A stretch of DNA of 58,188 nucleotides, filler included, from Sphacelaria rigidula (Eukaryota), in assembly GCA_964200075.2 (NCBI GenBank). It is 3 parts of 3 records of this genome, joined end to end, with 100 filler letters (N's around TTAATTAATTAA, not from the genome) between each part and the next. Parts side by side here need not be neighbours in the genome. Positions count along the whole stretch, not along the records: positions 1 to 19,338 come from CAXNAA020000685.1; 2 more parts are not named here. One strand, given 5' to 3'. This document shows positions 1 through 58,188 of this stretch, piece after piece (positions within the stretch are counted from its first letter, which is position 1; every line of letters starts with the position of its first letter). The notes below the pieces were generated by a model. It was not told the DNA's origin. It saw only the letters and a program-made list of their open reading frames with translations, and did no database searches. A program made the translations under genes and the position numbers.

Positions 1-180
1 GAACCACTTTACCCCCATACCACCGTCCACCCAGCAGGAGGGCGTCTGCCCCCCGTGTGGGCCCCCTTTCTCGGGGAATCCCCCCCCCCCCCCCTCCCCC
101 TCCTCCCTCCCCGCATTGTAGCATCACTCTCATCGGTCGGCGTCAAGTACGTTTTTCGCTGGCTTTCATTTATCATCTCC

Positions 181-386
181 TAGGCCGTGTCTTGGGGCCT
201 GCCTTCGCACATGGGCTTTCGATCGAAAAGGTGCGGTGGAAAACAGAAAATTTCGATGTAATAGGTCGTGATTTCACCCATCTTCGAGAAAAACGACGAT
301 GATTGAAATTACGATTTGTCAGCTGGGGACTTTTGTTTTCCATCGCATATTTTCGATCGAAAGCTAATCTGCCTAGACACGCCCTG
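181..386. mobile_element. Degenerate MITE-like inverted-repeat element
   Basis: ctttcgatcgaaaaggtgcggtggaaaaca pairs with tgttttccatcgcatattttcgatcgaaag. Outer ends are taggccgtgtcttgg / cctagacacgccctg. No TSD seen. Confidence 0.4.
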
Positions 387-1509
387 ATGACATTAATTGG
401 TGCGCAAACGGAGGACAAATCACGCCAACTGCGGTGGAAAGGCATGAAGTCGAACTTGCTCCCGTTTTGCAGAGGACCGCGCTAGATAGATACCGCCCGT
501 TCACAAAACCACGCAAGTCCCACACAACTCATTCTCAACTTACATTGCAGTGACCATTAACCGATAAAATCGCCCTCTTAGCATGACGTCGTGGTGAGTG
601 GTACGGTTTGTTTGAGACATGGTTTCCATTTTCTTGACATGGCGTTGGTTAATTCCAAATCAAGACATTTGAAAGATACCATAGAGTCCTTCGCTCGATA
701 AAATATTCAATGGAAACGATGATCACTGATGATGCAGGTCTTCGAGTACACCACCGGTGGACCGGGGCCATCGCCAACGCCCTCCCCCATGGAATTGCCG
801 TCTGGCGATGGTGTATGCTACGCGGACAAGCAAAACGCCCGCATCCTTCCCGATGCCAACAAGAACATCGGCGATCTGACCATTGCGGTATGTAATTAGG
901 GAAACGGAAGGGGGGAAAAGGGAACGAGATGAAAGGCATGTGGCTTGGTCGAACACCGACGTCGCGGGATATTGCGATGTGGATGGTCCATCTGAGTCGC
1001 GCATCATTTTTCTCAAGTGAAAATTGATGCCGATTCAGCACGTGATCTGCCCTCGCGGTCAAAGGGTCAACGCATTGGCCACCGATAAAACCAAAAATAT
1101 CGGAGAGTAATGAAATCGGCGGGCAAAAACGACAAGTCTCTCGAGTTGCTCGACACACCGGGTTTGACGGGTAAAACAATCGTTGCGCGAGTATTGCTGT
1201 TTGCCGTTTGCTGTGAAGTACCAATTCCGAAGTGTTCGGCTTGGATCGCCACTTTGAATTGTCCATCAACGCATGTAGTAGGCCGTGCATGATATAAACG
1301 CTTGTCTGTGTTGATATACCTTCGCTCCCTTTCAAGCCCCACGCGCGAGTGAACGGTCTCTGCGCTGTCATGCCCGGTTGTGTTCTCACTCGCTGAAGTT
1401 TGATTGACCTTCCATTCCCGTCGTTCTCCTATGGCCCGCGGACTATCGTGACACGCCCCACTCTCTCATCTCCGTGGTGGACGTGACCCCCCTGCTCGGC
1501 ATTCGACAG

Positions 1510-2157
1510 AGCTGCAAGGCCATATGCGAGGCCGACCCCACCAACGCCTTCTACGGCGTGCAGTACAGTAAGGAGGTGTGAGAAAAATGTTCACCATGTC
1601 CCCTTCATTCACCTACGACAGTAGATGAGTCTGTGCTGAACGCAAGAACTGATGTATATCTTCACGATAGAAAAACATCACGGAGTCATAACTCGATGTG
1701 ACGATATGTTGAGATAGTCGTGTGCTTTTTCTCCGTCAGAAACTCGATTCGTGATCATTGAAGATCAACGTCGCTGCTTCCGTTTCTCGTTCAAAACATG
1801 AACCCGTCGAACAAGGGTCAGCATAAAGAGGTGTTGTGAAAACCGGATTGAAACGGTGTTTTCGACTCACGACCTAAGTCGGACCTTCACCTGTTATCCG
1901 TTTGCACCACCGAATGTAGTTTACTCCCGCAACGTGTAGGCTGGCTCCCTCCTTGATTGACCACGAGTCCGCCGATCGTCTCTTTGACTTGATGCACGCC
2001 GCATTGTCCATCTCCTCTGCACTGCAGTGTTGGTGTGGACCCGGCACGAGCGACATCTCGCAACATGGACTGTCGACCGCGTGTACCATGCCTTGCAGTG
2101 GCAATGCGAATGAGATCTGCGGTGGCGGCAACGCCATGAACGTCTACAGCATCGGCA
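1510..2157 (+). other. WSC domain module 1 (C-terminal two exons)
   Basis: Exon 1510-1575 encodes SCKAICEADPTNAFYGVQYSKE. Exon 2028-2157 encodes CWCGPGTSDISQHGLSTACTMPCSGNANEICGGGNAMNVYSIG, with WSC cysteine spacing. Confidence 0.88.
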
Positions 2158-5100
2158 GTAAGTGGCAATATCTCAACGCTGGCGTTTCCTCGTTCCCTCA
2201 CATTCATCGAGGACACGCACCGCTTGTTTATGCCGGTTTCACGGTTAGGACAAATCATCACGCTCGAAGGCTCGAATCACCAAATCCACGGTTTCTTCGG
2301 CATGATTGCCCAAAATGAAGAAGAAGAACGTTGACCGCTGGTCCAAGGGGTATCCACGCTACTTTTGCGCCATTCCACGTGTCTGGGCTGCGTGTACCTG
2401 AGTTGCAACGCTGAAAACAAAGCCTGTAGGGATTGATTCGTACGATTCGAATCAAATTACACTAAAACCAAGTAATTTTGAGGCGAATCATTGATTCGTC
2501 CGACCTTTGGTCGGTTTGGCATCAGCAGAAACCTTTTGGTTTCGGAGTTTAGCCGCTTTAAAGTACTGCGCGCTGAAGTTGAGCTATAGTAAATTCACTG
2601 CTCTGTTGGACTTCGCCCAAATTAGTCCCGGGTGGTTCTCATGAAGTGTGATGTTTCACGACACGCTTTGTGAAAAAAAATTAGAACAATCGGTTGTCTC
2701 CGATCAGCCATGAGAAGAGGATGCTCGAAAGGATGATGTGCGAGCTGAGGTCCGGAGCGGATACAAAATGTAGTGAGGACGCCCAGTCCCCCGTCCTCCA
2801 TCGATAACGCAACAAGCAGTGGGTGATCATTGATGACCTCTTGATTGGAAAAAACGTTAAGTGCGCCAGCGGTGTGTGGCCTGCAGCTTGGCAGCAAACG
2901 GCGACCAAAAATAAGAGTCTATTCGACAGTAACTCACTGGTGGTGAATGATCGCTGCATCGTAAGCGTTGACATGTCACCTGGGCGGCGCGTGGTTTCCG
3001 TTTCCTCACCGCAGCCACACAATGCATGACCCCCCCCCCAAAAAAAAAAAACATTTTCGAGAGCAGAGTTGGGAATGTATTCACTTTAAACAAACATAGA
3101 TATGAGGAAACTGCGATGGCAGTATAGCGTAAAAACCATGCAGAGAAAATATTGCCAGCTATAGTTGATGGGCCTGCATGGAAGAATGGTACGAAAGGGC
3201 GTGCTATTAGGTGGGATAGAGAAGCCGAGAAATTGTGGAAGGAGATAGGAGGAAAACAAGGTGAAATACTGTCCATCGGTGAAGACGCGGGGCACAAGGC
3301 AAAAGTACGAGATATGATCGAAGTAAGGGAAAAAGGAGCGCTCGGATACGAGGTAAAGGAGAAAGAACACCTCGAGATATACGGGTAGTTGAGAGAAGGG
3401 ATCGGGATGAAAGCAGATTTGCATGGCCCCATGGACGTTTCGAACAATATGAAATTGCGATTTCGGGTGGAGGACGTGGACCTGCGACAAAGAACAGAGA
3501 GATGTACCAGTAGTCGAAAGGAGGAGGAAGAAGGTAGACAGAACTCCCTCTGTTGCGAAGAAATAGAGAGCATGAGTCATATAGTGGCAGAATGTGAACT
3601 GTACAAGGAGGAAAGGGACATGCTAGAGGGGGAAATGCGGGACGTGAACAAAGGTGGCATGAAATCGTTTGATGCATTGGACAGTAGGGAGAAAACTATG
3701 GCTATACTAGGAGATGAATGGTGACCAGAGACGGCGAAACAGGACGGGGATAAGGTATGTAGAAGGTTTCTGCGCAATGTTTGGAAGGAACGTAATGAGC
3801 GCCGGAATGTTGGAGTCGTCTCTATCAGGAGTAGGGATGGTGCTTCGTCTCGAAAGGGATGCGCGGTCAATGGTCAAACGACTAAGGTAAGCAACAAATG
3901 AGTACGCCCCCCCGCCCCCTACCTGGCGCCATGTCCCGACGCTCCCTTTGCGACAGGTTCTACACCTACTCCCGAACCAACACCTACTCCCGAACCAACA
4001 CCTACCCCCGAACCAACACCTACTCCCGGTTCCGTGAACCCTGGCGACGGTGATTGCTATGCAGACGCCCAGAATGATCGCGTGTTTCCCCAGTCCACAA
4101 AAGGCATTTCGGATCTGACCCCTGAGGTACGTGTACTGTTCCGTGTACGAGGGGGATGCGGAGTTGAATTCGGCGATGGTGACTGGTCGTACACGTTCGA
4201 ATTTAAATGTTCGGTCGGCATCAGTAGTAGTGAATAGGCAACGAAGGGGGGGGGGAATTGGGGAGGCTGACCCTTGAGGGTACTCGGCACCTTCTTGAGG
4301 CCTACGCGTACGAATGAGAAGGTATGTGGGGTGCACCCGGCGACATAGCTCTTGATTAAAATCTCTGCAAATTGTGGTGATGGGAACGCAGGGGCGGGTT
4401 GACTCCCCGCTGTCACATTCGACCTCATCGCAGCTGTACCAACATACCTACTAGGAGAGTACATGCCTGGGCGTTGACCGGACTGACGCACATTTTTACG
4501 AAAGAAAAGGTCTCCGAGAAATCGAGTTTCCCCCTACAACAGTGGGGGAGCAAGTCTGCGCCATGAATGTGACCAGGGTCATTGTGGTGCTGAAGAAAAA
4601 AGCGGGGCGTTCCGGAAACAAGTTCCCTGTATACACCGGTCAACAATCCATACAGCTCGTTGATGGTTCTCCTTTTGAATATGCTGCTTTGTCGTGTTCT
4701 GTGTCTCCTTTGGTTGTATCTCCTTTGTTCGCCATGTACGATAGAGCTGCAAGGCTCTCTGCGAGGCTGACTCTACCAACTCCTACTATGGCGTGCAGTA
4801 CGGGAGCGAGGTGCGATGACGTTATCGGACTGATGCGTCGTTTTCTCCGGTTTGTCGCGTGTCTCGAGTTCGTCACAGTTGGTGTGAGGATGCCTCAATG
4901 TGATTGCGGAACTCCGTTAGCCTCCCGGATTCCCGTCGTTATTGCGCGCATCATAGCTTAGTTTTTAGCACTTTCCAGCAGAGTACCCGCGTAACCACGT
5001 GGGGTTCCAGGGCACGTAAAGATGGGGTTGGATCCTTCAGAGTTTGTTAAATCGTTCTTGCCACGGTATTTCTAGTCTGTGGTAGCCACCTCTGGTGTTG

Positions 5101-8100
5101 ACTTCTAGTGAGTACCCCTCGGCGAAGGCAATACAAGTGCAGAAGTGCAAGATATATGTTTTGTGTTGGGCTTGCCATTGCCTGTCTTGCCCAGAGGAAC
5201 GCGTCTCAAGGTCAACGTTACAGTGCTTTATGTACCGCATTTCCTCACGACCACGGCTGTTCGGTGGTGGGTGGTGGGAGTCCACCGTGCCCCGAAGAAA
5301 CGTCGCTCCCACGAGAACACTCAGACACAAGGTAGTATCGCCTTCAAGACGCACCAGTGACGGGTATACCTCGGAGATTATCTGCCGTTTTGGTTTCGAC
5401 CCATACTTGTTTGACCCCTTTGGCTGGGTCGCTTGCGTCTGCTCTATCCACGATGTACTTACTACCTTTGCAGTGCTGGTGCGGACCTGCCTCGAGCGAC
5501 ATCGACAAGCACGGTCTGTCTACCGCATGCACCAAGGCTTGTTCCGGCGATGCGAACGTGATCTGCGGCGGCGGTAACGCCATGAACATCTACAGCATCG
5601 AAGGTATAAATTACATTCGACAACGGGGGATGATTGATGAGGCAAATGCTGCCCATCGACTGCCTGGTCTTCCCTAGCTTTTTTAAGACATCGGGCTTCG
5701 CTCTACTCCAAAAGGTGCGGCTCGAACCCCCTCTCACCTTCAGTAGCTCTACAATCTAACATTCCTTTCGCTCCGGCCCTCGCCTGCGCCCCCGCCCCCG
5801 CCCCCGCCCGATTCTTGCATGCACATTTGCCCCACTCGCTCCCCATTACCCTAGCTTCCGGTACTCCGCCCTCCTCTCCGACTCCAGCCCCAAGTACCCC
5901 AGCTCCCGATACTCCGCCCCCCTCTCCTACTCCAGAGCCAACTAACCCTGTCACTCTGCCACCCTTTGGCGGTGGGGTATTGCCTACGGTGTTTGTGGAC
6001 CTGGTTCCCTGCATCCTTACTCCTGGAGCAATTGTGAGTTAGTACACGGTGATGAAAGTGGAAACGAAGTCATTTTGCATGTGCATACTGTGGCAGGCTA
6101 GCTTGTCGATTATTGATTAGTACATTTGGGTTGTCGATGTCGCGGGATAGAACGAAGCAAAATGGCAATTGCGAGTGAGGTTTAGCCGGGAGAATGCGTC
6201 ATGTTCGCAGATTTCACGAAGATTGTCCCAACCTCGTAACTAGAACGGGTTTGTTGTACTCAGCCATAGTTATTGTAATGAATAGTTGCACGCGAAATGG
6301 AGCCCTCGGATAGTCATCTGCCTGAATCGTGCAGCCGTCATCGTAAGCTTGTATCTTGGCTGTTCCGCCTGCATTTTCACTTTTTCATTTCGCTTGCATT
6401 TTCGTCTGACGTATCTTGTGCACCTCTTGCGGTCTGCGAACGACCAGACCGAGGCTACCGCGGGCCCCTACATGTTGGAGATATTCTACAAAGGTTATTG
6501 GTCGGGCGCTCCGGTGAGCACTTGATCACGGTGTCAAACGCATGTCACGGGGGCCTGTCGTACATTATAATCGTACTTGTAATTGTATCATGCTGAGCCG
6601 GTCATGATGGCATCATCACTCTGTTCCCCGAGCACATTTGAACGGCATTTTGTTCAGTACCACTGTTAGGCCGTACTCATGACCTCGACTCAGTAACCGT
6701 CTCCATGATCAAGACCTCCCCATGTCTAGCGACTAAAGGTTTGTCGACGTCATCCGAATGCAGATTATTATTGTTGCTCCCGGGGACGACCTTCTGACGG
6801 AGCTGACGATCGATACTGATCACGGAAAGTGCAACACCGTGTACGTGGGATTGCCGGCGACTGACGCCCAGTTTGCCGCTCTGTCCGAGTACTCCTCCAC
6901 CTTCAAGGCTCGAATTGTGTACCTGGACGTTTCTGAAACGTCGGTGCATCCTGATTTCACGACGAAGCTTGGCATCGAGGCGTACTGGGCGGGAGACCTG
7001 TTGTCGCCTTCAGCCATCGGACTGACAGGTGAGTGAAACACATTCCCTGCGTGGTTGCTGTTCTGTATTGGTCTCGCGGATGCTGTCCAAGCGTTTGCTT
7101 ACCAGAAACCGGTACTTGTCCACGATCACCTTGTATGCATAATGATTCCATGATCGCGTTCGCTGTTCCAAATCAGCCCGATCACCTAGAGAGCGTCCCT
7201 GCTGGTGCTGTGGCATCCTCCTTCGTACGTATTCTCAATTGATTGACATGCGCTTTTCTACTGACGTGTATTTTTGACGCCTTTTGTGCTGATGGATGCT
7301 GTTTATCCGTACGTGCTTCTTCAACAGCTGAGGGTGCCGCCGGCGCGAGGATTGTGAACTCGGGCCTGCAGACCGACCCTGCTGCGAACAATCTATTCAC
7401 CCGGCCCATCCGAATCACGGGAGCCACTCCTGGTACCACGCCTGTTGCCGAGTGAGTATTACAGCAATCTCCAACTCAACGGCCTTGTGTTGTGCGTCGA
7501 AGGTAGTGGTGGATGCTGCAAAACACTACACCTTCCCACCACGCTTGTATGAAGCACACGAGCACTGATGGAATAACATCGTGGGTGGTGTATCCGGCAG
7601 TTTATGGCTTCGTTGATCGCACGGTAGTGGTGTGAAATAAATTTGGCACCGTGATGAAATATATACACAGTCTTCAATTTTGCAGTACGTACAAGTCTTA
7701 CGAGGGGGCTCATTGCAGTTGAAGCGGCCAAGATGTGCCGCCTTAGCAATCAATGTTTTATGACTATATCGGGATGGATCAGTTGGCCTGCCGCCAGCAA
7801 TATGAAACTGTTCACGCCGAGAAATCCTTTGGAGGTCGATGGTGGAAGTCTATTAGGCGAATGGCTCCGCCGCTACCTGCTGTCCTTCGATGCAGTGTCT
7901 GATGGCTACGCCAAAGTTACTCTCCACAACACGATACACGTGCTATTTTGCTTTCTGCAGTGCTCTCGTGCACTCTGCAAGTCGGCTGTCCATGACCAAG
8001 TACAGCCCCGCCTCCGGAACGTCACGCCTGCCAGTTGGTGCGGAGAACTTGAACTCCAAAGGACGCGGTTGTTGGGAAGAGTTTGACGAGGAAAATTTTC

Positions 8101-11100
8101 CAACAATTCCAATCTTTTCAAATCGCACTTCTGAATTTCTCGAACCCCATAGGACATAACCTTGGGTCGACATGTGTGATTTGGCACCAGCTGACGAGAC
8201 ATTTTATGAGTCATGACGTGCAGAGGGTAGGTTTCTGGAAACCGTGTAGTTGTAATGTGTCGAAAAACTTATCCGCGCTTTGGTCTAGTCTGAAGATTTG
8301 AAACATTACATTGCAACAGTCGTGGCTGTGCTCGGTTTGTATAGAGATGAGGTCTGCCCGCACCGCTTGGAAGCTTCGGAGTACCCCAACATCGTTGGCC
8401 GCCAGTTGTCATGTAGGAGACCACTGCAGGTGACGTCAAAACCGAACGCATATCTTGCACCTCGTTCTTGTGCGTGCCCTTCATGTGCCGTGTCTTGCAC
8501 AAGGTACCTCGACGGATCCGGGACACCGATAACAAGCGACGGCTTCCCTGGCGTGGCAATGATGGAGTACAAGGATGCCGCCACAGGTCTCGAAGAGTTG
8601 CACGTATTCTTTTCCATCGGGTGGTTCGACCTTGGCTCGTGGGCATGGCTGCACCACATCGTGGAGTGGGCTACTAAGGGTGTGTTTATGGTAAGATATG
8701 GTTTCTGTCGTTCGGGAGTAATAGTTCTCAAAGATTTCCCGATGTGGATGCAGAAAAAAAGTTCTCGGTTCACGCATCAAATATCCTGTACTGCATTCAG
8801 ATCCTCTTTCGACGGTTCGTTTTCCTCTTTGAACGGCTTATTTTCCCTTGAAGTCTCCCCCCCCTCCCCCACGTCTTTCGCCCATTGTAACCCGACCTCG
8901 TCTATATTTGTGCCCCAACCGACGTAACGTCAACACCAGGGAGAGCGCCGTTTCTACCTGGGAGCCACGGTTGATGACCTGTTCCTCGCCACCAACGAAT
9001 TCAAATACGATGGCTTGTTCAACGAGGGCACGGTAAGTGGAAGATGTGTTGTCGCGAACCCTTGGAGTAATATCTTGCTGATTGTTCGGGTTGTCCGTCG
9101 AGGGTCTTGTGAAGTTCTATCGCGGATCTGAGCGCACTACGGCATGTTATTCATAACCCGCCTTTCTGTGGGTGCCACATGGTTTAATTGAGGATGCCCT
9201 TGTTGAAATCATCCCTGAACTCCCGAATCGTTCCGGCATTTCGTGCCCTCGCCTCCGCGTATTAACATATCAACCGCTCACGTTAACGCGTGTTTTCGAG
9301 CTCAACCTCTGATCCTCCTGCTTTTCCCCCGTGTATTCCTCCCGCTGTCCTACCCGCTGGTGTTGTGCCGTATGTGCGTCTCGCGGTTGACGCCACACAG
9401 GCGTACAGATGTTCAGCTGCGGACTACAAGAAGATGATCGTTGTGCAGGATGATCTGAACAACCAGTACTCGTCCGAAATCATCACGGAGTACGCCTTCA
9501 ACGGGGCTGGTATCCTTCAAGAGGTGAGTATGAAAATGAGCTACAATAAATCACGGAGGATATTTTTACTTCAGCGTGCTCCAACTCCGTCGCCCCCGTC
9601 AATGAAATATAGATGTCGTTACGGACAAGGATTCAGCCCTTTATTCTAGGTGGAGCAGAGTCTCTCAGGCTTAGGCTGTTTTTGAAGTTGTCATCAGCTG
9701 ACAGCTGCGTGCCCATGTTATCTTTCCACGAGTCCACATCGGAGTCCATAGAAGTAAAGCGTCGACCTCTGCTACCGTGCGTATATGGTTTGTGTCGTTG
9801 TACATGGTGAGGCCAGGATCGGTGACAGGGGGTAGGATGTCCAAAGAACCATGACTTTGACCCTCAAAATGTGTTTCACGACGTGTATTCTTTGCAGAAC
9901 AAGGTGAGGCTAGGAGGGGTGAAGAAGAGGGCGGGTGTCGAGGAAGAGCATTGCGCTCCAAGCTTACGTAAATTAAATGTTCGCGATAGCGAAGATGCAA
10001 TGACGCACGGTCGTAACTGAAGAAGGAATGCTCGTTTTCAGTGAGATCTTATTACATACTCTCCGTGGAAACGTGGTGGATTGCTCGACCGAGTCCTCGC
10101 GTTCGTTTCGGCGATCACTGCGGCATTCTGCTTGCCGAGATTGTGCAGTTCTATTCCTGGCCCGGAGATTGTTCCCTCGCGAAGTCGCTCGTAGCCCCGA
10201 TGGGAGTAGCGTGCTAGCGTGTACGCAGCGATGTATCTCACTACCCTAGCTCACCGCCTCCTTACGACCGCGTGCTTCAAAATATAGGTCGGTTCTCCGT
10301 ACGTACCTCCGTACGAGGAGACGATCGTCACTGTCAAGGGGACAAAGATGACACCTCCTGGTGAGTTCGGCGCGTGACTCGCTCGTTCTATTTGCTTGGA
10401 CTGCTCACACGTGTTCCAAAATTTTCATGCTGCGCACGTACTTCGGTATTGCGATGAGGGGGACTTCTGGAGATTTGGATTTTGTTCGCACGGAGGGTAA
10501 TCTCTCCGTGCTTCCGCCCATCCATTACGCACCCTTATCGCTGTTTGTCGGTTGCTGATGTGCCCCGCCCTCATGACTTTGCTCCATGTACGGTCTTATG
10601 AGCGCGACGCTGTGGCCGGTGATTATTGAGGGCTCATCTCGGGTCCGTTTTCAGCTCTTCGGTTGGCGTCGTTCATGTCACCTCTGGCGGTGGAGTATTC
10701 TAGTTTGGTCCACCACCGGTGCTTGGTGGTATTGGTTGAGCCATGCCTGCCCCCCCCCCACCCCGCCCCACATATACACACACACACATATGCGCGTTGC
10801 AGGCCTACAAAGCGTGGTTATTCCAACGGACTACCTGAGCGTTACCGTACCCCTCATGGAGGCCGAGGCAGCCGCCGGTGATTGGGACAGTGACGCTCTG
10901 CTCCAGGCGGTACTAGCTTACCCCAACGATGGCTTCCATGGTAGTCATACCCTCACACATCTTTCTCGCGACGAGCTCCAAGCATCAGACTGCAACGCCG
11001 AAGACGGAGGTATGTACGCTGCGTGTAGAGCGGCATAAAGTTGGGAGAGGGAGGGAAGAGAGGGTGTCATCCCCGTGCATGCGGTCACGGAAGGGTCAAC

Positions 11101-14100
11101 AAATATTGACCCATGAGCGAGTAAGCGTGTTGGGAGGCTGAGCACCTATGGAAGGGGGCAAGGGACTGGACCCGAGTCTGAAAACTGTGTAAGAAGCTTT
11201 GTTTTCATGTACTCAAGTCATTCTTGGTCGGGGTTCGTGGTCTTGTCCTTCAGTAGTGCGACCATTTATTCACTGTGTTCGTCTACGATTTTTGCATTTC
11301 TCATCGTGAATTACGTGAGCAAGGACAAAACCGTAATTTATCCACAAATACTTCCAGTCACTGAACGAATGAAACCAACACATTCGGTTATTTCTCACTT
11401 TGAGACCATGAGCAGGGATCAGCATGAGTAAAACAAAGAACACTCCAAGGGTCTGTCGCGGAGACCTCCACCTGCCCCCCCCCCCCCCAATTTTTCGAAA
11501 ATTGTCGGGATTGTTTCTTTTTTTCAACAATGCCACATATAATATATTCGTACGGCCTACGTGTCCAGAAAGCTTTCTTCGACTGATCCTTGGTTATCAA
11601 GGAAGGGATCAATATCCCTCCTCGTGAACGAGCTATACGGGATATTACAGCAGGATCAACATCAGTTGACACGTGCAGTGATTTTCCTTACGACTCTGTT
11701 TTTTTACTGGGGCACGTGTAACCTTCTAGGAAGCGAGGGAGGGCAACTGTGGCACGTCCCCTCACGCCAACCACGTTCATGATGTACCGGTCGCAAATTC
11801 GTATTGGTTGATTCCCTTCCGAAACGTGGTGTCGTGGACATCAGATCGCCATTTTGGCTGTTTTCTTTTGCGCATTTTTGAATGTGCTTTTGCGGCGTGC
11901 TTTTGTTCACGCTGCCTCGCCGAACGTGCTCTCGCTCGACGTGTTTCTTGTCTTTTCAACCACCAACGCTTCCCCCCACACGCAGCCAACGCACGGATCG
12001 CGGTGTTTTCGGGCATGTTTGACATGGACACTTACAACTGGCGGAGTATGGTTTCGCCGGGTATCACCGGTCTCTTCAACGCCAACTGTCTCATGTCCGG
12101 TGAAGCCAACCTCATGACTTGCTACCCCGGTGACAACACGTACGATGGCATACAGACCGCCGTAAGCCTTGTCAACGAGGACAGCCAGTTCCACTCCATC
12201 TACACCACCGTGGCCACAAACGGTGAGAATTCGCTAGAAAGCGCTCAAAATACTGTGGTGTGCAGAACGAGAGAGTTGGCCTTTGTATTCAAATCAACTT
12301 CCGCCGAAGGTGATGAACGCTTCGCGACGTCTGATATTTCGCCTATCAAGGAAAGAGGGGAAGGAAAGGGGAGCAGTGGAGTGCAAGTTATTTCGAAATA
12401 TGGTTGACCAAAGACAGCTAGTTGTTTCGACCTGACGTCTTCCTCTTCGGACTCTTGCCGCCGCGCATGTTGATACCATTACAAACTAGGGCACGCTGGC
12501 ATGCAGATCGTGCCCCGCTTCGCAACCTTCGTCTACTATAACTGTGTCAGCGGCAAGGTAAGCGGGGACTTGAGCCGGGTGGAACCAGGATATCGTATCG
12601 CTATCCAGTTACGATCTGTGGGGTGCTGGAAGTATAGTTCCCAACATGTCTGTGGTGAAGTGTCGACTTGGCTCGTCATGGGTGACCACTGCCTAATATA
12701 AACGTCTAGCATGATTCCTCTTTTCGAGCGCTCAAAAATGTGCTCGTCAGCCGTCTCCCGTTACATGACCCTGTCGTTTGCTGTTGATGTTTTTGTTGCT
12801 GTTGTTGTCGTCCTTGTCGTCCCTGTTCGGTTTTCACTCGCATGGTTTGCCCGAGAACTATTAGTGCCTCGTGGATGAAAACGAATATATCAGGCGGATT
12901 GTCTGCGGCTGCTCGGAGCTGGACCCCACCATACCGGACCGTGGGGTGAGGAATGATGTGGAGGCAAACGCTTTTTGTGTTTCAAAATGTTTTCTTTTCA
13001 ATGTCATGTATATTGTAGTGTCCAGTGCAGGTCGACAAGGGCAGCTCCACCATCGAAGTCATTCTCGGCAATTGTGTGGGAAGGTTGCTCGTTGGTGACT
13101 ACGTCTTCGTTCCCTTGCTCTGTGGTGTTTTGTTGCTTGTCGCACACCCTTGAGCAGACGTGCTCGAACGTCGGCTCCGTGTACGGCTGCAACAGCGATG
13201 ATGACATTGCTTCCTTCGGTTCCATCGACGCTATTTTCAAGACCGAGGCTGAGACCACGACGCGCTACATGCTAATGGGTCGCAGGTATGCGAAGGCATG
13301 TGATTCAGATTTTTGTGCTCAGGCAAGTCTTATCGAAGACGATCACTTTTGAAAACATATCATCCTGGTAGACACTTTGCCTTCACTACGACAACATTTG
13401 AGACTCGCCAGATTTGTCCAGGTCGAACTCCAGATCTCCAACGAGGGTCACAAATGTGGTGGTTCTGGAGTTGGTCGCTAGTCCCATCATTTCCGAAGCA
13501 ACGCACCACCGACACACTGAGGTCGGAAAACAATGCTCAGACATCCACCACTCACGCGCATCAGCCGTAGTGCTAGCTCTTGTTCATCTAGTCGCGGCAC
13601 TCTTCGTTTTATGGTATTATGTATGTAGTTGGAGGAACGGCGGCCGCGTGCGTGTCAAATTCAAACTGAAAGCGTGTCGTTGCTGAGCGGATGTATGCAT
13701 GTAGTGTGCGCGCGTCCCACAGACGAACCATCGACTGTGAACACATTTGAGCTACTGTAGGTCACGTCCAACGTGCTCAGCTGACGAGCAGCTACACTAC
13801 CGCACCAACCGTGTGCTTTTGGTTTGCAGGGGCATCGCTATCCTCAGGGTCACGTTTGACTTGTCAAGCCTTGCATGTGCCCACATCAATGAGATGCTCA
13901 TGCTACCGTTCGAGGTGTCACAAAGTCACTTTTGCAAAGCGATATCAGGAAGTGCATTTTTCCTGAAATTACTCTCCAAAACAGTTGTTTCGGGGCATTT
14001 TTTCTAGGGGGATGTGTTGTCTCGCGTCTAATCACCGAGCGTTTTATCCCCCGTTTTTTTTGTTTTTCAGTGACAACCGTCTTCGATGAGTACCGACCTC

Positions 14101-17100
14101 AGCTCTTAGGGGAGGACAGACTGAGCATGACTAGTAGCCTCTGTGCAACGGCCCGATGACAACATGTGCTCTTCGCAGACCAATGCTACGGTAGGGCAGC
14201 ACCTTCTGCGCAAAATGTTTTCTGGTTCGGGGGCCCCTAACGATTCTAGATACACAAAAATATGGGTCAGGGCATCCCCGTTTGCAAATTCATTCGGGAT
14301 ACTGTACCCCTCGAACATTGGAATAGCAATCCTGGTCTACTCTCATATATTTCATTACTCGTCGTTTGGATGAGATGCAGGGTTAACAAGGTGTGACCTC
14401 AGAAAATACTCGTGCACCCCTACCGTAGCATCACTCCGCAGTTGGGATGGTACTTCGCCACCCTTTGAAAATGACGTGGACGCGCCGCTTGCCCCATTCC
14501 CCTCTGACGTGCTCGGTGCTTGCTCTCCAAAATTTTGTTCTTTCGCCAAAAACAGGGACAAGTACATGTTCCACCAGGCCAACATTATCCCGACTGCCGA
14601 CCTGGGCGACATGTCCACCCTGGAGAAGTGGTACGTGGACGTCATGGCGACCCTGTCCAGTTTCGTCACCTTCCCCGTGAAGGTATGGCTTATTTCGCGA
14701 CGTCCCAAAGTAACCCTTTTTGACTCGAGTAAAGCGCTCAAGGCGTCTACTAGCGGAAGTGTATTGGTGACTGTGCTACTTCGAAACTTGTTTCGCTGCC
14801 TCTTGGGGTCCATCACCGGCAACTACGCTCTCGCTCTTACACAATCCTGGGAGTCCTTTGGTGATTTCATCCCATCGAGAGGGCATGGAAATGCCTGAGG
14901 CAATCGCCAGCATGAAGGTGATGAGCTCTACCGTTGAACGTCCAAAGCATCAATCTGACCTCGCTTCCCTGGTATTCCCTGGTATCTCTGAACGTGCAGT
15001 CCGTCAAGTTCGACGACCTGTGTGTGAACTTCCAAGAGCACGAAGCATTGGATGCCGACAGCCCTATCGTTACGGCTATCAAGGACGCTGACACCGGTAT
15101 TATCCTGGGCATGAGTCTGGATTCCACCGGCGGCGCGGGTGTGATCCCGGTCACCGTACCCACTGCCGACGCTGCCAGCGTGAGTCTGCTACCTGTCTAT
15201 GTTCTGCGTGTTCCTGCTTTGATGTCCTTCGTCCTGGTGTACCAAGTTTTATTTTTGTCCCGGTTTCTCATTTTTGGGGTCGTTATTTTTGTATCTAATT
15301 CTCTGCCTTGAAGTTTTGTGACTATTATTATTTCCGCACATCAGTCCGATCTCGCGCCCCCGTGGTAACAGAGGTAGGCTCGCCTTTCCAATACCGTTTC
15401 CAGCTATTCCTTGTGAGACACATCACCAAAAAAATAAATAAGAAGAGAGACGAAAACCGGTGAGAAGTGGCTTCCCCGAGTTCAACAGGGAGAGAAAAAA
15501 TAACGAAAGAAAAACAAACACACAAACAGCAAACACCAGATCTGTCAAAAATGTACACCGAAAGAAAGCAAGAGATGCTTGTCTAATCAACGGGACTGCC
15601 TGCGGTTTTGTACCTTCCCGTACCTTCCTGTACCGCTCAGTAGATCGAATGTGTGGTTGCCTGTGCTAGCTGACAACAATCCACTTCCCGTTCTTACCCC
15701 GACGATATTGTGGCGGTTGACTCCTGCAAACCAAACGTGTGTGCTCGCAGGTGTTCCTGGGGAGCTTGACCCCCTACAAAACCGAAACGTACGGTTCGGA
15801 CACTACCTACTACTTCACCACCGGAACGCCACCCTCGCCTGCGCCCAAGCCTACCGCGAGGTACGTAAATTATCTGCAGTTGATCGTCGTCTACCGAAGG
15901 AATTGTTCTTCGTTGGGTACAGATGTTTGGTCGCGATGAGGAGTACGGCATAGCCGCCAAAGTTTCGGTGGAAATGCGCGAAAATGACATGAGAGATGAG
16001 CTACATCCGTCGTACGCCAGTAGGTTCGATGCTCGCCGTGTGTTGTGGGGCGAGTTGGCTCCGTGGTGTAAAGTTGCAAGTGTAAGCTTTTTGTGTTGGT
16101 GGAGTGGCATTTTGTCTTTGTCCTCTCGTCAGCGCCACTCATCACCGTCCCCCGTCGATCTTAACCTCTAGAAATTGAGACATGAGTACTTGACACAAGC
16201 GTCGGCTGGACACATATTTCGACCAATTATAGCGGGTCACGGACTCACAAGCCGTCGGGGAACCTACAGAAGTACAGGCCGTAGTTTCCGCTCTTTGCTA
16301 TTTACGCTACATACAATCGATCCGGATGGTCACCATATACTAACAACGACTCCCCCTCGAGAAACGGAGTTCTACTTCGTATTATTTCAACACCATGAGC
16401 GTGGGAACCGTGTCCCGCGCACGACCTGATTCATACTGCGCCGACTTTCAAACTTCCGAGATGAGGTGACGAATCGTATGAGCGAAAACGCCGCGCGGAA
16501 CAAAGGCCACTCTTGACTCGCCGTATTTGCACCCATCGACCAGCTATTACGTCAAGATACAGCGGGAAAGCACACTACCCGCGTCAGCCTTTTCGAAACT
16601 TGCAAAACACAGTCAAACTTCCATCCGCGAGCCTTGGTCACCGGAAAACACGGCACTTGGAGTTCGGTGCACGGGTCTGCCAAAAAAGTGTAGTTGAACT
16701 TGGAGTGGTGCACCGTCTTGGTGGGCTCCATCGTTGATGGTTGCAGAGAAATAAACCATATGTTGCCCGAAAAAAGGTCAAATAGTGAATCGTCATTTTC
16801 CCATCACCGTCTCCGGAAGGGTCAAACTTTAGTTGTTCATTTGAACTTGACCGACGCGTGTGCAGCCCGACAGCCCTACTAACCGTTCCCATCCCTGCCC
16901 TCTCCTCGCGTCATATCCACTTCAGCGACCTTCCGCCGCTCACGGCGGCGGCAGCCGGAGACGCCGTACCGATCCCGGTGGAGGAGCAAGAAAAGGCCGC
17001 CATGGACGGCATCGAGGCCGAGCAAGAGAATGCCGCTGTAGCTGGCGAGCAGGGCTTCGTCGCGCCCGACCAGCCTCTCCTCGGACCCGAAGCCATCGAG

Positions 17101-17160
17101 CTCCTCAAAGAGCAAACTATGGAAAGAATAATCGAAAAGGCCGCCGACCCCGTCCCTTGA
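1510..17160 (+). CDS. Multi-exon gene (5' part not seen): WSC-WSC-Pro/Thr linker-Agd3-like (CE18-type) polysaccharide deacetylase, ~1014 aa visible
   Basis: 22 exons with AG/GT boundaries whose phases join into one open frame of 3045 nt ending in TGA at 17158-17160: 1510-1575, 2028-2157, 3957-4126, 4745-4810, 5474-5603, 5855-6033, 6448-6513, 6764-7028, 7328-7451, 8504-8690, 8940-9032, 9401-9523, 10288-10360, 10803-11009, 11986-12222, 12490-12557, 12865-12945, 13158-13285, 14556-14682, 15000-15179, 15751-15860, 16926-17160. The translation has WSC signatures (YGVQYxxECWCG...CSGxxxxICGGGNAMxxY) and Agd3-type motifs (WATKGVFMGERRFYLGATVDDLFL, EYAFNGAG, SHTLTH, SPGITGLFN, GDNT, IVPRFATFVYYNC, DKYMFHQAN, FPVKS, ETYGSD). 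No start codon or signal-peptide exon was found in 1-1509. Confidence 0.88.
3060..3915 (+). mobile_element. 5'-truncated LINE (non-LTR retrotransposon) 3' remnant inside intron 2
   Basis: Decayed reading frame with in-frame stops: ...HLEIYG*LREGIGMKADLHGPMD...KLRFRV...CCEEIESMSHIVAECELYKEER...AILGDEW*, resembling a LINE ORF2 C-terminal CCHC-type knuckle. A homologous copy lies at 31090-32030. Confidence 0.7.
3957..5603 (+). other. Pro/Thr linker + WSC domain module 2 (three exons)
   Basis: 3957-4126 encodes (TPTPEP)n...GDCYADAQNDRVF...DLTPE. 4745-4810 encodes SCKALCEADSTNSYYGVQYGSE. 5474-5603 encodes CWCGPASSDIDKHGLSTACTKACSGDANVICGGGNAMNIYSIE. Confidence 0.88.
3962..4027 (+). repeat. Coding 18-bp tandem repeat encoding (TPTPEP)n linker
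   Basis: acacctactcccgaacca repeated ~3.7 times inside exon 3957-4126. Confidence 0.9.
8940..14682 (+). other. Agd3/CE18-like metal-dependent deacetylase catalytic region
   Basis: TVDD at 8967-8978, HTLTH at 10946-10960, PR at 12513-12518 and MFHQAN at 14566-14583. The order matches the Asp-Asp / His-x3-His / Arg / His motifs of fungal Agd3-type deacetylases (recalled family motifs, no alignment run). Confidence 0.78.
14178..14436 (+). mobile_element. MITE family B (Sola2-like), copy 1, intronic
   Basis: TIRs gaccaatgctacggtaggg ... cccctaccgtagcatcactc, with 4-bp TSD cgca on both sides. The internal sequence is shared with three other copies. Confidence 0.8.
16877..16883 (+). promoter_or_regulatory. 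Consensus splice branch point TACTAAC of the last intron
   Basis: tactaac lies ~42 nt upstream of the CAG acceptor at 16923-16925, with a pyrimidine-rich tract between them. Confidence 0.6.
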
Positions 17161-19079
17161 AGATCCGGACACGACCGAATCGCTTGCCACCGCGACACCC
17201 ACCAATGCTGTCGCGTACATGAGCAGACGTACACTGCATGTACTTTGTACCAATAACGACCCAGTCGCGCCTCATCAGCCCAGCCGTAGCCCACTCGGTT
17301 GCCTTGGTTGAATGGCTTGCTTGGTAATTTGCATGTGCCATACAGATTCACAGGTATCATTCAGGTGGAGGAAAATAAAGTACATGGAGGGAAAGTAGCC
17401 GGTTGAGCACGTCCGTGTGTGTTCATGCGTATGGTGTAGGGTTTATGTGCGGGTATCACGAGCGGAGGCAGCTGGTCCAGTTTGCGTGGACCATCCCCCT
17501 GCTCAGGGGGTGCAGTGGGTCGTGTACGAGGCCGGGATCATAGAGAGCCTTTGCTTCCTGTAACAAGGAATTTAGAGCAGTGTGCAGCTTGAATGCATTC
17601 GTATGAATTCGAATATATATCGTTATTGACATGTTGTGCCCGCCCTCTTCACCCTCCCCTTCCCCAGTTCTTTTTGGTCGTGGGCTTCCCCCGGACTGAG
17701 TGTTTCGGGAGGGGGTTTAGTATCGTATGGCGAGAAGTAGGGCGACTGATGGCTTCAAAGCGATATGGTAGTGCGTGCCGTTATTGAAGTAGTTGGGTTA
17801 TGTTGAATTATAAAAGTAGAGGAATCCGCGAGGGGCAGGGGCCCTTTTGGTCGCTCTTTTAAACGCCGTTCTTGGGCGCGTTACGTATGGATTTCTCCAT
17901 GCTAGTGTCTTCAGGAGGATGTCGGGTTTCTGTAGAGACGGAAAAACCTTGCCAGTTTTTGACAACTAGGAGGAAAATAGTTGCTGTCGGGTTTTGCTCA
18001 TTGAAATTGTGTGAACTTGGAGGTGGGTCTGTATCTTCGAGGTTATGTTGTATTCTAGTATTGTGTTTATAAAGGATTGGTGCCTGTGCCTCGTCAGGGG
18101 AGGAGTAACGGTAAACGTGTTCGAGTGATAACCTACGCAGTATCCTCCAAGGTATTTCTTGCCGGTTCCTGCTACTCCGTACGCACCTGGAGAATTCTTG
18201 ATTCTGAATATAGAAATTGAAAACCTGACGTGCCGGGTATGGCGTCGGGGAGTAGTTGTGTTTTGTTTTGAAGCGAAAAGCTTATTTTTATTTCTCCTTT
18301 TGGATGGGGGGCGGTTCTGGTCGATTCTGCGGTTTTGGTGACTGATCCGATATGATGGTGCGTCCCATTGTATGTTCGAGAAGAGTTCTGGAGTGCCCTA
18401 TTTGTTGCAGTACTGTAATGCACCGACTCCTTGTCTATTGGCAATTAACTGATGAAGACCTCTGTAACTACTTGCAGGTGTGTGCTTGGACACGCATCAT
18501 CGTTAAGGCGCGCCGTAAGGTGACGCTGATCGGAACCCTCTCCTTGATTCCACCCGCAATGTTTGGATGGGCATGGGAACTACGAAACCAACAATAACAA
18601 AAAATGACGAGTATGGTAACACCAGGTCATCCAGGGTACCGACTGCCAAGAGTGATTAGCATGCCATCACGATTCTACGCACAAACCATCCCAACTCGAT
18701 AGAGTGATCTAGGAAACTGAATCGAGAGTTACAAACGACCTCCACTTTCCAAATGAACGTCCTCAATCATAGAAGTGTTCTGTCAGATCCTGAACCAAGA
18801 GTATGTTGGGCGAAGATTTTCCGACACGGAGCCCCTTTCCCCCCTCCCGGAGGGTATATAGGATCATGTTCCGTGTCGTGGGCCTCAAGCACCGAACAGT
18901 GGTCCGGGCAAGTTTGGCGAGGTGTGAGATAAAGTTGCTACTTTTGCTACTGGCTGTCGCTACCGTGCGCTGGTGTACGTACATGTTCAAGGCCGGCATC
19001 CGAGGTCATCGGAACAGTAGAGTGGGCAAGGAGCAGAAGCGAGTATACAAACCTCGCGAAGCCCACAAAACGTTTCAAT

Positions 19080-19338
19080 TTTGTCTGTTCCTTTTATGTT
19101 TTTTTTACCAATAATCACCTAGGAAAAATCGTGGTTTTCAATTTTCGAAAGATCACCCTCCGGGAGGGGGGTTTTACCAATAATCACCTAGGAAAAATCG
19201 TGGTTTTCAATTTTCGAAAGATCACCCTCCGGGAGGGGGGGGGGGCTAACCCTCCCGGAGGGTGATCTTTCGAAAATTGAAAACCACGATTTTTCCTAGG
19301 GGATTCTTGGTAAAAAAAACATAAAAGTGACAGACAAA
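19080..19338. repeat. Long inverted repeat with an internal tandem duplicate, abutting a scaffold gap
   Basis: The ~65-bp unit ttttaccaataatcacctaggaaaaatcgtggttttcaattttcgaaagatcaccctccgggaggg occurs twice in tandem. A reverse-complement copy follows at ~19250-19338. Confidence 0.85.
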
Positions 19339-19438
19339 NNNNNNNNNNNNNNNNNNNNNNNNNNNNNNNNNNNNNNNNNNNNTTAATTAATTAANNNNNN
19401 NNNNNNNNNNNNNNNNNNNNNNNNNNNNNNNNNNNNNN
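19339..19438. other. Assembly gap (100 nt) with artificial six-frame-stop linker
   Basis: N-run with ttaattaattaa at 19383-19394. Confidence 0.95.
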
Positions 19439-19487
19439 ATTTACGTGAAGATTTTGCCTCTCAAAACCATGCACTTTTTTGGGGGGG

Positions 19488-21330
19488 CTATCGTAGAAAG
19501 TGTCTTCGGTATGGCTGAGCTTCAATAGTTCGCCACAGATGTCGTCCGTCCCAACGGCCTTGCCGTTCACCAGCTTTGTTCACCAGCTTACCCACCGCTT
19601 CCTTCACTTCTTCCATCGGGGGCTCGGCCGTGAGCAGTGCGTGCTCCGGCATCTGTGCGATGAGATCGATGACAGAGTGGTCGATCGTAGGGGAGATTGC
19701 GTTCAGCTGTGTTTCGAACCATTCCTTCCGTCGCTGCAGGATAGCTTGCTTGTCCCGCAACAACTCTCCAGTCGCGCTCCTGAAATAAGTTGAGTCACTC
19801 TGCTTCTTCTCTTCCAGTTCGAAGAACTTGATATGCTGGTAAAGTCCTGCTTGATCCTTATTGCGAACAAACTCCGCGGTCCGGACTGTGAACTCGTGAA
19901 CGAAGTTCTGCAGCTCTGCATCCTTCGGCCGTTTGAACGCTTCGTCCGTCATCTTCAGTGCCTTCTTCAGGACAGGTTCTTCGGGATCGGCACACAGTTT
20001 ATTTCATGTCTTTCCTGAGATTCCATTCTTTTTGGAGGCGATATTGAGCCTGAGGTGACTCACTGAAGCCTCTAGATGGGGGTTTCTTCAGGCATCGAGG
20101 GAGTGTATCCACGGAGCCTAAGGTGACCCACTGAAACCTCTAGATTGAGAGTTCTTCGGGCATCGAAGGAGTGTACCCACGGCCACCTGTCGCATGGCGT
20201 TGGCGAAGGTAGGTGCCGTGTCGTTGACGTCCATTACCACGGGAAAGCTGGTGGCATTCGGGAGTTTGGCGACAATTGCCTGTGAGACAGTCGCTCCCCA
20301 GCGTCGGGAGGGTACGAGGGCTTTGTAGTTGAAAGGCGCTGCCCTGTCCCCGCCTCCCGGTTTCGGTTGGCGGTTGGGTGCGCTCCGTCTTAGGAGACGG
20401 ATGGTGGCTGAGACCAGTCGATTTCATCTCGAGGTGCACAGTGACAATGCGGACGAGTCTGCGGTCTTGCTGACGTACTGGGATGCAGTCCAGACCCCAG
20501 CGTGGTTCAACCTTCGGCCCCGTTTGTTTGCATGCGGTCGAGCTTTCCCCGCGACTTGGCGTGCCAAAAAATGTGTGGTGATAGACATGTTTTCGTTCCG
20601 CAGCGCATTTCAATAGGCGTCTACCATTATTATTCCGGGTGTCTCTGCCATACTCTCCCAAAACCCCAAGATCATCCATGCCTCCTGCTCCTCTCTTTCC
20701 GGTACGAGCATTGGCATCCATCATGAAGTAGGTACTCGTTGGTGGGCACTTCAGCGATGGAACTACTGAGGGTTCCCAGAACTTGGTCAATTCAGAGCCT
20801 TGCACTGCCTCAGTAGGAGAATACCCTATGATGAAGGTTGCGCAACTCTATGCCTAGAAGCTACTCGTGCCTTGAGGATCCTTGCACTCAGGTGCTCGGG
20901 GGCGATGCCCTCTAGGCCCAGCGTGCTGGCGATAGACTCTTTAACGGCAAGGCCAACTCCGAGCACTCCCGGTTTGCCCCCGTCTCTATTGCAGGGGCCG
21001 CTGCAGTGAACGATGTATCCTGCTGCTAGCGCGTGGAAAGTTATTCTTCCGTCGAGACGAGATTCTTGATGGGCGGCGAAATGACAGTTGTATTTCGATG
21101 CAAAAAGCAGCAGATCCTCTGCGTGGCCTGTGCCGTTGGATCTTCTCTTGGTCACGGTTCGTATATTACCAGCTCTTTGGATCGAGTCACCGCCCTTGCG
21201 GCAGTGCGATTGGCGCGAGGCTGAGCCTTGCTTGCTCGCCGAGCTCGTCTTTGTCTCCACTTTTTTGTGTCCCTTTTCTTCTGGTGTTTGATCCACCATT
21301 CGTGGGCTACTCCCTGTTTCCACGTTCCCT
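19488..21330 (-). mobile_element. Decayed RTE-like LINE: APE endonuclease and linker region, RT domain not seen
   Basis: Frameshifted ORFs 20826-21323, 20140-20805 and 19488-19952 carry APE motifs: NIRT, HQESR, GVGLAV, MDANAR.G, GEYG..TRNNNGRRLL, TFF, LDCI. These are followed by GELLRDKQAILQRRKEWFETQLN...EPPMEEVKEAV and KAVGTDDICGELLK in a shifted frame. Confidence 0.82.
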
Positions 21331-22774
21331 CCTGCCTACGCCGGTTCTTGCCTTGTTGCTCCTGCATAGGGTTCAGCGGGCCCTGTGCACGTCGGCCTCC
21401 ACCAAGTCGACCTCTATGCTTACAGGCACGTCGCTGCCTGCTCTCGGCGGTGGCGATGATTAGTCGGATTAGCGACCCCCGCCAGCCGGGGTAGGGCGTG
21501 TTCCGATGTCATCGTTATGTAACATCAATATTACGGGGGGTAACCACCGTATGGTGCAGTCAGGAGTGACAGCGCGATTGACATTGAATCCCGCACCACT
21601 GTTATGGGGGTCAATGGGGCTCGATTTTGGGCACTATACACAGGGAAAATGGACTGACCAACTACACAGTCAGTCGAATGCAGAAGAAATAAAACCTGAA
21701 TAAGTCAATCAGTATCAATCACAAGTGCACGCGTCACTCGAAATGACGATGGCGCTCATACAAAATGTACTATTGGTATAGCACATTCTACAACAACCCT
21801 GTGACTGACGTTGCTGTACAGTTGTGAACAGGGCTACAACAACAGGAAGATAGGAGCTGCTGCTCGTGTTGTTGTGCCCTTCTTGTTGCAGTATGTTGTT
21901 GTGCTCATCTTTCATCGCAGATATCTCGGCAACGACGCAGAGGATCGTACTGCGGTATGATGCGTGCGCTTTCCACACACCAGAACCGTTCAGTGGCGTG
22001 GCGACTTTCCGTAACGCGTGCCGCGGAGTCCGCAGCACTCTGCAAACCGCCAAAATCTACTGAAAAACACGTTTTCTTCGACGTTCGGGGGCTTTTCGGA
22101 TCCGCTGTAGCGAATTGAGCAAGTCCGCCGCGGCACTGAATAGATCTAGTTTGTGTGCGGGGGGCTGTCAAGTGGCACAGGTCGGTTTGATTCCTGTCTC
22201 GAGAATTATGCGACGAAAAAGTCACAGCTGTGGCATACTAAACCTAGGTAACTTCGGGTGGAGCGTGTGTTCTGTTCGGCAGAGGTTCGGCAGAGGTCCG
22301 ACCAGCGAATGACGTCTTCAATACGTCTTCAATATCCCTCCGCGTTCATATTTTTGTTGTTGACAACCGAGTCTTGGTCGGTAAGGCCTTCGTTCACCCC
22401 CATAAGTGTGGTGCGGATCAGTTTGACAGTAGGAGTCACTTACTCTTCGCAAAAGTCGAGTCTTGTACGAGTACCGTTCCACGGTTCGCTGCCTTAAGCT
22501 GGCCTAACCCGGTCTCGGCGGTTCGGGTCTACGGCCGGGGAAGGGTATCGACTGTATCACAGGCGGTAAGCACCGTAAGGCTTCCGCGTGCAGGAGTAGT
22601 TTGACGGTAGGAGTCATCCAGCTCCCGCACGAACATGGTACGGAGCAGTTTGATAGGTTTTACTGATTTTCCGTAGTAGCCAAAATGCCCAGTCTTTTCT
22701 TGGGCCGCTGCCGTCAGCCGGCCCGACCCCGCCTAAGAGATTCGGGGCCAAGGCCGGGGGAATTACACAGCGGA

Positions 22775-23015
22775 GTTCGTTTTTCTGACATTTTATTTCG
22801 ACATTTTTGTGTCCGACCCTTCCTTTACGGTAGTTGAGCTATCGCGCTTGCCCTATTCATTATTTTTCCTCATGTTTTTACCTGTTCGGTTACGACGGTC
22901 TTTGCCAACACACCCTTCGAAATGCTGTTCCGGATATATATATATATATATATCCAATGAAAAATTCACACTCATTCTTATCCAACATATTTACTGTACT
23001 GTGATTGTTCGGTAG
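22775..23015. repeat. Dispersed repeat, inverted homologue of 28630-28940
   Basis: atatccaatgaaaaattcacactcattcttatccaacatatttactgtac matches the reverse complement of gtacagtatatgtgctggataagaatgagtgtgattctttcattggatat. Confidence 0.7.
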
Positions 23016-23121
23016 TTTAGTATATACGTTACTGTACTTTACTCAAATGTTCCTCGATAAAAATATCGAACACTTGTTTCTGCTACTATACCCTAGGCTC
23101 GTAGGCTCACTGAGTTCTAAT

Positions 23122-23430
23122 CGGATACAATGTTTTCGTGAGATTGAGAGCAGAGCATACGATTGAGAGTGAAAAGCGGTCAATTAGTTAATGAACCGTT
23201 TCAGTTCCGAAATGCCCCTCCACGAGACCCGATATGCTTGCTGTAGTAGCTTGCCACTGAGGCTCTTGCTATCCCCGAGTAGGATATCGACGTGTAGCTA
23301 TGAGCATCCGCCAGTGATAAAAGCGAAGAAAAGCACACACAGAATGAAAATTTGGCTAAGTTGAGGTGAATTACCAAAGCCACTCTCAATCAGCGCTCCA
23401 CTCTCAATATCACGAAAACGATGCTATCCG
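23122..23430. mobile_element. MITE-like element with ~50-bp imperfect TIRs
   Basis: cggatacaatgttttcgtgagattgagagcagagcatacgattgagagtg pairs with cactctcaatcagcgctccactctcaatatcacgaaaacgatgctatccg. Confidence 0.6.
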
Positions 23431-24504
23431 CTGATGATGTCGTGGGTGCTCTCCTCAATTGTTGCTCCTGACTTGATCGTCGTTGTTACACTAGCTCCTA
23501 ACTCCCTTCGTTACGTGGAAAATGCTTATCCGTACTTGGTATGTCTGCTGAACCTTCGTGTCGACATTGTCGCTGCTATCGATGATGCCCAAATACTTCG
23601 CAGATTTGATCTTAGAGCTATGAATGAATGTACTACAGGTTGGCCCAGCCTAGGAACGGGCTCTCAAAGCAATATATCTGATCGACACAGACGAGTTAGG
23701 TCGTGATCGACATATCGTATTAGTCGCCTAATCAAGGGGAAGGTGCCCATCTGCTCAAACGTCCGGGCCATTGTTTTCCTCGTTGATAAAACCTCATGCC
23801 TAGCAATTCTTATTCCGTACGGAGATAGCGTCCATAGTAAAGTCTATATAAACCCCGAACGATATATAGAGCGGATGATGACGATTATTGATGTGTACAA
23901 TTCCTGGAGCACGAGGACGCGATAGATACCCTCACCGTCACCTATTTCGATATCTATCTCGATATATGGCGCACATAAGGTTGCATACAAGAAGTAATAT
24001 ATTACGAGCAGGGGCAGTACACACACTAATTCTGGATGTCGTGTCTCAGTTTTGAGAGTTTTGAGAGTTGTGCTGTGAAATTTTGTACGTAAGATCGCTA
24101 GTGCATCACAAAAAAAAAATGTTGTTTCATTGTTTTTTTTGCCTTTTTTGGCGAGCTTCAAGACAAAATGGACGGTGTTCTTGGACCCTATCTCAGTTGT
24201 TGAGCTCACTTTTTAGAATTGTGATTCGAAACTTGGCATGGAGAATCGCAAAGGCATGCTGAAAAACAAAATGGGCCCTCACTTATTTTGAGAGAGAGGT
24301 ACGGGCGTTCTCGTGGGAAAATGATCCTCGCCACACTAAAACGTCCCAAGCCAGTAAAAAATCAAAATCAAAATCAACCTGACCCACCAATCTTGGTTCA
24401 CTATGCCCTAGCGAGGTTCCACACAAAATTTCAACACACAGTACCAAACCTGGACCGGTAAGTGGCCTGCGAAGTACTATTTCGACTTTCGACCCGCCCG
24501 GTTT

Positions 24505-24830
24505 CTAAACGGCCTATTCTCAAATCAATTTCAAGAGTTTGATCTTAAAACTTGGTATGGACAATGAATAGGGCATATATATGAAGAAAAAGGATATGTG
24601 GACCCACACTCTATATTTCTTCATAAATTAGAGGCAATAAATCAGTTTTCAGGTTTCAGCAAAATGCCATAAACTCATGGAAAAGTAAATCGAGTCCATA
24701 TATATATATATATGTTATTATGCCCTATTCATTGTCCATACCAAATATTAAGGTCCAACTCTAAAATTGATCTGGGAATGGGCCTGCAAACTACAATCTC
24801 GCTTCTAGGCTGACCCAGCTCGTATTAATG
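24505..24830. repeat. Fold-back repeat built on the motif gtatggacaatgaatagggcat; inverted copy at 27125-27235
   Basis: ttggtatggacaatgaatagggcata (~24552) pairs with tatgccctattcattgtccataccaa (~24719). 24720-24825 is the reverse complement of 27125-27235. Confidence 0.7.
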
Positions 24831-27261
24831 TCTGCAGGAGAGTTTTGTAATTTGTTTGGGCATATTCCCGTATATTTATGTTTGTTGTTTCCCGATATTC
24901 GTTTGAAAGAGTATTTCGGGGTGTTTCGGATGTGAAGAAATACAGTTCGTATCTTTTGTCGTGGTAGCATAACCACTTCCGGTTCAACATCAGCTGCTAC
25001 ATTAGAGTTTTCCTGTAGCAGGGGAAATGAGACAATATATGTAGTTGCGAAGGGTTGCCATTGAGAGAGAGGATTTTGGCCTAAACTGAGGCTCACCAGT
25101 ACCTCGAAATAAAAGTCCTGGTCACCCACAAAAGCAGCGGCTTGGCTCGTGTTGTGCTTTCTTCAAAAGTGGCCTCACCGTGCATGCATACAAAGCCCAA
25201 GTTGATCTCAGGCAATGAGAGAAGTCAACTATTACATTGCACAATACAAACGACTAAGCCTTTATCCACATGCAGAGGCTCACAGTAGGAAGTCGGCTAG
25301 CTCATGGCAGCAAGAAAATGCTGTCCAAAGGTCGTTGCTCAGGTCCAAAACCACAGTGAGGGAGGGTGATAGCCTCAGCCCATCTCAGAGAAGATACACC
25401 TTACACGTATCATCATCTCCCATACCTAGAACCAGAAATGAAACGGAAGCATGCGTGGTAACGTTCCCACAACAAGAAACACTGTGAAAGTCCGGTGTAG
25501 CCCCTGACCGGTAGATTCGCCTCTTGCAACCTGCTGGGCATCGGTTGATGCTCTGCGGGACGATGAAAACTGAATACCCAAATCTCAAATGAAACTTGTG
25601 CACGGTACGCAGACGGCATCGACCACGAGGTGCATCCTAAATCCGTGACTGTCCGAACACATATACCTTACGTTCACATCCGTCCGATAGAACTACTAGT
25701 ACTCCTCGAGATCCGTTCCTCCACACACCACAGCATAGTACGAATTGACTAACCTATCAGATATAATGTAACGCGGCAGAATATTGAAAAGGTGAAGACG
25801 ACAAGCTCAAATACTGTAAAGGCAGGACGGAAACTGTCAGAATGACGAAAAGCTAGGTAGTATGTAGAATCTGTATAACATCAAGAAGTTGGATGTACGG
25901 TTTTATAATACTCAGGATTTTTGCTGAGATATTACGTTTTGAGTCAACCCCTCTTCTTGCTTCATACTCTCCATTTTTTTCATTCATTCAGGTTGTTAGT
26001 AGTTATCTGCGTAAAGAAGAGTCTCGGTTTTCTGTTTTATGTTGACCAAATAAACTCTTGTAAAAACTTTTTTTTTCTCATTGCACGTAGCAAGTGTTTG
26101 ACCAACATTGTGCATGCTCTGCAAGCCCTCTTATTAGAGCAGGGTCCACGAGTTGAACCGTTGTTTCTATCCCTTTGACAGGTGAACACAGAGCTGCATA
26201 GTATGCCGCACTGTGTTGAACTGTCAAAGGGACAGGAACAGTCGCTCAACTCGTGAAACCTGCTCTAACAAGAGAGCTCGCAGAGGATGCACAGTAATGG
26301 TAGAACAACTGCTTCGTGCAGTGAGAACAAAATCGATGGTTTTCAGAGGCGTTTATGTGGTGAACACAGAATAAAGGGCAATAGACAAAAAAAGGGTACA
26401 TCCTGGAGCTTTCGGAACAAAAGGGCAACGCATTTTTCGCTTGGGGGCGCGGCGCTGGATGCGGGTGGAACACCTTGGAAACACGTTTCAGCGCCTCAGC
26501 CCCACGCCCAAGGTATCTGGGCAGCATGCCCGACCATTTTGTTTCATTCCCATAATTGCTATTAGGCGGAACTACGGCGACGAAAATGAGAGCCTGTGAG
26601 CGTACAATTTTTTGTAAGCAAACCAGGAGGGTTCACCCTGCCCTCTGCTAAAAATTTATCCCTTACCCTTTTTTGTTCACCTGTTGACCTTTTTATTGTG
26701 GAGTGGTGACCGTACCGCCGGCTCAGCAACAGATACTCAAAGCAGCCACAACCATAGTCATTTTCGGTTAAATTATACCCCACCAAAAAACGCCGAAACT
26801 AAACGACCAAAAGAGTGGAGCCCTCTGCTTGTTGGCCCGAGGACTCGGCAGATCCAACGATGCATACAGGGCGCTTGTGTGCCGGAGCTCACAAAGACCC
26901 GACGAACATGTGTGAACATCTTGCCGACACACACGCCTGAACGGCATCACTTGATGGCAACATTAGACCGTTGCGGGATCTGCAATTTGCGGCTCGGAGA
27001 CAAAAATAGGCACCGACCGGATTCCAGATCGGAGGAAGAAAGCCTGAATCCGATTACGTAGACTGTACAGTCGAATATCCTTCTCCGATCCCCACTGTTG
27101 CATCCATGTTCATTTTAGAACAGCACTACGAGCTTGGCCAGCCTAGAAGCGGATTTGTAGTTTGCAGGCCCATTCTCTCCTCAACTTTCACAGCGGGACC
27201 CTTACATTTAGTATGGACAATGAATAGGGCATAACTAAATATATATGTATCGACCCAACGA

Positions 27262-27554
27262 TTTTTTTCGCCCACACTTTAAACCCCTCCCCTTCCTCGG
27301 GATGAGGCCGTGGTCTCAAGGGATGAGCCCGTCTCTCCCCCGGTACGTGCCTTTCATTTTGGTCTTGCGGATTGGGTCAGCACTACCGCACCGCATCAAC
27401 TCACGTCACACAAAACCAGTCGACTACTTTGTGTGCTCACGCTTTCCACGGTGGAAATAATACATTACGAAGAAAAAACCCAACGTGTCGGGAATCGAAC
27501 CCCCGTTCTCTCCACCCCAATGGCGACAGTCGGACCATTACACCATCAGGGTGC
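27262..27554 (-). mobile_element. tRNA-derived SINE, copy 1
   Basis: The minus strand reads gcaccctgaTGGTGTAATGGtc (box A) ... gGGTTCGATTCCc (box B), then a ~220-nt body homologous to 54484-54800 and an A-rich end. Confidence 0.78.
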
Positions 27555-27584
27555 GGCGGCTCATGATATAACGGCATTTAAAAA

Positions 27585-27800
27585 AGAAATTCGATGGTTT
27601 TCACAGGCGCTTATTTGGCCAATACAGGATAAAGCACTCAGTCTATTGTCGACACGGACAACTGATGACAAGCCTGTAAGCCTGTTGGAGTGGGTAGCTT
27701 TGGAGAGTGTAAGCGAACGGTAATCTCAATCTGTAAATTCTCGCCACAGACCATCTGTACCCTGAAATCGTACGTCCAAACTCTTGATACTGTAGACTCT
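27585..27800. repeat. Dispersed repeat, inverted homologue of 28933-29150; related fragments near 26245-26360 and 49660-49880
   Basis: tgtaccctgaaatcgtacgtccaaactcttgatactgtagactc pairs with gagtctacaatatcaagagcttggacgtacggtttcagggtaca. The motif cgatggttttca is shared with 26334. Confidence 0.7.
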
Positions 27801-28399
27801 TTATTTGACTTTACTTACGTAGCTCTTCGTTATCCTGACATTGTTCTGACATGTATCCAAGGAATCATGGACCAAGATATCTACGAAGTACTTAAGCACC
27901 GTCGACAGCAGCGATAATGTCGATACCAAGGTCCAGCAAACATACAAAGTACGGTGAAATATTTTCGACGTCACACAGAGAGTAGTACGCTAGACAAGAA
28001 GCACCATCAACTAAGGCGTAGTGTAACAACGACGATCGAGTGTGGAGCAAGAACTGAGAAGAGCAGCTACGACATCATCAACCGTTTAAGTGAGCCTAGT
28101 AGATACGAGTATTCAATTATATTATGAAGGAGTGTTTGAGTAGTGTAGAGTAGTCTGCCTCTAGTACACGTGCAGGTGCATGGGGAACTGCAAGTTGATG
28201 CATGGAGGTTTGGATGTGAAGTTTGCATAATGATATTAGGTCATGAGATATCCTCTGGGGTATGACTATGAGTGCTTAACAGTATATGTGTCCACGGAGG
28301 TGCAAGATCACTTCCGATAACGAAGACTGTGTGTTGTGAACAACATGTGTCTTGAAGTCTTTGAGTCCTGGTGAGGGAGGAAGCCCTTGGGAGCAGTCT

Positions 28400-28536
28400 T
28401 GGGACCTCGTTCTGTTCGAATCCTCTTTTTTTTTTCTGTTCCTTCTGTTTTTCTCAGAGCGTGTTTCAGTTTCGTTTTTCTTGGGTACGTCTATCATGGG
28501 ACCACGCTGGACCCCTGGGGGGTCAGTTAAAGTGCG

Positions 28537-28573
<37 letters not shown>
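28400..28573 (+). mobile_element. Retroposon 3' end with (CAAT)n tail
   Basis: T-rich stretch, then gaccacgctggacccctggggggtcagttaaagtgcga followed by (caat)n. The same end recurs at ~30215-30238 (+), ~30313-30372 (-), ~38078-38212 (-), ~44955-45040 (+, tail missing) and ~45305-45362 (+). Confidence 0.72.
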
Positions 28574-28574
<1 letters not shown>

Positions 28575-29422
28575 TGAGTCCAGGAGGGGTCTATAGTAGA
28601 GAAGAGTAAAGTACAGCCAAGTGTTATTATACTACGGAAAAAGTAATGTACAGTATATGTGCTGGATAAGAATGAGTGTGATTCTTTCATTGGATATATG
28701 CTCGGAACGGTGTTTCGAAGGGTATGTTGGAAATGAAGAAGAATGCAGTTCTGAATGCCTTCGTAGTTTAGCGGGAGAACTAGTGACGGCTGAGCTGAGA
28801 AGTAATGAAGTAGCAAAGATCGGCGTAGTCGAACAGGTCATATCATAAGGTAGAATAATGAATAGGTCAAGAGCAATAGCTCAAGTAATGCAAGGGTCAA
28901 ATACAAAAATGCCAGAATAATGCCAGGATAACGAGTCTACAATATCAAGAGCTTGGACGTACGGTTTCAGGGTACAAATAATCTACGGGGAGAAGTTATA
29001 GATCGAGATAGCCCTTCGCTAATGCTCTCCGAAGCTACCCACCTCAATAGGCCTACCGTCTTGTTACCAGTTCTCTGTGTTGAGGTGAGAATGAGTGTTT
29101 TATCCTGCATCGGCCGAATAAGCACCTGTGAAAACCATCGGCTGTTTTTATCGCACATCAATAGTAACTTGACAGTTACTGTGCACCCTCCGCGGAGTTA
29201 ATGCTGGTACCGAGACAGTGGAGTCTAGTTTCCTTCGTTACTTGACATACGTTGAGCGAACTCCTGTCTGTCGAACTTTTAAACACTCATCTCTGCATAT
29301 CTTATGCCGAGGCAGCCACACTACTATCCGATAGACATGACACTGATAAATTCCCCAACCGTTACGTGTGTTAAATGCCTCAAAACCTGTGCTATAACTG
29401 ACACCTCTACTGCCGCACAAAG

Positions 29423-31860
29423 AAGGTGGTGGATTCAACCGATGACGGTGCGACTGACGTATCGGCCGCTTTCGGACGCATCCGCCTCTCCGGATCGATT
29501 CCGGAGTGTCGACGCGCGGCAGAATACGCTCTCGACTACTGCCGGCGTGTCAGGGATTCACCGTGCTCTTCTGTACACTGGAGGATTCCGCTCAACTCCA
29601 AGAAATTCTTTTCCGCCGTTGGGAGGTGAGTCACGCCACGGTGGGGGTTGTACAGTTTTTGGCTTTGGTGTTTCTCATTAAGGGGCTACTAAAGTTAGGC
29701 ACTACACAAGAACATGGATGAGGATATTTCCGTTTGAGAAGTCATTCGGGCTATACCTAGCCCATTGGGACGCTAGCCAAATGTTGAACAGTAAGTCGTT
29801 TTGTGGATGAGATACAAGGCGCCCAACGATTCGACCCCGAGAAGTAGATTGTACGCCCCGTCGGTGGTATGACTCAGGCATGTGTCTTGAAGGATAAGTT
29901 TAGCCACAATTCATCTACACACTAATCCATGCGTGCGGTAAGCTGCTACATGCATTATCCAGATCTAGCTCTCTGGAGCATGGAGCTCATTTGAAATCTC
30001 ATTGGATGGATTAACAATGGATCGGATCGATCAAGGTGCTCACACACCATTCGGTTGGCTAGGCGTCTTCCCGGTTCTACAGGCTGTATCGCCTTCGTAT
30101 CTATAATTCGATGATGATCACGTAATTCAAGCATTCGTTCTCTGCATTGCATGATATGCAGGAATCATTCGTGTCATTTTCGCATTTTTAAGTCAAGTAT
30201 TTTGAGCTATGAGGTGGGTAAAGTGCGACAATCAATCAAAATTGACAATCAAGAGGTGGCGTCCGAGCAGCATAGCAAACCATTTACTCCATCCAACCCC
30301 GGTGAAATTGATTAGATTGATTGATTGTCGCACTTTAACTGACCACCCATGGGTCCAGCCGCGGTCGCATGATAATATACGGGAAGGCCTAGGTCGCGAG
30401 AGCACATGGAGGGCGATATCGATTGATACTGTAGTCGAGGGTCGTGCGTGGCAGGGTACCGATGGAACCGCTTAGCAGAGGTCATCTCTTGTAGTCGCAC
30501 CCAGCAAATAACAACCGATCATCGAGATTATTGAGGATCAAGCTTTTCATCGACGATGAGAACCCGGAGGATGAAAATCTTCGTATTCACACCAAATACT
30601 CGAGATACAGTCCCATTCCTTCACCTCCTGGTGGCTATTGACAACTACTACACGCTCTACGGATTTGAATCTCAGTAACCGAAATGTTGGGGTCCTAGAT
30701 GAAAAAACAATTTGGGGGAATTTAGTTGATCCGACCGGATCGCCGAAACTCCTCAACGTTGGTTCTTCATCGAAGACCCCAACCTTTCGGTTCTCGGAAT
30801 CCAAATTTGTAGGGCGTGTAGCAGTTGTCAATAGCTGCCAGTAGGTGAAAGATTAGGACCATATCTCGAGTATTTGGTGTGGGTACGAAGATTTCAATCC
30901 TCCGAGTTCTCTTCCTCAATGAAAAACTCCATTCTCAATTTCGATGATCGGCTGTTGAGTGCGTAGAAAGAATCCCCTAGTGTGAAGGGCGTGTGTGTCT
31001 TTGTTTTCTACTCTTTCTCGTGACCCATGTGGATGTTTGTTCTCGCTGATTTGATCTTTCCCATGATTAGTGATTGAGTTGAAGGTGAAATTTCGGGTGG
31101 GGGACCTGGATTTGCCAAAGAGAATAAAGAGGTACAGCAGTTTTTGGGTGGAAGAGGAAGTAGATGCACGGAATTGCCCTTGTGGCTATGCAATAGAGTA
31201 GAACTCATAAAGTGGGAGAAGGTGAACTGCACAAGGACGAACGGGACGTGTTAGAGTGGGAAATGGGGGAAATAAACGATGGGGGCATGATATAGTTTGA
31301 AACATTAGATAGTAGTGAGAAAACGATCGCTATACTAGGAGATGGATGGTGGTCACAAACAGCGAAACAGGTAGGGGATAGGATATGGAAACGTTTTTCG
31401 TGTGATGTATTGAAATTCTGCCTTCTGTGTACCCCTCCCGCGAGATGGTGTGATGGTTTGTGCTGTATTTCTCGTCATGCCTAGTATACTAGTACATATG
31501 GCTGTCTCTCTAGAGGTACAAGTATAGAAACCCGCGTTTCTTATCGCTATGGTTGATGATATTGGTTCTTGAGCTTGGTTCCATCTCTGTTTAACCTCGC
31601 ATGTTGAGTGGACACATTGGGCCCTGCTTCCAGTAGCCCGAATGGTCGCCTGCGGCATCGGAGCTTATGAGGTTAGAGCTCGCAGCATTTTTTCTTCTTT
31701 CTGTTCTGTATCGCGTCTGTGTTATTTTTTCCGGGTCCCATTGTTTTTTAATTCCCTTACACCTTTTTTCGGGTAGTTAGCCCGTGACCACGGAAGGCGT
31801 CCGCATCAGATGCCTGTTACGGAGTACTGCACAGATATGGGAACGGTCTTTAATGTGGAG

Positions 31861-31899
<39 letters not shown>

Positions 31900-34800
31900 G
31901 AAGAAACGTCATGAACGCCCGAATGTTGGAGATGTCTCTATTAGGAGCAGGAACGGTGCTCCGTATCGCAAGGGGTGCGTGGTCAATGGCCAAGCCACTA
32001 AGGCAAGCAACAAACGAGTACGCCTCCCCCATGATCGCGGTGGAAGTGTCGTTGTGTGGAGACTGCCTGTAAAAAAATCGTGGAGTACGACAAATGTCCA
32101 CCCTTGTCGCAACGACGTCGTTAAAGCAAACGCTGGGTTGCGCTTGCGAGTGCCGTGGCAACCACAATTTAGTACCGTAATATATATTACCGCAATCTAC
32201 ATCATTGCACGGGCGGTTTTATCATTTCTCCGGGGTTTCCTACCTACAGTGGTATCCCGTGAAACCTTCCTCGCAGGTACTTCATGATGTGCAAATGCGT
32301 ATCAAATCCGCACTGAGTTGTTGTTTCTTAGGGTCATGCCTCCCCGTCAACCACAATACGAACGTATACCAGGCTGATTGGGGGAGTTGAACTCATGCAA
32401 GCTCTGGGTTTAAGATTGGAGGAGAACGGCACTGTGCTAGCACTGAGGGGAGACGGCAGCACATCAGGCGAAAAGTGGGAGCGGGTCCCGGCACGCGTCC
32501 TGCAAGAGCTAGATGAAGCCGCGAAGGTATGTTGACTGATATGCCTCAAAATTCCATACACTTCCTCGTTCCGCTAATGTTGGAGTCATCGTACGACATG
32601 GGAGGGGAGGGGGTGGGGGAGTATTTCGGGCCATTTCTTCCACGAAATTTCCCTCAAACTCTTCGTTGAAAGCAGCAACGGTTGTTCGAGCGCGCTTCTT
32701 ACCGATAAATGACACATTTTTTTTTTACTGCGTGACATCGTTTTCACCCTAATATAAGCGCAACGCGAGTGTTTCAGATCATCTGACACACCTATGAGTC
32801 TTCTTTTTTTAGTGGATCCAAATAATCCCCGCTCTATCGTAGCATGTTTCTGGACAGCTCTGTAGTCAGTGATGTGACTGCTCACTATTCTTCCAAACGA
32901 TATTACAGCTGGTATCGTACGTTCGCCTTGCAAGATAACCTTGCAAAATGTCTCACAACCGTGTGCACATGCTCTACGCAATCGAAAAAATTTACCCGTA
33001 GGGAAACTAACTATTAGTCGAGTCGAATTTAATTCCGGGGTATTCACAAGCAATTTTACGCCGTGTGTTGTCGAGACAAAAAAATAAAACAAAAGCGGGA
33101 AAAGAAGAAAAAAACAAACGTCCAAAAGCACCATGTTGGTTGATCGCCGGGTGGGTTTATGGTTGCGGCGACTAGTCAACATGCTGCTTGTGGACGCTTG
33201 GTCCTCTTCCTGCTTCTTCTTTTGGTCCCGTTAAGACACGGCCTTAGTGCGCGCGTATATTCGTCCTCCACGATTATAATTTTCCATCGCACCTTCATGT
33301 CCAAGTGGCTGATGCCACTGCTTCACCATTGCCCGTCCTGTTCGACCCGTACACTAGGGAAGCCTGAGAGCTGTTCAGCGATAGGCGTGGAAGCCATGTC
33401 ACAAACATTGAAACTTGGGAAGCGGATGCCTTATTTTCCCTCAGCAACCACGTCGCTCCCCGCCCATGTGACCGGAAGACCCCACGGAGGTGCTGGGGTC
33501 GAATCCCCAGTTAGCTGTTGATTGCACAGAGATACGATGAAACTCTAGAACCTTCCTGCCATTAGATGACTTCTTCATCGATATCGACCTCAAGCGGCAG
33601 GGCAACGCCATTCGGAGTTACAACACAGTGGATTAATTTTGTGTTGGGCGCAAGCGTCTGGACATACCCTCGACAGAGTACCTGCACACACCTCAACTGC
33701 TCCCGCCCGTACACAGACAACGACCCCAGAAATAATACTACTGTACGCCACGAAGCTTCACCAATGTCTACACCCACTCGAACGCAGTTAGATACGCCGT
33801 TTTTTCAGTGCTTCCGAACTGTATACATGTAAAAAGCCGCTGCAATTTTTTTGCACGCACTGCAACATGGGCAGCCAGAACCAGTTCGATTTACACACCG
33901 TCGTCTGCCAGCGTTGATCACGCCCCGTCCCACTCACCCCGGCCACGCTGCCGATTTTCTCGAACAGGTCCCACCAGCCATTGGGGAGCCTGTCCGTGTA
34001 CATCTTTCGTCTAGAGAAACCTCCAAACCCAAACCGCATTCCGGTGGTGGTAGATACTTCCTCAACTAGAGCTCGGAAATGGTACAAATTATAACTGGTC
34101 GTGATCAATATAATGGTAAGAATGGTAATGGTTATATGAAAGTTTTGGATAATGGTTTCAAACCATTATTTACTGTTTCCGGCTTCATAAGCTGTTATCG
34201 GCTACGTATGCTACATACAGCCCTTGAAAATTGCCCCAAGTTCAACATATTCTTTAGCTATCGTGAAGCCAAATCGCGTAAAAACGTGCATCCGGCACGG
34301 CGCCTCCCTCTCCGGCGGGGCCCCCTCTGCCGGGGGGGGGGGACGTTTTGGCTCGCGGCTGCGTCGCTCGATGACGAAACCATTATGTACCACTTAACTG
34401 GTTTATGAGTGTGCTACGCGTAACCATTCAACCGGTTAATGGTTAGACGAACCATTTCTGAGCTCTAGTCTCAACCCCTCCCTTCCGCCCACGCGGCAAC
34501 TCTTCCCCCTAAACGCCTTATCTCAGAAACTAGCCGCGCAGGTACACGGAATAGAGCACCCGGACGTGCCGGATCTTGCTGCGGTGTCAGCAGCCGTTGC
34601 AAGGCTAAGAGATCGTTCTGTGCGCCCTGCCAACCACCTTCGGTGCGTTGAAACGGCGACCATGTATCTGGGCAACGTTCTCGATAATCCTTCAGTGGGA
34701 AAGGTGTGTGTTGTCTTCCCTCTCAGGAGGTCGTCCCTCACTGGACAGTATAGTCAGCGTACTTTGCTTTTTAATGTACTGAGCAGACGTTAGCCCCCGC

Positions 34801-37427
34801 CGGATTCTTTCAGCTTTCCAACAATGGTGAAAAATTTCCGTCAATACAACGTTCTTTTAGATGGCGTTCAAGACTTCCCCTCCACACACTTTGATTGTGC
34901 ATGTATACAACCACATTGTTGTAAGAGTTGATTCCCACGGGCACGGAAAAGTAATACTCGAGAAGGACCGAAGTAGCTTCCCCTTAAAAGCGATGACTAC
35001 AACGTACGGACAGCTATAATAGATCTATATATTTATATACACATACATATACACACACGTAATCCATAGGGACTATAAGTTTTCATGCTTTGCGGCGGCG
35101 CTGTCACTACACGTGGATGAGCGAAAATAGGTGAGGCATGAGCCATGTAAATGCGGACTGGTGTTATGGTAGGGGGGCACGAATATTTTCCGAGGTTCTA
35201 ATTGTTAGGAGCCCTCTACTTCATAAAAAAAGAAAAGTACGATTGCTACTGTAGCCCATTCCAATGGGCTACAGTACAGATACCCCGAATGAACTACAGA
35301 TACCCCGAATGAACTACAGTTACCCCGAATGAATTTGAGAACGGGAATGTCCCGACCCATGTTCTTGTGTAGCTGTTCTTCACTTTAGGAGCCCCTCAAT
35401 GAGAGGTCTGGGTCCAAATGGGCAACCCCTACCGCAGCAGCAGGTTGTGACAGAAAAGATCAATTCTGCACGTTGGTTGACACGTCGCATTCTACGGCAC
35501 GGTAACTCAAAGGCGCACTTGTGTTCTTCTGCGGCGAATGGAGGATGGCAAATTCTTCCTGCTTTGTTTCGTTTGTTTTGTTCGTGTACATACATATATT
35601 TTATTTTGTTTCATTTTTGTTTCTCACTCAACTGCTTCTGTGTGTTTTGTATTTTTTCTTCTTCTTCGCTTTTTCTTTTCTTCAGCGAGCGTTACCGTTT
35701 TGTTGTGCCTTGCGTAAATTCGTCATATGACCACGGCTAGGTCTCTCGTGGAACACGTATCATACAACAATCAACCAAATCGAATCAAATCAAATCAAAT
35801 CAAATCAAATCAACAGGAGAACATTCGATTCAATTAATTTGATTGACTCTCATTTGATTGATATAATAATCGCACCTCCAATAACATGCCCCATTAAACC
35901 CGAAACAGACGATAACTTGCGGTCATCAGACATTCTCCGACCGCACCGTAGACGTGAACTGAACGGCGTCATATCAGCTTTTCCTTCGATGCCTTGAACG
36001 CTTTCACTCGCCGACCACACTGCAGTATCGAGCGATCAACACATCGAATCCTGTGTTTCTGAGGGATGTCGCGTCAGCCGAAGGGGGGGCGGAGCTCATG
36101 CTCGCCCTGGGCTTCCGAGAGGATGGCGAGGGTAGACTCGTACTCCCCATGGTGAGAGCTTAAAGTCATGTACATGGCAATACGCCCAGTGAAGCAACAA
36201 CAGTGCTAGGATAAGTGTACCTTTGTGGCCACTCATCCTGTCATATCATTCGATGGAAATGAATACATCACATGCCGATTTCCTGAGCAGTAGTCGTGAC
36301 TGTTCTTTTACCGTCCGCGCCCGCACTTTTCTGTATAGTACGGATACCACTTGCACACCCTGGACAATGGTAATACTGTAGACACCAGTGATTAAGGGAA
36401 ACTGTACTGCGTGTAGTATATTTTCTACTGCAATAAACGGTAAATTCGATACTGCACGCAGCAAAATTGTTGCTAATGCAACCTTTTGCCATTTATCAAA
36501 TTTGTTTTTTTTCTAGTACGATACGTTGCGTCAGTGGTATACGCTGCCGAACTGGACAGACAACACGCGCAGGACGGTGGAAAGACATGTTCTCATGAGA
36601 AAGTTCGCTGAATCTGGTGTATCTGTTGCTAACGGAAGCCAGGTAGATATAATGGTTGGTGGAATTTTCGAAATTCCTATTCTAATCGGGTTGCCCGGTC
36701 AACGTGTTTCGTGCGTTCGAATCTCACCGGTATCGCCAATGTGAAAAGGCGTTTGTCCTCGACAGACCTGTTTGTGCGAATATTTTCGCCCTCTCTGTGG
36801 CAATATCCATATCAGGAATCATATTCGAATGGTGCTAGGTATTTTGCCTTTTGTCTGTCGGCACACGTGAACAAGCCACGCGATAAATAAATAGCGTCAG
36901 CTTCGATGATTTGCAATTGTTATCCTCAAGGGTGGCGACCATTCGTAGCACTCGAATCCGCCCACAGAGACATTCCGCCACCGATAGCTTTAATAATCCA
37001 CGGAATCGCATACGATACAAGACACGGGACGTGGTGGCGACTCCCCAAAACAGATCACGTAAATACGTGTTGTGTATGGTGCCTCCCGCCATGCGAGCAA
37101 GAATCTACACGTCGCGTTAGTTGACAAGAACACCACGTCCCTCAAGTCCGGATTGAAGACACAGAACGCCTCCCCTGCCTGACAGCGAGCGGGTGGGGGT
37201 GGTCGTGGATCGAAAGGGTGAAAAAAAAGAGCCTTCTCGAAGACTTTCGGGCGAAGAAAAGCAAGGGGAACTTGGCGGTTGACGGTTGAACATCGGCGAT
37301 CGCCTTTAGCGTGAGCAGTTGATTGCTCAACCCCTCGGAGGCGCGTTGTCAACGGCCCAACAGCTGAGGCATGCAGGGCATGAGTATGTTCCGGGGTTCC
37401 CCGAAAACGGTTGTCGTTTCATATCCC

Positions 37428-37458
<31 letters not shown>

Positions 37459-37857
37459 GCCTGCCTGCCTGCCTCTCTGTCTCTCTCTGTCTCCCTCTGT
37501 CTCTGTCTCTCTGCGTGTGTCCCTGGCAAGGACACAAACCTTACCCATCTGGCCGCGAGAAAGCTGGAACTCGATGCAGGGTTGCCCTTCCTCCGCTCTG
37601 CCGTGGCTGCTACGGAAAATCAACGATCGCCGAACACTGATGGAAAAAACGCCCGTGAGACGGACGTCAGAAGCGGCTCCAATTGCGGAGATAGGGGGAG
37701 GTCAGGCGGAAGCCGTTCTCGAAATTTGCAAATGAGAGGCGTAACGAGGATTCCGGCTAGGAGTAGGACGATGGCCATTGGAGAAGTCGATGTAGTGGGG
37801 GTTCCAGGAGCCAGGTACAACACCAAACCAAAATATCGGCTGGTAGTTCAGGTATAA
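29423..37857 (+). CDS. Multi-exon gene for a protein with two tandem PUB-like domains (5' and 3' ends unresolved)
   Basis: Phase-compatible AG/GT exons: 29423(or 29426)-29625, 32373-32526, 34527-34703, 36026-36151 and 37531-(37814, 37851 or stop at 37857). The spliced protein reads ...AAEYALDYCRRVRDSPCSSVHWRIPLNSKKFFSAVGR|LIGGVELMQALGLRLEENG... and ...CVETATMYLGNVLDNPSVGK|YRAINTSNPVFLRDVASAEGGAELMLALGFREDGEGRLVLPM|DTNLTHLAARKLEL. The second unit matches the PUB consensus (N..NP...KYR.I...N..F.......GG..L...GF). Confidence 0.8.
30512..30954. mobile_element. Fold-back MITE family A, copy 1
   Basis: Ends are caaccgatcatcgag ... tcgatgatcggctg. The two halves are imperfect reverse complements over ~200 bp. 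Confidence 0.8.
31090..32030 (+). mobile_element. LINE 3' remnant (same family as 3060-3915) interrupted by a nested insertion
   Basis: 31090-31410 and 31898-32030 are colinear with ~3465-3915. Shared stretches include gctatactaggagatg and gtcaatggccaagccactaaggcaagcaacaaacgagtacgcc. Confidence 0.78.
31411..31897 (+). mobile_element. Nested retroposon fragment ending in (CAA)12
   Basis: This sequence is absent from the homologous LINE copy. It has a T-rich 3' region and a (caa)12 tail at 31862-31897, after which the host LINE resumes. Confidence 0.68.
34067..34467. mobile_element. hAT-like MITE, intronic
   Basis: 17-bp TIRs tagagctcggaaatggt / accatttctgagctcta. The flanking 8-mers tcctcaac / gtctcaac match at 6 of 8 positions. 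Many subterminal aatggt/accatt motifs. Confidence 0.75.
35275..35333 (+). repeat. Minisatellite, 20-bp unit x3
   Basis: tacagataccccgaatgaac repeated three times with no spacers. Confidence 0.9.
35560..35813 (+). mobile_element. Retroposon 3' end with (CAAAT)n tail
   Basis: A T-rich tract, a gaccacggct motif shared with the (CAAT)n-tailed family, then aatcaaatcaaatc repeats. Confidence 0.55.
37425..37512 (+). repeat. (CTGT/CTGC/CT)n microsatellite just upstream of exon 37531, probably serving as its polypyrimidine tract
   Basis: ctgtctgtctgt...ctgcctgc...ctctgtctct lies just upstream of the AAG acceptor at 37528-37530. Confidence 0.85.
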
Positions 37858-38770
37858 CGCGTCGAAGACGTTTTTCGTTCACCTCTATGATGGAACCAAA
37901 CGTTTGTTTCAAGAGAAATTGTGTGTGTCATGAGTCAACGAGAATTAGTGAGGCTATACGGAGTCGACACTCTGTGCATGGGTCACTCAACATACGGGAC
38001 ATGCCTATCGGGTGCACTTTTGAGGGCGCGTAGATGTTTGCAACTGAAGCGAGGAGGGATGGGTCAGATGTTACACTTTGATTGATTGATTGTCGCACTT
38101 TAACTGATCCCCCAGGGGTCCAGCCGTGGTCTCATGACAGACGTACTCAAGAAAAACGGAATTCAAACACGCTCTAAGGAAAAAAAAAAGAAAGAGGGGA
38201 CGAACAGAACGACATAGCAGACTAAGTCGTGACAAAAAAAAAAGTAATAAAAACTCAACACAAGCAAAGCGCAGAAAGAAATGGCCGACCTAACGCAAGA
38301 CCTACAAGCGCATATTTTTTAGTTGTATCACAGCATTCAGTGGACAAGTTGGAGGATGCGCAATGTGTTTCCGAACTTGCATTCAGTTTTTTCCGCGTTT
38401 TCTTAGAACTCTATACCAGATTTTGAGGCTCATATTTTGTACTCTAGAGAGAAGTCACCTGTCCTGAATGAGGGTCACAGACTTCAACAAAGGCCTTCAT
38501 GAATGTCAATATTTCGAACAAATTTGACGACCGTTAAGGCTACAGGTGTTGTGTTCCTACCCGAAACGAAATCTTGACGTACTACACATCGGGTTGCAAC
38601 ACCATGACCGGAAGTCTATTCGTCTGTCGGAGCTACTGATACCGTCCGCGATTGCAGCACAAGGTACTCGACATCACGAAGTCCTATCGACGTAGGCTCA
38701 AGCTGAGTGGTCGGCCCCACCAATTTGTAGTTGGGGGGGTGTACTCATGATCATGCATGCCATAGTCATC

Positions 38771-38870
38771 NNNNNNNNNNNNNNNNNNNNNNNNNNNNNN
38801 NNNNNNNNNNNNNNTTAATTAATTAANNNNNNNNNNNNNNNNNNNNNNNNNNNNNNNNNNNNNNNNNNNN
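38771..38870. other. Assembly gap (100 nt) with artificial six-frame-stop linker
   Basis: N-run with ttaattaattaa at 38815-38826. Confidence 0.95.
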
Positions 38871-39599
38871 CCCCCCCCCCCCCACCCTATCGTAGGATCA
38901 CTCAAGAAGGACCCTTGAAACAAGCTTTTACACACTGGAAAATACACGTAACAGGTGGGGTACATCCCCTTCCGCAAATGCACGCGGGTGACGCGTTCCC
39001 TTATTCATATACGCAAGTGTACAAGGACGCACTGTGCTATCTACATCGCGAATAACCATGTGTCACTACATGAATATTCCGATTATCCATCAAATGCACC
39101 GGCTCCACCAATACCTGGAATAGGCCGTATATACCCGATACCTAGACGAGGTACAAGCCCTTCAATACGGGTTGTACTTCTTCGGAACAAGTGGTGCGGG
39201 CAAAATCGATCAACACTCCTGCTCGTCACACGTACAGCTCTTGAGCGTAAGTTTATCCGATCAAGTGTGGGGCCAGGGCTGGTTCTCACTGAGCATATGT
39301 CATGTTTGTCAGGACCGCGTGCTTTTCGACCGCACCGAAATTTAAACACACCAAGACCCATGAGTCGGGAGAACCGCAAGCACCTCGCCCACAGCGAAAC
39401 CCGGGGGACGCAACGACGACGCGGTGTGCCTCCGAAAGGAAACGAAGGATTTGAAAACTATGAAATTCAGGCACCATAAGTGTAATCTGGTGGATGAGAG
39501 CTTGCATCACTATATGCTCGGGAGGTGTTGGCACCTACCACGCCATGACTGCATCGACGAACTGATCTCGGTACTGGTAAGTACCGTACCATGCCGAGA

Positions 39600-41230
39600 T
39601 GACTCATTTGCTGGGCACGTGGCCACGCGGCCATTTGTCCATCCTCCAAGATCCTCTGGGGGTAAACGTCACCCTCCATTCCGGGTTTTTCCAAGATCAA
39701 GGTCTTGGGTGTTCGCAATCCTCTTGGGGATTGTCAATGCTGAGATCTCCTTCAAGGGTCTGTCAAAGCCAACATAATCTGGATTGTTTTTGGAGGCACT
39801 CGCGCAATGGAAATTCGGGATTCGAACAGCAGAGGCTGTCCAAATATCTCATACACCAACATGGATGGGATTTGAAATTGCACCGGAGGGTGTTCGGAAG
39901 TCCTCATTATCCTCGCCTATCCATCCTGAAACTGGGCAAAAAAAAAACTTTCGAACAGCCTCTATTGTTCAAAATCCATATAAATACTTCGAATATGTGT
40001 ACATACGGCCGTGCTTTGACGGTCGTTGATAATTTATGACAGCTGCACGGTCTAAATCACCATACCTTGTTCTTGAAAAAGACCGCAGTCCCTAGTCGAC
40101 GGGAAGCACATCTAAGCAACATATACGAGTTGATAAAACAAAGCATAAATGTTCATCGCCATGCATTGCTATACTCTGATGTAGAGACAAGTATCACCAC
40201 AAGCACGGCACAGTGCTGTACGTGACCGCATCATACCGTGCAGGAATCCTACTGCAGAGTACGTGGCGTATGCGCCACGTATGACTATACAATTTGGATG
40301 CCTGTAAGTTTGGGTATATGGGGATGACTTACACCGTCATCTAGCAGCCGATCATCGAAATTGACGATAAGAACCTAGAGGATGAAATTTCTCGTGTCCA
40401 CATCAAATATTTAAAATATGGTTCCATATCTTCAGTCACTGGTAGCTATTGACAACTACTACGCGTCATACAAACTTGGATTTCGATGACCGAAATGTTG
40501 GGGTCGTAGGAGAAACCAATTTCGGGGATTTTCGGCGATTTGATCGGATAATCTCAATCCCCCCATGACAAATTTCATTTAGGCCTCCAGCATACGGTTG
40601 TCGAGATCCAAATTTGTAGGGCGTGCAGCAGTCATTAAAAGCTACCAGTAGGTGATGTAATGGAACCATATCCAACATTTGGTGTGAAAATACGAATATT
40701 TTAATCCTCCAGGTTCTCACCCTCAAATGGAATGGACTGCTGCATCCTCAATTTCGATGCTCGGCTGTTTTCTGCGGTAGACGCGTTATCGTATATATGC
40801 TAACAGCTGTACAGTCAGTAGGATGTGAGGGAAAAGCGAGCGAAGTGCGGTGCAGACCGCGCAGGACTGTATGTTCTCCCTGCTCACGGTGCGATATGAA
40901 AAGAGCTCGAACCACGTGCAGCTTTGTACTACCTGCACTGCCCATGAGCGTGTACGCAAGCCCGTGGCCTACCCTACACCACGCGCAGTTCCCTCGCCGC
41001 GATCTCCACCATGTAATAAGTTGGTGAAGTTTTTACACATGAGAAATACATCAAACCCAACTACGGCAGTGTGTATCTATAGCCCTGTGCCCAACTCGTG
41101 CTCTTTGCTGCAGGGTTACGGTGGTAGCTGAGAAAAAGTGTTGTGGGGTCTGCATGGTTCGATCTGTGAACGGCGGCGGGTTTGATGTATCTGGCGTGAT
41201 GGCATTTACTACAATATTGCTGGGATCCAA
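39600..41230 (+). repeat. Diverged duplicated segment, copy 1 (copy 2 at ~43450-44900)
   Basis: Colinear shared blocks: cacgcggccatt, ttcgaacagcagaggct, ataccgtgcagga, tatgcgccacgtatg, cagtcagtagga, cctgctcac, and a 72-bp near-identical core. Boundaries are approximate. Confidence 0.7.
40345..40767. mobile_element. Fold-back MITE family A, copy 2
   Basis: Ends are cagccgatcatcgaaattga ... tcaatttcgatgctcggctg. It is absent from the paralogous segment at ~44420-44460. Confidence 0.8.
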
Positions 41231-42794
41231 ACATTATCCTGGAGACAGAGGATACGAGTGTCATTCAAAGGTTTGATGTGGTGCAAACTCCAGAGGAGAT
41301 CATGTGCGCTCTGGTGGCTTCGTTGACTGTATATTCCAGAGGTATCATGACCCACCGGATGGTATTTCAAGGAGGGCCACTTTGCTCTATCGGGAAAAAA
41401 AACACGATAGTGGGATTTCAAGGAGGAGTCGACTGGCCGGGTGTGTTCGGGTACCAGATCCCGAGACGAATGCGCAAATGAAATGTGCTTACAGGTACTG
41501 AAATGTGGTCTGCATGCTACCGACTCCGTCATTCAAGCCAGCTTCAGAGCTGACACAAAAGTCAACACCAAGTCACTGCAATGTCACCTCCGCCGAGGAG
41601 AAAAGCAAGGTTCGTAGTCTTGACTTGTGGTTTTACCTTTGAGGCCGCCTTGAATGACAAAATGGATTGCATGCGAACCACATGAAAACCTGTAAGTACC
41701 GAGCAGATGGGTCGTCTTTCGAGGCACACTGCGTCGTCGCCGTGTCGCTCCAGCCATCTCGCCTGGATCCGCTACTCCTGGCTCGGGGCGTGGTCCCTGC
41801 ATTCATAAGGTCCGTGCAGTCCTCCCGATTCGTCGGTCCTGCGTTGTTGAAATTCGGATGCGGTCCAAAACGCACACGGTCCTAACACGCGGTACAGTAG
41901 CTCAAGAGGGTCGGGATCGGCCAAGCATTCCGTATACGAAACCTACAGAGGACACACATTTCTCTGGAGGGAATCGAACCCTTCGGAGGGATGGAGGAGA
42001 TTGCATGTTACGAAATACTGAGGACTGGAGAAATTTTGCGCCGGATGCGAGCCTATTGGCCGAGTGTGATATCTTGGGGTAGGAAGAGGAACTTCACAAC
42101 AACACACGACGGAACGCGGGCACGAGAACAACTGATGGCTGCTATGTACGACGTACCCAAGCAAAAATACGAGGGCCAAAACTTGCAGTTTTTCGCGAAA
42201 AATGAGCGCAGACGCCAATCATAAACCAAGGTCATGATGCAAAAAATGCTCACGTCACGTGATGATTGCGGGACCCACGCAACAGTATGTGAGGAACACC
42301 CACAAGGCTGCACGAGCGCTTTCGCTCCGTTGATATTCATCACCTTCACATGACGGCTCTCTCGTCATCGTGCTCTCCCCAGCGACCCTGCGATTCTGCG
42401 ATTGTGCGATTTTGTCACGCCACAAACCCAGATTCACCATTTTCAACGTTGTGTTTTGAAGGGTAAGTTGCCGGGTATTTACTCTCCCGAAGTTTGTGTT
42501 GTAATGTTTGGATCTCCGAGGTACCAGATAATTGGGTGATGTTGGGTATGATGGCAAAACGCTGACCATTATCTGGGCGTTACTGTTGAGTATGATTTAC
42601 ATTATTTATTCGAGGTTGTGATGATACGACTCCTCAAACTACCCACATATAGAAAATGCCGTATCCAACACACTCCTTCACTATTTGTATGTTTGTCTAA
42701 ACATCTCGAGAGCAATTGAGCTAAGTCGAGCACGCTACAAAACATGGGGTTGAGCATACGGCTTGTGAGTGGAGGCCGTGCGTGACGACCCACT

Positions 42795-43042
42795 GAGCAA
42801 TGCTACGGTAGGGGTGCACTTTTTGCCCAATATCTTGTCTGGTTCAGGAGCTCCTCACAATTGTAGATGCGCAAGAATACAGGTCAGGGCATCCCCGGTT
42901 GCGAATTCGCCCGGGATATCCTTAGCACATTGGAATAGTAATCCTGGCGACTCACCAATTTCATAAGTCGTGTTTTAGATGAGATGAAGGGCTCCTTACA
43001 ATTCTAACTTCAGAAATGTGCATCCCTTCTATAGCATCGCTC
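42795..43042 (+). mobile_element. MITE family B (Sola2-like), copy 2
   Basis: gagcaatgctacggtaggggtgcac ... gtgcatcccttctatagcatcgctc, with 4-bp TSD cact. Confidence 0.82.
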
Positions 43043-43449
43043 CACTGTTCGATCATAAGAGGATAAACTCGAACGCGGCACCGGAGTAGGTGTACTCAAA
43101 CTACCGAAATGAAGCAAGAAAAAAACTGTTGTAAAAAATAGTCTGGTCTCGATTTTTATTTCCCCCTACCTGCTCCGTACGGGCCTTGTAGCGATGCGAG
43201 GTCAAAAGGCTCATAGCTGGGCATGCAATATGATGAGGACACCTGTTTGTAGAACCAGGCACGTGGGCTACCTTAAACACGCAAAACAGCACTGATGCGC
43301 CGGGGTTTATCGATGTGTGTATGAGGTTGACTCAATTCCTTGTACTAACACTTGGGAGAGAGCTCCAGGCAGGAGGGTTACTCACGGCGAGTGATCCAGG
43401 TGGCACAAGCATCGACTGTGCTCCCCGGTTCCTATAATCATCTTCCATA

Positions 43450-44900
43450 CAATTTCCTGCACACGCGGCCATTCGGCTACCTTGTAGAGGAATTCCAAAC
43501 GTTATCCTCGGTTCCGTCCGTCTTAAAATCCCCCCTAGAGGATCTTGGGTACTCGTAATCCTCTGGAGGATTTTTAATGTTGGGGCCCTCGAAAGTCTTC
43601 ATCAATATTAAAACCCCCTGGATTGGTTTTGAAGGCACAAGTGCCATGGAAATCTGGAATTCGTATAGCCTCTGCTATTCTAAATAAATCTCGATTCCAA
43701 ATTATTGGAATCGGGCAAAATGATGATTTATTTCGAACAGCAGAGGCTATACAAATCGCATATACACGTGAATGTTTTTTGTACACCAGATGCTGTTTGA
43801 AATAAATCCTCATTTTACCTCCCAATACCTGAAATTGCGAAAAACAAAATGACTCATTTGCGAGCAGCTTCTGCTATCCAGGTCCCACATACTGCACCGT
43901 ATCAGCGGATGAGCTTTGAGAGGCAGCAGAAGTTGTTGACAACTCATCATCTTGCCCCCCAATATTTCATACATCAACTGGGCAAGGGGATCGAAGTCAT
44001 CAACAGCCTCAGTTTGTTACAAATCCCATACACTGCGTGGGTATGTTCACATGGCCGCGCTGTACGGGTTTGGCTGGTGGTGATGGTGCGAAATCTGCAT
44101 AGACCCCTGAGATGTATACATGAAGGGTCTGAAACCCCGCGGTCCCGAGTCTACCATATCAATACCAAAGCATGTTTTCGATCAAACACGTGAAAAATGA
44201 TAATCGCGGTTTACTCTTCACGTTGATGACTATATGACCATCACAACAATAAGCACGATTTGGTGTAGTACTGTACTGGGCAATACCGTGCAGGACAGTA
44301 TCATATCGCGCTTATATACGTACGGTGCAATATACTGTAGAGTTAGTGCGGGATATGCGCCACGTATGGCTACACAACGTGGATGTTTGTAAGTGCATGG
44401 GGGTGTTGAATACTGTCATATACTGAGCATACATCACGACACCCGTTCTTGCAGCATGCTCACCACTGCAGTCAGTAGGACGTGGAAGGGAAGCGGGCAA
44501 AGTACACTACAGACAGCGCAGGACTATATGTATGTTTCCTGCTCACAGTGCGACGTGAGAAGGACTTGAACAGTGTCCGCAGCTTTGTCTGCCTGCACTA
44601 CTGTCCATGGCGGGTGTGTATGCAGTCCAAGCCGCCGGTTATTGCCCGCACCCTACCCCGCATGGTTCCGGCACCGCGTGACTCCGCGACCATGGAAGAA
44701 GATGCTCAAGTTTAAACTTCCACCAACAAGACATACATCATACCCAACTATGGCAGTGTGTATCTATATCCCTGTGCCCAACTCGTGCTCTTTGCTGCAG
44801 GGTTTTTGTGGTGGTATCATGACTGGGAATAAGTGTTGTCGGGTTTGCAATCCAATCTGAGAACGGCGGGTGATGCATGTGTATTTGGCGTTGGATCCAG
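43450..44900 (+). repeat. Diverged duplicated segment, copy 2
   Basis: Colinear with 39600-41230. Boundaries are approximate. Confidence 0.7.
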
Positions 44901-45701
44901 GGGGTAATACTACCACACACCACCTGCAGTAGGCACGACCCCCGGCGAACACGTTTTTTTTTCCAGCGAGTGTTCCAGTTTTGTTTTGTCTCAGGTACGT
45001 CTATCGTGTGGCCACGACTGGATCCATGGGGTATCAGGAAAAGTGCGAATATGAAAATCAATGGCACCTGTTGAATCTCAGAATGTCGGATGAGGAGATA
45101 TTGGAACATGCAGTGACGCATGTACACTTCGTACGGCTGTTAGCTCTAACATCTGGTGCGAAGGCTTTTCGGAATTCGAATGTACACTACACTCTAGACA
45201 CACATTTAATAGACCATTGTCTCAGTACTAGAACCGGGGGTAAACCTATCGATATATATATATATATATATTGTCGAACACGACCGGTTGTAAAACACAC
45301 CATTCCGGCTGGACTCCGGGGGGGCAGTTGAAGTGCGACAATCAATCAATCATTCATTCATTATTGTGCAGGGAGCGATAGATGTTAAACGGGTCCACGA
45401 TGTATTGTATACATTGCGCACGTGTGTGCGACGAAGGGAAATTGTAGGTGGCGCGCTTGCAAAGCATGTTCTCAGGTTAATATTTCGAGTACGTGTTTGA
45501 GGTGATCGAGTGTCTGTGTTGCTTTTGAGGTTGGTCATAATTGCGTATATTCACGGACTGATTCGACATGCAAGCACGTTCGTACTTTGATGAATTCGTT
45601 CACTCGCCACGGTTGGTACAACAGGTATCCTCCGTTTGGTCCTTTAGTCCACGGATCTTGGAACGTATCGTACATGTATGCAAAAAAAGCTGCAGCTGTA
45701 A

Positions 45702-46136
45702 CAGCCGATCATCGAAGTTGAGGATGGAGCTTTTCATTGGGGATGACAACCCGAAGGATCCAAATCTCCGTATTCACACCAAATCTTCGAAATATGGATC
45801 CATTCCCTCACCCACTGGTAGCTATTGACAACTGCTGTACGTCATACGAATCAGGATTCCGATAACCGAAATGTTGGGGTCCTAGGTGAAGAACCATTTC
45901 CGGGAAATTCGGCGATCTGACCGGAGCACCTCGATTCCCCAAAATTGTTCATTCACGATCCCAACATTTCGATCATCGAGATCCAAATTTGTATGACTTG
46001 TAAGACTTGTCGACAGCTATCATTGGGTGAAGGAATGTAACCATATCTGGAAGATTTGGTATGGATACGAAGATTTCGACCCTCGGAGTTCTCATCCTCA
46101 ATGAAAAGCTCCACCCTCAATTTCGATGATCGGCTG
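45702..46136. mobile_element. Fold-back MITE family A, copy 3
   Basis: cagccgatcatcgaagttgaggatggagcttttcattg ... caatgaaaagctccaccctcaatttcgatgatcggctg. The element is palindromic nearly to its centre. Confidence 0.85.
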
Positions 46137-46820
46137 TGTGTTGCATGGTTGATCATAGCTCAGTGGCAATGCGTATCATTTGACTTGTTGATTCTCAACA
46201 TCGAAGCTGCTTGCGACTGGGCTCGTCGTCCAAACCATGGTTCGCTGTTCGCCGACCCGATAACGATGTTTCGCCTGTCAGCTGTGGTCTGCACAATACC
46301 AGTAGACGGGTTATCTCAACCCACCGCTGATATTTGTCCTTGCCCCTTTCCCGACCAAGTCGTGCCCTTCACCGGAAGTCATGTACCATCATGATGGCGA
46401 ACTTGCAGAAGTCCGTACTCGTGGCGCTTGAGTTATGTGCCTCATGCTGCCCCTGCCAAGACTATTATCAGTTGTAGCCTCGGCATTTTTCATCGTTTCT
46501 GCTTTTGCTGCCTTATCCTTGACGTGTTCTGCCATCCATGAAGCATCTGTGCAAATTGCAATCTCAGCGCAATTAGTAGTACATACATCATCAGTCCGTG
46601 TTTCTGCTATAGGTTGTTCGATGCCATTCGAGGATTCCACTTGCCCGGGCTCAGTCAAAGTATCTTTTTCGGAAGGATTCTCATGTACGGTCCACTGCTT
46701 TTTCTGTGTTGTCGATACTACCGTTCCTTGCGTCCTCATCCCACTTTTGGTGCATTTGGTAGATCCAATCGAAATGATACGTCAACTCAACGTCCGCAGG
46801 TGTACCGTTTCGTTACACCC

Positions 46821-48230
46821 ATGGATTCCGTTCGATCGCACTGCCTGCAGGTAACGAAGAGCGCTCCGGCTGACGCTTTCGGTGCAGTGGGCACGCGAAA
46901 CTTGCCGGGCGCGACAAGGCCTTGAATCAACCAATTTGCCTCACCCTCCCCGGTGTGCGAGTTTCGACAGGCAATGGCAGTGACGCAACCTGTGGGAAGA
47001 AGATGCTACGAGGAAAATTGCGGCAAGTACCCCTCTTTTGGGGTGGAAGGCACCAAAACCGCGATTTTTTGCTCCAAGCATGCCGTGGATGGGATGGTGG
47101 ACGTCAAAAGCAAGCGATGTTCGCAAGAGGGTTGCCGCACGTACCCGGCGTACGGATGGAAGGGTTCCACAAAAGCTGAGTACTGTGCACGGCACGCGGA
47201 CAAGGGTATGATTAACGTCAAGAGCAAGATGTGCTTGAATGAAGATTGTCGTACGCAAGCGTCGCATGGCTGGGCAGGATCTTCCCCTAGAGCCGAGTTC
47301 TGCGCTAAGCACGCAGAGCTGGGTATGACAAACGTGATCCGCAAGCCGTGCTTGCACGAGAGCTGCTCGACGCAACCTTCCCACGGGCTTAAAGGCACGA
47401 GAAAGCCCTTGTTTTGTTCCAAGCACGCAAGTGAAGGCATGATTGACGTGGTGAGTAGACGGTGCTCCCACGAGGGATGCCTCAAGAGTCCATCTTTCGG
47501 CTTCCGGGGAGCAACCAAGGCGGAATTCTGCGCGACTCATGCACATCGCGCCATGGTGGACGTGAAACGAAGGCGATGCGACCGTAATGGCTGCAGCAGG
47601 AAGCCGTCGTATGGTCAAAAAGGTTCCAAAAGGGCGGAGTATTGTGCGAGACACGCGCAAGATGACATGGTAAATGTCCGGAAAACCAAGGTTGTCCAGA
47701 CAGTGGGGAGTCCTCCCGTCGTGGTCGAGAAACAGAGCAATGAGAGGCAAGTTGGTCAGAGTCTAGGAGCGGGGAGTTTGGGCAGCGGACCTGATGATGG
47801 CGATTCTACTGGGGAGGCTATGGGCGCCGGAAGTGGACGCAACGATGGGATGGGGCTTTTTATCCATTGCGATGAGCCACTGAGTCCGTCAGACGTTCGT
47901 TCCGTTGATTCCTTGATTAGACTAGCGAGTCGAGCTAAGAAATCTTTGATTTGCCCAGACTCGTGTTCGTCGGGCTCCCCCGGTGGTAGTGGCGGCAATC
48001 AAAACGACCACCACGTTCGTGCGTTCACATCGCCCTGGCCGCCTCTTTCATCTGCCGAGAGTGCCCGTTCTCACAGTATTAGCGGCAACGGTAGGCCAGG
48101 TGTTGTGATTCCACTCCTTCATGGCGACAATATTCACGGTAGCGCAGTATTTCAACAGAAATTGTCGATGTTCCGGCTGCAAAGGTTAAGATCAGGCACG
48201 GTCACGCAAGTTCCGGAAGGACAGAAATGA
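46821..48230 (+). CDS. EsV-1-7 domain (Cys-rich repeat) protein with six repeats and a Ser/Gly-rich C-terminus
   Basis: Main exon 46971-48230 (ATG at 46974, TGA at 48228-48230) has six ~38-aa repeats C-x4-C-x3-[PA]-x-[FYH]-G-x8/9-C-x2-H-x4-M-x-[DN]-V. A probable in-frame upstream exon carries ATG 46821-46850 (MDSVRSHCLQ), followed by a GT-AG intron at 46851-46970. Confidence 0.88.
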
Positions 48231-51122
48231 CTGATTTCTCAGTCCCGTTTCTCCGCTTGTTGTCCTGAACGCGTAGTCATTCATTGTGAAAGAGGCATCA
48301 CTCAGGGTGCTTGGATTCTACCGATGTAGATTATATTGTCAAAAAAATGTGCTGCGTACAGTATGGAATCTATTGTCAACTGCAATAGGCGCGAGAGTCG
48401 ATACTGTACGCAGTACAATTTTTGACTGTATTTTATTGTCCAGGGTATGGGGCGTTTGTCGATGGGCAATATGATCCGGTTGAATCTGGTTCGTGGGAGA
48501 GGACTGTGCACTGGTGAATGACTCTTATGTCTTGGCACGCTTATCATTCATGTGTCCAACGGCGCCTTCAATGAAAGAGATTAGGTGTAGTTTGTTCGTG
48601 AAGGGTTCACAGTCAAGGTTAGGGGTAGGCATTGTAGTAGACGACGAATATACATCTTTTCGCTATTCATCGCATCTCTCTCATCGAAACGTGGTGTAGG
48701 AGCATCAAGCTTCGGTAAATAAATGCTGAGGTTGAAGACAATGTTTCCGTCAAATAAAGAGTAATGGATACAATAGAGTCACGTTTTATTCGGAAGACGG
48801 TTACTTGCACATCCCGATGATAGGGCCAACCGTCTGCGTGAAGCACAATCGAAAATTTTGCTGTCCCTTGCGTGAAAATATTCCCCACTGGACCTCGGAC
48901 TTTGTCGAAAAACTGTCCTACAGCTCAAACTCTGGCTGTAATTTGCCGTGTTTTGGTTTTCGACATGATAGCAAACGGCGGTTCAACACTATACCACGTA
49001 CTGTAGTGCCGTTTCATGTGGATCCTTGATGGTAAATATCTCTCATGCTTGGCCACGGAAGCTCGTAGGGTGCGACAGTGTGCTGCCATTGTTTACATTA
49101 GTGTACTGTAGGAAGGTATGCAGATCATATAGCTTACGGTATATCCAACCTATGAGCTGGCAGACCAACACGTCAGTGAGGATGCGGTTGAGCCTCCAAG
49201 GATTGAGAGCGCTAAGCTTGGTCAACTCGACCACGCACATGCAATCACTCCTCCACCGCCTCCAGTTTTTCGAAAGAGACGAATCTCGGTTTTGTCTTGG
49301 CCGAGTGAAAAGCCCGATCAACGATCTGTCTCATCGACGTTTGTTGTGAGCTGCGGAAGGAAGTGGTTATTCAACCGCTGGGGCAACGTCTGCGATACAC
49401 TAATGTTCGCTGAACAGTAATCAGCCTGTCTCAAGGACAGTGCTACAGACACGAGGTGTTTCGACGGGGTTTGAACCATCGATTCTCGACCGCGTAGATC
49501 ATCAGCCTTCGATTCGAGACCACGTCGGTCAGTGTTACGAGAGGCTGATCAACCTGTCACAGTACCTGTAAACGAGGCGAACGACCTGTTGAAATATATT
49601 TGGCTATCGTGGCTTGTGTATAAAATACACAATGTTAACTGTCAGTAGACAGGAACAATCGGTTCAACTTGTGAACCCAGCTCTAATAAGAGAGCTCGCA
49701 GAGGCTGCACAGTGTTGGTTAAACACTTGTTTGTGCGAGAGAGAGGATGCTTGAAATTGCCGCTTCATCTGGGCGTTACTTAAATCAAACACATAAAACA
49801 CTTGGTTCCTTATTAACGCAGAAACCAATAACAAGCTGACAGGCTTGCTTGAGGTGGGTCGCTTTGGAGAGTAAATAGCGTGGGGCTATTTCACTCTGTC
49901 AATGAAACTCTTGGACACTATAAAACTGTCCATACCTTAGACTCTTGGTACTCAACCCTTCAATATTCTGACAATATGCTGACTCTCTGTATACGAGCTA
50001 TACAGTACATGAGCTATTCATTATTCTACGACGAATATCTCACTACTTCTGTTATTCCTACGATCCTTGTTGTAACGATGAACCGTTACTGGTTTTCCCG
50101 CTAATCCCGACTACGTATATTCGGAACTATTATTTCTTAACTTCCAACATGGTATACCCGAGCCGCCTACTCATACGGTCTCAATCGTAATGCTTCATCA
50201 TCGATCAGTCGCTTTTTTTTTGTTGTGGCGGCGCGTCCGCAAGAAACAGGTCCATCATTCGTATCATGTGTGAATTGCTCGAAATAGCCCCCCTCTCAGC
50301 TCTCAGGTGATGGTGAGACACGTGAATGGGGCCACAACACACGCGCGGGCCACTTTGAAATATGAATAATAGCACGTCATTCCCACTACATAACCCTTCC
50401 TCGCTACTAGACTGCTTTATTCTCCTCTTATGTACCATTGATGCGATCTAGTCGGCGATTGAGACTTAGGATTGCCCGTCGAGGCGATCTGCACTAAACC
50501 CGCCGGACTAAATCCGGGTACACTGCAGCAGCAGTTACACTTTCATCGTCAGAAACGCCTCGGTACGAACGAGACTTTGCGGTACCGGTACAGTCGAGAA
50601 AATCCGACTGAGCTACGGTGCCGCTCCGTTGCGTATGAAAGTATGTTCGATTCTAGCACAGTATGCTTATCCGTGTTTTACGTCGGCTTTGGTAGTTGTA
50701 ATGGTGCTGCTATAAAACTTATTGCGTGTACGCAGCAGCACAAGTATCATGCGAGCCGATTTAACGCACGTGGCGGGTTATCCGGCATGAATCACGCCTC
50801 TCTAACATCAGACGCACACCCATCATCAGCTTGGCCGTCAGCCACGAGTAGTACCGGATCCAAACTTTCAATATTTGCCGCTGATCAACGTGGATGTGAT
50901 GTCGACCAAACTTGGTGGATCGTGGTATTGATCGTGGGGCTCTCGATCGTCATCTCGAGGCTTGCTGGCCGGAGGAAAATTCTGGTAGAGTATTTCAAAC
51001 ATGATGGTAGATAAACAATAACGACCGGTGACGACGATTGTCGGAAGATGCGAGATGCACGAACAAAGTCTGAAGTTATCGGTCACTGTTGTTGTTACTG
51101 TTGAAACCAACGAACGGAAAAT

Positions 51123-52066
51123 TGTAGTCGCATCGGACCAGTTTTTGGTTGTGTCTGCGGATTACGGATACACATGACGACCCCACCACGAACACAAGAG
51201 TAAGCGACACCCATCCCCACCACACACAGCAGAAACCAAAGACTGACATTGGACCCTCTCAAGCACACACTATCATCCAAGCTTCGACCTGTAATAACGG
51301 CAAAGACTGACCTGCGGTACATTCAACTTCTCCCTGTCTTTCCCCGGCAGAGCTGAACGAAAACATCTACTGCTTCCATACAAATTAGTGTGAGCACTGG
51401 ACGACACCGCGACCACCACGACAGCGAGCGGAGTAACTTGCAACAGCAGCAGAAGGAGAAGACGAAGAAGCGCGGTGGTTACTGCTCCTGCTAGTTAGAT
51501 AAAAAGAGTCGGGCTGGACGGGAACGCAACAAGGTGCGGAGCGTTCGCCCTAGTCTAGTTCTGTATCAAGGATGTGCTCGGCGTGCAACAACATGAGAGA
51601 AGCACTCCGCATGTGCAGAGTGCAGACGAGGCCGACTTATCTGCAGAGAATATTGACATTTGTGTTTAGCATACTACAGTAACGAATTTGTCCGCTTCGT
51701 CACAACGTTGATTCACACAGCAGCTAAAGTCGCTTACCATTATGCTTTTTATATATAGTTTCAAGGCTAGTGAGCTGACGCCAAACTGCCACCATTAGCC
51801 TAAGGCGGTTCTGCGGTCCCTCTTCATGTGATTGTATCCCCTTTGTGTAGCGGGACAGAATCCCGCCCCTCGGTAGCAATCCTTAGATCTACTAGCACTA
51901 ACTGTTCCATTACCCATCGTGGCCAACGGCAGAACTATTGTGAAGTAGTATAGTCAGATTTCCGGCCGGTGTGTGTTGGTTGATTGGTGTTGCACACCCA
52001 ATTTGTTCCATGTCAACTTTCTTTGAGGAGGATTGTGTGAAAATTCACCTCTCAGTTTGGCTCAGA
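51123..52066 (+). repeat. ~1-kb diverged direct repeat, copy 1
   Basis: Starts tgtagtcgcatcggaccagtttttgg and ends aaattcacctctcagtttggctcaga. Colinear with 52238-53233. Confidence 0.88.
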
Positions 52067-52237
52067 CTCAAAGCGCACTCTTTGTATCTCTGTAATCCGG
52101 TAGCAAGCAGCCCTACCGAGATGTAAGTCTTCCCGCATGTTTTCGATCGGTGGTCTACACACAGGAGGTTTCGCCCCTCTCCCGGCAGCGTTTATTTTTT
52201 GTCATTCAGGATCCAGTATAGTAGTAGGACGCGCGAC

Positions 52238-53233
52238 TGTTGTCGCATCGGACCAGTTTTTGGTCGTGTCTGCGGATTACGGATACAGGATACAGATAGC
52301 GACCCCAGTATGCACACAAGACGTGAGAGTAAGCGACACCCAACCCCACCACACATAGTAAAAATCAAAGACTGACATGGATAGGACCCTTCATCAGGCA
52401 CACTACTATCCAAGGTTCGATCTGCAATAACGGCAAGCACTGACCTGCTGTACATCCATCATCTCCTTATCTTTTCTCAGCAGAGCTGAACGAAAGCATC
52501 TGCTGCCTCTATACACAACAACAGTCTAGGCATTGGACGACACCGTGAGCACGACAGCGAGAGGGTAACTTGAACAGCAACAGAAGGAGGGAGAAGACAA
52601 GGGAGCGCGGTGGTAACTGCTCCTGCTGGTCAGATCAAAAGAGTCGGGCTAGACGGGAACACAACAAGGTGCGGAGTGTTCGTGTTAGTCTAATTCTGTA
52701 CCAAGGATGTTGTGCTTGACGTGCAAGGACATACGAGAAGCATTCCGCATGCGCACAGAGTGCAGACGAGGCTGAGTCCACTACAACAAAGATTGGCATT
52801 TGTATCCGTTCAATGAACTACAGTAACGAATTTGTCCGCAGGATCACACAAGAGTTGATTCACTCAGCAGCAAATCCCACTTACTATTATGTACTTTGAA
52901 GTATCGACTTTTCCAAGGAGGTGAGCTCACACCAAACTGTCACCACGACTAGGCTGAGACAGTTCTGCGGCCCCTCTTCATGCTATTTCATTCCCTCTGT
53001 GTTGCGGAACAGAATTCCGTCCCTCTGTAGCCGATACTCAAATATTACTAGATCTCTAGCGCACTGCGTATACTATTACTCATCGTGGCCTGGTGAAGAA
53101 CCATTGTCAAGTACAAGTAGCCAGATTTCCGGCCGGTTTGTATTGGTTGGTTGGTGTTGCACACCCAATTGGTTCCACGTCAACTTTCTTTGAGGAGGAT
53201 TGTGTGCAAATTCACCTCTCACTTTGGCTTAGA
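52238..53233 (+). repeat. ~1-kb diverged direct repeat, copy 2
   Basis: Starts tgttgtcgcatcggaccagtttttgg and ends aaattcacctctcactttggcttaga. Confidence 0.88.
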
Positions 53234-53250
53234 TGAGGCAACCTAAAGTT

Positions 53251-54399
53251 ATCGAGCAAACTAACAATAACGCTAACGCTAATCCTAACTCCGACCCAAG
53301 GCGTACGAGACCCACGGGCAAGGGGGGTGCATAGGTTCCCTTAGACAAAGTGTGCGTTGGCAGACCTGAAATCGACGCCGCAGGCGCCGATTTCGACAAA
53401 AACGCCTTCTGGACGAGCTGGGTCCACTGCTCGACCGCCCCAAACCATAACTTTTCTCTCAAAACTTTTTCAACTCTATGAAAAAAACATTTTGTCAACC
53501 ATAGGTATACGACCAAAGTGAAAGATCGAAGCGTAGTGGGATCTGCGGTTTGTGAAACGGGTACGAATGTGAACAATCTAGGCTAATGTGAGGGCAATTG
53601 TGGAACGGTCGATGCAAGCAAATAGATCGCAGTCACGGAAATTGATATTCGAGTTTGGGGCAACGGGGGGAAATGGTGCGGCAGCTTAGTTTGAATGATT
53701 TTCTTCTTTTTCTCACTCACCCACCCTGGGTATGTTCAGGCGTAACATGCACAAATGTGCATGTTACGGTCTGGCTTGGTTTTGCGTTGCGTCACGAGTA
53801 ATGCTACGCTAGTACTACTGTAGGGGTACTTAAATATTTTCTGAGGTTACAAATTCTAGTAGCCCTTTATCTCATCCAAAACACGACTTATGAAAATATG
53901 CGAGAGTACGCCAAGATTACTATTTCAAAGTGCTGGGGATGTCCCGAATTAATCTGCAAACGGGGATGCCCTGATCCATATTCTTGTGCGTCTAGAATCG
54001 TTGGGAGCCCCTGAAAACCAGACAAAATTTCGCGAAAAAGTGCACCCCTACCGTAGCATTGCTCTCACTTTATTTGATCTTCATATTAAAAAATATTCCA
54101 CATTTATGAGAGGAGCAAAAGTTTAGGTCGTATATATTATATGGTTAACAACATTACTACTTGATTTTAGAATCGAGAAAGTTCTGGGAAAATTTATGGT
54201 TTGGGACAGGTGAGCAGCGGACCCAGCTCGTCCAGAACGCGTTTTTGTCGAAATCGGCGTTTGCGGCATCGATTTCAGGTCTGCCAACGCACACTTTGCC
54301 TTGGGGAACCCATGGATCCCCTTGCCAAGGATCTTGTAGTACGCCTTGGGTCGGGGTTAGGGTTAGGGTGAGGGTTAGCGGTACTGTTAGTTTGTTCGA
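53251..54399. mobile_element. Element or inverted pair with ~220-bp inverted arms carrying telomere-like hexamers
   Basis: 53251-53471 is the imperfect reverse complement of 54175-54399. The right arm has gggttagggttagggtgagggttag (54354-54378) and the left arm has ctaacgctaatcctaac. Confidence 0.68.
53796..54064 (-). mobile_element. MITE family B (Sola2-like), copy 3
   Basis: gagtaatgctac ... gtgcacccctaccgtagcattgctc, with 4-bp TSD tcac. Confidence 0.82.
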
Positions 54400-54483
54400 A
54401 ATACTCAACCGTGGATATACGACCACTACTACTCTAGCTCGCATTGTCAATAACGGCTCTAGGTGTTGCTACAATGTTCCGCT

Positions 54484-54800
54484 GCGCCCCGGTGGTGTAA
54501 TGGTCGGACTGCCGCCATTACGGTGGAGGGAACGAGGGTTCGATTCCCGATACGTTCGGTTTTTCCTTCGTCTTCGTTGTGTCTGATGTCCGCCGTGAAA
54601 AGCGTGAGAACGTGAGTAAACAAAGTAGTTGACTGCATGAGTTTGTTTGACGTAAAATGACGCGGTGCGGGAGTGCTGACCCGATCCGCGAGACCAAAAT
54701 GCGAGGCGTGTTCCGGGAGAGAGATGGGTCGATCCCTTGAGACCACGGATTCATGCCGAGGAAGAGGAGGGGTTCAAAATGCAGCAAATAAAAGTAAATA
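54484..54800 (+). mobile_element. tRNA-derived SINE, copy 2
   Basis: gcgccccggTGGTGTAATGGtc (box A) ... gGGTTCGATTCCc (box B). The body is homologous to 27262-27554 and the tail is A-rich. Confidence 0.78.
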
Positions 54801-55034
54801 ATATATAATAATGAATGAAAGTATTGATTTGTGTAGAAGAGCAACCCGAAGCCCCCCGGCGGTGCCAGTCTTTGCACATGTCCTGGGGTGGAGCTTACAG
54901 TATGTACAAAGGGGTTATCTCTTCGTAGCCCGATATAATAGCCCTGGAAAATAGAAGGGCTGCTACGCTATACGCATCCAGAGATGGTACAGTCCAAATA
55001 AATCTGAAAGTTTTCTCTATGCGACCGTTCTTGA

Positions 55035-55690
55035 GAGCAATGCTACGGTTGGGACGCACTTTTTGCCCAATATCTTGTCTGGTTCAGGGGCTCCTAGCGA
55101 TTGTAGATGCACTAGAACATGGGTCAGGGCATCTCCGTTTGCAAACTCGTTGGGGTTGTCCTTAGCACATTGAAACAGTAATCTTGGCGTACTCACATAT
55201 TTTATAAGTCGTATTTTGGACGAGATAACACACGCCGCCATTCGGCTACCCCCCAAAATACTCTGTTCCGGTCAACTTTTCGAGCCTCCAGAGGAATTAA
55301 ACGCCTCTAGAGGGTGCGCGGCCCTCCAGAGGGGTGTGATCGAACGCCTCAGAGGCTTGTTTTGCCTCTGGAGGGCCGCGCACCCTCTGGGGGAACTTCG
55401 AGGATGCTCAACCCTCCAGAGCACCATATTTTTGTTACTCTCGAGGGATTCAGACCTCAAAAGTCACTGGAGCATCAGATGCCCTCCAGAGGATTCGTTT
55501 TATGACCGGAACTGAGTATGAAATACCCTCCGGAGGGTATTTTTATCCTCCGGAGGGTCACTTTACCCTCGAGAGGATGAAAATCGCGATAGAGGATGTT
55601 TATGGGGGTAGCCGAATGGCCGCGCGTGAAAGGGCTCCTAACAACTCCAAACTCAGAAAATATTTGTGCACCCCTACCGTTGCATCACTC
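55035..55690 (+). mobile_element. MITE family B (Sola2-like), copy 4, interrupted by a nested element
   Basis: gagcaatgctacggttgggacgcac ... gtgcacccctaccgttgcatcactc, with 4-bp TSD ttga. Confidence 0.82.
55229..55628. mobile_element. CACTA/CMC-like MITE nested in family B copy 4
   Basis: TIRs cacacgccgccattcggctaccccc / gggggtagccgaatggccgcgcgtg, flanked by aa on both sides. Internal arrays of palindromic cctc(c/t)(a/g)gagg motifs. Confidence 0.7.
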
Positions 55691-56970
55691 TTGACCGTTC
55701 TCGACCGTTCTTGGACGAAAACGCAAGTATGGTCACGTACAAAATTGCGGCCCTGGATACGTCTCAACGAGTAGAGCAAGTCATTCCAAGGTGTCATACT
55801 TCGCTCAACAGGTGGACACTCTGCTACACCCTCGGAACACCTTCGGGATGTAGAGACCCTGTAGCGACCCTTTACAAGGTACAGAGCCCTCTCACGACCC
55901 TCCGCCAACCCTCTACAAGGTATAGAACCCCCTGTTGTGGCGATCCTATACACACCCTCCGCAATGTGCCGCCTTCACGTACCCTGCGGCGAGAGCAATA
56001 TTTTCATCACCTGTTAAACTAGCTCTCTTTCAGGCCGTACACCGACGAAGAAATACCAAAGAAGCGTTTATGCAGGATTTTTTTTGTTTGCCATAAGGAA
56101 CGGCCTCACTCGGAGATTTTAGCTTTGAACTTATCTTTCAGCAATATTTTATTCTGAAAAGTAGGACATTTTCCCGAAAAAGTCAAAAGGTTCTGGGGAA
56201 ATGTGCCGTTAACCACGACCTTTACATATAAATAGTAGTCGAACATCTATTTACCCAGTCGAAACGTTCTGGGTAGTAATCGTACTGTAGTCTGCACCGA
56301 AAATGTACTGGTTGTGTACATATATCATTCATGATGTGTGAAGACCTTGGCGTAGGTGAAAAAAGAGCACCACCACCACTTCTTCCTTGTATACCAGGTG
56401 CGCCAGATTCTGCACAAAAGAAACATGGGTAGAAAACACTTCCACGATATCTGGCTGGTGTGGTCTCAAACGGTAACCGAACGGCATTTATTTCCTTTCA
56501 TTTCTCGAAGGTACAGTAGCTCGTCGTGCTGGTGCGTGATACGGACGCAGCACTGTCTGCCCTCGATGTTATCTTACAGTTTGTACTTACACGTGGTCAG
56601 AGACTTTGCGTCATATCGGAATTTTCCAGCACTCTGATGATACGACGTAAGCACTATCATCGAAGCAACCGCCACCTTCCACCATATCAGAAGCTGGTGA
56701 AACGCCTCCATCAGAGATATTCACTGCGCGTGATCCATCGTTGGAAAACGTTGATATACACTATTTCCTTTCCCGACTATACCGTCATCGCATCATACCA
56801 TCGCTTCCCCTGTGGCATACATGCCAGCACTGCACTCTGAACTCGAAGACGCTGCATATATATATATATATATATACATCGGTTTGGAAAACGAGTAACC
56901 AATGGTTTGCAGCTTTCTCGTGTACCCCTCTGCCCATCGCTCCTTTCCCCACCACGAAAATACCAGGTAC

Positions 56971-58188
56971 ATGCACGCCGCAGAGAACACTATGCCTCTA
57001 CCCATCAGCACCATTGGCGGCCACGACGACACCACCAACAACGATGCTGCCACCCTCGACCGCCGCAGGGACGGCCACGCAGTCATCCCGTCACCTCCAT
57101 CGACCAGCCACGCCACCAATCATGAAAACCTAAAGCCGCTCGCCGGCAACACCATCAAGGACGACCCTGTGGGTTCCGTGCCCAGCGGGAGCGGTGGCGG
57201 CGGCTCCGCCAGCGGGGGCACGGGCGGTGGTGGCACAGGTACGAACGGCCGCGCCGCCTGCGCAAACGCTGACGACGACTCAGCGCCAGGCGTTCCACCT
57301 AGCAACAGCGGCGGGGACACTACTGACTCTGGGACTGACGGTGGGGGTGGGGCTAGCAATGGTCCTCCCATCAAGGCCCGCCCCGGTCCCGATGGTGGCA
57401 ACGGTGGTACCGGCGCCGTCGCCGGAACAAGCACCGTCCATGAAGCGGCGCCAATTGCGTTTCCGGGAATAAAGATGTGTGACGATGAGGGCAACGACTC
57501 ACTACCCACGCCTGTACACAGCACCGGCGGTGGGATACCAGGAACCAACGCCCCCCCGACGAAACGCCTTACCAGTCACCAAGGCGGCCGCGCCGGCGAT
57601 GCGAGTCGCGACTTAGACGGCACAGCACCACCGTCGGGAATCTCAGAGATATCGACATGTGTGCTCAGGGAAGGCGAGGACGACGGGTTGGGCAACCTTG
57701 CCAGCGGCGCCGGCGGGGGCGACTCCGTCAGTGCAGGAACGGGTGGTGACGAGGAAGGCAGCAACTGGTCCTGCGACAAAGCGGCGGCGTCCGATGTCGA
57801 CTTATCGGCAGCCGACCAGGCGAGGGGAAATTCGGCGAGAGACGGCGACGATCCTGCGACAAAGCCTCCCGCGGGCGGAAACGGAGGTGGCTCGCCCGCC
57901 GGCGGCGAAGGTCAGACGGACGGCAAGCCGCCCACAGGCGGAAAGCCAGCCACCAACGCCGCTAATCATCCGGCGGAGGGAGAGGAGAGCGGAAGTCACG
58001 TCGGTGGAATAGAAGACTTGACAGCGATTGGCAGCGATGACGATGATGTGGCGCCGCCGCCGTCGTTGTCTTCAGACGCCGCCGACGAGGACGAATCAGC
58101 GTATGGCCCCTTCGCCCGCAAGCTCCCGGACGGTGATGATTCCGCGGGCGGCGTATCTGGTGGAAGCGGCGGCGGCGGTAGCGCGGGC
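56971..58188 (+). CDS. Gly/Asp/Ser/Ala-rich low-complexity protein, 3'-incomplete (large exon running off the window)
   Basis: The frame is open from 56899 to the window end with no stop (406 codons from ATG 56971): MHAAENTMPLPISTIGGHDDTT...GSGGGGSASGGTGGGG...DDDDVAPPP...GGSGGGGSAG. GC content rises sharply here. A CAG acceptor sits at 56964-56966, and a possible phase-compatible upstream exon lies at 56398-56510. Confidence 0.68.
   Translation, partial: MHAAENTMPLPISTIGGHDDTTNNDAATLDRRRDGHAVIPSPPSTSHATNHENLKPLAGNTIKDDPVGSVPSGSGGGGSASGGTGGGGTGTNGRAACANADDDSAPGVPPSNSGGDTTDSGTDGGGGASNGPPIKARPGPDGGNGGTGAVAGTSTVHEAAPIAFPGIKMCDDEGNDSLPTPVHSTGGGIPGTNAPPTKRLTSHQGGRAGDASRDLDGTAPPSGISEISTCVLREGEDDGLGNLASGAGGGDSVSAGTGGDEEGSNWSCDKAAASDVDLSAADQARGNSARDGDDPATKPPAGGNGGGSPAGGEGQTDGKPPTGGKPATNAANHPAEGEESGSHVGGIEDLTAIGSDDDDVAPPPSLSSDAADEDESAYGPFARKLPDGDDSAGGVSGGSGGGGSAG

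What the first reader, a model, noticed from the sequence alone, without database searches (positions are those of the whole stretch)
1510..17160. Agd3-like (CE18-type) glycan deacetylase fused to tandem WSC modules in an apparent brown alga
Seen: 22 exons splice into one frame with WSC modules, Pro/Thr linkers and a large region carrying GERRFYLGATVDDLFL, EYAFNGAG, SHTLTH, SPGITGLFN, IVPRFATFVYYNC and YMFHQAN. Known: this motif series is characteristic of Aspergillus Agd3, the secreted metal-dependent deacetylase of alpha-1,4-GalNAc in galactosaminogalactan. WSC domains are an expanded wall-associated family in brown algae, whose walls are described as alginate, fucose-containing sulfated polysaccharide and cellulose. 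Inference: this is a probably active, wall-tethered de-acetylase in a lineage with no GalNAc wall polymer that I know of. It could act on an unrecognised hexosamine glycan, on acetylated fucans, or on exopolysaccharides of microbial colonisers. The dense intron structure argues for a long-resident host gene rather than contamination. The ORF track shows only fragments of it.
Basis: partly seen in the sequence, partly recalled or inferred. Interest (0 to 1): 0.85.

Follow-up and report, generated by a model that had tools for sequence, protein, structure and literature searches.

The report
Brown-alga WSC-linked Agd3-like sugar deacetylase gene
This is a real, spliced and transcribed brown-alga gene that joins wall-binding WSC modules to an intact-looking Agd3-type sugar deacetylase; the family is already listed in public databases, but nobody has said what sugar it works on in seaweeds.

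Summary
On the + strand, 23 GT..AG exons (738-17160) splice into one 1064-codon frame that is open at its 5' end. RNA-type contigs from four runs of one study support 16 of the 22 junctions, including the join between the last WSC exon and the linker/deacetylase exons.

The protein has two WSC modules with eight Cys each, Pro/Thr linkers, an Agd3-like core and an acidic tail. All seven residues shown by mutation to be needed in Aspergillus Agd3 are present: D523, D524, H656, H660, R765, M852 and H854.

The spliced protein scores 304 bits against a profile of 32 non-brown-algal Agd3_CE proteins. An AlphaFold model of the Ectocarpus homologue matches Agd3 (6NWZ) at TM 0.82.

The fusion is not new to databases. 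WSC+Agd3_CE proteins are already recorded for Ectocarpus, Scytosiphon and Pylaiella, where they form a multigene and partly tandem family. I found no paper discussing them.

The substrate is unknown. Published GH114 expansion in brown algae, and paralogues carrying a GH114-associated domain, hint at an alpha-1,4-GalNAc-type glycan. O-acetylated fucans and microbial exopolysaccharides remain rival substrates.

Verdict: a new member of a known kind, of moderate interest.

The parts
738..887 (+). Exon 1 of the model. Pro-rich start plus the first third of WSC module 1. The frame is open at its 5' end.
Evidence: AG acceptor and GT donor, in frame. No RNA joint was listed for it.
1510..1575 (+). 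Exon 2, the middle of WSC module 1.
   Evidence: Supported by frame and homology only.
2028..2157 (+). Exon 3, the last part of WSC module 1.
   Evidence: Pfam WSC 30.0 bits (cut-off 27.8) on ORF piece 1920-2318. tblastn hits.
3957..4126 (+). Exon 4. Pro/Thr linker plus the first third of WSC module 2.
   Evidence: Contig pieces of X7 and X9 lie on 3957-4124 and run on at both ends (table 8). Frame.
4745..4810 (+). Exon 5, the middle of WSC module 2.
   Evidence: 53 of 66 nt identical to exon 2.
5474..5603 (+). Exon 6, the last part of WSC module 2.
   Evidence: Pfam WSC 22.9 bits, below the cut-off. Joint 5603|5855 seen in 4 of 4 runs. 100 of 130 nt identical to exon 3.
5855..6033 (+). Exon 7. 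Pro/Thr/Ser linker and the start of the Agd3-like core.
   Evidence: An 881-nt contig lies on 5853-6033, 6763-7024, 7324-7451 and 8504-8689 with no other letters in X6 (table 8), and joints 6033|6448 and 6513|6764 carry exon 8 (table 5).
6448..6513 (+). Exon 8, in the CBM87-like domain.
   Evidence: Joints 6033|6448 and 6513|6764.
6764..7028 (+). Exon 9, in the CBM87-like domain.
   Evidence: Joints. Weak Pfam CBM87_Agd3 hit, E 0.051. tblastn 40-49% identity.
7328..7451 (+). Exon 10.
   Evidence: Joints 7028|7328 and 7451|8504.
8504..8690 (+). Exon 11, the end of the CBM87-like part.
   Evidence: Joints. tblastn.
8940..9032 (+). Exon 12, carrying catalytic motif CM1. D523 is codon 8973-8975 and D524 is codon 8976-8978.
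   Evidence: Joints. Residue mapping.
9401..9523 (+). Exon 13 (EYAFNGAG).
   Evidence: Joints. Pfam Agd3_CE profile positions 16-68.
10288..10360 (+). Exon 14.
   Evidence: Joints 9523|10288 and 10360|10803.
10803..11009 (+). Exon 15, carrying CM2 (HxxxH). H656 is codon 10946-10948 and H660 is codon 10958-10960.
   Evidence: Joints..
11986..12222 (+). Exon 16 (SPGITGLFN).
   Evidence: Joints. Pfam Agd3_CE profile positions 167-237. Up to 82% identity to brown-algal proteins.
12490..12557 (+). Exon 17, carrying CM3. R765 is codon 12516-12518.
   Evidence: Joints. Pfam profile positions 233-253..
12865..12945 (+). Exon 18.
   Evidence: Joint 12557|12865. The donor at 12945 was chosen by alignment score and agrees with the X8 loose end, which equals the first 9 nt of exon 19.
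13158..13285 (+). Exon 19.
   Evidence: Joint 13285|14556.
14556..14682 (+). Exon 20, carrying CM4. M852 is codon 14566-14568 and H854 is codon 14572-14574.
   Evidence: Joint. The donor at 14682 was chosen by alignment to P0006..
15000..15179 (+). Exon 21. End of the CE domain and start of the C-terminal beta domain.
   Evidence: The acceptor at 15000 was chosen by alignment. Joint 15179|15751.
15751..15860 (+). Exon 22. C-terminal beta domain and a Pro-rich stretch.
   Evidence: Joints. 89% identity to P0006.
16926..17160 (+). Exon 23. Acidic tail, with the stop codon at 17158-17160.
   Evidence: Joint 15860|16926..
17161..18460 (+). Probable 3' untranslated region.
   Evidence: A 1493-nt contig lies on 16968-18460 in X6 and X7 (table 8). 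Contigs cannot show the true RNA end.

Best explanation
Window 738-17160 (+) holds most of one transcribed brown-algal gene; its 5' end probably lies upstream of the window. The product is a secreted multidomain enzyme.

Domain order:
- at least two WSC modules, each built from a duplicated three-exon unit and each with eight Cys;
- Pro/Thr linkers;
- a three-part Agd3-like core: a CBM87-like beta domain, a CE18 (beta/alpha)-barrel catalytic domain and a C-terminal beta domain;
- an acidic tail.

Proposed mechanism, by analogy with Agd3: D524, H656 and H660 hold a divalent metal that activates water. D523, held by R765, acts as the base. H854 acts as the acid. The acetyl group of a sugar residue in a long polysaccharide lying in the CBM-extended groove is removed. 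The WSC modules hold the enzyme on wall polysaccharide.

Shown here: the gene structure, the splicing, the domain order, family membership and conservation of the catalytic residues.

Inferred:
- secretion, because full-length homologues start with signal-peptide-like sequences;
- catalytic activity;
- wall docking by the WSC modules;
- the substrate. My best guess is N-deacetylation of a hexosamine glycan of the alpha-1,4-GalNAc type in the alga's own matrix. I put about 0.35 on that substrate class.
For: Gene and splicing
- 23 exons give one 1064-aa frame, and all introns are GT..AG.
- 15 joints are present in 4 of 4 runs of one study, and one more junction is supported by a loose end.

Family membership
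- Pfam Agd3_CE hits four exon pieces colinearly, at profile positions 16-68, 167-237, 233-253 and 290-340.
- The spliced protein scores 303.9 bits (E 1.1e-94 at Z=1, residues 352-975) against an HMM of 32 non-brown rows; 0 of 200 shuffles reach E<=10.
- All 56 of 56 rows of alignment A1 match Agd3_CE.

Catalytic residues
- In the P0013 versus 6nwz_A alignment the chain index is offset by 122 from full-length numbering.
- The roles of D377, D378, H510, H514, R613, M666 and H668 come from passages of PMC7229062.
- Mapping onto the window protein gives D523, D524, H656, H660, R765, M852 and H854.
- The same columns are invariant or at least 90% conserved across the 56 sequences, which are 21-88% identical to P0013.

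Fold
- The P0013 model has pLDDT 85.3.
- Agd3 6nwz_A is the top PDB match: E 4.8e-42, TM 0.82 normalised to the target, 764 aligned columns.

Secretion
- The N-termini of P0049, P0041 and P0008 look like signal peptides. I read this by eye and ran no predictor.

Substrate hint
- GH114, the alpha-1,4-galactosaminidase family, is among the most populated GH families in brown algae and is reported as amplified there (passages of PMC11468063 and bioRxiv 10.1101/2024.02.19.579948).
- 3 of the 47 brown-alga-type homologues listed carry a GH114_assoc domain together with Agd3_CE.

Wall-binding fusions
- Non-brown relatives carry CBM_10 (3 rows) or CBM_1 (1 row) on the same core. Fusion of a wall-binding module to this core therefore recurs.
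Against: - No activity, metal or substrate datum exists for any brown-algal member.
- The Pfam HMM itself could not be run on the spliced window protein. Each single exon is below Pfam's cut-off (best 22.8 bits against 27.6).
- None of 4 single exons finds Agd3 in the PDB by phmmer.
- The fold test used a homologue that is 54% identical, not the window protein. The geometry of the metal site could not be inspected.
- CBM87 and Agd3_C are not recognised by Pfam in the brown-algal proteins checked: none of 8 at E<=0.01.
- No signal-peptide exon was found in 1-737.
- I found no report of a GalNAc/GalN wall polymer in brown algae.
- No GH114-type or other partner gene was found in this window. The test was limited to tblastn with the 84 fetched proteins.
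- The WSC-to-linker joint has only 31 letters on its WSC side, and a close paralogue shares that exon almost exactly.
Confidence: 0.7

Rival explanations
1. Same gene and fold, but the enzyme is an O-acetyl esterase that trims the O-acetyl groups of the alga's own fucose-containing sulfated polysaccharides or other acetylated matrix glycans. The WSC modules place it on that matrix.
For: O-acetylation of brown-algal fucoidans is documented, for example random acetylation and 2-O-acetylated fucose in Chorda filum (passages of PMC6245444). The related metal-dependent Pel deacetylase PelADA shows esterase activity on an acetoxymethyl-umbelliferone pseudosubstrate (passages of PMC13254593). This reading needs no undescribed polymer. 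The family is large and old in brown algae, as expected for an enzyme that acts on a major wall component.
Against: The only characterised CE18 enzyme de-N-acetylates alpha-1,4-GalNAc. The next-best structural matches are also N-deacetylases: NDST1 at TM 0.44 and PelA. The GH114 expansion and the GH114_assoc fusions point to galactosamine-type glycans.
Confidence: 0.2
2. The enzyme acts on foreign polymers. It would deacetylate Pel/GAG-type or chitin-type exopolysaccharides of bacteria, fungi or oomycetes settling on the thallus, as part of surface defence or biofilm control. The WSC modules would keep it at the algal surface.
For: The known substrates of the CE18/GH114 toolkit are microbial biofilm polymers. 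No endogenous GalNAc polymer is known in brown algae. The family forms tandem, expanding arrays: five Ectocarpus proteins with near-consecutive accession numbers on one 3.84-Mb contig. In my general knowledge such arrays are common among defence genes.
Against: Deacetylation makes GAG more adhesive rather than removing it (passages), so it would be an odd defence step on its own. The catalytic core is conserved across all brown-algal subfamilies, including early-branching Discosporangium and Choristocarpus, without the diversification expected in an arms race. Nothing on induction by microbes was examined.
Confidence: 0.15
3. The protein is a non-catalytic glycan-binding protein, a pseudo-deacetylase used as a lectin or wall sensor.
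For: WSC proteins are described as wall sensors in yeast (passages of PMC11333212). CE4 pseudoenzymes exist; one (6hm9) appears at rank 47 of the fold-search list.
Against: All seven residues whose mutation abolishes Agd3 function are kept in the window protein. They are invariant or nearly so across the 56 relatives. No membrane-spanning segment suggests a sensor: the strongest hydrophobic stretch, around residues 279-297 (Kyte-Doolittle 19-residue mean 1.8), lies in a conserved, confidently folded strand region at the start of the Agd3-like core.
Confidence: 0.05
4. The finding is an artefact: contaminating fungal or bacterial DNA, or two neighbouring genes wrongly joined.
For: The 5' end is missing. 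The RNA status of the runs is only a guess. The WSC-side anchor of the key joint is only 31 letters.
Against: There are 22 GT..AG introns. The nearest relatives are all brown-algal, at up to 85.5% identity over 462 aa to a Sphacelaria rigidula protein. The protein sits inside a brown-algal clade with 100% support. A brown-alga-typical EsV-1-7 gene lies in the same window. 13 of 50 homologues listed have the same WSC+Agd3_CE order.
Confidence: 0.02

Closest known systems
Aspergillus fumigatus Agd3 (PDB 6NWZ), the founding member of CE18 and CBM87
   Same: Both have the three-domain core: a beta-sandwich CBM, a (beta/alpha)-barrel CE domain and a C-terminal domain. The homologue model matches at TM 0.82. 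The four catalytic motifs are present with all seven tested residues. Both are expected to be extracellular.
   Different: Identity is only about 21%. Pfam does not recognise the CBM87 and C-terminal parts in the brown-algal proteins. The window protein adds N-terminal WSC modules, Pro/Thr linkers and an acidic tail. It has 22 introns. No GAG-type gene cluster is seen around it in the window. Its substrate is unknown.
Ectocarpus siliculosus CBJ25809 / CBJ25804 / CBJ25803 (P0023, P0049, P0013) and the Scytosiphon and Pylaiella WSC+Agd3_CE proteins
   Same: They share the domain order of WSC repeats, Pro/Thr linker and Agd3-like core, and are 51-54% identical over 817-945 aligned residues. They fall in the same WSC-bearing subfamily, which has 100% support in the tree. 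The exons are colinear.
   Different: The window gene is the sister of the Ectocarpales members, not one of them. The number of WSC modules differs: 1-3 in the homologues, at least 2 seen here. The database entries are named only 'conserved unknown protein', 'WSC domain-containing protein' or 'Agd3 deacetylase domain-containing protein'.
Sphacelaria rigidula unnamed protein P0006 (463 aa)
   Same: It is 85.5% identical over 462 residues to window residues 596-1063, including the acidic tail. It is probably the orthologue in a related species.
   Different: It is a partial gene model that lacks the WSC modules, the CBM87-like part and motif CM1.
Brown-algal GH114_assoc + Agd3_CE proteins (P0026, P0058, P0059)
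   Same: They have the same Agd3-like core, are 48-49% identical, and sit in the same brown-algal clade.
   Different: They belong to another subfamily and carry a GH114-associated domain instead of WSC modules.
Human NDST1 N-deacetylase domain and the bacterial Pel deacetylases (PelA, CE21; B. cereus PelADA)
   Same: All are distant structural relatives with the metal-dependent DD/HxxxH chemistry.
   Different: The fold match is much weaker, TM 0.44 for NDST1 and 0.23 for PelA. They belong to different CE families according to PMC13254593 (passages).

Membership tests
CE18 / Pfam Agd3_CE (PF25115) | Significant profile match over the catalytic domain | tested here: met
   Four exon pieces hit colinearly at E 5e-5 to 0.15, each below the 27.6-bit cut-off on its own. 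The spliced protein scores 303.9 bits against an HMM of 32 non-brown rows; all 56 rows of the parent alignment A1 match Agd3_CE. Homologues 48-54% identical score 109-158 bits over profile positions 2-363 of 366. The Pfam HMM itself could not be run on the spliced protein.
CE18 / Pfam Agd3_CE (PF25115) | CM1: adjacent Asp-Asp (catalytic base and metal ligand; Agd3 D377/D378) | tested here: met
   D523 and D524, codons 8973-8978. These columns are invariant in all 56 of 56 sequences.
CE18 / Pfam Agd3_CE (PF25115) | CM2: HxxxH metal ligands (Agd3 H510/H514) | tested here: met
   H656 and H660 in the sequence HTLTH. These columns are at least 90% conserved.
CE18 / Pfam Agd3_CE (PF25115) | CM3: the late Arg that holds the base (Agd3 R613) | tested here: met
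   R765 in VPRFAT. The column is invariant.
CE18 / Pfam Agd3_CE (PF25115) | CM4: Met-x-His with the catalytic acid (Agd3 M666/H668) | tested here: met
   M852 and H854 in YMFHQAN. The His column is invariant and the Met column is at least 90% conserved.
CE18 / Pfam Agd3_CE (PF25115) | Agd3-like three-domain fold | tested here: inconclusive
   Met for the Ectocarpus homologue P0013: pLDDT 85.3, and 6nwz_A matched at E 4.8e-42, TM 0.82. The window's own spliced protein could not be folded with these tools.
CE18 / Pfam Agd3_CE (PF25115) | Asp-His-His side chains converging on one metal site in 3D | not testable with these tools
   No model coordinates are handed out.
CE18 / Pfam Agd3_CE (PF25115) | Metal-dependent de-N-acetylation of alpha-1,4-GalNAc | not testable with these tools
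   This needs an enzyme assay.
CBM87 (PF25116) | Profile match to the Agd3 CBM87 domain | tested here: not met
   There is only a weak hit on exon 9 (E 0.051, 13.8 bits against 27.6). None of the 8 brown-algal proteins lists it at E<=0.01. 31 of 56 alignment rows match it; the per-row list was not given. At the level of fold, the Foldseek alignment runs to 764 columns (gaps included) against the 665-residue Agd3 chain, with a target-normalised TM of 0.82. I therefore describe the domain as CBM87-like in fold, not as a shown member.
WSC domain (PF01822) | Profile match and eight conserved Cys per module | tested here: met
   The exon-3 piece scores 30.0 bits, above the 27.8 cut-off. The exon-6 piece scores 22.9 bits, below it. 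Each spliced module has eight Cys, read from the translation. The modules align to the WSC repeats of P0049, P0023 and P0008, which score 90-152 bits.
GAG/Pel-type exopolysaccharide system | Deacetylase encoded next to a synthase, hydrolase or epimerase partner | tested here: not met
   tblastn with all 84 fetched proteins, including the GH114_assoc carriers, gives no hit in the window outside about 1500-17200. The only recognised neighbour is an EsV-1-7 gene. The whole genome is not held, so partners elsewhere were not tested.

The most novel reading that the evidence does not exclude
Brown algae make and remodel a so far undescribed, partly deacetylated alpha-1,4-GalNAc/GalN (GAG/Pel-like) matrix polysaccharide.

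The remodelling set would be the CE18 family, fused to WSC or GH114-associated domains and tandemly expanded, together with the amplified GH114 family.

Deacetylation would create a polycation that binds the polyanionic alginate and fucans, for example in adhesion or wall cross-linking.
Probability: 0.25. Interest if true: 0.85.

Novelty: new member of a known kind. Interest (0 to 1): 0.45.

Why it matters
Brown-algal walls are described as alginate, fucose-containing sulfated polysaccharides and glucans. Here an enzyme family whose only characterised member turns a GalNAc polymer into a cationic adhesive is intact, expressed, old and expanded in brown algae. It sits beside an amplified GH114 family.

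That is a concrete lead that either an amino-sugar polymer has been overlooked in seaweed matrices, or that these enzymes have taken on a new substrate such as acetylated fucans.

Both ideas can be tested directly with recombinant protein and sugar analysis. The two CAZyme surveys I could read do not mention CE18 or Agd3 in their main texts.

Tried and rejected
- Whole-genome search: no genome is held for this window. The search for Uge3, Gtb3, Sph3 or Ega3-like partners could therefore not be done.
- RNA runs: the look-up of sequencing runs listed no holder on record as RNA. X6-X9 are RNA by the tool's guess only.
- First read-laying run: it failed on a short piece between N runs. It was repeated on 1-19300.
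- Single exons against the PDB by phmmer: 0 of 4 found Agd3. They are too short and too divergent.
- Start exon with a signal peptide in 1-737: the only candidate is a 12-codon ATG..GT piece with no convincing hydrophobic core. The 5' end is left open.
- Three loose-end consensus strings were looked for in the window and not found. They probably come from paralogous transcripts that share the WSC exon.
- My guess that the intron pieces around 3389-3724 (+) and 19488-21335 (-) are retroelement fragments got no Pfam support: 0 families for 9 of 10 ORFs scanned.
- Earlier notes of this scan: nothing for this genome or for the words searched.
- Literature searches: 'Agd3' + 'brown alga' gave 0 papers. 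'CE18' + 'Ectocarpus' gave 0. Six UniProt identifiers of the Ectocarpus proteins gave 0. 'Galactosamine' + fucoidan terms gave 59 papers; the two I opened mention galactosamine only as an analytical standard or as a liver toxin.

Full report
WHAT IS THERE

The window is eukaryotic DNA at about 50% G+C, with no long bacterial-type ORFs.

tblastn with brown-algal proteins gives a colinear series of hits from about 2000 to 17154. Using those hits, canonical splice sites and RNA-type contigs, I built a model of 23 exons from 738 to 17160. The stop codon is at 17158-17160.

- Exons are 66-265 nt long (median 128).
- Introns are 212-1799 nt long (median 447), and all are GT..AG.
- The coding sequence is 3195 nt and gives 1064 codons with no internal stop.
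- Exon 1 (738-887) is an addition.
- The frame is still open at 738, and no start exon with a signal peptide is found in 1-737. The gene very probably continues upstream of the window.

TRANSCRIPTION AND SPLICING

No run is on record as RNA. Four runs of one study that the tool guesses to be RNA hold 15-22% of the sampled words, roughly the exonic share of the stretch.

Laid on 1-19300, they give 15 listed joints. All are GT..AG, each is present in 4 of 4 runs, and they correspond exactly to 15 of my 22 introns. A 16th junction (12945|13158) is supported by a 9-letter loose end in one run that equals the start of exon 19.

An 881-nt contig lies on 5853-6033, 6763-7024, 7324-7451 and 8504-8689 (exons 7 and 9-11) with no differences in X6. 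Exon 8 (6448-6513) is carried by the joints 6033|6448 and 6513|6764. The joint 5603|5855 ties the last WSC exon to this chain.

That joint has only 31 letters on its WSC side. Loose ends at 5472 show that at least one paralogous transcript shares this exon almost exactly. The link is therefore good but not beyond doubt from RNA alone. The identical domain order in many homologues backs it (see 'Relatives' below).

Six junctions have no listed RNA support: introns 1-5 and 14682|15000. A contig runs from 16968 to 18460, which suggests a 3' UTR of about 1.3 kb.

THE PROTEIN

Reading the spliced translation, the order is as follows.

- A Pro-rich start.
- WSC module 1 (exons 1-3).
- A Thr/Pro/Glu linker.
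- WSC module 2 (exons 4-6).
- A Pro/Thr/Ser linker (exon 7).
- A region of about 700 residues homologous to Agd3.
- A Pro-rich stretch and an acidic, helix-prone tail.

Each WSC module has eight Cys. Each is encoded by the same three-exon unit (150 or 170 nt, then 66, then 130 nt, with the same phases). Exon pairs 2/5 and 3/6 are 53 of 66 and 100 of 130 nt identical, which shows a tandem duplication of the unit.

Pfam WSC reaches its cut-off on the exon-3 piece (30.0 bits) and falls short on the exon-6 piece (22.9 bits). No N-glycosylation sequon is present.

The strongest hydrophobic stretch (residues 279-297) is a conserved segment at the start of the Agd3-like core, and its counterpart is confidently folded in the homologue model. 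I do not read it as membrane-spanning.

IS IT AGD3-LIKE?

Pfam Agd3_CE hits four exon pieces in colinear order, but each is below the curated cut-off on its own. Single exons do not find Agd3 in the PDB (0 of 4).

The tools do not accept a spliced sequence, so I tested the whole protein in a script. An HMM built only from 32 non-brown-algal relatives scores the window protein at 303.9 bits (E 1.1e-94 at Z=1) over residues 352-975. None of 200 shuffles reaches E<=10. These relatives include chytrid, ascomycete and Physarum proteins. All 56 rows of the parent alignment, including these 32, match Agd3_CE.

The Ectocarpus homologue P0013 is 54% identical to the window protein over 817 residues. 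It matches Pfam Agd3_CE at 1.2e-44 over profile positions 2-363 of 366 and Agd3 6nwz_A at 1.8e-22.

In that alignment the chain index plus 122 gives the published numbering. According to passages of PMC7229062:
- D377 is the base.
- D378, H510 and H514 are the metal triad.
- R613 holds the base.
- M666 is required.
- H668 is the acid.

Changing any of these residues abolished function in that study. The window protein has D523, D524, H656, H660, R765, M852 and H854 at these positions. The same columns are invariant or at least 90% conserved across 56 relatives that are 21-88% identical to P0013.

An AlphaFold model of P0013 made with that alignment has pLDDT 85.3 and pTM 0.84. Its best PDB match is Agd3, with E 4.8e-42, TM 0.82 on the target and 764 aligned columns. 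Human NDST1 (TM 0.44) and PelA (TM 0.23) follow far behind.

So the whole three-domain Agd3 architecture is kept, even though Pfam does not recognise CBM87 or Agd3_C in the brown-algal sequences. I could not inspect the metal-site geometry because no coordinates are handed out. The fold evidence is for a homologue, not for the window protein itself.

RELATIVES AND EVOLUTION

The family is well represented in brown algae. One search lists 50 homologues, and 13 of them carry WSC+Agd3_CE. Named sources include Ectocarpus, Scytosiphon, Pylaiella, Sphacelaria, Undaria, Hapterophycus, and the early-branching Discosporangium and Choristocarpus.

A Sphacelaria rigidula partial protein is 85.5% identical to the C-terminal 462 aligned residues. 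It is probably the orthologue in a related species.

In Ectocarpus siliculosus, five members have near-consecutive accession numbers (CBJ25803, -04, -06, -07, -09) and lie on one 3.84-Mb contig. I read this as a tandem array. The window itself holds only one copy.

A quick maximum-likelihood tree of the catalytic region (57 rows, 387 columns; SH-aLRT support only) gives the following:
- All brown-algal rows, plus five unnamed rows, fall in one clade with 100% support on a long stem (1.45).
- Inside it, a WSC-bearing subfamily of 9 rows also has 100% support.
- The window protein is the sister of the Ectocarpales members within that subfamily.

The WSC fusion therefore predates that split.

Another subfamily carries a GH114-associated domain instead of WSC: 3 of 47 listed, confirmed by Pfam for P0026. 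Outside brown algae, the same core is fused to CBM_10 (3 rows) or CBM_1 (1 row). Adding a wall-binding module to this core has therefore happened repeatedly.

HOW IT MOST LIKELY WORKS

I commit to a secreted, matrix-located, metal-dependent polysaccharide deacetylase. The WSC modules would dock it on wall polysaccharide, and the CBM87-like domain would extend the substrate groove, as in Agd3.

- Secretion is inferred from signal-peptide-like N-termini of full-length homologues. I read these by eye.
- Activity is inferred from the intact catalytic set.
- The substrate is the open point.

For an alpha-1,4-GalNAc-type glycan:
- It is the only known CE18 activity.
- GH114, the alpha-1,4-galactosaminidase family, is among the most populated and amplified GH families in brown algae (passages of PMC11468063 and of bioRxiv 10.1101/2024.02.19.579948).
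- Some paralogues carry a GH114-associated domain.

Against it:
- I found no report of such a polymer in brown algae.
- No partner gene lies in the window.

The main rival substrate is the O-acetyl decoration of fucoidans, which is documented (passages of PMC6245444). A second rival is action on microbial Pel/GAG/chitin-type polymers at the algal surface.

NOVELTY

The gene is a new member, from a further species, of a family already present in public databases with automatic Pfam/UniRef labels. What seems to be missing is any discussion in print:
- 'Agd3' + 'brown alga': 0 papers.
- 'CE18' + 'Ectocarpus': 0 papers.
- The six UniProt identifiers: 0 papers.
- The two large brown-algal CAZyme and genome surveys do not mention CE18, Agd3 or deacetylase in their main texts.

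The searched library also lacks most subscription journals. For all papers cited here I saw search listings and passages only, not whole texts.

VERDICT

The interesting part is the unanswered substrate question and the parallel with GH114.

Noticed in passing
window 46926-48230 (+): A 434-codon open frame with six EsV-1-7 cysteine-rich repeats (Pfam PF19114, E 1.1e-86). From recall, this family is typical of brown algae and their viruses. It supports a brown-algal host genome.
   Followed up: partly
window 1933-4508, and 96-112 joined to 3841-3898: Summed contig depth is very high (6,000-26,000, against roughly 20-800 in most bins over the rest of the gene). This region covers exon 3, intron 3 and the area around exon 4. 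Odd joints with inserted letters link the first 112 bases of the window to 3841-3898. It looks like a highly transcribed repeat family with two partial copies. Pfam found nothing in ORFs 3389-3724 (+) and 2857-3576 (-).
   Followed up: partly
window 5472-5500 (exon 6 boundary): Contigs in X6 and X7 match from 5472 onward but continue upstream into a different WSC middle exon that is not in the window. A close paralogue is therefore transcribed and shares this exon nearly exactly.
   Followed up: partly
P0026, P0058, P0059 (brown-algal proteins, not in the window): These proteins join a GH114-associated N-terminal domain (PF14741) to the Agd3-like core. This is a second fusion type in brown algae, linking the CE18 and GH114 themes.
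   Followed up: partly
alignment A1, non-brown rows: Agd3_CE homologues outside brown algae carry CBM_10 (3 rows) or CBM_1 (1 row). The nearest named non-brown relatives are chytrid fungi, Dactylellina, Physarum and one MMETSP transcript.
   Followed up: partly
window 19339-19438 and 38771-38870: There are two pairs of 44-N runs, each pair separated by 12 bases. They are assembly gaps.
   Followed up: no
window 56899-58188 (+), open at the window end: A 430-codon open frame rich in Gly, Ser, Asp and Pro. It has no Pfam match and may be a low-complexity coding exon or chance.
   Followed up: partly
window 195-384: This stretch matches its own reverse complement at 70% identity over 191 bases (self-blastn), so it is an inverted or palindromic repeat in the first intron-like region.
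   Followed up: no
window 19488-21335 (-): Three adjoining open frames of 169-235 codons on the minus strand. They looked retroelement-like to me, but Pfam gave no family.
   Followed up: partly
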